From Phallusia mammillata (Eukaryota): a stretch of DNA of 64,000 nt. This document shows positions 1 to 64,000 of the stretch, piece by piece; the first letter of the stretch is position 1; every line of letters starts with the position of its first letter. The notes under the pieces are model-generated. The model worked only from the letters and a program-made list of their open reading frames with translations. It searched no databases and was not told the DNA's origin. A program made the translations under genes and the position numbers. The stretch spans positions 16,926,001-16,990,000 of the forward strand of contig OZ281497.1 of assembly GCA_965637545.1 (NCBI GenBank). Reading direction: 5' to 3'.

Positions 1-78
1 TAAATCACAACTAAATTTGTCAACAAACACACACGTAAACAAAAATAACATATGCAACTTTAATGTAATGGTTAAGCC

Positions 79-251
79 CAGTGTTTTTTAAGGTGTTTTG
101 GGGGACCGAAACGGTCCCCCAAATTTCTCCAGCGGTTTCCCAAAATTTGGACTTGCAACTACAACTACAGTTTTTTGTATTTAAATGAAACACTTGCGGT
201 CTCTTAAAATTCGTTAGCGGTCACCCAAACCAAACCTTAAAAAAAAACCTG
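79..251. mobile_element. hAT-type MITE in a POLE intron
   Basis: Imperfect TIRs CAGTGTTTTTTAAGG / CCTTAAAAAAAAACCTG; identical 8-bp flanks GTTAAGCC at 71-78 and 252-259; internal palindrome GGGGACCGAAACGGTCCCC; no ORF. Confidence 0.85.
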
Positions 252-409
252 GTTAAGCCCATTGTTTCTAACCAACAATGTGAAGCAAAAAAGATTAGGA
301 TGATTTTTAGTCATTCGTTATTATCGCATAATCGTTAACGGAAATTAAAGGAAGGTTTTTATCTCAGCTTATAGATGAACATAACTTATGTAAGATTTTT
401 ACAACTTAC

Positions 410-3400
410 CACATTCTAGGGCCTCAACGTGACCACCAACATAGGTTTCGGTGTCGAGCACGTGACCGTCGCTTGTCATCTTGTTGAAAACAGTTTCTTG
501 TTTGTTGGGGAAGATTATGTTTGCATGGAATGCCTGGACCATCAACAGCGCCTCACACAGGGTACCTAACAATACAACAAAATCTTAAATACGTAGTCAC
601 CAAAACGTTGCCGTAGACGTGAAGCCACATACAAGCAATCTTTCAAACATCTCCATCACCGAGTAATTGTGAAATTTTTAATTGACTACGCAATGAAATG
701 AAGTGGTTTGCGAAATTTTCTGCTTAGATATTATTTACCAGCTTACCTGATCCTTTTCTAAGGACGCTGTCAGGTTCCATGGGAATGATGGTGCATAGCG
801 CAAATATGAAGGGGTGGACGTACTTCATGTACATGTAGTATGTTGCTACTGCGTCCGATACCGAATAGTTTGCCAGAGTCTGTGGCTCTTCACTCGCCAA
901 TCTGTACAAAAATGTTTCTATAAACGCAAAACGATGACAAAAAAGTACGTATTAAGACGGTCAGAGTAAGATTACAAAAGCGTTAACAGCACACGCCAGC
1001 AAAAAAACCCATAAAAGAATGTAATTTAGTACAAATTTCAGGATTGAAAAATGTGGCGATATACGGCGAACCTTGTAAGCAACATCTCTCTTTAAACAAG
1101 ATTTATCTACCTGCAGAGTTCCTCGGGATCCAACTCAACTGGATCGTATCGCAATTTCGCTTTTGCCGCTGCCTTCAAATTCTGACTTCCGACGGGAAGG
1201 TACGAGTCGCGTTTAACCCACCTATGCCAAATACAATGACATTGAAAAACGAGTTTATCTAGTTTATTTTAGGCAGGAACGTAGTCATTTTAGAATGGCG
1301 TAAGGTAAGATACACAACAACGGAAATGGCCAAAATAAGGTAAGAATTCATACACCCACATTAGACATTTGGAGGAAGATGGCACCTGCATCAAAAACTC
1401 AATACAAATACAACTCCGGTATAATCTATGCGAATTCTACCCACTTGAAAGCATCCATGTGGGAAGCTTGTCGACTCTTGTATTCACCCTGGGAGTCTTT
1501 ACTGAATCCTATCTCCTGCATCATGTCAATGCCAAGCTTGGAGGCCCGAGTTTCCACGAATGGCCAATCGAAAAAATCGCCATTGTATGTGACAAATATG
1601 TGGGGTTTAACGTCCAGAATGTGATCAAAGAAACGATGTAATGTGCTGACCTGAAAAAGTGGTGTGTGTTTTTTAGTACCAGTTTTCCATTTAATACGTA
1701 AATTCATTGAAATTTAGCAAATAATTTTTCAAATATTGGCTAAAAGCACAATAAAAATTGAACGCAACAATACAGTTTTGCAACCGAAATTATACTTCAA
1801 TACCAAACAAAAGCAATTAATTTCTTCACCATTTAATCAAGCAATTACACACATAGTTTGCAGTTGCATACATATTTATATATTTGATCAAAACACATTG
1901 CTTTTACACCTCATCTGGTTCGTTGAAAATAGTAAACTTTCCCTCAAACTCAGGTCTGGGGGTAAATTCAAAATCTTCAACATCTTCGGCTACAATTTCT
2001 CTGGAAAATATCAATTATGACATGATGTCATAATTCAACATCAGAACTAAAACTCAACATTAATACCTGTTGCATATGAGAAAACCATGGCCATCTATCA
2101 TATACGATATCATCATGATATTGTCAGTTTCAGCATCAGGAAATTTCAAAGGAAGTTTGGTTGTTTCAATATCATATGCCAGTACAACCGGATCCTGTAA
2201 GAAGAGTTATGTAAGAAACTCTCATTATCCAGAGACACCTGTAAATCAGAATGTGCACAATAAAAAATACTGACAGGCCTTTCCAGTAAATCTTCCCTCC
2301 TGGTTATCACTGGAGGTATTCCTGATCCCTTGAACTGAACAGTGTACCACAAACCAACATGAATTTGTAGATCAATTGACACCCGAACATGATATGGAAC
2401 ATCGTATTCACGAATGTCAATTATGCTTTCCAACTGATCCTGCACCTTCTTGAAGCTGTTTTTATCATTTACTGTTTTTCCAGCAAGAGCACTGTTATGA
2501 AACAACAACAAAAACATTATTTACATGCATCCAAGCAGGTTACACAAAGCTGTTAGGGATCTTGATAGCATATCAGATGAAAAACAATACATAAATGATT
2601 TTAAGTTAACACAGGTTTGAACAAAGTACATGCCTTGTCAGCATTGATGTGTAAACCGAGCTCCCCTTGTCTCTTTCCTTGTTTTTCCTAACAGCACGGT
2701 TAACGGCTTGCCGAACACTGGTCAAGTCATCCACATGATTAAAAGATAACTTCAAATATGTTCTCTTTAGACCAACCAAGTGGTTGTTCTGCAGATGGGC
2801 GACAATTTATGAAAACTTACACATAATACTGAATTGTGTTTTAAACTGGAAAACACAGCTACAAAATTGGTGCTAGTTTTTACTCACCAAGTCCAAATCT
2901 TCTTTTTTAACAACTTCCAGAGAAGCAATTTTGGAGAATTTCTTTTTCAGATAAATGATGACTTCTTTTTCAGAATCTTTTTCAACAGCCACATAAAAGT
3001 ATGGTTGATATGGCATTGAAACCTGTGAGTAAACGAATCACATACAGTTGCTATAATATTTGCAGTCTTGTGTTTCTCCCACCTTAAACCTGTTACCATC
3101 ATCTTGTAGAAAGTAGTAGTCCACTGCACTAATCAGCCGTTTGTCTTCATCCAGAATGTCAGCCTGTATAAATTCATAGGATAAACATCAAACTCATATA
3201 AATTTCTCATAAAAATTCAGCAGCTTCGAATGCAAACTTATAACCCCAAAATAACAAATTTAAGTTTATGAACTCATGAAAGTCATTAAGCCCTAATCTT
3301 TTGAGATGTATATATTTCGCGAAACAGCATATCTCATTCAAATACTCATGAACTGAAATCGACAGACATACGTTTCATTATAGTCTATATTTACCAAGCA

Positions 3401-3727
3401 TTAACCGGGGTGATTCTATTTTTAAGTTTGAAGTACACATGTGTTTAACAAAAAAAATACTTGAAATAACTTACTGAGCACAAATTAATCAGCCATCCAA
3501 GGCGTTCACATGGAAGTTTAAGAGTCTCATATCCATATTTTGCATCTAGTGCATCAGAAAGTTGGGCCCTCTCCAATCTCCTTGCACCACTTTCTGATTG
3601 CTGGTCACTAAAAAATGATTCTTTTAATGAGTAAAATGTGCTGTGTATTGTGCATTAATATTTTCATTCAGTTTTTTTAAATAACGTACTTGGGTTTGTT
3701 AAATTTTCCTGAATTCTGCAGAACCAT
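410..3727 (-). CDS. POLE: DNA polymerase epsilon catalytic subunit, N-terminal part (3'-partial, continues beyond position 1)
   Basis: Phase-consistent exons in transcript order: 3727-3690, 3607-3475, 3163-3083, 3022-2888, 2788-2634, 2491-2275, 2194-2067, 2000-1910, 1650-1445, 1221-1111, 901-747, 565-410. Starts MVLQNSGKF; contains [14 protein letters not shown], Exo[17 protein letters not shown], Exo[29 protein letters not shown], Exo[13 protein letters not shown] and [13 protein letters not shown]. Confidence 0.98.
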
Positions 3728-3834
3728 TTTTGTTGCTTTTAACCTGTCGTGCTGGGCAGTGTTTTAACCCAGCTGAAATGCTGAACCAAACAGAACAGAT
3801 GCTTAAACCAGACCAGAGGCAAACAATAGAGTAG

Positions 3835-4261
3835 GTTCTGACTCTAATTTAAAACATTGAGATGCTAACAAATAATTTGTTGTAAAATATTTTGAACGAG
3901 TACGCAATCTACTAAAAAAACTAACTAAGATGTTGACGGTTAGGTCTATTAGGGTCTGGGTGAGGGTTTATAACAAAAATAACTATATAATTTAATCTCA
4001 GATACCTTTAGTGCTTAATTTTCTTACAAGTGTTAACATGCGGCACCATACGGTATTTAGTACCACTCTCAACACACATGTGAATAATGAATATTAAGGC
4101 TAAACTGGGCATCTAAAACTAAATTATAGTGTTATTTTTATTATAAACCCTCATCCAGACCCTAAAAGCTCTAACCTTCAACATTTTTTAAAAGTTGCAT
4201 ACGTTTTATAAGTAGATTGCGTAGCTTGTGTAGATTGCGTATTTTAGATTTAGAGGAGCCC
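3835..4261. mobile_element. MULE-like long-TIR MITE just upstream of the POLE start codon (left boundary approximate)
   Basis: 3895-3995 and 4125-4261 are inverted repeats. The internal segment (~3995-4125) is nearly identical in reverse complement to 50506-50645, and the right TIR matches 48733-48855. No TSD recognisable for this copy. Confidence 0.75.
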
Positions 4262-4899
4262 CAAAATCACACACACAAAAACTAACAAAAGTTCCCGCCA
4301 GATAAAACAAAACCAACATTTACGTCTACTATTGCATGACGAAGAATAAAAATCATATGTTTTTTGCCAATTTAATGTCTAAAGATCTAAAGTAATAAAA
4401 ATATACACAAAAACAAAATATCAAACAATTAGGTGTACTTTGCCTTTTCTTCACCGTTTTAATTTTTTGTAATGTCTTGTTCAGTTTGCTTTTTGTGCAC
4501 TTTTGTGACATAGTGACATATTGTTATTTTCGTATTTTGCCTCAAATTAATTAATGAAACCAAAAATATGACAAAGTGCTAACCCCAAGGTGCAAAGTAA
4601 ATGCCTGTACCGTATCGTTCACTGGTAACGAAAATATGAGAAATGGTAATTTGTTTGTGTGCTTTTTAATAATATTGCCTTAGACAACTATTTTATTTCT
4701 TTTATAGTTGTTAATTTTTTTCGAAATATTTGGTGTATTTTATATGTAGAAATCGTTTAACCGAACAGAACCAGACAAAAAGTCAGTTTTTCTGAACTGG
4801 TGCAGTTGTTTCTGCCATGGGGCATTATAAAGTTATTTCCAGCATTTTGATTTGATTTGCGATATTTTAGTCATGTTTGGTGTGTTTGTTCCCATTACT

Positions 4900-5050
4900 T
4901 TGACTTTAGAAAGCAAGCGAGCGTTTCGTATATTGTCGCCTTTTTCAAAAAAATGACCATGATTGGTTCGTTATTTATGGATCGGTGATGCGTCGCCATA
5001 TATAAGTTTCGAATAGCGATCGCACGCCGCTAGTGGTGTGTTTGGCTCAG
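4900..5050. promoter_or_regulatory. Putative bidirectional promoter core between divergent POLE and MRAS
   Basis: Head-to-head genes; local CpG enrichment; reverse CCAAT (ATTGG, 4962-4966) and YY1-like CGCCAT (4994-4999). Motif-level evidence only. Confidence 0.35.
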
Positions 5051-5777
5051 CAGGAACTTGGGTGTGCCGGTCTCAAAGTCCCATGACGGTTGCCAATGCG
5101 CTCACTTCATTGCAAGGATACGACGATAAGGTTATGGCTATTTTCAGCATATCGAGGAAAGGCAGAAGGCCTGAATTTAAAATCGTGTTGCTCTTTCGCT
5201 GCAATGTAGCTTTCAGACGCGTGACGTGACCAGCAGCTACCAAATGCGACAGTACCGTAACAGAAGCAAGTTTATCAGGTGATCTTTGCTGTAAAGGTTG
5301 GTAAAAAGGATCTTACCAACGAGAAATAATTTGAGTTGCAACGTTTGTCACAGTAAGTCTGAATTTAACTGCAGTTTAATACACATTTTTGGCATTACTT
5401 TTTTGACCCAGATAGCCAGGTAAACTGAAAATACAGATAAAATTTAAACTAAAACCATAGCAGATCAATTTGAAGGGTAATCATATGAAAAGCAGAGTAA
5501 CAAGGTAAAGTTAGATTGACAGTATTAGCGAAACCAGAAAGAGTATTGCGGACATTCATGGATTTAGAACAAAATCATTGTGTCATGTCACCCATTCATG
5601 ATGATGTTTTAAGACTTTAACATGTTGTATTTGCCACAAACAGGTTGAAATATTGTCCGACAAATCCTTATAGCCAAGATCAACTTGTCATTGGAATTGT
5701 GTGAGCAACAAGTTGGCCCTGATCGTGTGAAGTGGAATATATTCTGCCTCTGAATATTTATTTACATCTTCCACACA

Positions 5778-8414
5778 ATGGCGGCTGTGCCTAATCAAAA
5801 TGAGAACCTAATGACATATAAACTGGTTGTAGTTGGCGATGGTGGTGTTGGGAAAAGTGCCCTCACAATTCAGTTTTTTCAGAAGATGTTTGTAGAGGAA
5901 TATGATCCAACAATAGAAGATTCATATATTCAACACACAGATATTGATGGGCAGTGGTGTATTTTAGATGGTATGTATTTATAATTGCAATAGATTTCTT
6001 TTTTGTTCTACAGAATCTTGAAAAATGACTGCTATCGTTCAAATATTGAACATAATCTGTACCAGTTCTGTTTTAATGGTATATTTGGCATGGTAATATT
6101 GCCATGTTTTCTACCCTATGGTGTGATAAGGCTCTGCTTGATCTATGGAGTAAAGGGGTTTTGCAAATATATATAAAAATATGCGAAATAAAACTCACAG
6201 CTCTGTTAAATGTAGTAAGCTTGGCTTGACATGGTATGGAATTTGGGTATCATGGTACAAAACGTGTCCTGCCACTTTGTGCAAGTGTTTTGCTTTTATT
6301 GAACTTTTTTCAAAGGACAAAAATAATTTGTGTTTGTAAATATAATGACTGGGAATCATGATGGAAGCTTTATGAGAAATGCAGAGAAACAGTAACAACT
6401 TTTCAGCAATATGCACAAAAATAGGTTATTGATTGCAAAAAGCAAGTAAACCCATCCGTTAAAGTTAGCAAAGCCTTTATGTAAAACCAGAACTTGATAA
6501 ATCAACAATTCAAATAGACAAAGTAAACTAAAAAAACCTTTCAGTTTGTTGTGATGTCACTAATGGTTACAGGTTAGGCTAAACTCTTATGATTCATCAA
6601 CTTGTGATGAAACACAGATACACTTTAACATATTTAGCCCAGAATTGTTTGCTACTTACTCTTTTCTGCCTCCTTCTGCTGAACTACTCTTACTTTTGTG
6701 TAGTTTTGGATACTGCAGGCCAAGAAGAGTTCAGTACTATGAGAGAACAATACATGAGGACAGGTGTGTGTGTCTTATAGCTACATTGTCTGTTGTTTTA
6801 TATTTTGCATAACTTTACTTTGATTTGCAGGTGATGGGTTTCTAATTGTTTACAGTGTAACTGACCGAGCAAGTTACGACCATGTACCCGAATTTCACGA
6901 GCTTATATTGAAAGTAAAAGATGAGTAAGTGTATCCCAGCTTTCTGTTTGAGTGTGGTTATCGGTTGATTGTTTAAAAATAATTGTTTAAAATTAAATTC
7001 AAGGAATTCTTTGACAAAACCAAAGTTATCAGCAATATTAAAGTGAAACCAGTATTGTGACCAAATATATTATGTTAAAATTATGTCTGTGCCACTTTGT
7101 ATGTACGGTTATTCAAGCATAAGTGTATAGTAAGTGTATCATACCTTTCTGTTTGAGTGTGGTTGATTATCGGATGATTGCTAGAAATTAAATTCCAGGA
7201 ATTTTATCATGTGCATCTTACACTTATTCTTATGCAGGTGCTCATTTCCTGCTCTCCTCGTTGCAAATAAAGTTGATTTGGTTCATCAGCGGGTTGTAAG
7301 AGAAGAAGAAGGTCAGGAGATGGCCAAACAATTCGGTGTAAGTGCCAAATGTTATGTCCGTGGGGTTGCTATAAAACAGGGGTGGGGAACCTACTTGTAC
7401 TGCGGGCTGCATGAATGTCACAACATTTTTATATGTATATATTTTTTTTTTCAAATTCTGTGTAATAATACCCTAAGGCCTAAGCACACAAGTGATTTCA
7501 TATTTCATCGCTCCAGATTAGATTTTTTCTTTGCTGTTACTTGTTTGCAACAAACAATGCATACAGGTTTATCACTTAATTCGACTAAAATCTGTCCATT
7601 CTTTCTGGAACACCCTAGCTCCATTATACCGAATATATTTATGTAACAATATAAGGATCCACGCTAATAGCTCTAAAATCAATTTTAAACTAACAGCAAA
7701 TGGCAAATGATTTGTTACTGCAAGGAGAGACAATCGAGTGACTGTTATGTCACAAATACAGCAAGTGGTTGAATGTGTGGCAATTTTAATAAGTTTGGCG
7801 TCAAATGTGGAAATGTCGAAGTCTTTTCGAGTAAATATTTGTACATAAACATTTTATTGTTTTTTTTATGCTATGTTTTATGCTGTACTTTAACAAAATT
7901 GTGACGCGGGCCACATTAAAAAGACAAGCGGGCCGCAGGTTCCCCACCCCTGCTATAAAATTACAACAAATATTCAACAAAGCTATAATAAGGTGTCATA
8001 ACTAAAGTGTAAAATTACTGCTATTATTGATGATTTTTGTTTGGACAGATTCCTTACATTGAAACAAGTGCTAAAGACCCGCCTCAAAACGTTGACAAAG
8101 CCTTTCAAAACGTGGTTAGAATAATAAGGTAAGTGCAACTGAACTTCGATAAAATGCTAGTCTCAATCACACCATAGATTTACATTTTCGTGACGACCAG
8201 CCTTATGCTGGTGCAACTGCATACAATGCACAGTCGCTAAAGTTCAACCAACCTCGCTCCACGACCCTTATTATCGTATAACAAGGCTGCCACGCCCGTC
8301 GCGAGCTACGGCCAACCTAACACGTCGGACATTTACAGGCAACAGGGAATTCCCCAGAGCAACAGAAGGCCGAGCCGCAGAGAACCGAAACCATGCTGCT
8401 GCAGCTTAATGTAA
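5778..8414 (+). CDS. MRAS: Ras-related protein M-Ras, 200 aa
   Basis: Exons 5778-5970, 6704-6763, 6831-6924, 7238-7337, 8049-8128, 8339-8414, all GT-AG and phase-consistent. M-Ras-specific motifs [29 protein letters not shown] and [19 protein letters not shown]; ends with CaaX CSLM-stop. Confidence 0.96.
7377..7952. mobile_element. hAT (Charlie-like) MITE in MRAS intron 4
   Basis: TIRs CAGGGGTGGGGAACCT / AGGTTCCCCACCCCTG; 8-bp TSD CTATAAAA at 7369-7376 and 7953-7960. Confidence 0.92.
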
Positions 8415-10684
8415 CTGCCGGACCCAGTTGGTCCCGTCCGCGAAACGCTGGCAGCGACCGGGGCGGCGGACGATGGACTTTAGATAAGCGAACATCGCCA
8501 AACCGCGACGTATCCAGAGAATGTTTGCCGATGCCATACACCGCTATGGTACCCCCAACGTTTGATACGACTAACGACCACTAACGAACTCTATGTCTCT
8601 TTCCATATCTGTTTTCTGGGAATGCTTGTGAAATGGCCGCGTAGGAAATCGACTTTTTGTGTGGCGCGTGTTTCTATCTGTTTGTATAATTGCTGTGCGA
8701 CTTCGCAGCCAAAGCCACATAGCTCAATGTGGTTTGGTGCCTCATGGCAGTGAGTTTTTTCGAAGGCCTTATGCGAAATAATTGTTTCAAACAACTCGAA
8801 GGGCCACCCGTTTTTTTGCTAATCGTATCAGCGTAAGCCGCGGTGCAAAAGAGACGTATTTCACTGCTGCTATCGTTTCCCGCCTTGTCAGAGTTGCAAG
8901 TTGCCCCTGGTGTCGCCTTTATTGAGCAAAAAATTATACTGTCGTTCGATCGCCTCTTCCACTTTATTAATGAAATTGTGTGTTGTGCTTGTCATTTTTC
9001 CAACCCTTGTGGATACCCACGTCACACAATTAACAGCCACGCTTCGAAGGAGTTACATTTCAAAAATCTTTTTAGACAACATATCTGCGTTTCTCATCGC
9101 AGCCTCCCTATACATACATTTATATATATATGATATAAATATATATATTTATTTACTCATTTCTTATACGCCATCACATTGAAGCCATGATGCCGATGAA
9201 TTCATCAAGGCCACCCTTGACGTATGGTTTAAAAAACTTGCAGTTAATGCGGTTCGGCAATTATAACAAAAACGGAATCCTTGGCTGGAACCAACTGTTA
9301 ACAATTCCATGTGCTACCTGTGCTGTTTTTTCTCATCTCAATCCAACTGGCATTCTCCTTTCGAACCGTGTTTGATGGTAAATGCAGTTGAGCCTCACTT
9401 GGGCCTTGTACAAGCACGAGCCCTGCAGATTGCCTTTTCTTTACTCATCCAGTTCAATTAAGTTACTGAGCATGCGTCAAAAAAAACTAGTAGTATTACC
9501 GTAGTTTCAAAACCGCTTCTGCATTTTCTGGTTGTACATCGGTGCCAATGTACTGACCGATATGGAGCACCTGCATGGGCAGAACGTCCATTGTCGATGG
9601 ATGATCGTTGGATTTCCATTGATTAACGAAATTACCGTATAATACACGATATACAACTTTGTTGCTGGTGTAAATTACTCTCTATTAAGCTTTCAGTCAG
9701 AAAGACAAACTTAATAAACGTAACTTTGGTAATCGCTATAGTGACTAGTGAGCATACATTCATACAATGAGGGAAGACAAGGAACAAAGGTAAATAGATG
9801 TTTCTTTTGAATCTGTGGTGTTGGTATTTTTTTTGCTGGTAATGCCGAAGAGTCTTAAACTGTGGCACCTAGTAGCTTCTGCTCTGCTGAAGTTGAATCA
9901 AGATTGGCAACAGGTACAGTTGCATTTGCCAAACTAAATCAGTTTTGCTGCCTTGTCTGAACAACATTTACTATGGTTGAGTGACATAAATAAAGTGCCA
10001 GGTAGAAACAACAAATGCCTTACATTTTCTAATCGTCAAGCTTTCCAATAGGTATTCAGTCCCTGGATTTGGAACTTGGGTAAAAGTTTCCTGTACAAAT
10101 TATTCCTTGTTTGTCTCAGAAATGAGTTGATGTAACCATTTAAATAAGATATCTGGTTTGGTACTTGGTATGCAGCATAGGAAACTTTTCAGGTGGTGTG
10201 TGATTGGAAGGAGGTTCTCAAATTTAATCAGGTTGGTATTTTCAACAGATTTTTTATGACACACTATTTAAATTTTAAACTTGTATGCCAAAATTCTTGC
10301 AATTATGGTGTTGAAAATAAGGTCGGGTAAAAAATGCAGGCATTGAATGGTTATGAAACACATAACTTCACTTCAACTAACATTGCACACTTGACTCTAA
10401 AATTGCACCATGTTGAAAACAGATACAAAAACCAAAGGTTTATGATTTGCATCAGGTGCAGCAACACATTTTATATTTTTAAAAGCATCAGATAGGAACA
10501 ACAACCAACACTCAAAACTTGTTTTTCAGAACAGTTGAAAAATCTTTTGAAGCATTTTGCTTGTTTAACAAAATTTTTCATTTAAAACCTGGTCATCATT
10601 TTGAATGGTTGTGAAAACATAGACACTTACAGACAAATCAATGCATTAAAATTTGGTAGCACAGTATAACACACACAAAAAACA

Positions 10685-12239
10685 TCAATCACATGAACCA
10701 TCCTTCCAACCATCTCTCCACCGTTCCAGAACTTTGGAACAGTCAAATTCTGGTTTACTCAGTTTTCTGTTTACAATGTTGTGTTGTTGGCAAAACCAGT
10801 CCGATAAACTGTAGCGACTTTGTACATCAGGTTTCTTCTTTTTAATGCTGCAGTAATAAAGCTATGCTTAAAGCGGAATGTCATTTGCAAATGACATCTA
10901 TTGTTTGCAATAGGAAATACATTTTTAAATCAATAATACAATACTTTAATTGGTCCTTATAATTGCTTTGGTTTTACCTGTGTTGAAAATCTAATGCACA
11001 GTGCTCACAAGGATAAAACTTTGAAAATAAATCTATAAACTTGGTCATGTCTTTCTTTTCCTGTTCGTTTGGTTTTTCAGGATAGTAGGCAGCCATTGTG
11101 TGAAGAAAGGACCATGTGTTTGAACCAAGCTCCTGTATGTCTAATGGACAATCTTCAGGAACTTTTTCCAAGTTGGCATCAGTCAAATCAGGTTTTTGCT
11201 TTACATTCTGAAAAATTGGTAGACAAAAAAATATAATTACAACTTAGTACATGTTTTTCAAATATACCTTCTATTGTTTCTGCCCAAGCTACTTATTTTT
11301 TAACTGCTTGCTTTCAGTTTTTATCATGCCATTGTCTTAAAATTCAGCCCTTCATGCACAAAACGCTCTGCTATCTCTTTATTATGGGTGACACTAAAAC
11401 GCTGAATGGGCGGGAGATGGCGGGACGTCGTGAAAACCGCTGAATATCGGGTTAAATTGCTGACGGTTAGTGCTATTAAGGTTGGGATAAGGTTTTATAA
11501 TAGAAAATCATTAAAAATAATTCCCCCGGATACCTTCCGTGACCGAGCGAAACATTCAGCGGCCGAGGGAAACATTCAGCAGCCGAGGGAGACTTCCCGC
11601 CCAAGCATTTTTGCTGAATGTCAGGAAACAGCTGAATAAGTTTAAGGCAGGGACATTTTTTGATTCACATACTTTTATAAAACCTCAACCCAACCCTAAT
11701 AGCACTAACCGTCAGCAATTTACCCGATATTTAACGGTTTCCGCGACGTCCCGCCCATTCAGCGTTTTAGTGTCACCCTTTATTATTGATATCAGCTGGC
11801 ACGAACCACTATTATTTAGAAAAACCTTTGCACGCGAGGTCACTAACACATGGATATACGAAGTAAATTGGTGCGTGTCGCCTAAAAGGTTGCCGACACC
11901 TGGACTAGTTTGAATAGCAAACAATACCCAACAAAATGCATGCTTATAAACATAGAGTATCTTTATCTGGAATTTTATTTTGAAATAAATTGGGCTTTCT
12001 CAGCTCAAGGTTTTAAACACAAAACAAGTTTAAGAATGCAACACAGCAGAAACTACTGCAAGGCAGAAAAAAATAAAGACAATCTACACAAATCAGATTT
12101 TCAACCCTACCTCATTAGAACGTGGAGAATGATTTTTTCTCCACGATTTAAAGTCGTCACACGCTCTGCATGCTCTTCGACCTTTGTATTGAAGAGCGCC
12201 ATCACCATTGTCATCTTCGAACAATCTCCTCCCGGCCAT
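10685..12239 (-). CDS. GFER: FAD-linked sulfhydryl oxidase ALR/Erv1, 173 aa
   Basis: Exons 12239-12111, 11207-10978, 10847-10685. N-terminal shuttle [28 protein letters not shown], redox [24 protein letters not shown] and C-terminal [13 protein letters not shown]-stop. Confidence 0.97.
11386..11778. mobile_element. Long-TIR MITE in GFER intron 1, related to the MULE-like family
   Basis: About 120-bp TIRs starting GGGTGACACTAAAACGCTGAATGGGCGGGA; flanked by TTTATTAT at 11378-11385 and 11779-11786; TIR core (TGACGGTTAG..GCT.TTA..GGT..GGG..AGG.TTTATAA) resembles those at 3925-3975 and 48795-48840. Confidence 0.88.
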
Positions 12240-12435
12240 TTTTATTCATGTCTCAATGCGCAAACTTTCCTCTCTACCTAACACCGAAAAACATTCCTTG
12301 CTCTGTGTGATTTCCTGTGGCGCAATGATTTACTGCAGAAAAAATCAACGGGCTTAAAATGTTGCTTAGTCATGTTTACTAAGCAAGTTATCAACTGGAG
12401 TTGAGTTTTTAAGAAAAAAGGCGTGTACTAAATAC

Positions 12436-12949
12436 TAGTGTTGTACCGAATCGGCTAAATTTCGATTCGGCCGAAGCCGAATATTTGGCGGTTTTGCCGA
12501 ATAAAATCGGCCGAATCAACCGAATTATTTATGACGTCACGCGACTTCGTAAAGTATGCGTTTGACATGAAAAAAATGTTTATCTACCAGGCAACTAGTG
12601 CAGAATAGTTGTGTTTCGTCCTCATTTCGGTTCTGTGGGGTTTAAAATTGCCCCAAGCATGATTGGCAACCTGCCAATGAATTACTAATTTTTGACTACA
12701 GTGGTAAAAACGATAACGTGTTGAAAAAAATAAAATTGACGCAATTTTCGTTATGTTTGGGCTTTTGAAAAATTGCTTGGTACCTTAATAATCAGAAAAG
12801 ACACGTTTAACGCTTTAAATTTGTGTTCGTAAAAGATTCGGTTTCGGCCGAATCGCAACAAATTATTCGGCCGAAACCGAATCTGCAAAAATGACCGATT
12901 CAGCCGAATAAATTCGGCAAACCGAATATTCGGTACGCCTACATCTCTA
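12436..12949. mobile_element. hAT MITE with TTCGGCCGAA subterminal repeats (copy 1 of a tandem pair)
   Basis: Imperfect TIR starting TAGTGTTGTACCGAAT; 8-bp TSD CTAAATAC at 12428-12435 and 12950-12957; many palindromic TTCGGCCGAA motifs near both ends. Confidence 0.85.
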
Positions 12950-12957
12950 CTAAATAC

Positions 12958-13368
12958 TAGTGATGCACCGGACCCACCTTAAAAGGTTCGGGCCGAAACC
13001 GAATATTCGGTCATGAGGCCGAATAATTTCGGCCGAATCAGGCCGAACATAAAATCCCGTCCTTGAATGTTTGAATGTTTTCAACTGAACATTGCGTGTT
13101 GTTGTTGCAAGTGAACTCAATTATGACAAACCAAAAACACTTTCACAATGCGGAATCTTTTCTAAACTTGAAATATTTTGCAGACAACGTGGCTCGTATT
13201 TTATAGATACAACAAATAAGTTAGTTAATTTATGATGTTTCGTATTGGCGAAAATGAAAGTTCGGTTTCGGCCGAATTTTCCAAAAAGTTCGGGCCGAAA
13301 CCGAAACATCGGAAAACAGCGTATTCGGCCGAAATGTTTCGGCCAACCGAAACTTCAGTGCATCACTA
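12958..13368. mobile_element. hAT MITE with TTCGGCCGAA subterminal repeats (copy 2 of a tandem pair)
   Basis: TIRs TAGTGATGCAC / GTGCATCACTA; 8-bp TSD CTAAATAC at 12950-12957 and 13369-13376. Confidence 0.9.
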
Positions 13369-13618
13369 CTAAATACTGCATGTTATCACATGGTAAGTAG
13401 TTTTAGTGGACATAGCATACTTGCGAAAATTATAATTTTGCGGACTTTTTGGGACTTAAATTCTCGCGGCATAGGCTACTATGCGGTAACATGCGGTGTT
13501 TAGCACCACCAGAAAAAATAGAAGAAAATATGTAGCTTGTTTTCTCGATTATTCGGCCTTTTTAAACTTTTTACCTGCTAATACTTAACTTTCAGAGAGA
13601 AGACAAAACATTTCGAGG

Positions 13619-13624
13619 TTTATT
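13619..13624 (-). terminator. Candidate polyadenylation signal of PMS2
   Basis: AATAAA on the minus strand about 85 nt after the PMS2 stop codon. Confidence 0.4.
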
Positions 13625-13708
13625 TGCAATTTAAGAAATACAATACAAAAACTATTAACCAGCACTGAAGAAAAATCATAGAAGACTATTATAAAGTGTT
13701 TTATGATT

Positions 13709-16700
13709 CTATGTTGTAGCAATCCGTGACAAATCAAGAATATGTCTCATAGTAGGACGTCCATGAGGACAATTCCAAGGGTGTTCAATCTCAGCCATGT
13801 GATCAAGCAACCTCCTCATTTCACGAGCGTTAAGCGCAGTGCCTGCAATTTAAACGAAAAATAGTGATGTCCAATAACAACAAGCTAATATGGCAGTTAT
13901 AAACTTAACCATCCTCATGTGTTTTGACAAAGCTGGCATTACTTGTTCGAAACTAATTTTAAAATTAAATCAATGCTGTATATGGCTAAAGCTCGATCGG
14001 GTACGTTTTAATATACACAGACAGTGCAACATCACAATGGTGGCCACACACCTTATGCCTTATCAACTAAGTATACTTTTCACAAACCACATACAAAATG
14101 TAAGTGGAATATTTGCACTAACATAAAGCATTGGCTTGATAATGAAGCTACACGTCATTGTAAAAAAAAACTGACGTAGGCCATTAGGCTACACAACACA
14201 GATGAAATTGAGTAGTCAAAAATGGGCGCACGGGTTTTTCCGAAAGGTTATTTTTTTCGTTCTTTGTAGCACTATTTGAACAGTGTAGAGTAGACTCTCA
14301 ATCAACTTGCAGTTAAAAATCAAGTTAAAACAATTTACGTACCTATCATAACAGATTTACGGCAAGCCCTTGACGCGAACATTTGTCTAATTCTGGAGGG
14401 TCGACAAAAAACACCCGGAGCGTCACTCAACATAAAAATCAACTCATCAACATCGGCTGAGCCGAAATCCCAATTCTTACTCATTGGAACCCGATTCAAG
14501 AAAACTTGATCCTGACCTGAAACTACATGAAACAACTTACAAAATGAAATTGTACGTAGACATACAGACGAAAAAACAGCGCTTTAGCCCTTTGGGTACA
14601 ACTTTCTCACCCGAGTCCTCAGTGATATTAAAATCAAAACCATTTCGTTGAAAGATGGAAATGTTTTCCACGAGCACCAACTTGTCAGCAGCAGTTAAGT
14701 TTAGTCGTTGAGGAATCATCAATTTTTGTGTGTGAATTTCCGTGCAACGCTGAAGGGTCTCAAAATTATAGATTTCATCCGAGGCGTGCTGGAAACAAAA
14801 CAATACAAATCAATAATTTCAACATAAAATAAATAAGATAATGTTCGTATATTTACACTTTTTTCAATCAATCTATTTCATTAGGGCTACAGATGTCGTA
14901 TTTTACATTAAATGTGAGTGTTTAACAACTGATCAGTGGCAAAAGAACAAAATAAATACTTATGTTCTAAAATAAGTTTATTTGACGTCTAACTGTCATA
15001 GGCGGATGAAACTTATATCTTAAACGTCCAGAAATCAGAGAAAAAACGACAACGAAAAAATTCGACGTAGTTGATAGAAGAAAAGAGCTTTGATTTACCT
15101 GGTCAATTATAAAGAGATCGTTTTTGTATCTTGCCACCACAAAGCCAAGGTTGAACTGACCTAAAACGTCCATTTTGAAAAACGCAGTTTTGTTCAAATT
15201 TCGACTTAGTTCCTTTTCAGCGTCTGTGTTTTGACCCGGAGTTATTTTCGCTTGAAAGGAAGATGACCTTGTGAAACTTCCAGTACTTTCCATGTCTATT
15301 AAATACAAAATAATACATTGAAGTCTCCATACATTTTGACATAAATATAACAATGTGCATTTAGCACTAACCCTGTAATATCTTTAGCCTTGAACTTATT
15401 GTTTTCATGGAAAATTTCGCCGTGCGCAATGATTCCCTTCCTATTTCGTGTGTTTCTTCCGCTTTGTCGTAAACAATGTTAGTTTTCGCTTGATCATTAG
15501 AGTTTGAATCATTGTGAATTGTATGTTCTTTGAAAATATAAAACTCGCGATCCTCAAGAGCCTGTTTGTCATTCGGTAATCCAATTTCGCCATTTGTATG
15601 CGCTGTGTTTTCAGAGTCAAAATATACTTCCGCTTGCGGGCGCTTGATCTCCAATACGTTTCCAATTCGTAGGGGAGAAACGTCTTCTTCAGAGGTTTCA
15701 AAGTCGGATGTATCTTGTTTAGTAACATTTTCTTTACCAAAAGTCTTAAGGTCGGATTTCTGAACAGATGACGGTGAAAAAAACCTGTCCATACGTGGTT
15801 GCTTGGCAACTACCGAAGGTGAGTTAAAACCCTGTGTGGAAGGTCGCTTTCTGGTGATGGTCGTCGGCAGTGGAGAATCTTTGCGACGAAACTTGGAAAG
15901 CAAGCTTACGGTTGGACTTGACGTTTCCTCTGTATCGCTGTTTCTGGATAAAGTTGCTCGGTCTGGTGTCAAAGTTAAAGCTGATTCTTTCTCAATGTCA
16001 CCTTTGCTGCCTAGAAATGCGTACACATATTTTGTGTTGTTAATGTGCTTTTTCAAGGCAATATTAAACAACTTGTAGTTTGTTAAAGAGTCCAATGATT
16101 CCTTTAAGGCACTTTGAACTTCTATTAAACTTTACTCATTGCAATAGGCAGCATTAAAATATTTTTTGCACAGTGCCTCGGTCTTGGCTGGACTCGGCTC
16201 CTATGCAAAAACATGGTGTATATACTTTATTGGTCCACAAAAATCATCAAATACTCACAATCCGCAACATCGAAAGACAATCGTGGACTCGGACGGGTGC
16301 AGGAATCAACCACGTGACAACCGTTACTGGTGAACATTTGCAGAAGTGAACTCTTCACAATTGCAAGTAAAACTTTCTCGCCTTGCAGAAAAACCTGTCG
16401 TTTGTCGGGTGTTACGTTCACATCCACCGCATCCCGCCTCATCTCAATATTGAGCGCCACAAACGGATACTGATGTCTAAAATTTGTAAAAAATACGAAA
16501 AAATACGAAAAAGTGGCAGCTTATATTTCTATTGATTTGTTGTTAAACTTGAAGTGTGTTGTTATTCATGTTCAATTTTATTTCCTTAGCTTGGAACAAC
16601 CTCTAACCACGCGATGACTCAGCCACCTTGGCGCCTGTTTTATTGAAAATCATTTAAACTGTAAATTTTCAGTAAATGGACTGTTTTGTAGACAGGTGCA

Positions 16701-19207
16701 AACAAACCCAAAGTATAGGGGCGATTAATAATAAAATATTTTGAAAAAATACATGAGGCACATGGTGTACATATCTTACATGACAGACCGACCAACTTCT
16801 AACATTAAAATTACCTATTAAACATGTGATAAACTTCATTGACAAGTTTAGATACACGGGGCACGTCTACAGGCCTTGAGTTGATAAAGTAATATTGGCG
16901 GTCTGGAGACGACCGACCATGTGTGTGGCCAATCTTGGATAACCAACCATTTACACTGAAACAATCCAATACTTCATTTACTTCATCTTCTTTCAGATGA
17001 TAGTCTTCACAAACCTACACAATTACAAATTTGTTTTATTCAGGGATTAGCAAAATTTGCATATTTGACATAAGGAATGTTCTATTTCCTTATTCATATT
17101 TCTTGAAATGCTTATGCTTTTAGCCATTACTGGAAAAAAGACTGCATGGTGCAGTTTGCCAAATGAAGAAAAGTGTTTAATGGGCTAACACCACTTACCA
17201 TTTATCATAGGTTTATGCCATACCTCAAAAGTGGGATTAATTTGTTTGAATTCAGAAAGAAGTTCAAACTGTTTGGATCCAAATACAGTAACAATATTTT
17301 GTTTTATAGTTGGAGCACCTTGTGTTGAAAGAAGGACAGTTTTCTTGCCCTTTGATGTCTGCAATCAAGTTGACACAATTTAGCACCTTTTTTCTTATGA
17401 GTATTTTTGTAGTAATACAATATACCTGGTTGCTGCATGAAAGTCTCACATGTGTAGAAATGATGCAGTAGGCGTTCATGAGAGATAATAGTTTTGCATA
17501 CTCCTAAAAATTCATGATAATGTTCGCAACAAACAATACACCAATATAGTTTGGAATTGAAAAAGAGAAAAAAATAAACACCTATTGGGTACAGGACCAC
17601 GTATAAGTTATTGTACACCATTCTCTTTTATAAAAAGCTTGTTAAAAAGGGTTGTTTGTTTATTTTGGAAGAAACCATTTGCTCATTTTGTATCAAAAGC
17701 CTATGTCAAAATGCTTTGGAATTTCAGTTCCAAACAGTAAGTAACAATATGATCTCCAAACCTAATTTACTACCACAAACCTTGAACTTTTTAAATGGTG
17801 CCACTTGAATATGACACAATTTAGAGTAATATAACACAATTCAAATGCAGGTAACCTTTTTGATGTTTCTCTTAAACTCATTCAATCTGACAGGCAGTGT
17901 GGAGAAAATATTCTTAAGTTGAACAGTTGTCCCAATCTGCCTTGCCACTTGTGACTTTTTTATTATCTTTCCATTGTGATCATATTCAAGTTTATGACCA
18001 ATGCTGCAGAAAAGAAACATTACTGTTTCAGTATGAGTTTGATATAAATGCTGAATATCAAGAAAGTTAGATAAGGTTACATGTGTAGTTGGTCTTGCAA
18101 CAAATTAGATCAGTTTAAAATTTTCAAAGGTTTCTAACTTGCTTGATATATATGCAACAAATGCTTGTCTTAACTTTACTGGCTAAAGTATTACTACACA
18201 TGAAAACTTACAGTCAAAATCTAAGCAATTGTTCTTTGCATGGCTAATGGAGTAATTATGAATTTTTTATGAAACAGTTTAACTAAAATTATGAAACAGT
18301 TTAACTAAAATTCATGCTTTAAATACTGTATTGGCAATTAACATGTGGTTATACCTCATACATGATATTTTTCTCTCACAGAATTAATTGGGGTTTGAAC
18401 TGTACTAGGTTTTGTAATATTTATGCAAGACTTTGGTGGTTATTTAAGTTAGCTTTTACATGTGATATCTCCTTGATAGTTCCATCTGGACACTTCTTAG
18501 CCTGTAGTGAGATTCAAACTTACAACTTTAAATTTTTAACGGCTGTAGCTACAAACTGTGGAAAAGACTGGTAATATATTTTGATTGGGGGTAATTCAGT
18601 GATGCATGTTACAAAGAACTAATAAATAAACCAACATGTTATCTTACATGGAATATTATGTTTTTATATTTACCTAGTATCTTTGTGCCTTGTGCTTATT
18701 GTGACATCACACAGTGCACAAAGGGAACTGAGTGCTTCACCTCTGAAGCCAAATGTTCCGATTGAACTTAAATCAACAAATTCTTGCAGTTTAGAAGTGT
18801 AATGTTTCAATGCTAAAAACGAATGAAAGCATTAAAATACAACAGCAACGAGCTTTAAAGTAAGGCCAAAGCAAAATGTTTTAAAATCAAAGTTTAACAC
18901 AATACAAAATACTGACTTACTTAGTGCAGCAAAGTTTTTCTCTTGCACTCCAATTCCATTGTCTGATACTTCAATTTGTTCAGAACCATACTCCTTCAAT
19001 TTAATCTCTGTCAAAGTGTAAAAACATACGACCGTTGTGCTTTGTCACCATCAAAACATACAAAATACACATAATACCAATGCTAGTTGCTTTAGCGTCC
19101 AAACTGTTTTCTACAAGTTCTTTGACAGCAGTAGCAAGATCCAACACAACTTGTCCGGAGCATATTTGGTGCACTGTAGATTTGTTTATGGCCTTAATTT
19201 CCGCCAT
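13709..19207 (-). CDS. PMS2: Mismatch repair endonuclease PMS2 (MutL-alpha subunit), 820 aa
   Basis: Exons 19207-19078, 19007-18921, 18812-18674, 18003-17856, 17503-17426, 17358-17224, 17014-16815, 16476-16259, 16010-15372, 15295-15099, 14788-14611, 14522-14343, 13842-13709, phases consistent. GHKL motifs [30 protein letters not shown]; [10 protein letters not shown]; endonuclease motif [12 protein letters not shown]; QKLMIP; SRACRKS; [12 protein letters not shown]. Confidence 0.98.
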
Positions 19208-22200
19208 TTAAATGCAACTACTAGCTGCAAACAAAACGTTGATGTTTATGACCAACCTAAGTTATCATTGCATTTTCGCTGCCCATTGTCATGAAAAGTT
19301 ACATTTTCGGGAAATAACCTGATATGCAACAGACGGTAAGCGGAGCTAGTGGGCAGGAAAAATTCCTGCTTTATGTCTCAGCTCAGAGCTCCCGTTTCCA
19401 TAAATTCCTGGGGCACCGTGTGTGACTGACAACCAGTGTGTAGTGCGCATTGCTAGTAATAATCTTTAAAAAGATATATTTACCACTCACTAGAGTCTAG
19501 TGCTCTTCAACCTTTTTTCCCGTTGTATACCTTTTACAATTTTTAAGCAACTTTGTATACCCTACGCATAGCTATTTTTAATTGTGCACAGAAAGTAACA
19601 GTCTGCCAATAGGTACTTGCCTGGTCGCGTGAATTATTGTTATACAAGGCCAGGAGTAGACAACCTGTGGCCGTGAACATGTAAACTGAAATATTTGGAT
19701 TTGCAAAACTTGTTTGAGGGGCTGGAAAACATATTAACAGCCCAGAAGCCGCATGTTTAAGACTTTTTGTAAGCCTATTATGGATAAACAATGCGAAAAC
19801 AGGCATCATTAGCGTCACAATTTACATGGTGACGCCATAAACAGTAAAGTCTGATTCCTAGACTGCGCAGCTCAATCTACGTAACAAGCTAGAAATTAAA
19901 TTGTCTATCAGGCACTATTAATAAGTATATTTACGATGCGGCCGTCGCAGCGGAAAGGTTGTGCACCCCCCGTGCTACGTCCAGGAAATTTAGCATACAA
20001 AAGTGTGTAAACCTAACAAGTTGATTTAATGATTAGCTTGTTGCTGCATTCTTTCAGCAATTTGGACATGTGGTGTGGTGTTGACTTGTTCTCAATAGCC
20101 CTAAATCAATATAAAATCAATTCGTTTTGTTGATTTTGACGTGATCTCAAAAAGATAAAAAATCAATTTTTGTATTCGCAATCGTTTACTCCAGGAATAT
20201 TAAAAGTAAAATTTCAGAAAGTACGTTGTTCAACCTTAACAGATAAATTTTTTGTATTTCCATTCAAAGTTTTGTATATTTTCATAACTAACAGTAAGCC
20301 CCTTAGCTTAACCGCCCGTCGATGGCCACTTCTTGGATTAGTGAAACTGAAAACAAATGAGCTGTGCATTATTTTATCTCGGTCATCCCATGACCTATTA
20401 GGTCTACAGCTCTGATTGCGGTGTTAATAACATTTGTCCGCAAGCAAGAAAAAACTTTTGAATTCGTAAAGTTGAAATTGAAGTTAAGATTAAACTGAAA
20501 TCCTGCTTGTTCCTTCAAAATACATGATATAAAAAAAGCAAAAACATCAATAAAAAACATTTTTATCCAGCCACAAATCAATAGCAACTGTTACATGTCA
20601 CATGTTATCGCTTTGTCAAATTAATTCGCGTGGACCGTGGCACAGCATTTTAATGAGGTTTCAATGGGTAGGGTGGCTATTTAGCATTTTCCCCCGTAAA
20701 CAATTCTACACGGGGCTAAAATTAGTTCGCGTTTCGAACAAAGGCGTGAAACGAATCTTTTTCACGGGGATAGATTTCCGAATTATTTTGATACTGGTTT
20801 GAAAAGGAAACCCCGAGGTCTTGGACCACATTTTTTTTTACTTTAGGAACCCGTAAAAAAGAACAGCAGCTTCTGGAAAGAGGCGCAATCAAGTCGCGGC
20901 TGAATGCACACGACTTCTGCGTGAGTTGATCGGCAAAGACGAACGGCGTTTAAAACCGCGTGACCGAGATCGAACAATCAGTGGTACTTCAGCCGAGCGA
21001 AAGGTGACACCGGTGCAGTGGCGTTAACCTGACGGTCCGAAGCATTTGTTGTTCCCCAATAGAGCTCGACAATGACTTTTCTTCGCGCTGCCAAAATTTG
21101 GCTGTCTCCTGGGCTTCCGCCATGCTAGGCGAGATGATCACGCATTCTCCTTGTTGCAAAGTAGCCAAGAAAAACTGTAGCTAAATTGGGTTTAGTTTAG
21201 TATCGATTGAAAAATAAATTAATCTTCAAGCTTCAGGGAGCTGTCGGGTTGTTGTTCGTGTTACGTGTTAGGGGTAATCAAGTTTTCGACCTTGTTTGAT
21301 TGGGTCCGAAAGATTAGGGTTGTTTTTGGAAGCAAGGAAGGCTTTGCTGGAAGCTTTTACAGCAATGCTGTGTTCCGTTTTAGCCACGTTTGGAAAGAAT
21401 ACAAACTAGATTTTCTGGAGTCATTGATGGATACAGTTTGCTCTGTGGTAATAGTTGCTAAAAATACATCAAGTGGTGGTGAAGAAGAGGATGCCGCTGG
21501 GCATTAAAAAGAAAAGTGCCCTTTACTTCAAACAAATATTCTATGGTGTAGGTTAAAACTCGTTCAGAAGACGTTTTCAAGTGTTTTATTGCTTCGTGAA
21601 CGTCCAATACCGCTAAATGTGATATAATTGTTCTTCACCGTGCTCAGAGCCGCTTTATCATTTGTTAATCCAAGCTGACATGGGGTCAAATGTGCAGTTC
21701 GTCTGAAAACTACTGAATTTGCAGTGGAGCTGTTTTTATTTTATTGAATCCAACTCGCAATAGGTGCAAAGCAAGTTGTTTAACCGTGCCTGTTTGTAAC
21801 GTTAATTCGATTTGTCGCTTGTTAGCATTCAAAGACCGCTAATTTAAACTACTACGCACGCCTTATGGACCTAATTTAAGCATTGGTAATTGGGTTTGCT
21901 GAATTCACCCAGCAAACATGTTACATTTCTCGGCAATTGGCCGGCGAATGCAAAAACGCACCAAAGTATTTCGTGATGTTTGCTTTTTTGAAATATGGCC
22001 GACAGAAAATATGACAAGCTGGTTTGCACCGACTTCGGCCGAATCCGAACCTGGAAAAGTGTGTGAGTAAATTTTGCCTGTAACGATTTGTTTCACATTC
22101 CAATACCCACAACACTGCGGTGTCTTATCAATTATTAATAATGCAAAGCGTTCGGTGCGCATTCCAGACCAGAATCGCACGAAAGAACTGCTAAAAAACC

Positions 22201-22991
22201 TCGACATTAAAATAACTTTACAAAAATGCAACGAAGGTCAAGTTTTATCAAACAATACAAACATTCATCAATCAATATCATAAACACGTGTTTGTGTCTC
22301 AAGCGACAACTTTTTGCATCGACGTAAAAACGCTGGCAACGAAAATCTGGTATGCGCATCACGGAAAACTTGTGTCCCTATGCTGTGTTGTAGTCGATAC
22401 TAGGGTTACTTTACACAACTTTGACACTGTGCAAAATCGAATTAGTCACGAGCGCTAGAGCGAAAGATACCGTAACAAATGAGAAATTCCAGAAGGGGAC
22501 TGTTGATTTTTTTGTTACTGGCTGCGGAAGCTGGTAAAAAATAGCCGTTGATTTCTTTTTTCAGAGTGGCGTGTTTGTCGTCTTCTGTCATTCAAGGCCG
22601 TAGTTGTGTCGAGGAATGGTTAAACACAAGGTTAAAGATGTTTGGTAGAAAAGTTCCATATAACTTAGCTACATTTGTTGGTGCCAGAATGCTCAATATT
22701 TTGAATTTAAACAAACGTGTTTGTTCTTATGCGTGCAAGGAACTGTGACTGCTGTATTGAAATGATTGACGTTTTATGAAGCAAAAATAAGAAATATGTG
22801 TTTGTTAGAGTCAGATATTACGCTAAAAACAAAAGTATTTAGTTATGGTAAAAAAAACATATATCGCTTTGTTTTTATGCTGGGTTTATACGATTGTCTC
22901 CTATTTACACTACAGTCGTTTTTTAGAAAGTGCAGAAATTTAACTTTTACTTCATAACGATTTTGAGACCTGAGCTGTGAAACGCAGCAAC

Positions 22992-25900
22992 ATGGAACTC
23001 GAAAATTCTTCACCAACCAGCGACGTCCCTGTTGATGACCAGCTATCAGGAAACAAAAGCAGGAACAAGAGTTTCAAGGTGGTAGTAAATAACTAAGTTT
23101 ATTTTGTTATACGATCGGCACTTGCGCAATGAACACCGGCCGATGTCAAATCGTGGTGAAATGATGTATCGGTGTGGAATGAACAAAATAGGAGCTAAAA
23201 CGACCCAAATTTAGCGAAACTCAAAAATAAGCTCGACTCGATATTTGAAGGGAACAGTTAGTTATAACCTAAACTCCATGGTTAATGACCGTGAATCACT
23301 GCATTAAGTGAGGTGCTATCGCACGTTTTGTGCAGGGTTCTTTTCTGGGCACGCTGGTTTGCGCGTTCGTTATGTCAATTAAAGTTTCTTTCGAAAATTT
23401 TTTATTTTTTTATTTTTTTTTTAGCTATGTTTTAGCTATTTATTAAAAAAAATCTTTCGAAATTTTGGATTGACATCGAAAGAGTCCGAAGATGAAATAT
23501 ATGTGATTTTATAAATACTTTAGATCAGGGGTCATCAAACTATTTTCACAGCGGGACTGATAATTTTAATAACCATTTGTCGCTGATGTTGTCGCTTATT
23601 CTGATGGTGCCGCTGTTAAATTGCAAAATTATGAAGAATATATAGGTGTCTCATCTACCAACCCTTGTTTCCTATTCTATCACAAGCAACCAAACAAGGC
23701 AATCGTTCACGCACAATTATTGTTATTTGCTCTTGTCTATGACGTAACAAACCGCTTTTGGATCATATCTAAATGCGTTGCAATCCTTTTAGACCAGATA
23801 AAAGTATTACTAGAATGCATTCTGTAGGTTTGTGCAATCTTTAAAGTATTGCGTTACAAAATGTTCCATACGTTTTAATACAGCAAATAATCCTTCGCGA
23901 GCCGGATAAAATGACGCCGATTGCCTAGTTTTGTGACCCCTGCTTAGATGAATTTTTGGCCTAAAACAACCGTACATAGAAAAACTATCGACATCCTATG
24001 ACTTCGTATGGCTCGCATGATTGTTCTCGGGCTCATGAGCAATATTACTTTGCATCAACAAATGTCGCAAACTATTGATTTATCGACGACACGTACATGA
24101 TACCGTGCGCGCGTGCAATCAGACGCAATATGAAGAATCGATGAAACATAATTCAAATGTAAAAACTATTAAGTGGGACCAAATCCGAATAGCAATACAA
24201 CCCGCCTGACCGGCTAACAACATTTAGTTTAACTTGTAACATCCACGAGTGATTTATTGATCCACTTTTACTACATATGCATTTGCGTCGGTGACGCGCA
24301 TTTATGGTTTTGTGGGGGATTTTTTCCAGTTTGATCAGATACGATTTTGCAAATTTGATATTCCTTACTCAAAAATTTGCTATAGTTGTTTATGTTTTGT
24401 GCTGTTTTTTTCCTTTTTTTACAAAAATTGCATTTAATCTCCAACAGGAACAAAAATATGTGTTGGAAATATGAAATTGACATTTCTCACAGTAATATCA
24501 GTAACAAACACAAAAAGCATGATTTTGTAACAAATTTAAATTTATTTTGATAGTTCGGTTTATTTTTTAAAACATTTGCTTTTAACAGCGGCTTGCGGAA
24601 ATGCGACGAAAGTCGGTTAACAATGCTGACTGCTTCATCACTTTGGCCGTCCTCTTCACGTTGTGTCCTGCAGTTTTTGTTGTTCTTGTTGTCGTACCGA
24701 TTAAGGTAAGTTGTATTTGTAAATCGCTTGTTTTGGTCGTTAATTTTTATTTTTTTCATTAGTTTTATTTTTTTAAGTAATGTATTTAATGCACAAAACG
24801 AATTGAAACAGAAAACCTAAAAATTGCAAAACAAACATTATGCATACGTTTAGCAGTTTCGCAGCCTAAACTCGGTTTGCTTTTATCAATTTTTATTATC
24901 CTAATGCGTTTCAGTGACCACAGAGCTTTTATCCTAACCCCGAAAAATTACGGCATTATTAGGTAGTAACATATATAACCACGTTGTACAATGTACACCA
25001 AACAAAATGTTTGAGACAACTGGTTAGTCAGGTATCCGGAGTTAAGAACTGGGGCTTTCTGTAGTGACATGACTCTGTATGGCAATAATTTTTGGCGAGG
25101 CAAATTATGACCCTCGAAGTCGAAGATACTTTGTAGGAAAATATAAACGGTGTTAAATTTGTGGTATTATTTTACGTGGAAGATTTTGTTCGTTTCCCCA
25201 TTGGTCCTAAACGCTTCGCAAAGTCTAAGTTTCGCAAAAAATTTTCGCGATACAATATTTTGCAAAAAACAAAAAATATTTTTTATATTATTATTATTTT
25301 TTTTTTTTTGCGACCCACTTTCATGCATTGTTATAGTATTAAAATTTATTTTTAATAAATTCTTACATTCTTAAACATTGGAGATAACGTTTCGCTTCAG
25401 TAGCAACTCTATCATCCGCATGACATCCAATTGTTGATAGACAGGGTACATATTTCGTTGTGTAAACTACAACCTCTCGCTCGGCCGATTTTCATAAAGT
25501 GCCGGCGTTGTTTATGGTTTTTGTATCCCCACATTCTTCAACAACGAGTGTTTGGGCTAGTGAAGCATTTTTCGAATTCTTAAAATTGTTAAGATCTTCA
25601 TAACTTACTTTTTCAATCAGATAAAAACTAAATCATAAGCCATGCGGATTTACCAGCAATACAAACGGTTTACCAATTTGATGTATTGAGCTTGTAATAA
25701 ACTCGCATAGCAAGTTTGTGTTTTCGTCTTTCAGTTTGCATAAGATTTTTTAACGCCCAAAGCCAAATCTCCAAGCTAATGATAACTTGTAGTTATACGC
25801 AAACATAGCACAAGGTTTATTTTACAATTAAGCACAAAACGCCCTTTTCAGTTTGCAGCCATACAAACGCAGACCAAATTTATCAGCGCATTTCTTATCG

Positions 25901-26907
25901 CACTTGATCTTAGCCAAAAGTTTTTCGCGCTTGGTCGAAGTTCTAATCTTCGTTTGGCGGCAAAACACGAGGTTGTCGATATATTTAGTTCTTGCGTGTG
26001 CTGTTTCACAAGCTGACAAGACTGCACATTTGTTGTGGATTATTAGACCGCTCCGGATCGGACACAAACGTTTTGTGGTTCTTCAGCACGATTGCAACCT
26101 GCCAATTAAACTGTGTAAGAAATGAACGAGAAAACTCTAGCGCTCATCCATGCACGTAACAGCCGCTGAATGCTGGTCACGTGGAAAGTTGATTACGTGT
26201 TGATAGTCAGACTTGACAATCGCGAAATTCTAAACTGAGGAAATCTAACTACAAGCATGAATAACCCAATTAGGATTGGGGTTGAACATTTCCAACAGTT
26301 TTTGTGATAGTTAATGGGTAGTGAGTAGTATTCCTCAAATCTATTATAAAGTGTAGAGGATTTTTCAGCCTTCGTTTAAATATTTCTATATCTAACAGTC
26401 CATGATCAAAAGTTTGTGATATGTCGACATATGCAACAGGCAAATGTTTTTGTTTTTCGGTTTGTTAATTGTTTCAAAGCTTTTCGGCATTAAAATGCTG
26501 GTCGGACAAATAAATCACACAATGTAGAAAACCTCACACCATTATCTATCAAGGCCGGTTAGTTCGGCAGTGATCTCGTTGAAACGCTCAAGCATCGGTA
26601 GCGGCTGTAATTCAGGCTTAACGCGCTAAAACAACAGCACGTGCGAGCCACGGAGGTCACCTTTCCATTCCTAAACAATCCGAACCAAATATTTTGATTT
26701 CGCATCGCCAGGAGTCGCCGCTTTAAAGTAACCCTTCAGAAGAGCCTTGGATATTGTTAGCTGCTCAAAACGATAATATTTTGCTACTTTTCGGAAGCAC
26801 CCGGGAAGTATGTAAGTGCACCCAAGTTTGTTTTCAAAGCCATCCCCTCCGCTGTGTTTGTGATGTGGTCTGCCGGCTTGATCTTGCTGAAGGACCGCTT
26901 GAACTGA
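22992..26907 (+). CDS. Candidate orphan small membrane protein (~116 aa, two hydrophobic segments)
   Basis: Three phase-0 exons join without stops: 22992-23078 (caacATGG; MELENSSPTSDVPVDD...NKSFK), 24589-24705 (ttttaacag acceptor, AAG/gtaagt donor; ...CFITLAVLFTLCPAVFVVLVVVPIK) and 26761-26907 (LLKTIIFCYF...AIPSAVFVMWSAGLILLKDRLN-stop). Exon 2 is well supported; the first donor and third acceptor are weaker, and a donor at 26812 could extend the gene. No family recognised. Confidence 0.4.
23526..23942. mobile_element. hAT (Charlie-like) MITE
   Basis: TIRs CAGGGGTCATCAAACTA / TAGTTTTGTGACCCCTG; near-duplicated flanks CTTTAGAT (23518-23525) and CTTAGATG (23943-23950). Confidence 0.8.
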
Positions 26908-29900
26908 AAGATGTGGAAGTATCAAACTTCTCATATTTTTGTGGGAGTCATATGCGCTAATACGTTGACTATTCCTGTTTCACTCCACTTACACTTTGTG
27001 TCAGGAATCTGCATTTTCTCCTGAAAAAAACCCAAATATTTAATTGTTGACATACATAAAATATATAATGGCCAAACTGCGTTTAAGTAGACAACCACTT
27101 CTAGACATCTACAGCATTTATGGCCTACATTTTAAAGAACTTACTAGCATGTTTTGATCAATTTTTCACGGCGGATAACATGGGAAGATACTATGAGTGC
27201 ATAATTTCAATTGAGTAGATAGGCTGTGGTTTAAAACCGGAAGCAATGTTAGAGTTTAAATTTTTGCTCCACATGGAGTTCAGTGTCCCGCCCGAAAACA
27301 GACAGGGTTGGTTGCGCGCAGTAAGACAAATTCGATTGACACTAACCGTGTGACCGAGACCCAGGAAACCTAAAAATAGACGCGATTATTATTTTGCTCT
27401 TAATTTTCTTCGCGGCCGACAAAAAACACTTGCAAACATTTGTGCAAACTTCCAAACTGATGTGTAACATACCTTCTGACAAAAGCATAAGGTTAATATA
27501 GCAGAAAATACCTTGGGTTGATACGTGGACCTATTTTGGTGATTACAAATGTGTCATCGTATGCAGTTCAGGTTTCAAATAGTCATGGCGTGAAATTGTT
27601 CGATAAAATAATTAACCGCCCTAACTGCAAAGAAACACTGCGAGTGGTGGGGCTTAGAAAAGCCTAATCAAGGGAAGATAATTGCTTGATTGATTATCGC
27701 TGACGCGTGAGTAAGAGTTCTGGGACCTGTAGGCGTTTTTTTCTCATTACAATGCAATGTCTGTTAAATCTTAAAAGCTTGTGGCGAAATCGAAAACAAT
27801 TACAGAACTCTTATGTCGCCCCTTGACCCCTCAACGTCGGCATGAGATTGTCGTTGAGCATTTCAAGGGTGCTCGCAGGGATTTGAACAGCTAAATGTTT
27901 TTGAAACTCATCTCATTTTTACGGGCAACATGCTTGAAGTAAACAACCCCGGCCGCTGCGCGGTCCCTTCACAGTCCCCTTAACCCTCACAGATGTCACG
28001 CAAGGTCGATTTTGTTTAGACAAGGCTCCCGGGAACTTTTCGGGGACGCAGGTTTTGTGACTGACGCGCGCTGAAGTCAGTCGCGATGTGAAGTTCGGGA
28101 GTTTGTTGTTTGGCACTCGGCCCTGTTTTTCGACCCGATGCCGCTACGCGTTCCGCTCTCTTTCTCTCTCGTCTCTGCGTCCGTTCAGTTTCAAGGTTTT
28201 TAGTTTTGGCGCCATTCAGCGTTGAAGGGTTGCCCTGCGTTGGTTCACTTGTGATCCGGAAATAGGGACTCGACGGTGACTTTGATTCCATTGCCTGGCG
28301 TCTGTGCCCCCTGAAAAAGTGTTTTTTGTGGATTTCTAATGAAAAGTGTCGCCAATAAAGAAAAAAAAAAAAGAAAAAAACGATTGGCAAAATTGCCAAG
28401 ACATTCACATATTTTCAGTCGCAAACGATTGCCATTATTCCAGCCAAAAACGAATAATGGCAACGATTTGGCAAATAAAATTGAATCGCGAAAAAATACA
28501 TTAAGTTAAATACATAACAATTCTATTAAGTTGCTGGTTTTGGAAAACTGTACTGAAAATAGTACAACCATTTTACATATAAAGCTGGCATAACACGATT
28601 CTTCCAGAAGGAATTTTTCGCATGCAGCGGGCAACCACTTTCCACCAAAGTTTGTCAACTCGCATAAAACCACAATGCTACTATTGAACCTAAGCTTTGG
28701 CCGACCGAGTCATGCCGTACCACAAGATTGGCACTTAACGAAATGCTAATGCGTTTGCAATTAACTTGTCAGTGTTCATGCGCATTCCGCCTGTCACCCG
28801 TCGTAATTGGGCGGGAGTGAGGTCAATGATTTGAGCCGATCATGGCATGTCGATAACATTATTTTTTCTGTCGTTCGAGTTTCAGTGAATTGTTGTTGGG
28901 GACCAAAACAGATCGCTACATAAAAGTTCATCTTCTATTCACCCTAATTATTTTTAACTGAAATGCAAATCGTTATGCTAAGTTTTGACAATTTTTTTAC
29001 ATTAAGATACAAAACACCACATAAGCATTAGCGCTTATCGATCTAAGTCTCCAATAGGAAAATAACAATCGGATTTAAAACGTTCCAAGGACACTCAAAT
29101 TTCGTGAATCATTCTTTAGAGTAAATTCTCCCAGCAAAAGCAAGTGTTTCCATGTCGTCCACGCCGAAGTTTCCGACGTGAATCAAACGAACGGGGGTGG
29201 ATCCAATTACGCTGTTACGGCTTGCTTGGGTCGCATTGAGGTTTGCTGACGCGGGGCCAAAATTTGTAGACAGGGACACGACAGGGTCAATCAAATAGTT
29301 TTTGATCACACTGGCATTTTGTCGAAAACAGCAGTCTGATCTCTCCAACCCCTTTACTTCACGTTTGTTGTTTAAATATGTATCGGTGTTATTGCAGTGA
29401 AATTTTAGACGTTCACAAAACTGGCGAAGAGTGAATCTGATTCATAAATTTACAATTTCCAGTTTTCCAACCCGGATTCCAGCATATATTTTTTACCTTT
29501 ACAGCTTAACGCAACACAACCTAACATTGTTTCATTTTAGTAAATAAAATGGTCTACACGCAAAGGACAAATCATTAAAACTTATGTGTTCTTAAACCTA
29601 AAAAATGCACAACCACTGATGAAGCTTAATATTCCTGAATTTTGGAAGTATATCAGGGAGCGCGTCGATCTGTTTGCGCTTCCGCCGTTCGCGTGTGCTT
29701 TGTCAACTTGCTTTCAAGCAATGGGTGTGATCCATTAAGCACGCCGCTTGTATGAGATTGTTTATTAATTCTTACCGGTTTAGTTGCCCATTTAGCGACC
29801 ACCCACTAAGTCACGGAAGCAAGCTCTGCCTTCAAACACTTCTTCTGCTGGAGAAACCACTACAATCTCAACTGTATCGAGTTGTCGACCACACTGTAAG

Positions 29901-31844
29901 GGTCACGTTTATGCGGTATTTACAGTTCTGTTGATTTTACTCACATGAAATGAACGAATCTTCACGCTGCCGCAGGAGCCCAATGAATATTCGGTGCAGT
30001 TTTTGTTTTGTTCCTGTTTTTTTCCTATGATTTGCGGTCGTAGTGAACACATTTTAAAAAACACAGTTTAACTGATATTATCTCAGTTTGGTTTAAATGG
30101 TATTGTATATAGATGGAAATCCAAAAATCATCCCCTCCATTGTCGTTGAGGTAGTAGCAAGTTATAGTGACTTTATGTGATTTATGCCTAAATCAAAAGC
30201 AAACAAAAGTAACAAAGGGTCCACAAGCCATTTTAAGTGTCACAAAAAGATATTTTTAGATTCACTTACGAAGTGCCAACAGACAGTAGGACAATCCGTC
30301 AATTTCTTTGGCGACGCATTTGACAATGGCATTGACACGGACTTTTCATTTGGATCAGCTTTCGTTGCAACCCTGGCGTGACATCTCGCGTGCCGCGCCA
30401 TGAACCGAGTTGCCGAGGCGGTATTTTTTGCAACCCTCAGAAACACAACCTCTTTCCTCTTATTTAAGTGTTAAAGTTATAGGGCGACCTACCAGACCTA
30501 TTTGAAAAAAATATTATATTTTCCGAATGCCTCTATTTTTTATCGAGAATTATCTACTAAACAATAAAGTTTGTTGACAAAAGGTAGACGTGCAACAAAA
30601 AGCATCGATGAGTAGGCGTTTATTAAACAAATAATTTGCACTAGTGCGCTATTGTCTATTGACTTCATGCAATGGGGCATGTTGATGCTGTAGTTATAGC
30701 GCAGCGCAGGTCGTGCGTGCCGAAACCAATATATTTGACACGGTATTGGCATTGAATGATAACACTTTGGGGTCTTGCTTCGTTTTTCAAATTTTTTTTG
30801 CGCGTCTGCGCATAACTTCACGACGGATTTATTGTATTGGAAAAAATATAACGGCTGTTCGTTTTTTGAGCCTTCTTTGATGTACACCGTTCAATTCAGG
30901 GAACTGGTAAATCCTAAACAGAGGGTGTCACCTGGAAGTCGATGACTGACAAGTTTGGCGCTAGAAACTTTCATCACACTTTGCCAAACGCGCAATAGAA
31001 CAACAGAAGATACATATCCTGCTGTTCGGAGCTTAAACGCTTTACAATCCCTGATCCTGGTGTTACCGCCTCCAAACGTTGCCTCCTCACACAAAATCGA
31101 ACGTGCATGGACATGATCCTTCTCAATCAGTGTTTTCATGTTTGTGGTCATTGTTCCTCGTTTGTAAACAGGCTTGTTTTTTTCTGATCCGTTTGCTAAC
31201 GGAGTGAAACGCAATGCAGCAAAAACTGTTTGTGGCACAAACACAAAGTAAAATAAAAAGCAACATTGGGAAAAAAACTAACTGCGCGGTTCTTTTTAAG
31301 GTTTAGAATTTATGTACCTCGATTCAGTACAGTTCAAACTGTTTTCGACTTCTGGTCTAATATTTGATTGACAACTCGATCCTGCCAAGGCCGAACTCTC
31401 GAGTTAATCTGACAAAATTGTGGCTTGCAAGTTTGTAATTCACTCGGCAGATCGGCGAATCCCATTCAAACCCAAATCGACGCCGTACATCAAGTTCCGT
31501 GAAATGCCTCGAAGGCCGATGAGGCGGCTTGTTAGCTCAATGCCATGATACCGGGCGTGAAAAATTACCCAGTTTGCCACTCAATGCTAAACCGCGATTT
31601 ATTGAGTGCGGCAATTACAGGCATTCCTCACGACTTCAGACTTAAAAATAAACATAGCCGCGGAATTGATGGCTCGCTCACACGTTTGTGAAAGATTCTG
31701 ATCGTCCGATTTCGGCCATTTTTACTGACTTCGCTAGCGGTGAATATGCAAACGTAAAACAATATCTCAAAACTAAACAACAGCGGAAGGGCCAATTGAC
31801 TTTTTAGCAGTTTGTAGGCTAAATGCGTTTCCTATTATTTAAAG

Positions 31845-32791
31845 CAGGGGTCTCAAACTCAAACTGCGTTGGGGACCAAAAACAAACTTTTAAGTAAGTC
31901 GAGGGCCGCACTATCGATATCGAAGAAAAATATTGCAAGATTAAAAAGTAAAGTGTTTATTTATGCCATTAGCTACAATAAAAATCAATATTGTAATAAC
32001 AAAACAGCAATAGATGCACAGAGTAGCAAAGTGAAAGAGTCAACTGTGCTATTTTGCCTTGTGTGAAAACAATGGCCAACAATGACGCAACAATCGCAAT
32101 GGCTGATTCTAAAAATGGGCTAGTTCGATTATCCTGTAAAATATACCACTAATACAGTGGTTCCCAACCTTTTAGTAGTCACGGACCCCTTTTGTAAGTT
32201 TTATACGCCAGCTGATTCCCAACGTAATTTTCCGTGTCTCTCATATGTTTTTCGTTTCTTGCATTATATGTTAATAATACATTTTTGTGCGGCATTTTAA
32301 TCAGCCTTTACAGTCCTCAAAGCTCAATGAAGTTCTGCACTGTAGCAACAGAGAGATAAATTTTCTAGTGTACAAATGTTGAAACAAAGCACTATAAATT
32401 CCATTGTTCATGTGTGTTGTAATGTCACAATGGAGATAAAAATCACAAAAAAGTAGTTTTTCCAGACCCGAAAGTTTGATAAACAGTTTGCACTTGTATG
32501 CAGGATTGTAAAAACATTTCGAAAACTTACAAATATTTTACTGTTGGTTAATGGTACTAAAAATGTTTGGCTCCACGGACCCTCTGAATCCCTCTCACGT
32601 ACCCCTTGGGGGTCCGCGAACCCCAGGTTGGGAACCAGTAGGCCTACTGCACTAATAGAATGATTGTATCTTGTAAACTCTCATAAAGGGTATTCGGCCA
32701 GAATAAAACAGATTAAAAGTTACTTCGTGGGCCACACAAACACCCTTGGAGGGCCGCATGCGGCCCGCAGGCCGCGTGTTTGAGACCCCTG
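31845..32791. mobile_element. hAT (Charlie-like) MITE, host of a nested hAT MITE
   Basis: TIRs CAGGGGTCTCAAAC / GTTTGAGACCCCTG; 8-bp TSD ATTTAAAG at 31837-31844 and 32792-32799; GGGCCGCA subterminal motifs. Confidence 0.92.
32155..32649. mobile_element. hAT MITE nested inside the previous element
   Basis: Left TIR CAGTGGTTCCCAACC; right end GGTTGGGAACCA[gtaggccta]CTG; 8-bp TSD CACTAATA at 32147-32154 and 32650-32657. Confidence 0.88.
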
Positions 32792-35700
32792 ATTTAAAGT
32801 ATGCGTGAGCGCAGGTGCGGAGAGAAACCGCCCTGCCCTCAAACTGCTGCAATGGGTCATGCTTAGACAACAAGACAAATCACCACGCGAGCGTCCCGTA
32901 TTCTCGCTATCTCGACTTATAATCACGATCGTCATGTTCGCATAAGAGTAATCGATTGTAGCGGAATTTCGCGAAACCAGTATCGACCCCACGTTAAACT
33001 GCAAACTGCATTGAACCGACTTTCTCGCATTTGCCTACTCATTACAATTGCTTTTTTAAATGTACCAACATAATTAGTGTTTATCCCTATATTTAATCTT
33101 ACAAACTGTTGTTGTGATGTATCATCCAGACGTGGGGTCGGTTTGACAAACAAACCAAATCCACATCTGTGCGCTCATGGGTAGTTGCGTGTGCATTTTA
33201 TGACTTGTTAACCCCGGTAAATATATACGGATGCCACAACTATCCATGGGATTTTCAATTTCTTTTCAAATGCCTAAATTGTAACGTTTATAACAATTTA
33301 ATATAATCGTTTACCTCTGTTCGTTGCCGATTTTTTAAAAAATATTATTACATATTTTCACAGTCTGAACAACACGAATCTGCATTGAAACACAATTGGG
33401 CTAATTATTTTCAATTTTCTTGTGATTTCACTTAAATCCATATACAGCATGCCACGTCGATAACCACCTGTGTTTTGGAAATTGGTGGTAACATTGACAA
33501 TTTGTGCAATAAATATGCCAAGCGTGAAAATTGGGACGCATTTACCAATTTGGATTCTTACAGTCAAGGACTTTCACAAATACCCAATACGATTTGCCCC
33601 AAGGTTAAATTGGCTTGTGACCGATATTTTAACCATCATTGTCTCATTTTCTCTCTTTCCACACCACATAATTTTTGGTAATCGACGTTTGTCTGGGAAA
33701 ATACCTTTGGAGGCGTGGGAAACGGAATCACGACAAAAACGACAGCTGTTTAGCGACATCTTGCGGAGTTTAAAGGCTGGATTAACAACCGCGACGCGAA
33801 ACAATAATTTTACAATCTGCACGACATTGAACGACAACAAACGGTTTTTGTTATGTTCACCAAGATAAAAAAAAAGACTTGTAACAAGCCTATAAAAAGA
33901 AGCATTTAACAAAAAAGTTTTTGTAATTTTTTTTGTCTGAAATTTTGTACAGATTTAAGATGCACCTTCATTACAAAAAAATTCCTGGCAGATCAGCTAA
34001 GGCAATGCAATTAGTCCTTGGGGGTCTTTAAGAATGTAGCCTACACTAGAATTTAGGGTAATGAGGTCGGTAAAGCTCGCCAAAATCGCTTCAGTGGTTG
34101 GTAAAGACTTCTCTCTGGGCGGGAATTTCAAGTGCTCTTCATCCCATGGTTCAGGTTATTAGTTGACGCTGTCGGGACAAACAACGAAGTCTCGAGGGTT
34201 GTTGTCATTGGGTTTTCCACAAATTACTGCCGATTTCGTATTTCGAACATTGTGCTGTTGTGTCATTTTGTTGCTTGTCGCCTTTCAGTGCTGGGATGAC
34301 GCACGGGGGCTTTTAAGGCGTCTTCAGAGCGCTTTGATTGATTCGGCGATTTTCTACTGGGACGTTTAGAAACAAGAGTAATGTCGTATGCCGGATACAA
34401 GCGAAAGGAGCTTTGGTTTGTCTCAATGATAAAATTTGTATTGAAGCAGACCGCCAGGCTAAAAAGGGCTTCACTTTCGTGCACGCAAAACGCAAACTTG
34501 CAACTTGTGAATCTTTATTTCGAAATGTGAAATATTAAGGTTCAAATTTGCAGGTAGTTTTGTTGTCTTTAAAAAGTGTTCAGTCAGAAGTTATGGACAG
34601 ACATGGGTCAATTGCAAAGGTACCGTGCTGCATAGTTACATCTTGTATCAGCAAGTGCGAAACACGCATAGCCTCTTGCATGTGCATTGAGACACAACGG
34701 AAAACACAGCAACATAACAAGACCCGTGTATCCAGTTACCAGAGCCAAAGCGGTTGAAGTGATCCAGTGAACGTTGAATTGCTTCCTTGCATCAGAACCT
34801 TTGTAGCTAGTTATTAAAATGCCTTTGACTTGTTTTGTCCATCAGGATGTGCATTCAATACAAGGCAATTTATAACAGGCGATTCCAGCACATGACCTAT
34901 TTTCAATGACGTTAATGATTTTTTGTTGTTGTGAGCCTCAAGCCACTGCGTTTGTGGTTTCTTTAACTGAGGCCTGAGATTAAGTTCAAAGACACAAATG
35001 AGTGTCGCCGCAGTGGGACGACGGCTCACCACTTGAGCACCATCAAACCGCTTGGTCGCAAGATGTTCAGATTTGAAAAATCTCTTTTGAGTGGTAGATC
35101 GTTATTGGGACCACCCACTTGGCGTTCTTGGCAACTCCACTAAGGCAATTATTTGTGTGGCAATTTTCTCAATTTTTCCACCCTGGAGACTTAACACTTT
35201 TTGCGCAAGGTTGCGAATGTAGTAATTTGATCGCCGATAATACAACCTTCGTCAGTGAGAAATTAGCACAACACGGGAAGGATGTTAGAAATACATTATA
35301 CTCGTGCATTCACATATAAATGATTGACCTGATCTTTAACTGTCATTTGCAATTTCAAATTAGCCAATATTTCATGTTTACATAGCTGTCACGCATACAA
35401 ACGCGCCCGGAAACCAACCAATTCCGGCCGCAACGATTGGTGCCGTATATCTCAAGCTCAATAGCGAGCCGAGTCCAAAGCCGCATGTAACGATCGATGA
35501 TTGGGCGATTGCTCGCATTTCGTAAACGTATTTGGCTTTAGTATTTGATGTTTACAACACAATGAGTGTTGGTTGGAGTTACAGGCCTTGAATGACTTAC
35601 TGCCAAAGTTGCAATATTGTGAGGTATCGTTTCCGCAGTGTTTAATGTGGTACGAAAAATTTGCTGTGACAAGGTGTGAGGTGTGAGTCGGAAAAGATTA

Positions 35701-38700
35701 TGCTGAGATCTTATAGGTGCTAATGTGATAAACAGCAACATGCAATGGTGTGTAACAACATATAACCAGGCAACTTTCCAAAAAAAAATGTGAATTGGAG
35801 GGAAGTTCTAACGCCAACTTCAAAATTCTATCAGGTTTTTAGAGTCAGTACGTTGTGTTTTTCTGTGTTGACTTACACACCCCTGTGAGAGTAACTTTAT
35901 CTTGTTTTGGGTAGAAGTACTTTTTTGCGGTAATAGCACTATTTGCCGACCTAAAAACGAATCTTTGCGCACTCACCACACAGGTTTTCAATCCTCCATT
36001 GATATTGTCTAGTAACTGTCGCGACGGTCCCGCAATCCTCCTAATCCAACTCCATTAACAAGCAAAGCACACTGATATCCGCCTACCTCACGTCGCAAAC
36101 GGCGCGTCGCTAAACTTGTTTGTTATCTTTGTCGTGTTTTGTTTGACACCCTTGGTTCCCCAAAGTCAGAGCTTGGGCCCATAACAGGACAGAAGGGCAA
36201 GGACCAGATACAAAGCTTTTGGCGGACGTTTGTCGAGTCCTACAACATATTGTCCGGCACTCGATACCATTGTTCGATCCCACAGGTTTCTCGGGCGCTC
36301 TCGTGAATCATCGCGCTGCTTGAGGTGACGACCCGCTGTGGGGATGTCTTTTATGCCTGTCAAGTCGCAGATCTCCGTCAAAGGTTCTGATTTAAAATTT
36401 AGTTGTCCCACAGTAACGACTGATTTTTCAGTTTTGTCCGCATTTTTGACAATTAGGAACTAAATTAAGTCATCAGGATTTGTGAAGATTATTTATTTGT
36501 GGTTCATTATGATGGCGGATGTCGTTTCTAGTTGCTAATTTTAAACGGTTAGTTTAGTCAATAGATGTTCTTGCTGATTGGTGTCCAAATTTTCTGACAA
36601 GGGTACTGCCCTATCCGACACATACGATCTGTCAGGCAGCCGTTAGTAAGTTAAGAAACAATAACGAAGTTTGGTTTTATGACTAGACAAACTACAATTT
36701 GTGTTGATTAAAATCGCACCATTACGTCATGTTGCAAAGTTTCCATCTCTCGTGAAGTGAACGCCAATGAAATGTAAATGCTAGTTTAAATAGCTGCTGG
36801 GCATAGTTAACCGTTAATGTAAAACAAAATCGATAGTGTGTGGCCAAACTAGAGGTGACAAGTGCAAACGTGTAGGTGATTGAAACACGTGCAAACGAGT
36901 ACTGTCAAGTTCAGACAAAGGTTTTGGCAATGCAAATTTATACAGTGCACTTGAATACTACAGTAATAGGTAAATTAATTTGCGATTTGCATCAGTATTT
37001 TGCCTCTTTGATATGGTTTCGCGATAACCGCCAATTTCGCAATGTATAACAGTATATAATTTCGCCGCAACAGTATATAACGAGTGATCATTTTACTTTA
37101 TTTGGGGTGTTGGGCAATATACACACATTTGAACGGGAAAGGATTGCGATTTATATCTATCGAATTGAAGCAAAGCTCTGTTTCCACATCATGCATAATT
37201 AATTCTTGTTTGAATGCATGCGCTGTACCACTGAGATCGACGGTTTTTAGTCTGCTAATGCGAGGAATGGGGTTCGTATGACCTCCAGAGCACGCCCTGA
37301 TATCCCAATTCCGACGTTCTTCGTCCTTTGGGAATTGGATTTCATTTGCACAGTGCTTTGACGTAATTTTATTGACAGTCTCGTAAGGTCTTATTCACCT
37401 GCCGGGAATGAGCTATTAATCTGCGATTGATTGTAGTTCATTTTAAAAAAAAAATTTTTGCAACGATCTGAGACTTTATATAGGTTAGGTCCATACTTAG
37501 ACAACATGGGTTCACCGATAACTCAGCATATGAATCGATAAATCTGCTTTTAAATTTGCATTTACAAAAAAACGAGTAATGGTACGGCTAAGTCCTCGAC
37601 AGAGAGTCTGTGACCACCGCCCCAAAACAGTCGATTACACCCCAGAAAATCCCGACTCCCATAGAAGACCTTCATTCCTTCACGTCGTTTGGCGATTTTA
37701 AAACAAGGTTGGGCGGGGGTGAGGTCGGTTTCCCTGGGTGCTATTTTTGCGCCAAATGAAAATATTTTCGTGCTATTTTCGCGCATCGCATCACGCCTGC
37801 GGTGAATAGAGCACTTTGTTAGGCGATTTGGGTCGTATAAAAGCCGGCAACCTGTCATAACAACGTGCCTATAAGCTTTATGCGTATTACGACTGAACGC
37901 TTTATTACCAGAGCAGCTTCACAATTTATCCGTTGCCAAAACTTTGGCTTGAGTGTGATGTAAAAATACAAAGTCCTAACAATCATTTGGGCGACTCCGA
38001 TTTAGTATCCTTACCACCGTTTTATGTGATAACTTGAGGCAACAGAATAATAACAGAATAACGAGATTTAATCCCACCACCAAGCTAGAGCGAGATGTAC
38101 TTAAGTTAACGGTTTAACCGCCAAAATATATTATTTGTTGTAGCGGTTAGAAATAATCGATTAATAAATCAATTCGAACCGCTGTATTGTGTATAAAACT
38201 CAAAACTTTTAGCCTATGCCGACCAGTAGAAGTCTCAAAGAGTTTTTAAGCATATCATGGTACATTGGCAATGAATTTCGCGCCGTTAACTCGCTTAAGC
38301 TGTATTGAAGTCCGGAGCGTTTAGGTGCCTAAATTGGATAAACTTAAAGCCAATTTCACATGAATAGCTTTTTAATGCGTGTCACCCAAGGTTTTGAAAT
38401 ATGCCTTTAAAGCATACCAACGAGACAAATTATCCATATGACGTGATGCTACTGAAAGGAATTTGACACCACGCAAATCATCAGTGTACGAACTCAATTT
38501 CACAAAACCTTTTACGGTTACGTTGCCACGAAAGGTGTTATCACATATTTGGATATCATATTTGTTTGTTGAACCTGAGCTTTCGGTTCAGAGTCGAACA
38601 AACTAGCAGTTTGGATTTCAAATGTTTGGCCAAGCGAAAACATCAACAACATTTTGTCATTGATCCAAGAAACCAGCACCTGGCAATAAAGTCCTGTGTA

Positions 38701-40659
38701 TGTCGCCCTCGTAAGAACCCACTATTATCGAAGTTGAATCCAATACCCGACAAGCCCCCTAATCCTCACTACATAGGGCGAGAACTTCAGTTGTGCGTAA
38801 AAGCCCCGAATCGTTTAGCTTCCGGGTCGAAGCTGCCATTCCCGTCGCGTTTTCGGCCTGTCGCACTTTCGGGATTGCCACCTGCAGACCTCGGCGAGTT
38901 AAGCCGAAAATTGTCGCCACACTGCTATTCGTTGACATTGTTTTCAAGCTTGTCGAGCATGAAACATAAGACTGAGTGTTTCAAAACTTTGCTACCACAG
39001 TTGTTTTTTTACTCTGGTGGGCGGATACCTTACAGACAACAAAATATCGAGTTTCGCACCACACTAGTGACCCTGTGGTAAAGGTTCCGTGCTTAAGGTA
39101 TGTTTACCCTGAACAGGTCAATTTTCAGGGAACATTGGTACATAGTGAAATGGTTTCTCTGTTGCTTCTTGGCTATTGCACAGAAAGTGGAACAAGTGTA
39201 AATTTTCGCCCCGTCCCATTACTAACATAATAGTGCATCATCGGTCGCATTTAAGGGCCGGCTGCCATTTCTTGACATCATCTCTTACGTAGTTAGCGAT
39301 AGAAGCGCTGATTAGGGCGCACATATGTAATATAGCGACAATGACGTTAGTATGGGTGCCGTGACCACATCGCCTTTCTTTGTGATGTGGGCAAAAAAGT
39401 TGAATAGTTTTGCCACGTTATCACCACAAATCGCCTATTAGACTCAGATAGCCAATAGCAAGTGTAGTCTGCGATCTTATGACGATGGTTAACGGTAATA
39501 TAGTCTGGAGCTGTGTGATTCCGTAATGTTTTCGTATTTATGCGAAATTTTCTTTAAACAACAAACTATCTATTTATGTAGACGTTTTGGCGGCTAAATC
39601 GACTGGATGTAAGTAACTTAATTGCCTAATCCTAGTCTACTTCGATGTTTGCGTACATGAATATTTTATTCTAGACATTGCATATTGTTTGATATTGCGG
39701 TTAGTAATTTTCAAAAATCATTTGTAGCTGGGAGTCAATACTCAAACCAGCGGTTGATGTTTGTGTAAAACATGTTATTTATTTTGGACCCAGTCGGTTT
39801 TAGTTGGGACTATATTAGATGGCCTATTACTGATAATGTATGCAGAAAGGAAGCTTGAATTTAAAAAGCAGGTACATTAAATACATTTTATTATATTAGT
39901 GACAAATCGAGGCAGTGAGTTTCAACAGGGCAAGGGCAAAATTTCTGACCGGTTGTGCTTCGTTGTCGCTGCCAGGCGGCTAGCGACAAGTCATGCAATA
40001 AAGGCGGGCGCAGGAGTGGGAGGAGCAAATTTCTCTCACTTCTCTCGCTCCGGAGAAGGGAAAAACTTATCTAGCCGTTGAAGTGCCCTCGGTTGTCGCG
40101 TACTGCACAGAAGCTTGCGCCGATTGCTGAAGGGAAGTTATTAAAAACGACAACTAGAAGGGCAAAAGATTGTTGATGCTTTCAATTATTAACTGCACGC
40201 AACTAACTTTGTTGCCTGCGAACAGGAACAGGCCTTGTGGTCTTTATCGTGCGATAAGGGGCGTCATGCGGCGGTTATTGTTGTTGTAAAACTCACTGGT
40301 GTTTGCTGCGCGCTAGCCGAGTTGTTATTGACCGAGCGTCGGTTTTGCTTTGAACAGTTTTGGTGATTCGACGGAAGAAATGTTTAATGATTGGAGTTAT
40401 GACAACCCGTTAAATAACAATCACTGTCGCATTGATTTCAATAGCAGAGGGCAGAGGTGAAGCTGCAGTTACGTATTATATAAGGCCTTCTTGAGCATGT
40501 GCCTAGTCTTGATAGGAAGTTCAGTCACGTAGTGAATTGGCGAGGTCCATGACCGGCCGGAAACTGTCAAGCTTGTTGACACGTAATGACATTCTCAGAA
40601 CTTTCAGTCAGAAGGAGTAAAGCTCCACTGTAGTGAACGATTACAGATGGGTCACAAAT

Positions 40660-43600
40660 ATGTTTGTGGTGGTCTGGCAATGCGCTTTAGTCAGCATGGT
40701 ACGGGCACGCGCGGTCATGTATGTTGAAACCTTGCTGTCATCGGCTGTCGAGACGTTCGAGCACTTATGCGCTGCCAAGCTAACCGCATTTATGGACCAA
40801 AACTACCAACTGCCATAAAGCGCAGTAGAAGTGGGATTAGGTTTTGTCTTGCAGTGTTAACATATGACCAAGCGCCCGTGTTAAACCAAAAACATCTGTC
40901 AAAACGCACTTGCGATTGTTGAAATCACTGCCATTGAGCCAAAAATTACCGCTCTTGCAACTTTACGTTGTAAGAACGGAATGCAGTCCTGCTTGCCCAT
41001 TATGCGGTAACAAGATAATTATGAAGAGCCAACCGATTTCGTGTGTGGCACATTAATTTACTACACTTCACAACCGCATTAATTTACGAATTAGTTGGTT
41101 ACCGGCAATGCGTCAGAGCTGTTTACATGTGGTTGTATTCACGCGAACCAAATGTCAAACGTGCCTTAGCAATTTATAAGCATTGATAGACCGACAAGAA
41201 CTTGACTTAGCTTTCGGCGAGGCTAGCGTTCAACACTGCTGAGGCGCTCGCCTTTACGCACGCTCTAAATTCATGTAACCTTGTTTACAGCAAAACGCTC
41301 GCTTACGAGCACTGTGTAAAGTGACATATTGCTTACTGTTGATATAAACTCACAGGTCATGGCCGACGATGGCATCACCACTGCACAGGAGTTTGTCAAA
41401 TTATTGGCGAACGCCCGTACCGCCTGTCAGAGGAATCTTGAAAATGGGGATATTCCAAAGGACAGTGATGGTGAGTGTCGTTTCCGATGATTGTCTGTTT
41501 TAATAGTGTTTTTGATCTGTGCATGGGCCGAGAATGAAGCTTCCTGGTGGTTACTGATGGGTTTCGAATAGAAAATTTGTTTTGTCCGAGGTCGGGCGTT
41601 TTGAAAGCGGAGAATGTCGGTTCATAGACGTATGGATTTGGTATAGGTTGTTGTTGTTGTAGTGTCTTTATTACAGTGCAAAAGGTCGTTTAAGAGCAGG
41701 GGTTGTGGCAAAATTACACAGACATGTTTTTCCATTTAACTTGTTATTTTTAAACAACAAAAAATTTGGTATTTTGCAAACATATATTTCGAAAAACATC
41801 GCAACAATTCACAACAACAAAATTTAATGATTATTAAATGATAAACGCTCCGATAACACTCTATGTAATTAAAAACCAACGTGTTTTTATGGTGCCAAGC
41901 CGAGTAACAAGCTCAACAACAAATGCAATTACTGGCAACATTAAGCCACATCAATAGCCGTAACATGACCTGCCCTGCAAAAAATTGCGTTTGTTGCTGC
42001 TGTGTTCGGCGTATGGCAGCGCCTTTGGCAATTGGGATTTTTCATGGTTCAGTGATGAAGGTGTAAAATATTTCACAACGGGCATACTCCCAGCAAAATC
42101 AACGCAACTTTCGTATATTGCCATTAAAAAGAAACTTTTAACCTATCAAAATAAAAAAATATCGACTTAAATTTAACTCCGAAATGCCGACGTTTTTTTT
42201 TAACAAGTTGTAGTTAAAGGGTAGCGAATTGGCAAAGCACAATATTTTCTAGCATTTGTCACGTATTATATCTAGAGCAAATAGGGAATCAGAAGCAACA
42301 CGTGCTCGCCAATCCCTTCCGTTCAAACATGCGGATCGGTGTGGCAGGGTTGGGAAGTACTCGAGACTCGCACGAAAACACTCGCCTTTGCTCTACGGGC
42401 CACAGATTGACTCGTAATCGGAGCGCCCGCGAAGCTTCACACTTAATGGGGGGTGACAGCTAGCATCCCCCAGACTAAAACCCCAGCGCGCCTCAACCCT
42501 CGTAGTTGTACCCACAAAGGCATGCGGATGGGTCCGGTTCCGATTATACAGATGTGTTTTCTTTTCTTTTCAAGCCAAAACTATGTTTTTTCTACACCAG
42601 TGGCAAAAATGTCGACCCAGTCAAATTGACATCTCAAGCACCTTGTTAAAATTTTTACCTTACCGAAATTCCTGCACATGTTTTGGTGAAAACATTTTTA
42701 AATTATGTGCATCTTGGTATATAAGTGTTTAAAACTTTGCATATTTATCCACACAGGAAACCCGTTGAAAGTCTACTGCCCTGGCGAGTGGGATACTTTG
42801 TCGTGTTGGCCGAGCAGTCCACCTGGAACCAGTGTGACCATCGCTTGCCCCGAGTATGTTGAAGACTTTGACCACTCCGGTAAGCAACTGAAATTTGCTT
42901 TATTACGCTTAAAACACAGAGAAAATTAGACATTATCACATTGCCAACGATATTTAAAAGCTTACTACCTTACATTACCCCTGTAGGAAGCGGCGTGAAA
43001 AGCACATTTTAGCAAGAGGATAGCACATTTTCGAAGAACAGGGCGTATTTCGCGCTTCGCTCTGTTAAAATACACAAATTGAATTTTTTTTAACATCCAG
43101 ATGTTCGACCTTACAAGAGCCTTTGATCCACACTAAGCGCTTTATGCCATCGATTTTACCCTTTGCCGTAATCGTGTCGGCAATTTAAATGCTATCAACA
43201 GGATTGCGTATAATATTAAGCTTCACCTGTTAACGAAAGTAACCCGTTACTTTGGTGTCATTAAAGTAATTTTCACTTTTTAACGGCAACTGAAACTTAA
43301 TGGTATAAATTTTGACGGAAGTCAACAAACAAAGTTTTTATTCGAAAACTGTGTATTGCAAAAAAATCTACGGTCTTAAAGTTATTCTGATTAACGTAAT
43401 TATGTGGAGAAAAGTACGTCTAACGACGTAACAATCGTAATGCGATACCTTGGCTTGTGCGTTTATGGGCCAAACTCCCAACGTCCAGCAACGTTTTTGC
43501 CGTAACACGAACAATCTGAACTATACTAGAAATAATTTTACCTCAAAAACAATATAAACTGCATTGGAAATGGTTGTGACATTTTATACAAAACAAAATT

Positions 43601-46600
43601 AAGAACTTGATTTTTGACTCACAGTACAACTCCACAAGACTTTCATTTGCAAACGCAAATGTAATTTAGCATTACAACTTAAAGCAAATTATATGATTCC
43701 CAAAATGACTCGCATTTTGCGTAACTAGGGGGAATCCAACTTTTGTTTTTGTGAAAGTGTGTTGGCAAGCAGCACTGACCAGCAGGCTAAAACGCTTGAG
43801 GTGTTACTTTTGTCACTCAGCCAACAACATCCCTATGCATTTTTCATGCGGTTAGCGTTAGAAGTGTGCAGTTCATAGTTTCCACGTGGTGCCAACAACG
43901 TATTACGTTGAAAATTAATTAGGTCGCGTGTCCTGCCACGTTAACTCATCATGTTTCGAAGAAATCCTTCAGTGTCCAAATGGGTAACAGTGACATGTTT
44001 AAAAAGGATAGAAAACACAGATCCGGAAATAATGAGGCGCGTTTCATTTTTAAACTTAGCTTTATCATTATACGATGTCGCGCTGTTCAGGAAAGATGAT
44101 TCACCCATAATTAGCCGTGCTGCAAGCAATAGGTTACTTGATTTTGCGCACTAAAAATATCCTCCAATCCACCATTCTGCAGGATAGCGGAATCAAAGCC
44201 ACGTTTATTTCGCTTATCATCTCCTAACATCGCTAAATCCCATTGATTCAGGGTTTGCTCGGCCTTCTGATTGTACGGCTCGCAATTCATCAACCAGACG
44301 TCACATGTCAAACTGCTGCGCGTCCTCTGAGTCAAAACGATATCCTACATTAAGAATTGATTGTGGCCTAATGCCCTTTATCCCAAAAACACGTTTGCCA
44401 AAAAAAAGAATGTTTGGATTAATAATTATTTTTACCTGGGCTGAAAAAAAACCTAATAACGCCGGATCAAATGATACAACCAGGCTTATAAAACAATACA
44501 GTTTTTTTTAAAAGCCATATGCTCTTGTAAATTTAAAATCGTGAGGTGCCCAAGGTCTATCTTAGTAGGTGGCCAATATGGAACAATAGTAAAAATCTCA
44601 CCAGTGATTAGCTTTGCGAAATAAATAATCAAAACACTGCGATAACTTACACCGAGGCGTTGATTGTATATAGAGGTAGTGACTAGATTTTGCAAGAAGG
44701 ACGGAAACTGGTACCGCAGCGAAGAGGCCAACAAGACGTGGATGGATTATTCGCGCTGTTACGGAAGCGGATTTCTCGCCTTCGAGGAGGTCGAGGACCT
44801 CATCAAGGCCGGCGGATATGTAAGCGAAACTCAGTGTATAAGCGGCAAGCTCGCAAAGTCGGAAAATTGTAAAAGGCTGCCACTCAACTTTTAAGCCAAA
44901 ACCAACTCGACATTGAGTAAAATAGATCAATCATTGAAGCGCACATGAAACGTTTGGCTACCTCTGACAATGACATAAAGTTGTGGCAGACTTTTTCACT
45001 GTTTTCGACTTTGGCAAGGCTTGGTCGCTTTTCACCGCAGAACACTGAACGTCTCGTAGTTACTACCAGCGCTGCCGCTGGACTTGTGTTGTGTCGGTGT
45101 GGTGGGTTTTCACGCGGTGTGTTGCCCTGCGCTCAACGTTAGTTGTAGAGGCCTGCGCACAACGTCATCAACTGCACCCACAGTATGGCTGTATCAAGCC
45201 TTCAACCCACACTCGTTGTTCATGCTTGCTCGATAGCTGAATGCCTTGATGTAGCACGGTCACATACGTCACATTGTTTACCAGAATGTCACATCACGTG
45301 ACAGAGAATTTCGGGCGCGTGGCGCGTGTTTTTGTGAAATATTACGATGTGAATCTTATGTTGTAGTGGCAGTAGTGGGTTGTTGAGAAAAAACTAACTA
45401 TGAGTTGTAGCGGCAGCAATGCGAAGGCCTGCTATTGTGCCTAACCTATGATTATGTGTTTATAAGCCACACTTTCACGTGGGCAATGTCAACCAATCCA
45501 AAAACCTCTCGTTTAGGTCAGTGTAAATCTATTTCCTATTGACTGAACCAACAGACCTATATTCCAGTACACATATTAAAAAAATCGTTAAACGGCCGCA
45601 AAAGGTTAAGTGGCTAAAACAAGGTTTGGACTCAATGGGTAAGTGGCGCTTTGTGCTTCAACACGATCTTATCCCCGCCACCCAATTGTGTAGGAAAGGC
45701 GCGACGACATTGCTGGCCGGATGGTAGGTGGGCGAAAGCCAGCGACCAAAATCAGACCTGGATCGATTACAGCGAATGCCACACCCTTAGCAGCGAGCAA
45801 GAAATGCAAAAGCTTATCCTGAGAAAAGTGAGTCGCCTTGCCCGCCCCTCCTTGCCCCGTTAACCCAGTGACGCGTTTTGCGCGTTACTTGGAAGACTTA
45901 ACCCATTAATTCATCGACTCGACTGCTCGCCCTAACTCCCTGCATGAAACAGACTTTCTGCATTTATTTCTCGCGCGTGTCGGAATTAGTGTTCTTTGGA
46001 AGTTCGCCCTATGTTTAGGGCTTTCTGTGATAACATTTGTGGAGTCACCACCTAAGCAACAATTTGCAATCACCATTTTACATTAAATTCCAGTTGCAGA
46101 TAATTTTGGTGCACAATCCTTAAGTTTAGAATGACAAAAATGCCAAAAACCCCAATGAAAAACAAACGGGTAAAGCGTTACTCGCTGCAAAGAGATTTGC
46201 GATCTGAAAAATTATACTAGTTGTCCCATCATACTTTTGTCATGCAATCCATTGTCTAACGTCCTTGCATGTGCATGTTGTGTAATCTATACTTTTACTA
46301 ACCTTAAATGCAAACTAATTCTCGGCCAATGGTGTCTATCACACTTAGATTTGCATGTTTTGTTTGAAATTGATACCATGTCGAGGAACCTGCTTTCTAA
46401 TCGGTTGCAGTGTTTGAGTGTAAATGTGTGCAGTAGGTTGACACAACATTTAGACGCATAGCTTATGCTATAACATACTGCACTCGAGATTCTAAACTGA
46501 ACCCAGTTTGAAACCACCATTTTAAAACACCAGTTCTCTTTATTTATAGCTGTGGTTTCCAAACCCAATAAAATGGTTCCAAAAGGTCCGTGAATGCACA

Positions 46601-49600
46601 AAAAGTATTGGATTTTTAAGTTTCTAAAAATAGGTAATTGTGTGAGAATTTACAAAGGAGTCCCACAAACAGTTACCATTGATTTAAAGCATGTCAAAAA
46701 TGCATGACACGTGGCTTAAAAGCTTTTCGTTTACTTAATGAACGTTTCCTGTGTCGACCTATGCTGTTTTAATCAGTGGCAGCTCCATTTATGACGTTGC
46801 TGTAAAGTGTACTCTGCGTTATGACGTAATACATGAAAATTTAACTAGAAGACCCATCGCAGCCCAACTATTTTTGTCACTTGCAGCCCGAAGAAAAGAA
46901 CATGATTCGGCTTTACACAGTCGGTTACTCCTTCTCGTTTGCATCCCTCGTCATCGCTATGATCATTCTCGGCTATTTCAAGTAAGAGCTTGAATTTATT
47001 TATGAATCTATGAATTTTTTATGTCTATCGTACAGCGCCTTAAATACGCAATTATCAAGTTGATAGAATCTATTTTAAAAGTCAGCGTAGGAAGTGTTTA
47101 ACGCACTTCGTAAAGGTTCTGTGAATTTAGGATGTTTAGTCTGGCTTCGGATTACAAAATACAAACCTCTACGCGGAAAACGCCTGGTTTGGTAAGATCT
47201 CCACAAACCCGCGTAGGTAAACCAACTATCCGCACCGATATAGGCTTCTTTAAATGTCACCCAAAGGCACACGAGTGGTAAAAGCCGTGTTTTACGGTCG
47301 CTAGTGTTTGATCAGGTTTCGACTGCAAAAACAACATGGCATTCACAAGTACACGCAACACAACCTTGATCACAACGTTGACATCACATTAGTAATCGAC
47401 TTTTATGACTAAAATAGTCAAAATGGGTTTCGAAAAACGGGTTTAGTTTGTACAGGACATGATCAATTGAACTATAGTACCACCACGCAACCGGAATCTT
47501 TGAGGTTTTGAACGAGTCTGGACATTATCATGCTTTCGTGTACAGTCTGGCCCAACATGCCATGCCACAACGCCGTGAGAATGCGTTCTTTTGGTTGTTT
47601 AACTGTTTAGATTACAGAGGAAAAGTTGCAGTTTTTAAAACATTTTTAACTGCTAATGAAAAACAGAATCTTGACACACAATTTCCGCTTGCCGACTAAG
47701 TAGAGCCCGCGTTACTTCATCACCCATAAAACCTCGAACCAATTTTTTTTATAGCGCAGTAAAGTCTCTTTAAACCCTTAAAGGCCACTAAAGTTTTCCC
47801 GCTTGTGTAATTAAGCATCCACAGGGTTGTGAACTGAACTTTATGGGTCTGGTTTAGGTAGTTTACTCTATGTTTCGAATGCGAAACGACAATGTAGGTG
47901 TTTCACGTGCAACGAAATTGCCGCTACAAGTTCAAACTTGTAACGGCCACAAACAAGGATTTAATTAGCACAAGGTTATTCTGGTGTTATCACACGGTTG
48001 GCACAAAATGCTGGTCACAACCCCCAGGGCCGTGTTATGTTGGCCAATCAGCGATGGTCTTGTGTGAATCGTTGTAACTGCCCGCACACAAACATGTAAT
48101 GGTCCGAGCCTGTACGCCCGCAGACCCCCGTAATTGTTACTTTTCGACCCAAGGCGAAATATTTGCACCGTAGCGGCTTGTTGTTTATCATTGTTATCGG
48201 CTTATGGGAGGTATCGTATAATTATAACGATTTTACAGATAATAGCACAGATTATTATTGTTTCTCTGGATATAAACAGCAGTTGCCGGTAGAGAATAGA
48301 ATATCGAAATTTGTAAGCATAAGATGCACAAATTTTCCAAAAATAACTGATTTACAATATTTTATGGTCGCTGCTATTGACATTATCGAGCAACACCACT
48401 TAAGATGGATTATATCCCAACATCAGTACAGTCGACACATTAACTCCGCTCCATTTATTCATGTAGGCGTCTTCATTGCACAAGAAACTACATCCACATG
48501 CACCTTTTCGCCTCGTTCATACTTCGTGCGCTCTTCATCTTTGTTAAAGATCAAGTTCTTTTCCACGGTGCCGGTATACTGGACGTTGCATCAAGCGGAC
48601 CAGATATCGAAGGACTCGACAAATACATTACCAGGGCCGTGGATCAAGGAGCAACGTCGCTGGTGAGTCATGACTTTGTTTGACAAAAATCCTACTCTAG
48701 AGTACTTTTGCTCGACACTGGGGCTCATGGCCGGGCTCCTCTAAAATACGCAAGCTACGCAATCTACTTATAAAACGTATGCAACTTCTAAAAATGTTGA
48801 CAGTTAGGGCTTTTAGGGTCTGGGTGAGGGTTTATAATAAAAATAACACAATAATTATGGGTCCCCTTCCCTGAAGGGGACACATATTGTTTTTGTCTAT
48901 ATTTTTTTTTTCTTTTTTCTTTTTTTCTTTTTTTCTTTTTTTCTTTTTTTCTTTTTTTCTTTTTTTCTTTTTTCTTTTTTTCTTTCTAACGCAGATTTGT
49001 TCCCACGTTTTGGTCAAGAAAGAATGGTTCAAACTTTTTCAAATTTACACACATTACAGATATTGGTCTAAAGATGGTCCATGTGAATTTTGACCCCGTT
49101 TGATCCCTCGGTTCACCCACAGCCCCCCAAAACGTGAAATTTTTAGCGCGGATTTGTTCCCACGTTTTGGTCAAGAAAGAATGGTTCAAACTTTTTCAAA
49201 TTTACACACATAATAGGTATTGGTCTAAAGATGGTCCATGTGAATTTTGACCCCGTTTGATCCCTCGGTTCACCCACAGCACCCCAAAACGTGAAATTTT
49301 TAGCGCGGCTATTGTTCCCACGTTTTGGTCAAGAAAGAATGGTTCAAACTTTTTCAATTTTACACACATTACAGATATTGGTCTAAAGATGGTCCATGTG
49401 AATTTTAACCCCGTATGACCCAGAGATTCACCCACAGGCCCCCGAAACGTAAATGTGTCTAACGCTCGTTTGGTCAAGAAAGACACTGTAGGCAGAAGTA
49501 CCAAGAGAGTAACTCACTGGTTTACGATAGCGGGAGGGCTCAGCTTGACGTCGGACAGACGTTTTACGAGACATCGTTTCAGTGATTAGAAATCAGCTGT

Positions 49601-52600
49601 TTTGCACAGCAATGCTATGTCGTTTTATTAAGTTATCACTCACATTTTTAGTTTTGGCGAAGGTTTTACACCTATGACGTGATTTAAGCCTAATAACCGT
49701 GCTTCGGTTTTGTATATGTCAAGAAAAACTTTGTTAATAAAAGTTAAGATGAAAAAATTAACTTGACTTTTTTGCCAAATAAATGTTTTTTTAAATGCTC
49801 GCTGTCAGGTTGGCCGCCGCATGATCACGGGTTACTTAAGGTCAACTAGTCGGTATTACAAACACAGCTCAGAACTTTCTTCATAACGTAGCGTTTTTTT
49901 AACAATCAATTTAGGAGTAAATACTCAAGGCATGTATAAATTAGGCTTAACAGTATTGTTGAACACGAATGACGGCGTGCTATTGAAAACGGTGTCAAAA
50001 GGTCAAACAGTCGTTTGGCGTGTGCACCCTGAGAGGTTACTACAGGTCAATGGTACTCGTTTTGCGAAACAAAGTTAAATGAAAAACAATTTGTTATGTA
50101 TACACTTTTTAATTTAAAGTGTCTGTAACACAACTGTTACAGCTTTCTAAAAAAAAATTGCCCGACCTTGGAGGACTATATCTGGGTCAAAGCAAGAGAT
50201 TAGATTTAAGTCTTTGTTACGTTTTTTTAATGTTTTTGTAATTACATGACAATAATAGTGCAAAAAGAATACGAACAATTTTTTTTATTGTTGGGTTAAT
50301 GCTTTCTAAAAATTTGTCCTTAAGAATGTAAAAATCACCGCAACATTTGTTTACCGTAAATCCGCACAAACATGCGTGTGGGGACCCATTAGTTTTTGTT
50401 TACAAAAACAATCATATGTGTAGATCAAATGATGTGTATAGTAAATTGGTAAATATCGTATAGAATATATAAAATGGAAGTATATCAGAAAGCCACTCTT
50501 CTAGTTTAGTTTTAGATGCCCAGTTTAGGCTTAATATTCATTATTCACATGTGTGTTGAGAGTGGTACTAAATACCGTATGGTGCCGCATGTTAACACTT
50601 GTAAGAAAATTAAGCCCAAAAGGTATCTGAGATTAAATTATATAGTTATTTTTGTTATAAACCCTCACCCAGACCCTAAAAGCCCTAACCGTCAACATCT
50701 TAGTTAGTTTTTTTTTCGCAAATTGCGTATAGATTGCGTAGAATGCGCAGATTGCGCAGATTGCGTAGATTGCGTATTTTAGAGTAGCCCCTCATGGCCT
50801 AATACCTAATGAAACACACCCGAAACGAAGCTTTTCCAAACAAAATGAGTACATGCTTTATCACGGAGGCTCTGAAATAAACGTTGCAAGACAACTTTCA
50901 AAGTCTACAAAATGGTTGCAAGACAACTTTCTCTTTTAGTGTCCTTGCCTGAAAGAAAGTCAAAACATGTCCCTTGAGCGTAAAATTCCGGTTAAAAACC
51001 TCTGCTGTAAACCCAAAATTAGAATACGATTTCTTGTGATGGTGGCAATGTATTGTGATAACCTGCCGAAGGTGGTTTAATCATGAACTATTTCTATTGC
51101 AGCTTACTTGCAAGATTGTGATCACGTTTTTTCACTACTTCATTGCAACCAATTATTACTGGATCTTAGTGGAAGCGCTTTACCTGCATAGTCTCATTTT
51201 TGTGGCGTTTTTTTCCGACAAAAAGTACCTCTGGCGATTTATTATAACCGGATGGGGTAAGTAATTTCATCTTTTGTATCATGTTCCTGGAATTTTTGCA
51301 GTGCAGTTAAGACCTCAACGATTTTTTGTGGTAATTCAAAGAGTTTTTGTTTAAGCCTGTTTGAACCAGTGACATCTTTGCTATTGTTATTATAAAAGTT
51401 TAATGTTGGCTGGTCCTTTTACGAACCACGTGGGTCTCAACACACAATAGGAGATTTGCTGACTGACGTCAGAACTGCTGGAGCGAAGATAACGCGCCTT
51501 GTTCAAACATTAATTATCGACCAATTCTCCCAGTTGCCGAGTTTTCTGAATAGCAAATCGGTCACATGGTTTGTTTAACAACTTCAAATTGCAAAAACTT
51601 ATTTGAAACCAATCCTTGTGAATAGTACTTTCTGCTTTTTTAAGTCATTTTATGCTTTTGCAGCAAATGTGTGCAGAGTTTTGGTTAAATTAACATTCCT
51701 ATATTGTCACCATTTTCGGCCACAAAGCAATCGCAAACTGTAAAAAAAATCCGCAAAACTTTCCACTTACTGGGGGTATCAGGTAAAACCCATGCACCGA
51801 GCGTCCCCAGCGACCTGCTTGCCACATCATAACGTGCACCAAAAAAACAAAGTATTTAGGCCGACAAAAAGGGCCTTTGTTTTTGGATAAGCTTTAGATG
51901 TTTTTGTACGTCTACACCTGAAGCCGCTTGACCCGAATGTTGAAGGCTAATCCCAGACGATATATGTTAACACCTGCATACGGGCGACCCAAGCGCCATG
52001 TAATTGTAGTTAAACCGGCAAAGTTGTGATTAAAGATTTATTTTTATTTTTGGTCTGCAGGTGTTCCAGTGCTGTTCGTTCTTCCCTGGGCCATAGTGAG
52101 AGCTGTACTGGACGGAGACTCGTAAGTTTTATCCCCGATTTTCCTTTCCAGTTTCCGCGGCATTTTGGCGATAATTTTCGGCCGCACAACCTGTAATTTG
52201 TTGATCTCTGTTGTGTTTTCCCTGGTTTCCTAATAACTAGATCTAAACGCGCATAGTCGTCCGTGCCAAAATCAGCCCTTATTGTGGTCGCATTACAATT
52301 TTACCTACGTCATCCGCTTATCCCTTGCAACACTTGCTGACGTAAACACTCTACCTTTGTGGACCAATGGCACATCACGTGTTTAACGTGCCAGTCGCTT
52401 GGAAAAGCAAAATTTAAACCCGGCTCGACCTCTATGTTGTTTACTCGCAGATGCTGGGATGTCTCCGTTCAAGAATACAAGTGGATTTTCAATGGTCCCA
52501 TTGTGGTCGCCAGCGTGGTAAGCTGATCCTAATGTGACGCCATTCGAAATCACGTGCTGGTCTAGCAATAGTCACGTGATCTTTGAAGTGCATGCAGTAG

Positions 52601-55600
52601 ACTGTAATGTTTTGTGTAAATGACCATGCCAATTAATGCATTCTTAAAAAATGGCTCGTGGGTGTCTAATTTTTGTTTGTTTAATGTGTCTTATTTTGTA
52701 GATTAACTTCTTGCTGTTTCTAAACATCATCCGTGTTCTATGGTATAAAATGAAAGAGCGTGGTATGGCTGGAAGGACAGACAACAGAAGACAATACAAG
52801 TGAGCTCAAAATATCACGATTGTTACAGTCTCAACTGATGGTTTTGATCCTACGTTTAAAGATCATACAAAACACTGCCCACAAATTCAAATTAGGTGTT
52901 TATTCTGCTACCATACATTAGTCTCTTTTGCAAATGCTACAAGACATTTTGTTTGACTTATGCAAGTGCTTGAATTCTGATCGTTTTACTCAGAAAACTT
53001 GCCAAGTCCACTCTGGTTCTCATCCCCATGTTCGGAGTTCACGTCATCGTTTTTATTGCCCTCCCTGACTCTGTGCGATCGGGTGCTATGTACTACGTCA
53101 GCATGTACTTCGACCTTTTCTTCAACTCTTTCCAGGTGAGTGATGACACAAGTGATGACGTCACGACTTTTCAAGCCGACACACTACAGTCGGTCGTTGC
53201 AGTGTTTTTTAAAGTGTTTTTATTCTAAATGCTTACATTAAAAGTTTTTTTCACGGGATTTGAACCAAGGAAGCTCGCCTAGGACGGTTTTAAAATGTCT
53301 GTTTGTGGATCAGGTTTCTGTCTACTCTAGATCTAGATGCTTGTAGTAAAAAAACGTAGAATTTGTACTCGGTGTTTACTGCCAAGTTTGCTTGGTTTGC
53401 TAAAGTTGAACCAAGTTCAAAGTCATTTGTCTTCAGGTTGTGTGGACGCGTTTTCGTGCCAATGAAACTACGCGTCCAACCACTAATTAGCCCCGAACTT
53501 GCTTTGCCGACGTAATCGATTTTCGGTTACAAACGGCCTATTACTCTGTGACATTATTTGCACTACTTACATTAGAACGTTTTGCCGTGACACAGGTGCT
53601 TGGAATATAACCATTAACTACATGTAAGGGAGGCGAAAGGTTGTGACGTTTTTTAGACATGTAACTTACGTCCCCAGGGCTCAGAAAAATATCACAACAG
53701 TACTTTCAAAAACTAACATTATTGTTTGTTGCAGGGTTTCTTCGTAGCGATAATCTATTGCTTCTGCAACGGAGAGGTAGGCCATTTTATTGATTCATTT
53801 ACAATAAGCATTTTTTTATTTAAATCGTACAGCCAAAGTAATAGTAATTTATCCATTCATTGCGGGAACTATTTGATTTAAAAAGTATCACATCAGGAGT
53901 ACCTTTAAGGTTCTTGCCCTGCACTAAAAAACATGCTGGTGGTATATAAAGCGCCTATACTTTTAACTTTGCTACTGTACAGGGCTACGTGCTGTTTGCC
54001 ACGGTTCCGTTTTGTCGGCGTCAGTAACACGGATACCAAACATGGTGTCCAAGGGTTACGTCTGCGAGCCCCTTTTTTAGCTAATTGTTTTCCCTCATCG
54101 GGTACTTGGCACGTAATCCTATTTTTTGCGGTGAAACAGGCATCATCGCCCGCACGAGATGTGCATTTTCTCAATGCTTTTGGAATTCGATCCGACAGGC
54201 TTAAACCATTGATAGAGTGCAATATCGAACAAAACAATGCATAAGCTTTCTCGAGTGGGATATTGATTGCGCATTAAGGGGTGCCGATAATCCGTTGATG
54301 ATTGGTTTACAAAATTGCTTATTGTCATGCACTACGGAATCGTATTTTCAATTTTAGTTTCTGCGTCTTGCATCCATCGAATTAAAATAAAAGCAAAATG
54401 ATGTGCTATTTATAGTATATGTACCTGCCTAATGGAACATAAAAAACACTTCAATGATGTTTTTGTCACAAGTTTCACAAGCAATAAAATCGTGTGTGCC
54501 TGAAGGGCGCTGGAACAGTTTATACAAATGGATCAGAAAGTTACCTAGCAACGAACAAAACCATAGGTACACATAGCCAACCATGGACTTAACTTGACAG
54601 CAAATTGATTAGGGCAGTCTTTTGTCCTGGATAAGCCACCACGTGTACTCCTCCGTTTCTATTAGTCGTTTAGATTGCGCAACACTTTAACATAAAACCC
54701 GAGCGTTAACACTTGTATGTCATTGTCAGGTTCAGGCAGAGTTCAAGAAGGCATGGGAACGCTTCAACCTCTCAGTTGAGATCCAGAAGGGGCGAAGAGA
54801 GCGAAGCAGGTCCTCGGTCACAATGTTAACAAGCTTTAACAGCACAGCATCCCAACAGGTCTGTACTGAGACAACTACTATATAGCATCTTAGATTTTGC
54901 TGTCTGAAAGTCCATATGTGTATGCGACTTATAGTTACCTGGAATACGCATTGCTTTGCAAACGGTATTGCATGGGAAGTCTGTACGATGTCCATTTAAC
55001 TGTGGCATTAAAGTCTTGCATTAAAAAATGCAAAAAAATATTTTCTAACACGGTCGTACAGAAGTGCCCATCTTCAACCTGTGAAAGCCAAAATGATGAC
55101 CATGTTAAAAACAATTCAAAATATTTTTATAGGCTCGACTTTCGATCGGTGGAGCAAGCAACGGCAAAGGTCATCGGGGAAATGGTTGCCTATTGACTCG
55201 TCCAATGACTTCAAACTGTGAAATGAGAGAGGTGCGTTTTTTTTTCTTGTATTCTATTATTGTTTTAATCTTTAATGCTTGTTTTCTTGTTAGCTAAGCG
55301 GACCTTGGCTTTGCTGTGTTGCCACTGTGTTGTTTTTATCGTGCTTACTTGTTTCTAGGTCACAATGGGTACACCCAGATGCATGGAAATGGAAACATCG
55401 TTTGCGGAAGATCAAAATTGCAACAATAACAATCGATGCGACGTATGTGATCTGTAATTGTGTATTTGTGTTGTGTTATCAAATTTGTCAAAACGACATA
55501 ACTACCGGCCTTGTCTTAATGTCTGGACAAAGTCTTGAAAATCAAGGACTCAATGGGAAAATCATTTCTTTCCCAGAACAATACTGAAGGTACATCGCTT

Positions 55601-56110
55601 ATGGCGACAAGACGCAACGGTCCTCCTCCCTTCATTCGAACGCAGAGCGGAGGATTTGCGTCGCGTGGCAACGATCTCATCCTCCCCATTGCGGAAGAGG
55701 ACGATAAAGCGGAGGAAGAGTTCGAACGCGCTGTTGAACGACAGGTGGAGTGTCCAGCCGGGAGCTTCAACGTCGAGATGTCCCAAGATGCGGAACAAGA
55801 GGAGCTCGATGAGTTAAATGACGTTATCGGACAAGAGGAAGGCGCCATCTCGTGGCGGAACCGCATGTCCCGGTCGAAACGCGCCGAGTCTGAAGATTCC
55901 GGTATTTCGTCAAACTTTTTCTCCAGTATTCGGCGTGGGTCGGGTGGAAAAACTGACGCCAGCCTCACAAACTCTGTGTACGGGTGCGACAGCGCCGCCA
56001 GTGGCAGTGACGGGGAAAGCTTGACTGATGGCAAGGTGGCGCTCTTGAATCCCACTGACATTGCCACGAGCGAGGGAAAGCCCCTAGTGAAGGGTGGCGA
56101 CGCTGTGTAA
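40660..56110 (+). CDS. PTHR: Parathyroid hormone receptor-like class B1 (secretin family) GPCR, ~703-707 aa
   Basis: Exons 40660-40698 (signal peptide; true start may lie further upstream), 41356-41470, 42757-42879, [44674-44819 or 45694-45827], 46887-46981, 48467-48662, 51103-51256, 52061-52121, 52451-52517, 52702-52799, 52994-53135, 53735-53776, 54730-54858, 55133-55231, 55359-55442, 55577-56110; phases consistent. PTH-receptor-like motifs [11 protein letters not shown] (cf. DADDVMTKEE), [101 protein letters not shown]. The two tail exons at 55133-55442 are the least certain. Confidence 0.94.
44674..44819 (+). CDS. PTH-receptor-like alternative ectodomain exon 4A
   Basis: tatatag acceptor, TAT/gtaagc donor, phase 1 in and phase 0 out; encodes (E)[48 protein letters not shown]. 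Confidence 0.88.
45694..45827 (+). CDS. PTH-receptor-like alternative ectodomain exon 4B
   Basis: ttgtgtag acceptor, AAA/gtgagt donor, phase 1 in and phase 0 out; encodes (G)[44 protein letters not shown]. Confidence 0.9.
48902..48986. repeat. (T6-7C)n polypyrimidine microsatellite
   Basis: Directly visible; explains the poly-Phe and poly-Lys ORFs in the ORF track. Confidence 0.97.
48991..49481. repeat. 157-bp tandem repeat, about 3 copies
   Basis: Units start at 48991, 49148 and 49305 (GC(A/G)GATTTGTTCCCACGTTTTGGTCAAGAAAGAATGG...); the third unit is more diverged. Confidence 0.95.
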
Positions 56111-57796
56111 AAGAAAAATAACTCATTTGTAGACCCACTTTCTTCAATCACCAGCTTCAAAACGCCGCGGAAAAAGAGTTGAACAGGGTAATCTGCTTGC
56201 CAAAAGATTCTCCCATAGTGTTACGTCACATCGAAAGCTTCGTTATTAAGTATCCGAATCGCCAGCGCTTGTTCAAGTCGTGATTTTGTGAATGTACCTA
56301 AATGTGGTAGTAGAAAGATTTCTACGCACTTTAAACACAACTAATGTGTGCTGCATATAGCATTGACAATTTTAAGCATTTTGTGAAGTGATCGTTACAT
56401 TTTGACAACAACTTGTCCAATCTGCTATTTGTTCTTAGCTTATTGCATTTCGTCATGAAAAGTTTCTGTGTTTTGCTCGGCATACGATAAGATCACGTTA
56501 TACACAAAAAATTTTATCACCATTCCATTGTAACAAAAACTCGGTGTCGTCTACAAAACCAAATTTACTGACGTGTTCGTCCGTGATTTTAAAAATGCTT
56601 GTGGTTGTTGTTTCCAGTACGGCATTTCCTACCTACACAACTCTCGTCAACTCGTTTCTGTATTATTTGACCAAACACACTGTTTTTCTGCAGCTTTTTA
56701 AATTTGTTATTAAGGTGCTCCCTCAAAGATGTATTGCTTGTTTGAATGCCACCACTGAACTCAAAACAGCCACAGAATTTTGGTATGATGTTAGCTCTAG
56801 TGTTTCAACCAAATGTGAACAAAGCTCGTTAAGTTTTCCACCACCTCCAAATTTGGTGCAAATAGACTTAACCTTCTCGCTAACCACCAGTTGTTACATT
56901 TTCCGAATTTTTTCACCTTCACTGATAACCACAATAAGTTTGCGTTGCGATTCAAAGCTGATCTGTTGATTATGGTTTATGTTGATATCACAGTAGGGTT
57001 GTCGTTAAATCTTGATGGTGCTTAAGTTCCGTCACGTTCTCAATCTCAACAGTTTCCTCTACCTTGCTCAACTTGCTCTTGCATCTATATTGTGTTGTTG
57101 TTGTTTTCTTGCGCCAAGTTCCATGTTGTCGCATTCGATTTCAAAAATATAGGTCTTTATCCATTTTGGGATGTTGTTTACGAACCACAGGATGATACAT
57201 CTTTTCTGTATAGTTACATTAGGATCATTTGTTACCCTCAATGCTTTTGATCACAAACTGCATGACCAGAAAAATTTAAAGCAATCTCCCTGACATTGAT
57301 TATTAAACAGAACTACGAATCGACTCAAACGTATTAACTATATTTCAAAAAGATCAACTTGTTACAAACAAAGTAAAACTATATCATGTAGCTTTTGTCG
57401 ACCTCAAGTAGTACAGAAACGTAATATGTCAAAATAAATATTTAAATACGATAAACGTTAGTAATAATCCGTTTCGACTTTACATTTTAGATTGTGGAAA
57501 TTTGAAAAATGTTTGTCAGTCGACAGCCATTGTCGTCACGACTTCTTACGTAGTTTTTGCCAATGTTTGAATTATACATGACTTGGGCCACAAAACGATG
57601 ATGTCAACCTTTTACTCAAGATGGTTCCGTCAGTAATTTAATTACATTTGCGATATGCATATGTTTCACGGCGGATCAGTTGTTAAGCAAGCTTATTTAA
57701 AAACCCAGTCACAGAAAGGTACGAATTCACATGTCTAGAAAAGCTGTTCAGATTTATTTTCTATGGTTTTAGGGGTTTCACACTCAATATCTAAAC

Positions 57797-57850
57797 CAGG
57801 GGTGCAAATCTGAGTCCGCAAAGACAAATTTAAGCGGCCGTGAAAATGTG
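57797..57850 (+). mobile_element. Left end of a hAT (Charlie-like) element, truncated
   Basis: CAGGGGTGCAAA end preceded by ATCTAAAC, which fits the NTCTARAN Charlie target consensus; no right TIR found. Confidence 0.45.
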
Positions 57851-60612
57851 CATTGAAGTGAATGTAATGGTGGCTGTAAATGAACTCATTTGCTAGAGTC
57901 TAGACATTTGGCTCAAAACTTTGGTCTGGATGCATTTTGTGAAACTGGTAATATGTAGTACCAAAACAGCAGCAATACGCGCCAGACTTTGTCTATTATG
58001 TGCAAACAACTTAACATTACAGATAGGGACTTCATAAGCAGTTAAGACTGATTAACAATTCGTCCAGCTGAAACAACGGATAAAGCAAAAAATGAATTTG
58101 AGTTTCAGCCACCAGTAGAAGAGATATAATGAGATAAAACCCTCTTTACATTAGTAATACATAAACTAAAAGCGCGGATACACTTGACAGCCGTTAGTAA
58201 ATTAAGAACTATTATGTTGCCGTCATAGCAAAAAAGACCCATACATACACAAGCAATTATTTTTCTTCATGAAAAATCTGTATTTACTCACTGGTTTTAA
58301 TATAATATTGCTGGGAAGCTTATGTATTGTCGCAAGTCATATCTGTGTGGGTGGCATTAGGCAAAGTTACGTCATCGGCACTCGAAAATTATTACAGCTT
58401 GGAAAGTTGAGTCTGTCCGAAATCCAAGGAGAACAAGGGTCGATTTACCACACAAGGGGATAGATCGTGAAAGTCGTCCGATCAACAGGAGGGCATTACA
58501 TCGTTTTTTTTTCCCAATTCGACACGCGTCGTCGCCCGCGGGGTGTTTTGTCTGACAGGAACGGGCATTGGCCTATGGATTTCGCAGCGCCAGAATGGTT
58601 TACAGATTAACAGGCTCGCGCTGGCTGCAGGTGCTGACTCATAGAAGGCTCAATCAAATTCTAGACTTTTTATGTTCGCTGTGGTGAATTATGACGACTG
58701 TAGTTTGCAATGTTGATTGGATTTGCACTGATAAGAATGTGATCTTTGTTGATTGACAAGTGAACGAGTGCCAGCCACCGCAGCGGGGTGGTACGCCTAC
58801 CCGCCTTACTTAGGGGTAGCCACAAACCTTGAGGCGTGGTTAGAATAGGATAAGCAGGCTGTACTAATGTAAGATTTTGTAGTGAACAAGACACGTTCTG
58901 AATTTGTCTGGAACAAAATAAACAATTCACTGAGAAATCGGTAAACTCGATTTCGGCTCAGACGCAAAAGACCAGACTAGAAACTTTGGACCGTTTTTGT
59001 CTCTTGCACTAATGCAGGTACTCAGGTTGAGTTTATTCCATGACTTCAGTAAGACTTTGAACGGGCGATCATAAAAAGCGAGTCAACTGTTAGCGGTTTC
59101 GATTGCTTTACCGCCAATAAAGCGAGCGTGCAGAGATTCTGTGCGATAGGATCAAACCGAGAAGCATGTTTGCGGTGTCTTCGCCGGCGCCAGAGTCTCC
59201 GTCAACGCTTGTCGTTCCTTGTTGGTCTTGGCAATGGTTCTCGGCAAAGCTGAAAGCCGATTCCAAACCTAAACCTTACTCAAACAGTGACGCAATTCTC
59301 GGTAGAAACTAGGAACACATCAAGTTTGCTGGGCTTAAGAATCTGGTTCATTAAATTTTGCACCGTTTCTTTGGTTAATGGTTTGCCATTTTTCACATAA
59401 TATCAGCATTGTAAGCAACACCCTTCAGTGGTACAGTACAGAATGTTCTGTTTTCACTACAGGTACAAAGAAAAAAAAGAACTTGTTGCATAGGCTACTA
59501 AATTTTGCTGTCGATATTAATGAGTAGTTTGAACAACTTAATATTGCTGCCGCTTAAAGTTTGTTATTTTAATCGAGATTTGTAACTTAAGTCATGTGGT
59601 TTTCTTGAAAAGAAGAGCATTTGTTACCAGTCCTCGATTTGGCTTTAATGAAGATTGCTCATGAAAACAGGCTCGTAAGCGGCGCCGCCTTTGACATTTG
59701 CTTGGTTCGCCGTAAGCGTTTGTTGCAAGCATAAACAAGCGCATATCGCGCATTAGTGCTCTTTCGGTTTTTACCTGGGCCACAAACCCGTCAAATACAC
59801 AAACAAACTCAGTTTTGGCATTTCTACCTTGACGCATTGCGGTCAATTTGTTTTTGGTTCATCTGTGCCCTTGCAGCCTAGATTGAAAGTTAGGGGCCGC
59901 AAGAAACCCACGGAAAGATGATTGCTAAGGCATCAGAAAACCGATAAGCGTGTTTGATATGAAGTGCTTGCGTTGCTTGTGGTATTTGCAATCGTCCGAC
60001 ATCAAACTAACGAGACAGGCGGTGCTTGCGTTCAAAGGCCGCGGTGGGCAATTCGATATTTCATACGTCACGCATGTGAGTGTTTTCAAAGGGCGAGTGT
60101 GACTTTCGTGTTGCAATCTAGTACACTGGGGTACATCGCATTAGCAAAAAAAGTGCCAGTCAGTTATAAATACGTGTGGGCACATACAACGCCCAGCTAA
60201 GTCTACAATACACATTGCCCTGCACGGGATTTAGCAATACAAATACTAGATTAAACAAATAGGACCCGGCACCCACGCAGTCAAATATGGAGCCCACAAA
60301 GCGCAATTTCGCGCCACGAGACGCTTATCTTCGTCGCTTGTTTCGAGCAACAAATACGTGCGGGTGATTGCGTGCTTTTCACGGAACCGTGGGTGATCGT
60401 GTATCTTCCATTTCCCGGTTAAATTTCTGTGGTCTGCCACAAAGAGTGGGTTAAACCGTTCGAGACGGAACAAACTGCGGTTGCCGGAAGTCGCATGGCA
60501 CTCAAGGGCATCTGAGATGGTCCGCAGATACTTTGCTGATTTGATTTTGCGCCTGATTTTGTTTAGGCACATGACCCAGCGGATAACAACCGTTGCTAGA
60601 CATTATTTGATT

Positions 60613-60680
60613 GTTTTTTACGGCGTTTGAACCCACGAGCTTACCTGGGACGAATTCTGATCAGTTGCCACGGGACTAAG
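60613..60680 (-). repeat. Degenerate tRNA-derived (SINE-like) fragment; related piece at 53244-53287
   Basis: Minus strand reads GTCCCAGGTAAGCTCGTGGGTTCAAACGCCG-TAAAAAAC and, at 53.27 kb, GTCCTAGGCGAGCTTCCTTGGTTCAAATCCCG-TGAAAAAAAC; both contain a B-box-like GGTTCAAA. No complete cloverleaf. Confidence 0.3.
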
Positions 60681-63670
60681 TTATTTATGCACAAGCGGAA
60701 AGGAAAACTGTTAATAAAGTTTAAAACTCTTGATCAACTCAAAAATGCTTTAAGGCACAAAGACATATAGAGGATGGCGTTTTTACATCACAATTTGGCA
60801 GATTTCTGTGTAAATAGCTTTTCCTGTTGCCAAATATTTGCCTTCGGTTTAAAGAATACCCACAAGTGTTTGAATTTTCATTACTGGTAGCACACAATTA
60901 GGTTGATTCGAAGAAACAGAAAATGTTTGCCAGCAACGCAGGCCTGATGACAGAGCCGAGCAACCGCCAACGCCGACTGAAATCAGCCAAGAAACCTCCC
61001 CCACGCCCTGCCCAATTCCTGGTAATTCATGCAGCAAATTAGCCAGAAAACAAAAAAGCCAACATACTCCGCGTTGCGTGCTGCTGCTGCCGTTTGTAGG
61101 TTTTACGCCGGACCTTGTCACGTTTTACATCGCTGCGCACGCCCCACACGCACAAAACCACATTCCCGACATATTTAGTTCCTGCGAATCCCCCCACCAA
61201 AACGTTTGCAAGTCGATAGTTCAGATTGCATTTTAAGGCAATAGTCAGGAAAAGCAGGCGCTGCTGGATAAACATACACATCTTTGTAGCTAAAAGTAAC
61301 TTTGTTCTGGTGCCGGGGGTGTGTGAGATGTTTTCTTTGGCATGAGGCTTAACGTGAATGACGTGCATCAACTCATTTGACCTTTGGCCTTGCGGCGCTT
61401 ATTAAGTCGATGTGTTATTATGGCGAGAAAATGGTGGCTAATATTGACCTATTCAAAGCACCTCTGACATCGCGGGTTAGATAAGCAAACTTGGAAATAA
61501 ACAGGATGAAGTGCAAACATTAATAATGGTCGAAATCTAAATTAAATTTTGCTTTGATAGGTAGACCAACGTTTTGCCTAGTGTTTGCCAAGTAATAAAA
61601 AGTTAAGGTTTACCAAACAACAGCATACGTAGATTTTCGCCTCGGCGCGTATCTGATTGCATACAGAAAACAACGCGTCGTTAATCACAATGAGATGGGC
61701 GCTTGGTTCTTTGAAATCCAAGCGCTTCAACCCAGGTTCAGACACGTAATTAACAAAGAATGCTATTGTAAATATCTCCAGGCGATTCCGAGTATCGAAT
61801 AACGTAAACAACTGTTATTTTTGGAAGTGCACAAACGTGACTGGCGCAGAAGAAATGCTGGGATAAGCCACCACAAGTAGGTTTAAACTTAAAAAGCGCC
61901 TAAGGAACCTTGGACCATTGCGTGTGCAGTACGGTCTGGTGCTGACTGGTCTAGTCTGTGGGTGTCGCTAATTCTTGGTACGCAAATCGTGTATTAAGTA
62001 AAGTGGGTGGCGATGGAACGGAACGGAACCTGCAATTAACTATAGTTAAAGTATACTACTCGCATGTAAACTTATAAATGCCGGTGTTTGGTACCATTGT
62101 CTTGTTACTCGTATTGCTGTGTAAAATGCAGATCTCTGTCTTCTGCGTCAATACTTGTACATGCACTGCTAAGCATAAGAGCAGTTGATTGGCTAAAAAT
62201 TTTGCAGAAAACAGTAGCAAACTCTGAGCAAACTAGTCATTGTCAATGTGGATAGACCAACGTCGATGATGGATAAAAATAGACACGAGAATCACGACCC
62301 CACAGCAAAAGCGAAGAGTTAACATCGTTACTTTTAGAAATAGCTGACAGAAGAAGTAGGTTTGAATAACCAGCAGATGAGTGAAAATTTTACACATGGA
62401 GTGATTGTAAGTAGCGATGGACAGTTAGAAATACAAGGGTTACACACTGACCAGACCTGCTGTAGTTGCAGTTGTTGCAGAAGTAAGAAAACGTCTCCAA
62501 TTTGTCGATGCAGCTGCCCTATTTCAAAACATTGTCCTTACAATGTGGTCTGTGCGGGAACCGGTGTGTAATTCACAATTGAAAGTTGTAAGTTTTAATC
62601 TATGAAAAACTGTATCAGCATACCAGTTACCTGAGTGGAAAGGAATACCTGCTATATAATATAGTGTAGCTGCATCGCGTTACCATCCACTCTTTTGCGT
62701 TCCATGACGTATTAACGGTGTGCAGTTATTTCCAGCTTGGTGATTGTTCAGTGCAATTGTGTCGCCATGTTTTCTTTCACCAAGCGTAGTCGACTCAACT
62801 CAACTCAATTCCCCACCCCTGTACTTGTGGTCCCCACAAAAAAGAACTATTACGCCATAATTCGGTCACGCATGGCCAAACGAGACAAGGTAAATTTGGT
62901 TACGCATGATCAGGCAAGGCACCGAGAAGGGAAAGAGATAAAACGCGAGAAGAAAAACAACAGAATGCAACCGGGGTGACCATGGGCGAAAAGCAGGCTT
63001 TGATGACGGGCCAGATTGTTTCCGTTCATGAAAATGCGGTTCCGGATTGGTTCGTGTTACAAGGGACCCGAACTGCGCTCAGTGCATTGTAGTTGTACTT
63101 GAATTTGGGCATAGTTCGAGTTGCTCCACTATGAACAGGTCGTTTCATAATTTGCAGGATTGTTCGTTGAAGGAGTTTTATCGATCTTCGACCGAAAGTT
63201 GGCCTTTTAGAAGTTACTGTGTTGTATAAGCACCTCTACATATTTACTACAAAACTTTAAAATTGGTTACCTTCAGCATAAAAATAAAAGTATTCATTGA
63301 TAGTTTTCATTTGTTCGCAGCAAATCGTGTTGGTGGTTTGAACATGTTGGACTTTTAATACAAATCGAGCATATACTAAGCGTTACTAGCGTCATATCCT
63401 TTGTCTGTTTTACAGCAAAACAGTATTTTTCAGCTCGTTTATAGAAACTGAAGGTTTGTTTGCAGAAGTAAAATTATCTTTTGTACGTAAATAGTAAAAC
63501 AAATACCGACAGTACAGCGAATTGTGATTAAACGATGTGCGCAATAGCGAGATTGCACATAGATAGTCACAGAGTATGTAATATGTCAAAACGAGATTTG
63601 ACGAGTGTCAATTATTGTGTTTACATTTCAGGCCGAGTAGGCTTTGTAACATTTTTTCATCTGTGCTGCG

Positions 63671-64000
63671 ATGGGAAACGGACAAAGAAAAATGCACAAA
63701 AACTTAGGAACAGAAGCTAATTCCGCATCGAATCACAACCATGCAAATAAAGACAACGATCAATCCAAAGAACTGAAAGAAAATTCCACCAAAGCCGAAG
63801 GACCTCCAAAACATCCCAACCTTCTTACCGAGGAAGCCCTAGGCGGAAAACACCCGCTCGAAATCTTCAAGGCATGGATGATGGAGGCCTTCCAAACAGG
63901 CGAGCCTGATCCCTTTTTTATGAATCTAGCCACAGCGACATCATGCGGCAAACCCAGCGTGCGGTTAGTGGCTCTAGGTGACTCTGACGAACGCGGACTG
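63671..64000 (+). CDS. PNPO: Pyridoxine/pyridoxamine 5'-phosphate oxidase-like FMN-binding protein (3'-partial; absent from the ORF track because its stop is outside the window)
   Basis: ATG at 63671 with in-frame TAA at 63647-63649 upstream; 110 open codons ending HPLEIFKAWMMEAFQTGEPDPFFMNLATATSCGKPSVRLVALGDSDERGL, matching the PdxH/PNPO pattern P...F..W..EA......M.LAT....G.PS.R.V.L...DERG. Splice acceptor tttcag at 63626-63631 lies 39 nt upstream. Family is clear; strict orthology is not. Confidence 0.8.
   Translation, partial: MGNGQRKMHKNLGTEANSASNHNHANKDNDQSKELKENSTKAEGPPKHPNLLTEEALGGKHPLEIFKAWMMEAFQTGEPDPFFMNLATATSCGKPSVRLVALGDSDERGL

Follow-up and report, generated by a model that had tools for sequence, protein, structure and literature searches.

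Class B1 receptors recognise hormones via their ectodomain, and splicing of this domain has been described for PAC1 and CRHR2. The N-terminal deletion variants of PAC1 and the alpha, beta and gamma forms of CRHR2 arise through cassette deletions or alternative first exons. Exclusive use of tandem duplicated exons is known from FGFR1-3, where the choice between the IIIb and IIIc exons sets the half of the ligand-binding domain nearest the membrane and changes ligand specificity. The lengths of the IIIb and IIIc exons are not multiples of three, so that double inclusion is out of frame; tissue-specific regulators are known for this pair and the ligand switch has been shown experimentally. Dscam1, 14-3-3xi and MRP1 contain clusters of mutually exclusive exons that use docking and selector sites. 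Here, a pair of alternative exons, 4A and 4B, was analyzed in a PTH-receptor gene of the ascidian Phallusia mammillata, within a 64-kb stretch of DNA referred to as the window. The two exons are spliced mutually exclusively and every mRNA seen carries one of them. The switch is real and conserved. No paper on the pair itself was found, and the type of switch to which it belongs is already known.

The gene lies on the forward strand and has 17 coding exons in each mRNA. P0153 (UniProt A0A6F9DQK2), a cDNA-derived protein that contains 4B, matched the window exactly in a spliced alignment; it is the sole deposited Phallusia protein of the locus, and the 4A form is absent from the deposits. This alignment placed coding exon 1 (22992-23081), with the start codon and an N-terminal leader, and coding exon 2 (24589-24705), with a hydrophobic signal/anchor segment. 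The intron 3' of coding exon 2 is 16.6 kb, and an RNA contig with a loose end at 41354 runs on into the 3' end of that exon. Coding exon 3 (41356-41470) encodes the N-terminal helix of the ectodomain with Cys1, and its joint to the next exon (41470>42757) was present in all four RNA runs. The constitutive exon 5' of the pair (42757-42879), called exon 3 in a first-pass annotation of this DNA, carries Cys2-Cys4 and the C-W-P, C-P-x-Y and D-F-D motifs and ends in phase 1. Exon 4A (146 nt; 44674-44819), placed from sequence, RNA joints and ascidian orthologues, and exon 4B (134 nt; 45694-45827), placed from sequence, RNA joints and P0153, are followed by the constitutive TM1 exon (95 nt; 46887-46981). 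The latter starts in phase 0 and was located by sequence, RNA and alignment. The alignment also gave the TM2/ECL1 exon (48467-48662), into which RNA contigs extend from 46981, and the TM3 exon (51103-51256). Nine further coding exons (52061-56110) encode TM4-TM7, helix 8 and a long tail; these are 52061-52121, 52451-52517, 52702-52799, 52994-53135, 53735-53776, 54730-54858, 55133-55231, 55359-55442 and 55577-56110, the last including the stop codon. The precomputed domains of P0153 are Pfam HRM (PF02793) followed by 7tm_2 (PF00002), and phmmer searches against the PDB ranked PTH1R (461 bits) and PTH2R (439 bits) ahead of the next match, the secretin receptor (297 bits). The gene is clearly a class B1 GPCR of the PTH1R/PTH2R family, and these scores bear out the family membership that had been proposed for it.

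Exons 4A and 4B both enter in phase 1 and leave in phase 0, have GT-AG splice sites (donors GTAAGC and GTGAGT, respectively; acceptors AG) and are spaced 874 nt apart. Overall identity between them is 34%, rising to 43% in the core, and a tblastn search of the whole window returned two copies only, 4A and 4B, with a mutual E of about 1e-7. R-x-C, G-x-W, an N-x-T sequon and W-x-D-Y-x-x-C are common to both. 4A contains Cys5, G-x-W, the sequon N-K-T, W-x-D-Y-S-R-C with Cys6 and a 20-residue stalk. 4B begins with an ancestral-type G-x-A-x-R-x-C and contains Cys5, the sequon N-Q-T, D-Y-S-E-C with Cys6 and a 16-residue stalk. The swap affects the final third of the ectodomain that binds the hormone. 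It covers the Cys5 beta-hairpin, the conserved Trp, the sequon, the Cys6-bearing C-terminal part of the ectodomain and the stalk leading to TM1. The isoforms thus differ in 45-49 residues and are identical in the N-terminal ectodomain, the 7TM core and the tail. The coordinates, peptides, phases and splice sites of the first-pass annotation are all present in the sequence. Its description of the exons as homologous, tandem and alike in phases agrees with the sequence comparison and tblastn results, the two exons are adjacent and similar in length, and its placement of Cys5, Cys6, the sequon and the stalk in the swapped segment also stands.

RNA evidence came from assembled contigs of four runs from two independent studies (X1, X2, X4 and X5), which are presumed to be RNA and whose tissues and stages are masked. 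The 4A joints, 42879>44674 and 44819>46887, were present in X1, X2 and X5, and the 4B joints, 42879>45694 and 45827>46887, in all four runs, so that each junction predicted by the first-pass annotation was recovered. 4A was found on its own 206-nt contig, flanked by 29 nt of the upstream constitutive exon and 30 nt of the TM1 exon. 4B was found between the same two exons on a 194-nt contig and also on a 1434-nt contig; in X4 the 1434-nt contig contained 4B only, with no 4A. The depths of 4A and 4B, which are k-mer depths from contigs whose assembly drops rare forms, were about 48 vs 43 in X1, 9.1 vs 17.9 in X2 and 9.9 vs 10.9 in X5. In the RNA, 4A is spliced at the 44674 acceptor and not at the AG that lies in frame at 44679. 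Among the contigs of the four runs, from which assembly drops rare variants, there was no joint between 4A and 4B and none between the upstream constitutive exon and TM1.

The same exon order, with intact GT-AG sites, is present in the genomes of Ciona, Clavelina and Styela, where 4A and 4B measure 146 and 137 nt, 125 and 137 nt, and 149 and 134 nt, respectively. RefSeq lists X1/X2 isoform pairs named "parathyroid hormone 2 receptor-like" for Ciona intestinalis (XP_018671172 / XP_002121266), Clavelina lepadiformis (XP_076813071 / XP_076813072) and Styela clava (XP_039274255 / XP_039274256), and the members of each pair (P0273/P0272, P0152/P0278 and P0282/P0284 in the same order of species) differ in this segment alone. 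The first-pass annotation knew of no such switch in a PTH receptor. No paper describing the exon pair or the RefSeq isoforms was found, but the switch is not entirely new, as the isoform pairs are already listed in RefSeq by automatic annotation. Among other tunicates, additional isoforms of the 4A type were sought and recovered from Ciona and Styela only. Cys5 and Cys6 occur in all eight alternative exons. These exons are 33-57% identical, compared to 55-84% for the neighbouring exons, and have evolved faster. Both copies are intact in Phallusia, Ciona, Clavelina and Styela and are thus maintained by selection. A second Ciona gene was considered as a further carrier of 4A and rejected, as the 527-bp segment that would hold 4A is missing from it; the two Ciona copies of 4B are identical at all 137 nt.

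A single tandem duplication of an exon gave rise to the pair; it took place among tunicates, once their lineage had separated from that of amphioxus but before the divergence of the four ascidians sampled here. Amphioxus carries only one exon at this place, which makes the duplication tunicate-specific; a search for a cryptic second copy in two amphioxus assemblies yielded nothing at E<0.05. The tunicate-like proteins P0155, P0164 and P0007 were left out of the dating. In an exon tree of 44 columns with long branches, the four 4A exons grouped in one clade with a support of 86/87, as they did in 92% of bootstrap trees, and a clade of the 4B exons was not rejected (p-AU 0.50). 4B shares with PTH1R, PTH2R and amphioxus the signature G-x-A-x-R-x-C and an acidic residue before Cys6. 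4B has kept the character of the ancestral PTH receptor, and the derived copy is 4A.

All eight alternative exons in the four species are 2 mod 3 in length, so that double inclusion or double skipping breaks the frame, and both-exon and no-exon combinations are out of frame in every one of these species. In Phallusia, double inclusion brings a TGA into frame shortly before 4B ends, and double skipping causes a frameshift in TM1, which confirms the frame consequences predicted earlier. Owing to this stop and frameshift, such mRNAs would give truncated proteins and would be targets of NMD. Loss of frame with NMD is the only means of enforcement shown to be available, and it presumably operates here. 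The first-pass view, in so far as it names NMD as the enforcer of the choice, fits the frame data. The choice between 4A and 4B itself would presumably be made by trans-acting splicing factors at the acceptors of the two exons, which are weak, pyrimidine-poor TAG/CAG sites. Steric exclusion had been called unlikely, in agreement with the intron between 4A and 4B being long enough to splice in all four species (874 nt in Phallusia, 1242 in Clavelina, 3965 in Styela and 92 in Ciona). There is likewise no U2/U12 incompatibility in the four species, as every donor resembles GTAAG or GTGAG and every acceptor is AG.

Other readings of the pair, its origin and its control were weighed against these data. 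That one exon is a duplicate that is dead or goes unused, or part of another transcript, is suggested by P0153, the sole deposited Phallusia protein, which has 4B alone, and by the 4B-only run X4. However, 4A is joined to the same upstream and TM1 exons in three runs at a depth like that of 4B, and frame, splice sites, cysteines and sequon are kept in both exons in four ascidians representing three orders. The RNA contigs and this conservation refute the dead-duplicate reading, whose chance of being correct is negligible; an exon that is never spliced, or is absent or decaying in relatives, was not found among them. It is very improbable that a calcitonin-type receptor gene was the source of 4A, through capture or conversion of its homologous exon. 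Phallusia 4A on its own does match CLR (29 bits, 7e-6) and CTR (22 bits) better than PTH1R/PTH2R (15-16 bits), while 4B ranks PTH2R/PTH1R first. A four-species 4A profile, however, scores CTR (30.8 bits), CLR (30.5) and PTH2R (30.3) equally and does not uphold a calcitonin-receptor origin. 4A also nests among tunicate PTH-receptor exons, in a tree without calcitonin-receptor sequences, and shares position, phase and length with 4B, which is the signature of the tandem duplication favored here. Control of exclusion mainly by competing intronic RNA pairing of the docking/selector kind, in place of frame, NMD and splicing factors, is unlikely. The introns are long enough for such elements, an imperfect hairpin of ~230 nt (44824-45057, forward strand; MFE -70 kcal/mol, z -3.4) lies 5 nt past the 4A donor, and in Ciona copies of the self-complementary TGACGTCA occur in every flanking intron. 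Against this, an inverted-repeat scan of the introns (42880-46886) gave no convincing docking/selector pairing, only short AT-rich arms (15-22 nt, 71-88%), none of them common to both exons. In Phallusia the Ciona octamer shows no enrichment. Nothing like the hairpin follows 4A in Clavelina or Styela; the hairpin is for this reason treated as lineage-specific and is probably outside the conserved mechanism. None of these candidate pairing elements is therefore conserved.

What the two isoforms might do was approached through their predicted ectodomains. Cysteine columns were read in 37-sequence alignments, one headed by a 4B isoform and one by a 4A isoform, and were invariant or nearly so, Cys1 being present in 90% or more of the sequences. 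Each isoform has six conserved ectodomain cysteines, which are predicted to form three disulfides. AlphaFold models of the Phallusia 4B and Ciona 4A ectodomains had mean pLDDT values of 79.9 and 79.6, with 85-92 in the core, and both matched the PTH1R, CLR and CTR ectodomains with a TM-score of about 0.8 on the target. At the level of modelling, both isoforms are confirmed to fit the receptor ectodomain fold. In the models a helix begins 3 residues past Cys6 in 4B, and a 9-residue coil followed by a short helix takes this place in 4A. The stalk, the region of greatest isoform difference, was modelled with low confidence (pLDDT 51-57), and the models are for that reason uninformative on ligand contacts.

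Different ligand selectivity of the 4A and 4B receptors is plausible. The two ectodomain variants would differ in affinity or selectivity for peptide ligands, in ectodomain-to-TM coupling, or in both. PTH1R Y167 is important for PTH/PTHrP potency (bioRxiv 10.1101/2022.10.09.511452). Its equivalent is conserved in both 4A and 4B, and that of D137 is in the constitutive exon. Because this documented contact residue is the same in both exons, the "different ligand pockets" of the first-pass annotation are kept as a conditional proposal. There is a substantial possibility, if one short of an even chance, that the switch is real, the hormone choice is the same, and the segment is either nearly neutral or tunes another property (affinity, stalk geometry between ectodomain and TM, accessory-protein binding, glycosylation or trafficking). 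4A and 4B do not differ at the structurally critical Cys5, Cys6, G-x-W and W-x-D-Y, the models place the greatest difference in the stalk, and most described PTH1R-PTH contacts fall within parts of the receptor that are constitutive here, namely the N-terminal helix and the surroundings of D137. Near-neutrality, on the other hand, is at odds with the retention of both versions throughout the ascidian radiation despite their faster evolution than neighbouring exons; retention and fast evolution together do not discriminate between ligand choice and other functions. A further reading, put forward tentatively, is that the gene encodes two pharmacologically distinct receptors, with 4B an ancestral PTH-type receptor, 4A a derived one with a different endogenous peptide and the 4B-only Ciona gene, a recent duplicate that would have lost 4A, a transition from exon swapping to gene duplication. 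The equal scores of the 4A ectodomain profile against calcitonin-type and PTH receptors are an observation that also belongs to this two-receptor reading. PTH-like peptides in tunicates are predicted only (PMC4354418). Taken as a whole, the favored explanation, in which an exclusive exon pair from one tunicate duplication is backed by the reading frame, presumably chosen by splicing factors and presumably divergent in ectodomain function, has high confidence.

The natural swap of one ectodomain third on an identical signalling core is rare and amounts to a ready-made chimera experiment. It gives tunicate endocrinology a concrete question, namely which peptide activates which isoform. As the Phallusia gene models and cDNA resources list the 4B form only, half of the receptor repertoire of the locus is missing from them. 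In the sister group of the vertebrates, an exon duplication may be standing in for gene duplication, and the 4B-only Ciona paralogue may capture the moment at which an alternative exon is resolved into separate genes. If the two-receptor reading is true, exon swapping would have done in tunicates what the PTH1R/PTH2R/PTH3R duplication did in vertebrates.

The closest relatives of this switch are the RefSeq isoforms of Ciona, Styela and Clavelina. These come from orthologous genes with the same exon order, phase and frame class and represent the same switch; automatic annotation provides both forms there, whereas the Phallusia deposit has the 4B form alone. Dscam1, 14-3-3xi and MRP1 also place one of several tandem homologous exons in each mRNA, but for the ascidian pair the scan of the flanking introns gave no complementary elements that are conserved. 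As in PAC1 and CRHR2, splicing of the ascidian gene changes the ectodomain with which a secretin-family receptor binds its hormone; unlike in those variants, homologous duplicated exons are swapped and the full fold is preserved. FGFR1-3 resemble the 4A/4B system in carrying one receptor exon per mRNA with double inclusion out of frame. The FGFR exons encode part of an Ig domain in a receptor tyrosine kinase, whereas the ascidian pair lies in a GPCR ectodomain and is known here from sequence and RNA. The vertebrate receptors PTH1R, PTH2R and PTH3R belong to the same family and likewise derive diversity in hormone recognition from one ancestral receptor, and the exon pair would be the single-gene counterpart of their split. 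In vertebrates this came about by duplication of whole genes, which differ everywhere, whereas the ascidians vary one exon and keep the 7TM core and tail identical.

Two homologous exons, 4A (44674-44819, 146 nt) and 4B (45694-45827, 134 nt), lie on the forward strand between a constitutive upstream ectodomain exon (exon 3, 42757-42879), which has one base over at its 3' end (phase 1), and the constitutive TM1 exon, which starts on the same strand at 46887 in phase 0. The splice sites of the pair comprise AG acceptors and the donors GTAAGC and GTGAGT. Each exon completes the split codon from exon 3 and stops at a codon boundary; joining 4A to 4B introduces a stop codon within 4B, and skipping both leaves TM1 out of frame. 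On re-reading of the window sequence, the coordinates, phases, splice sites and frame effects claimed for the pair in the first-pass annotation proved correct. R-x-C, G-x-W, an N-x-T sequon and W-x-D-Y-x-x-C are common to the two peptides, which are only 34% identical overall. No third copy of the exon was found across the 64-kb window.

RNA-type sequencing runs of Phallusia mammillata are known from several studies, and four runs from two studies were compared with positions 41300-47100. The evidence consists of assembled contigs from samples of coded identity, and depths are k-mer depths. All four exon joints predicted for the pair were found: the 4A joints 42879>44674 and 44819>46887 in runs X1, X2 and X5, and the 4B joints 42879>45694 and 45827>46887 in runs X1, X2, X4 and X5. 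A 206-nt contig in X5 is composed of 29 nt of exon 3, the complete 4A and 30 nt of TM1, and a 194-nt contig has the same flanks with 4B replacing 4A. These contigs are the two arms of one assembly bubble, so a single molecule joins each alternative exon, 4A or 4B, to the same constitutive neighbours at both ends. The depths of 4A and 4B were comparable (~48 vs 43 in X1, 9.1 vs 17.9 in X2 and 9.9 vs 10.9 in X5), and X4 gave one unbranched contig of 1434 nt with 4B only. Among the contig joints listed for the four runs, with rare forms dropped from contigs, neither a 4A>4B joint nor a skipping joint occurred.

Contigs colinear with the genome also covered the introns around 4A and 4B (42851-46654) in X1 and X2, at a depth of 13-27 in X1, and contig depth over the 4A-4B interval was about that of the two outer introns added together. 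No contig covered the intron before these (41494-42657), though coverage gaps prove nothing. Slow splicing in the alternative region may account for the intronic coverage.

RefSeq already lists isoform pairs in three other ascidians: Ciona intestinalis (4A in P0273, isoform X1; 4B in P0272, isoform X2), Clavelina lepadiformis (4A in P0152, isoform X2; 4B in P0278, isoform X1) and Styela clava (4A in P0282, isoform X1; 4B in P0284, isoform X2). Within each species the difference is confined to the swapped segment. The proposed check for both exons in other tunicate genomes found 4A and 4B intact in these three species, and mapping of the exons gave the order exon 3-4A-4B-TM1, with GT-AG sites, at every locus. 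The 4A and 4B exons measure 146 and 137 nt in Ciona, 125 and 137 nt in Clavelina and 149 and 134 nt in Styela. With the Phallusia pair, all eight lengths are 2 mod 3, and in each species a stop arises in 4B when both exons are included, and a frameshift when both are omitted. Between species, 4A/4B are 33-57% identical, against 55-72% in exon 3, 59-84% in TM1 and 77-84% in the TM core. Both alternative exons thus evolve faster than their neighbours while keeping all structural residues.

A TM2-exon search of protein representatives led to a Ciona protein and, through a second search, to the deposited Phallusia protein P0153 (UniProt A0A6F9DQK2, 759 aa), annotated 'parathyroid hormone 2 receptor-like'. 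It matches the window with zero mismatches, its 17 coding exons spanning 22992-56110, and is the 4B version. Its scores against solved structures (461 bits for PTH1R, 439 for PTH2R and 297 for the next family) and its Pfam domains, HRM and 7tm_2, place it in the PTH-receptor family. When aligned with PTH1R, the alternative exon corresponds to the stretch from G-H-A-Y-R-R-C up to the TM1 start, which contains Cys5, the conserved Trp, the N-R-T sequon, Y167, Cys6 and the stalk.

Two upstream coding exons (22992-24705) supply a leader of ~45 residues and then a hydrophobic segment ahead of the M-A-D-D-G ectodomain start, from which they are separated by a 16.6-kb intron (24706-41355). Clavelina and the second Ciona gene share this leader. 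Several RefSeq models (P0273, P0282) begin at the M-A-D-D-G-type methionine and may lack a signal or anchor. The TM2-TM3 intron holds a T/C-rich simple repeat followed by a unit of ~150-200 nt in 2-3 degenerate tandem copies (48850-49420), recognised in the ORF listing from peptides that recur in the open frames. An open frame at 63650-64000, running off the window end, may by its motif be the start of a pyridoxamine-5'-phosphate-oxidase-like gene.

Several means of enforcing the choice of one exon were considered. Steric hindrance is ruled out by the length of the 4A-4B intron (874 nt in Phallusia, 92 in Ciona, 1242 in Clavelina and 3965 in Styela), which upholds the earlier judgement, made from the 874-nt spacing, that it was unlikely. 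U2/U12 incompatibility is ruled out by the splice-site sequences. Intronic RNA pairing, suggested in the first-pass annotation as a possible enforcer, was not borne out by an inverted-repeat scan of the three introns, which gave short AT-rich pairs only, none common to both exons. An imperfect hairpin of ~230 nt (44824-45057) starts 5 nt past the 4A donor, with an MFE of -70 kcal/mol (z -3.4). The window has one copy of it, and there is no counterpart after 4A in Clavelina and Styela, where the equivalent regions are unstructured; the hairpin may be a foldback element.

The sole enforcement-relevant feature kept in all four species is the exon frame class. From this conservation we infer that reading frame and nonsense-mediated decay would eliminate the wrong exon combinations. 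The positive choice of exon would probably be made by splicing factors acting at the two acceptors, which are weak and have poor pyrimidine tracts. The 4B acceptor is T-A-G in all four species, and that of 4A is T-A-G in Phallusia and Styela and C-A-G in Ciona and Clavelina.

In a maximum-likelihood tree of the exon peptides, a long stem carries a single clade of all four 4A exons, with support of 86/87 and recovery in 92% of bootstrap trees. At the base of the tunicates, the 4B exons formed no resolved group, and a 4B monophyly constraint was not rejected (p-AU 0.50). 4B keeps the G-x-A-x-R-x-C start and an acidic residue or Ser before Cys6, as in amphioxus and vertebrate PTH receptors, whereas in 4A the first residue is E or A and Cys6 follows Arg or Gly. 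Profile searches agree with this departure of 4A: 4B ranked PTH2R above PTH1R, CLR and CTR, in that order, and 4A scored equally with CTR, CLR and PTH2R. A hidden second copy was sought in two amphioxus assemblies, and only a single exon was found. The simplest history suggested by these sequences is that the exon was duplicated in tandem once, in the tunicate lineage and ahead of the split of the ascidian orders, and that the upstream copy, 4A, then diverged.

Ciona has a second PTH-receptor gene (P0269, locus L006), a recent duplicate that shares 92-98% nucleotide identity with the first (locus L001), introns included. The 4B exons of the two genes are identical (137/137 nt). A 527-bp segment containing 4A is missing from the second locus (L006:2831-2834 vs L001:1315-1841), which is therefore a 4B-only paralogue; the break point falls between two GACGTCATAA copies. 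Both loci (L001:1-4564, L006:600-4800) also carry the octamer TGACGTCA, a perfect palindrome equal to the CRE consensus and mostly found as RTGACGTCAY, with 34 copies in 5.3 kb and 24 in 6.2 kb (expected 0.19). At least one copy lies in each intron around exon 3, 4A, 4B and TM1, often 10-30 nt from a splice site, and none within the coding matches checked (first five coding exons, L001 only). The octamer is absent from the end of L001 that belongs to the neighbouring gene, and no enrichment was found at the loci of Phallusia, Clavelina, Styela or amphioxus.

AlphaFold models of the ectodomain and TM1 were made for the Phallusia 4B form and the Ciona 4A form. Mean pLDDT was 79.9 and 79.6, respectively (85-92 in the ectodomain core), and both ectodomains match those of PTH1R, CLR and CTR. 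With equal confidence and these matches, 4A and 4B are each predicted to complete the canonical fold. After Cys6, the 4B model has a helix from three residues on, and the 4A model a coil of about nine residues leading into a short helix; confidence in this part is low in both (51-57). In PTH1R, the substitution Y167A, within the swapped segment, strongly lowers PTH and PTHrP potency, and D137 and the N-terminal helix contacts are outside the segment (bioRxiv 10.1101/2022.10.09.511452). The Y167 equivalent is kept in both exons; the swap therefore alters the hairpin surface, the charge beside Cys6 and the stalk, not invariant contact residues. Such changes could affect ligand selectivity or affinity, or the coupling of ectodomain and TM.

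Full-text searches on PTH-receptor, Ciona and class B ectodomain splicing found no description of the exon switch. Papers on PTH-receptor evolution describe two receptor genes in Ciona and one in amphioxus and do not mention splice variants (PMC3483286; PMC4354418). The switch is already implied by the automatic annotation of other ascidians and is undescribed in the literature searched. Transcripts and conservation together support the original structural interpretation, tandem mutually exclusive exons in a PTH-receptor-like GPCR. The exon pair is real, well conserved and verified in transcripts; the mechanism, mutually exclusive exons from tandem duplication, is a known one. The position of the pair, in the ectodomain with which a class B1 GPCR binds its hormone, is unusual and attractive for experiments.
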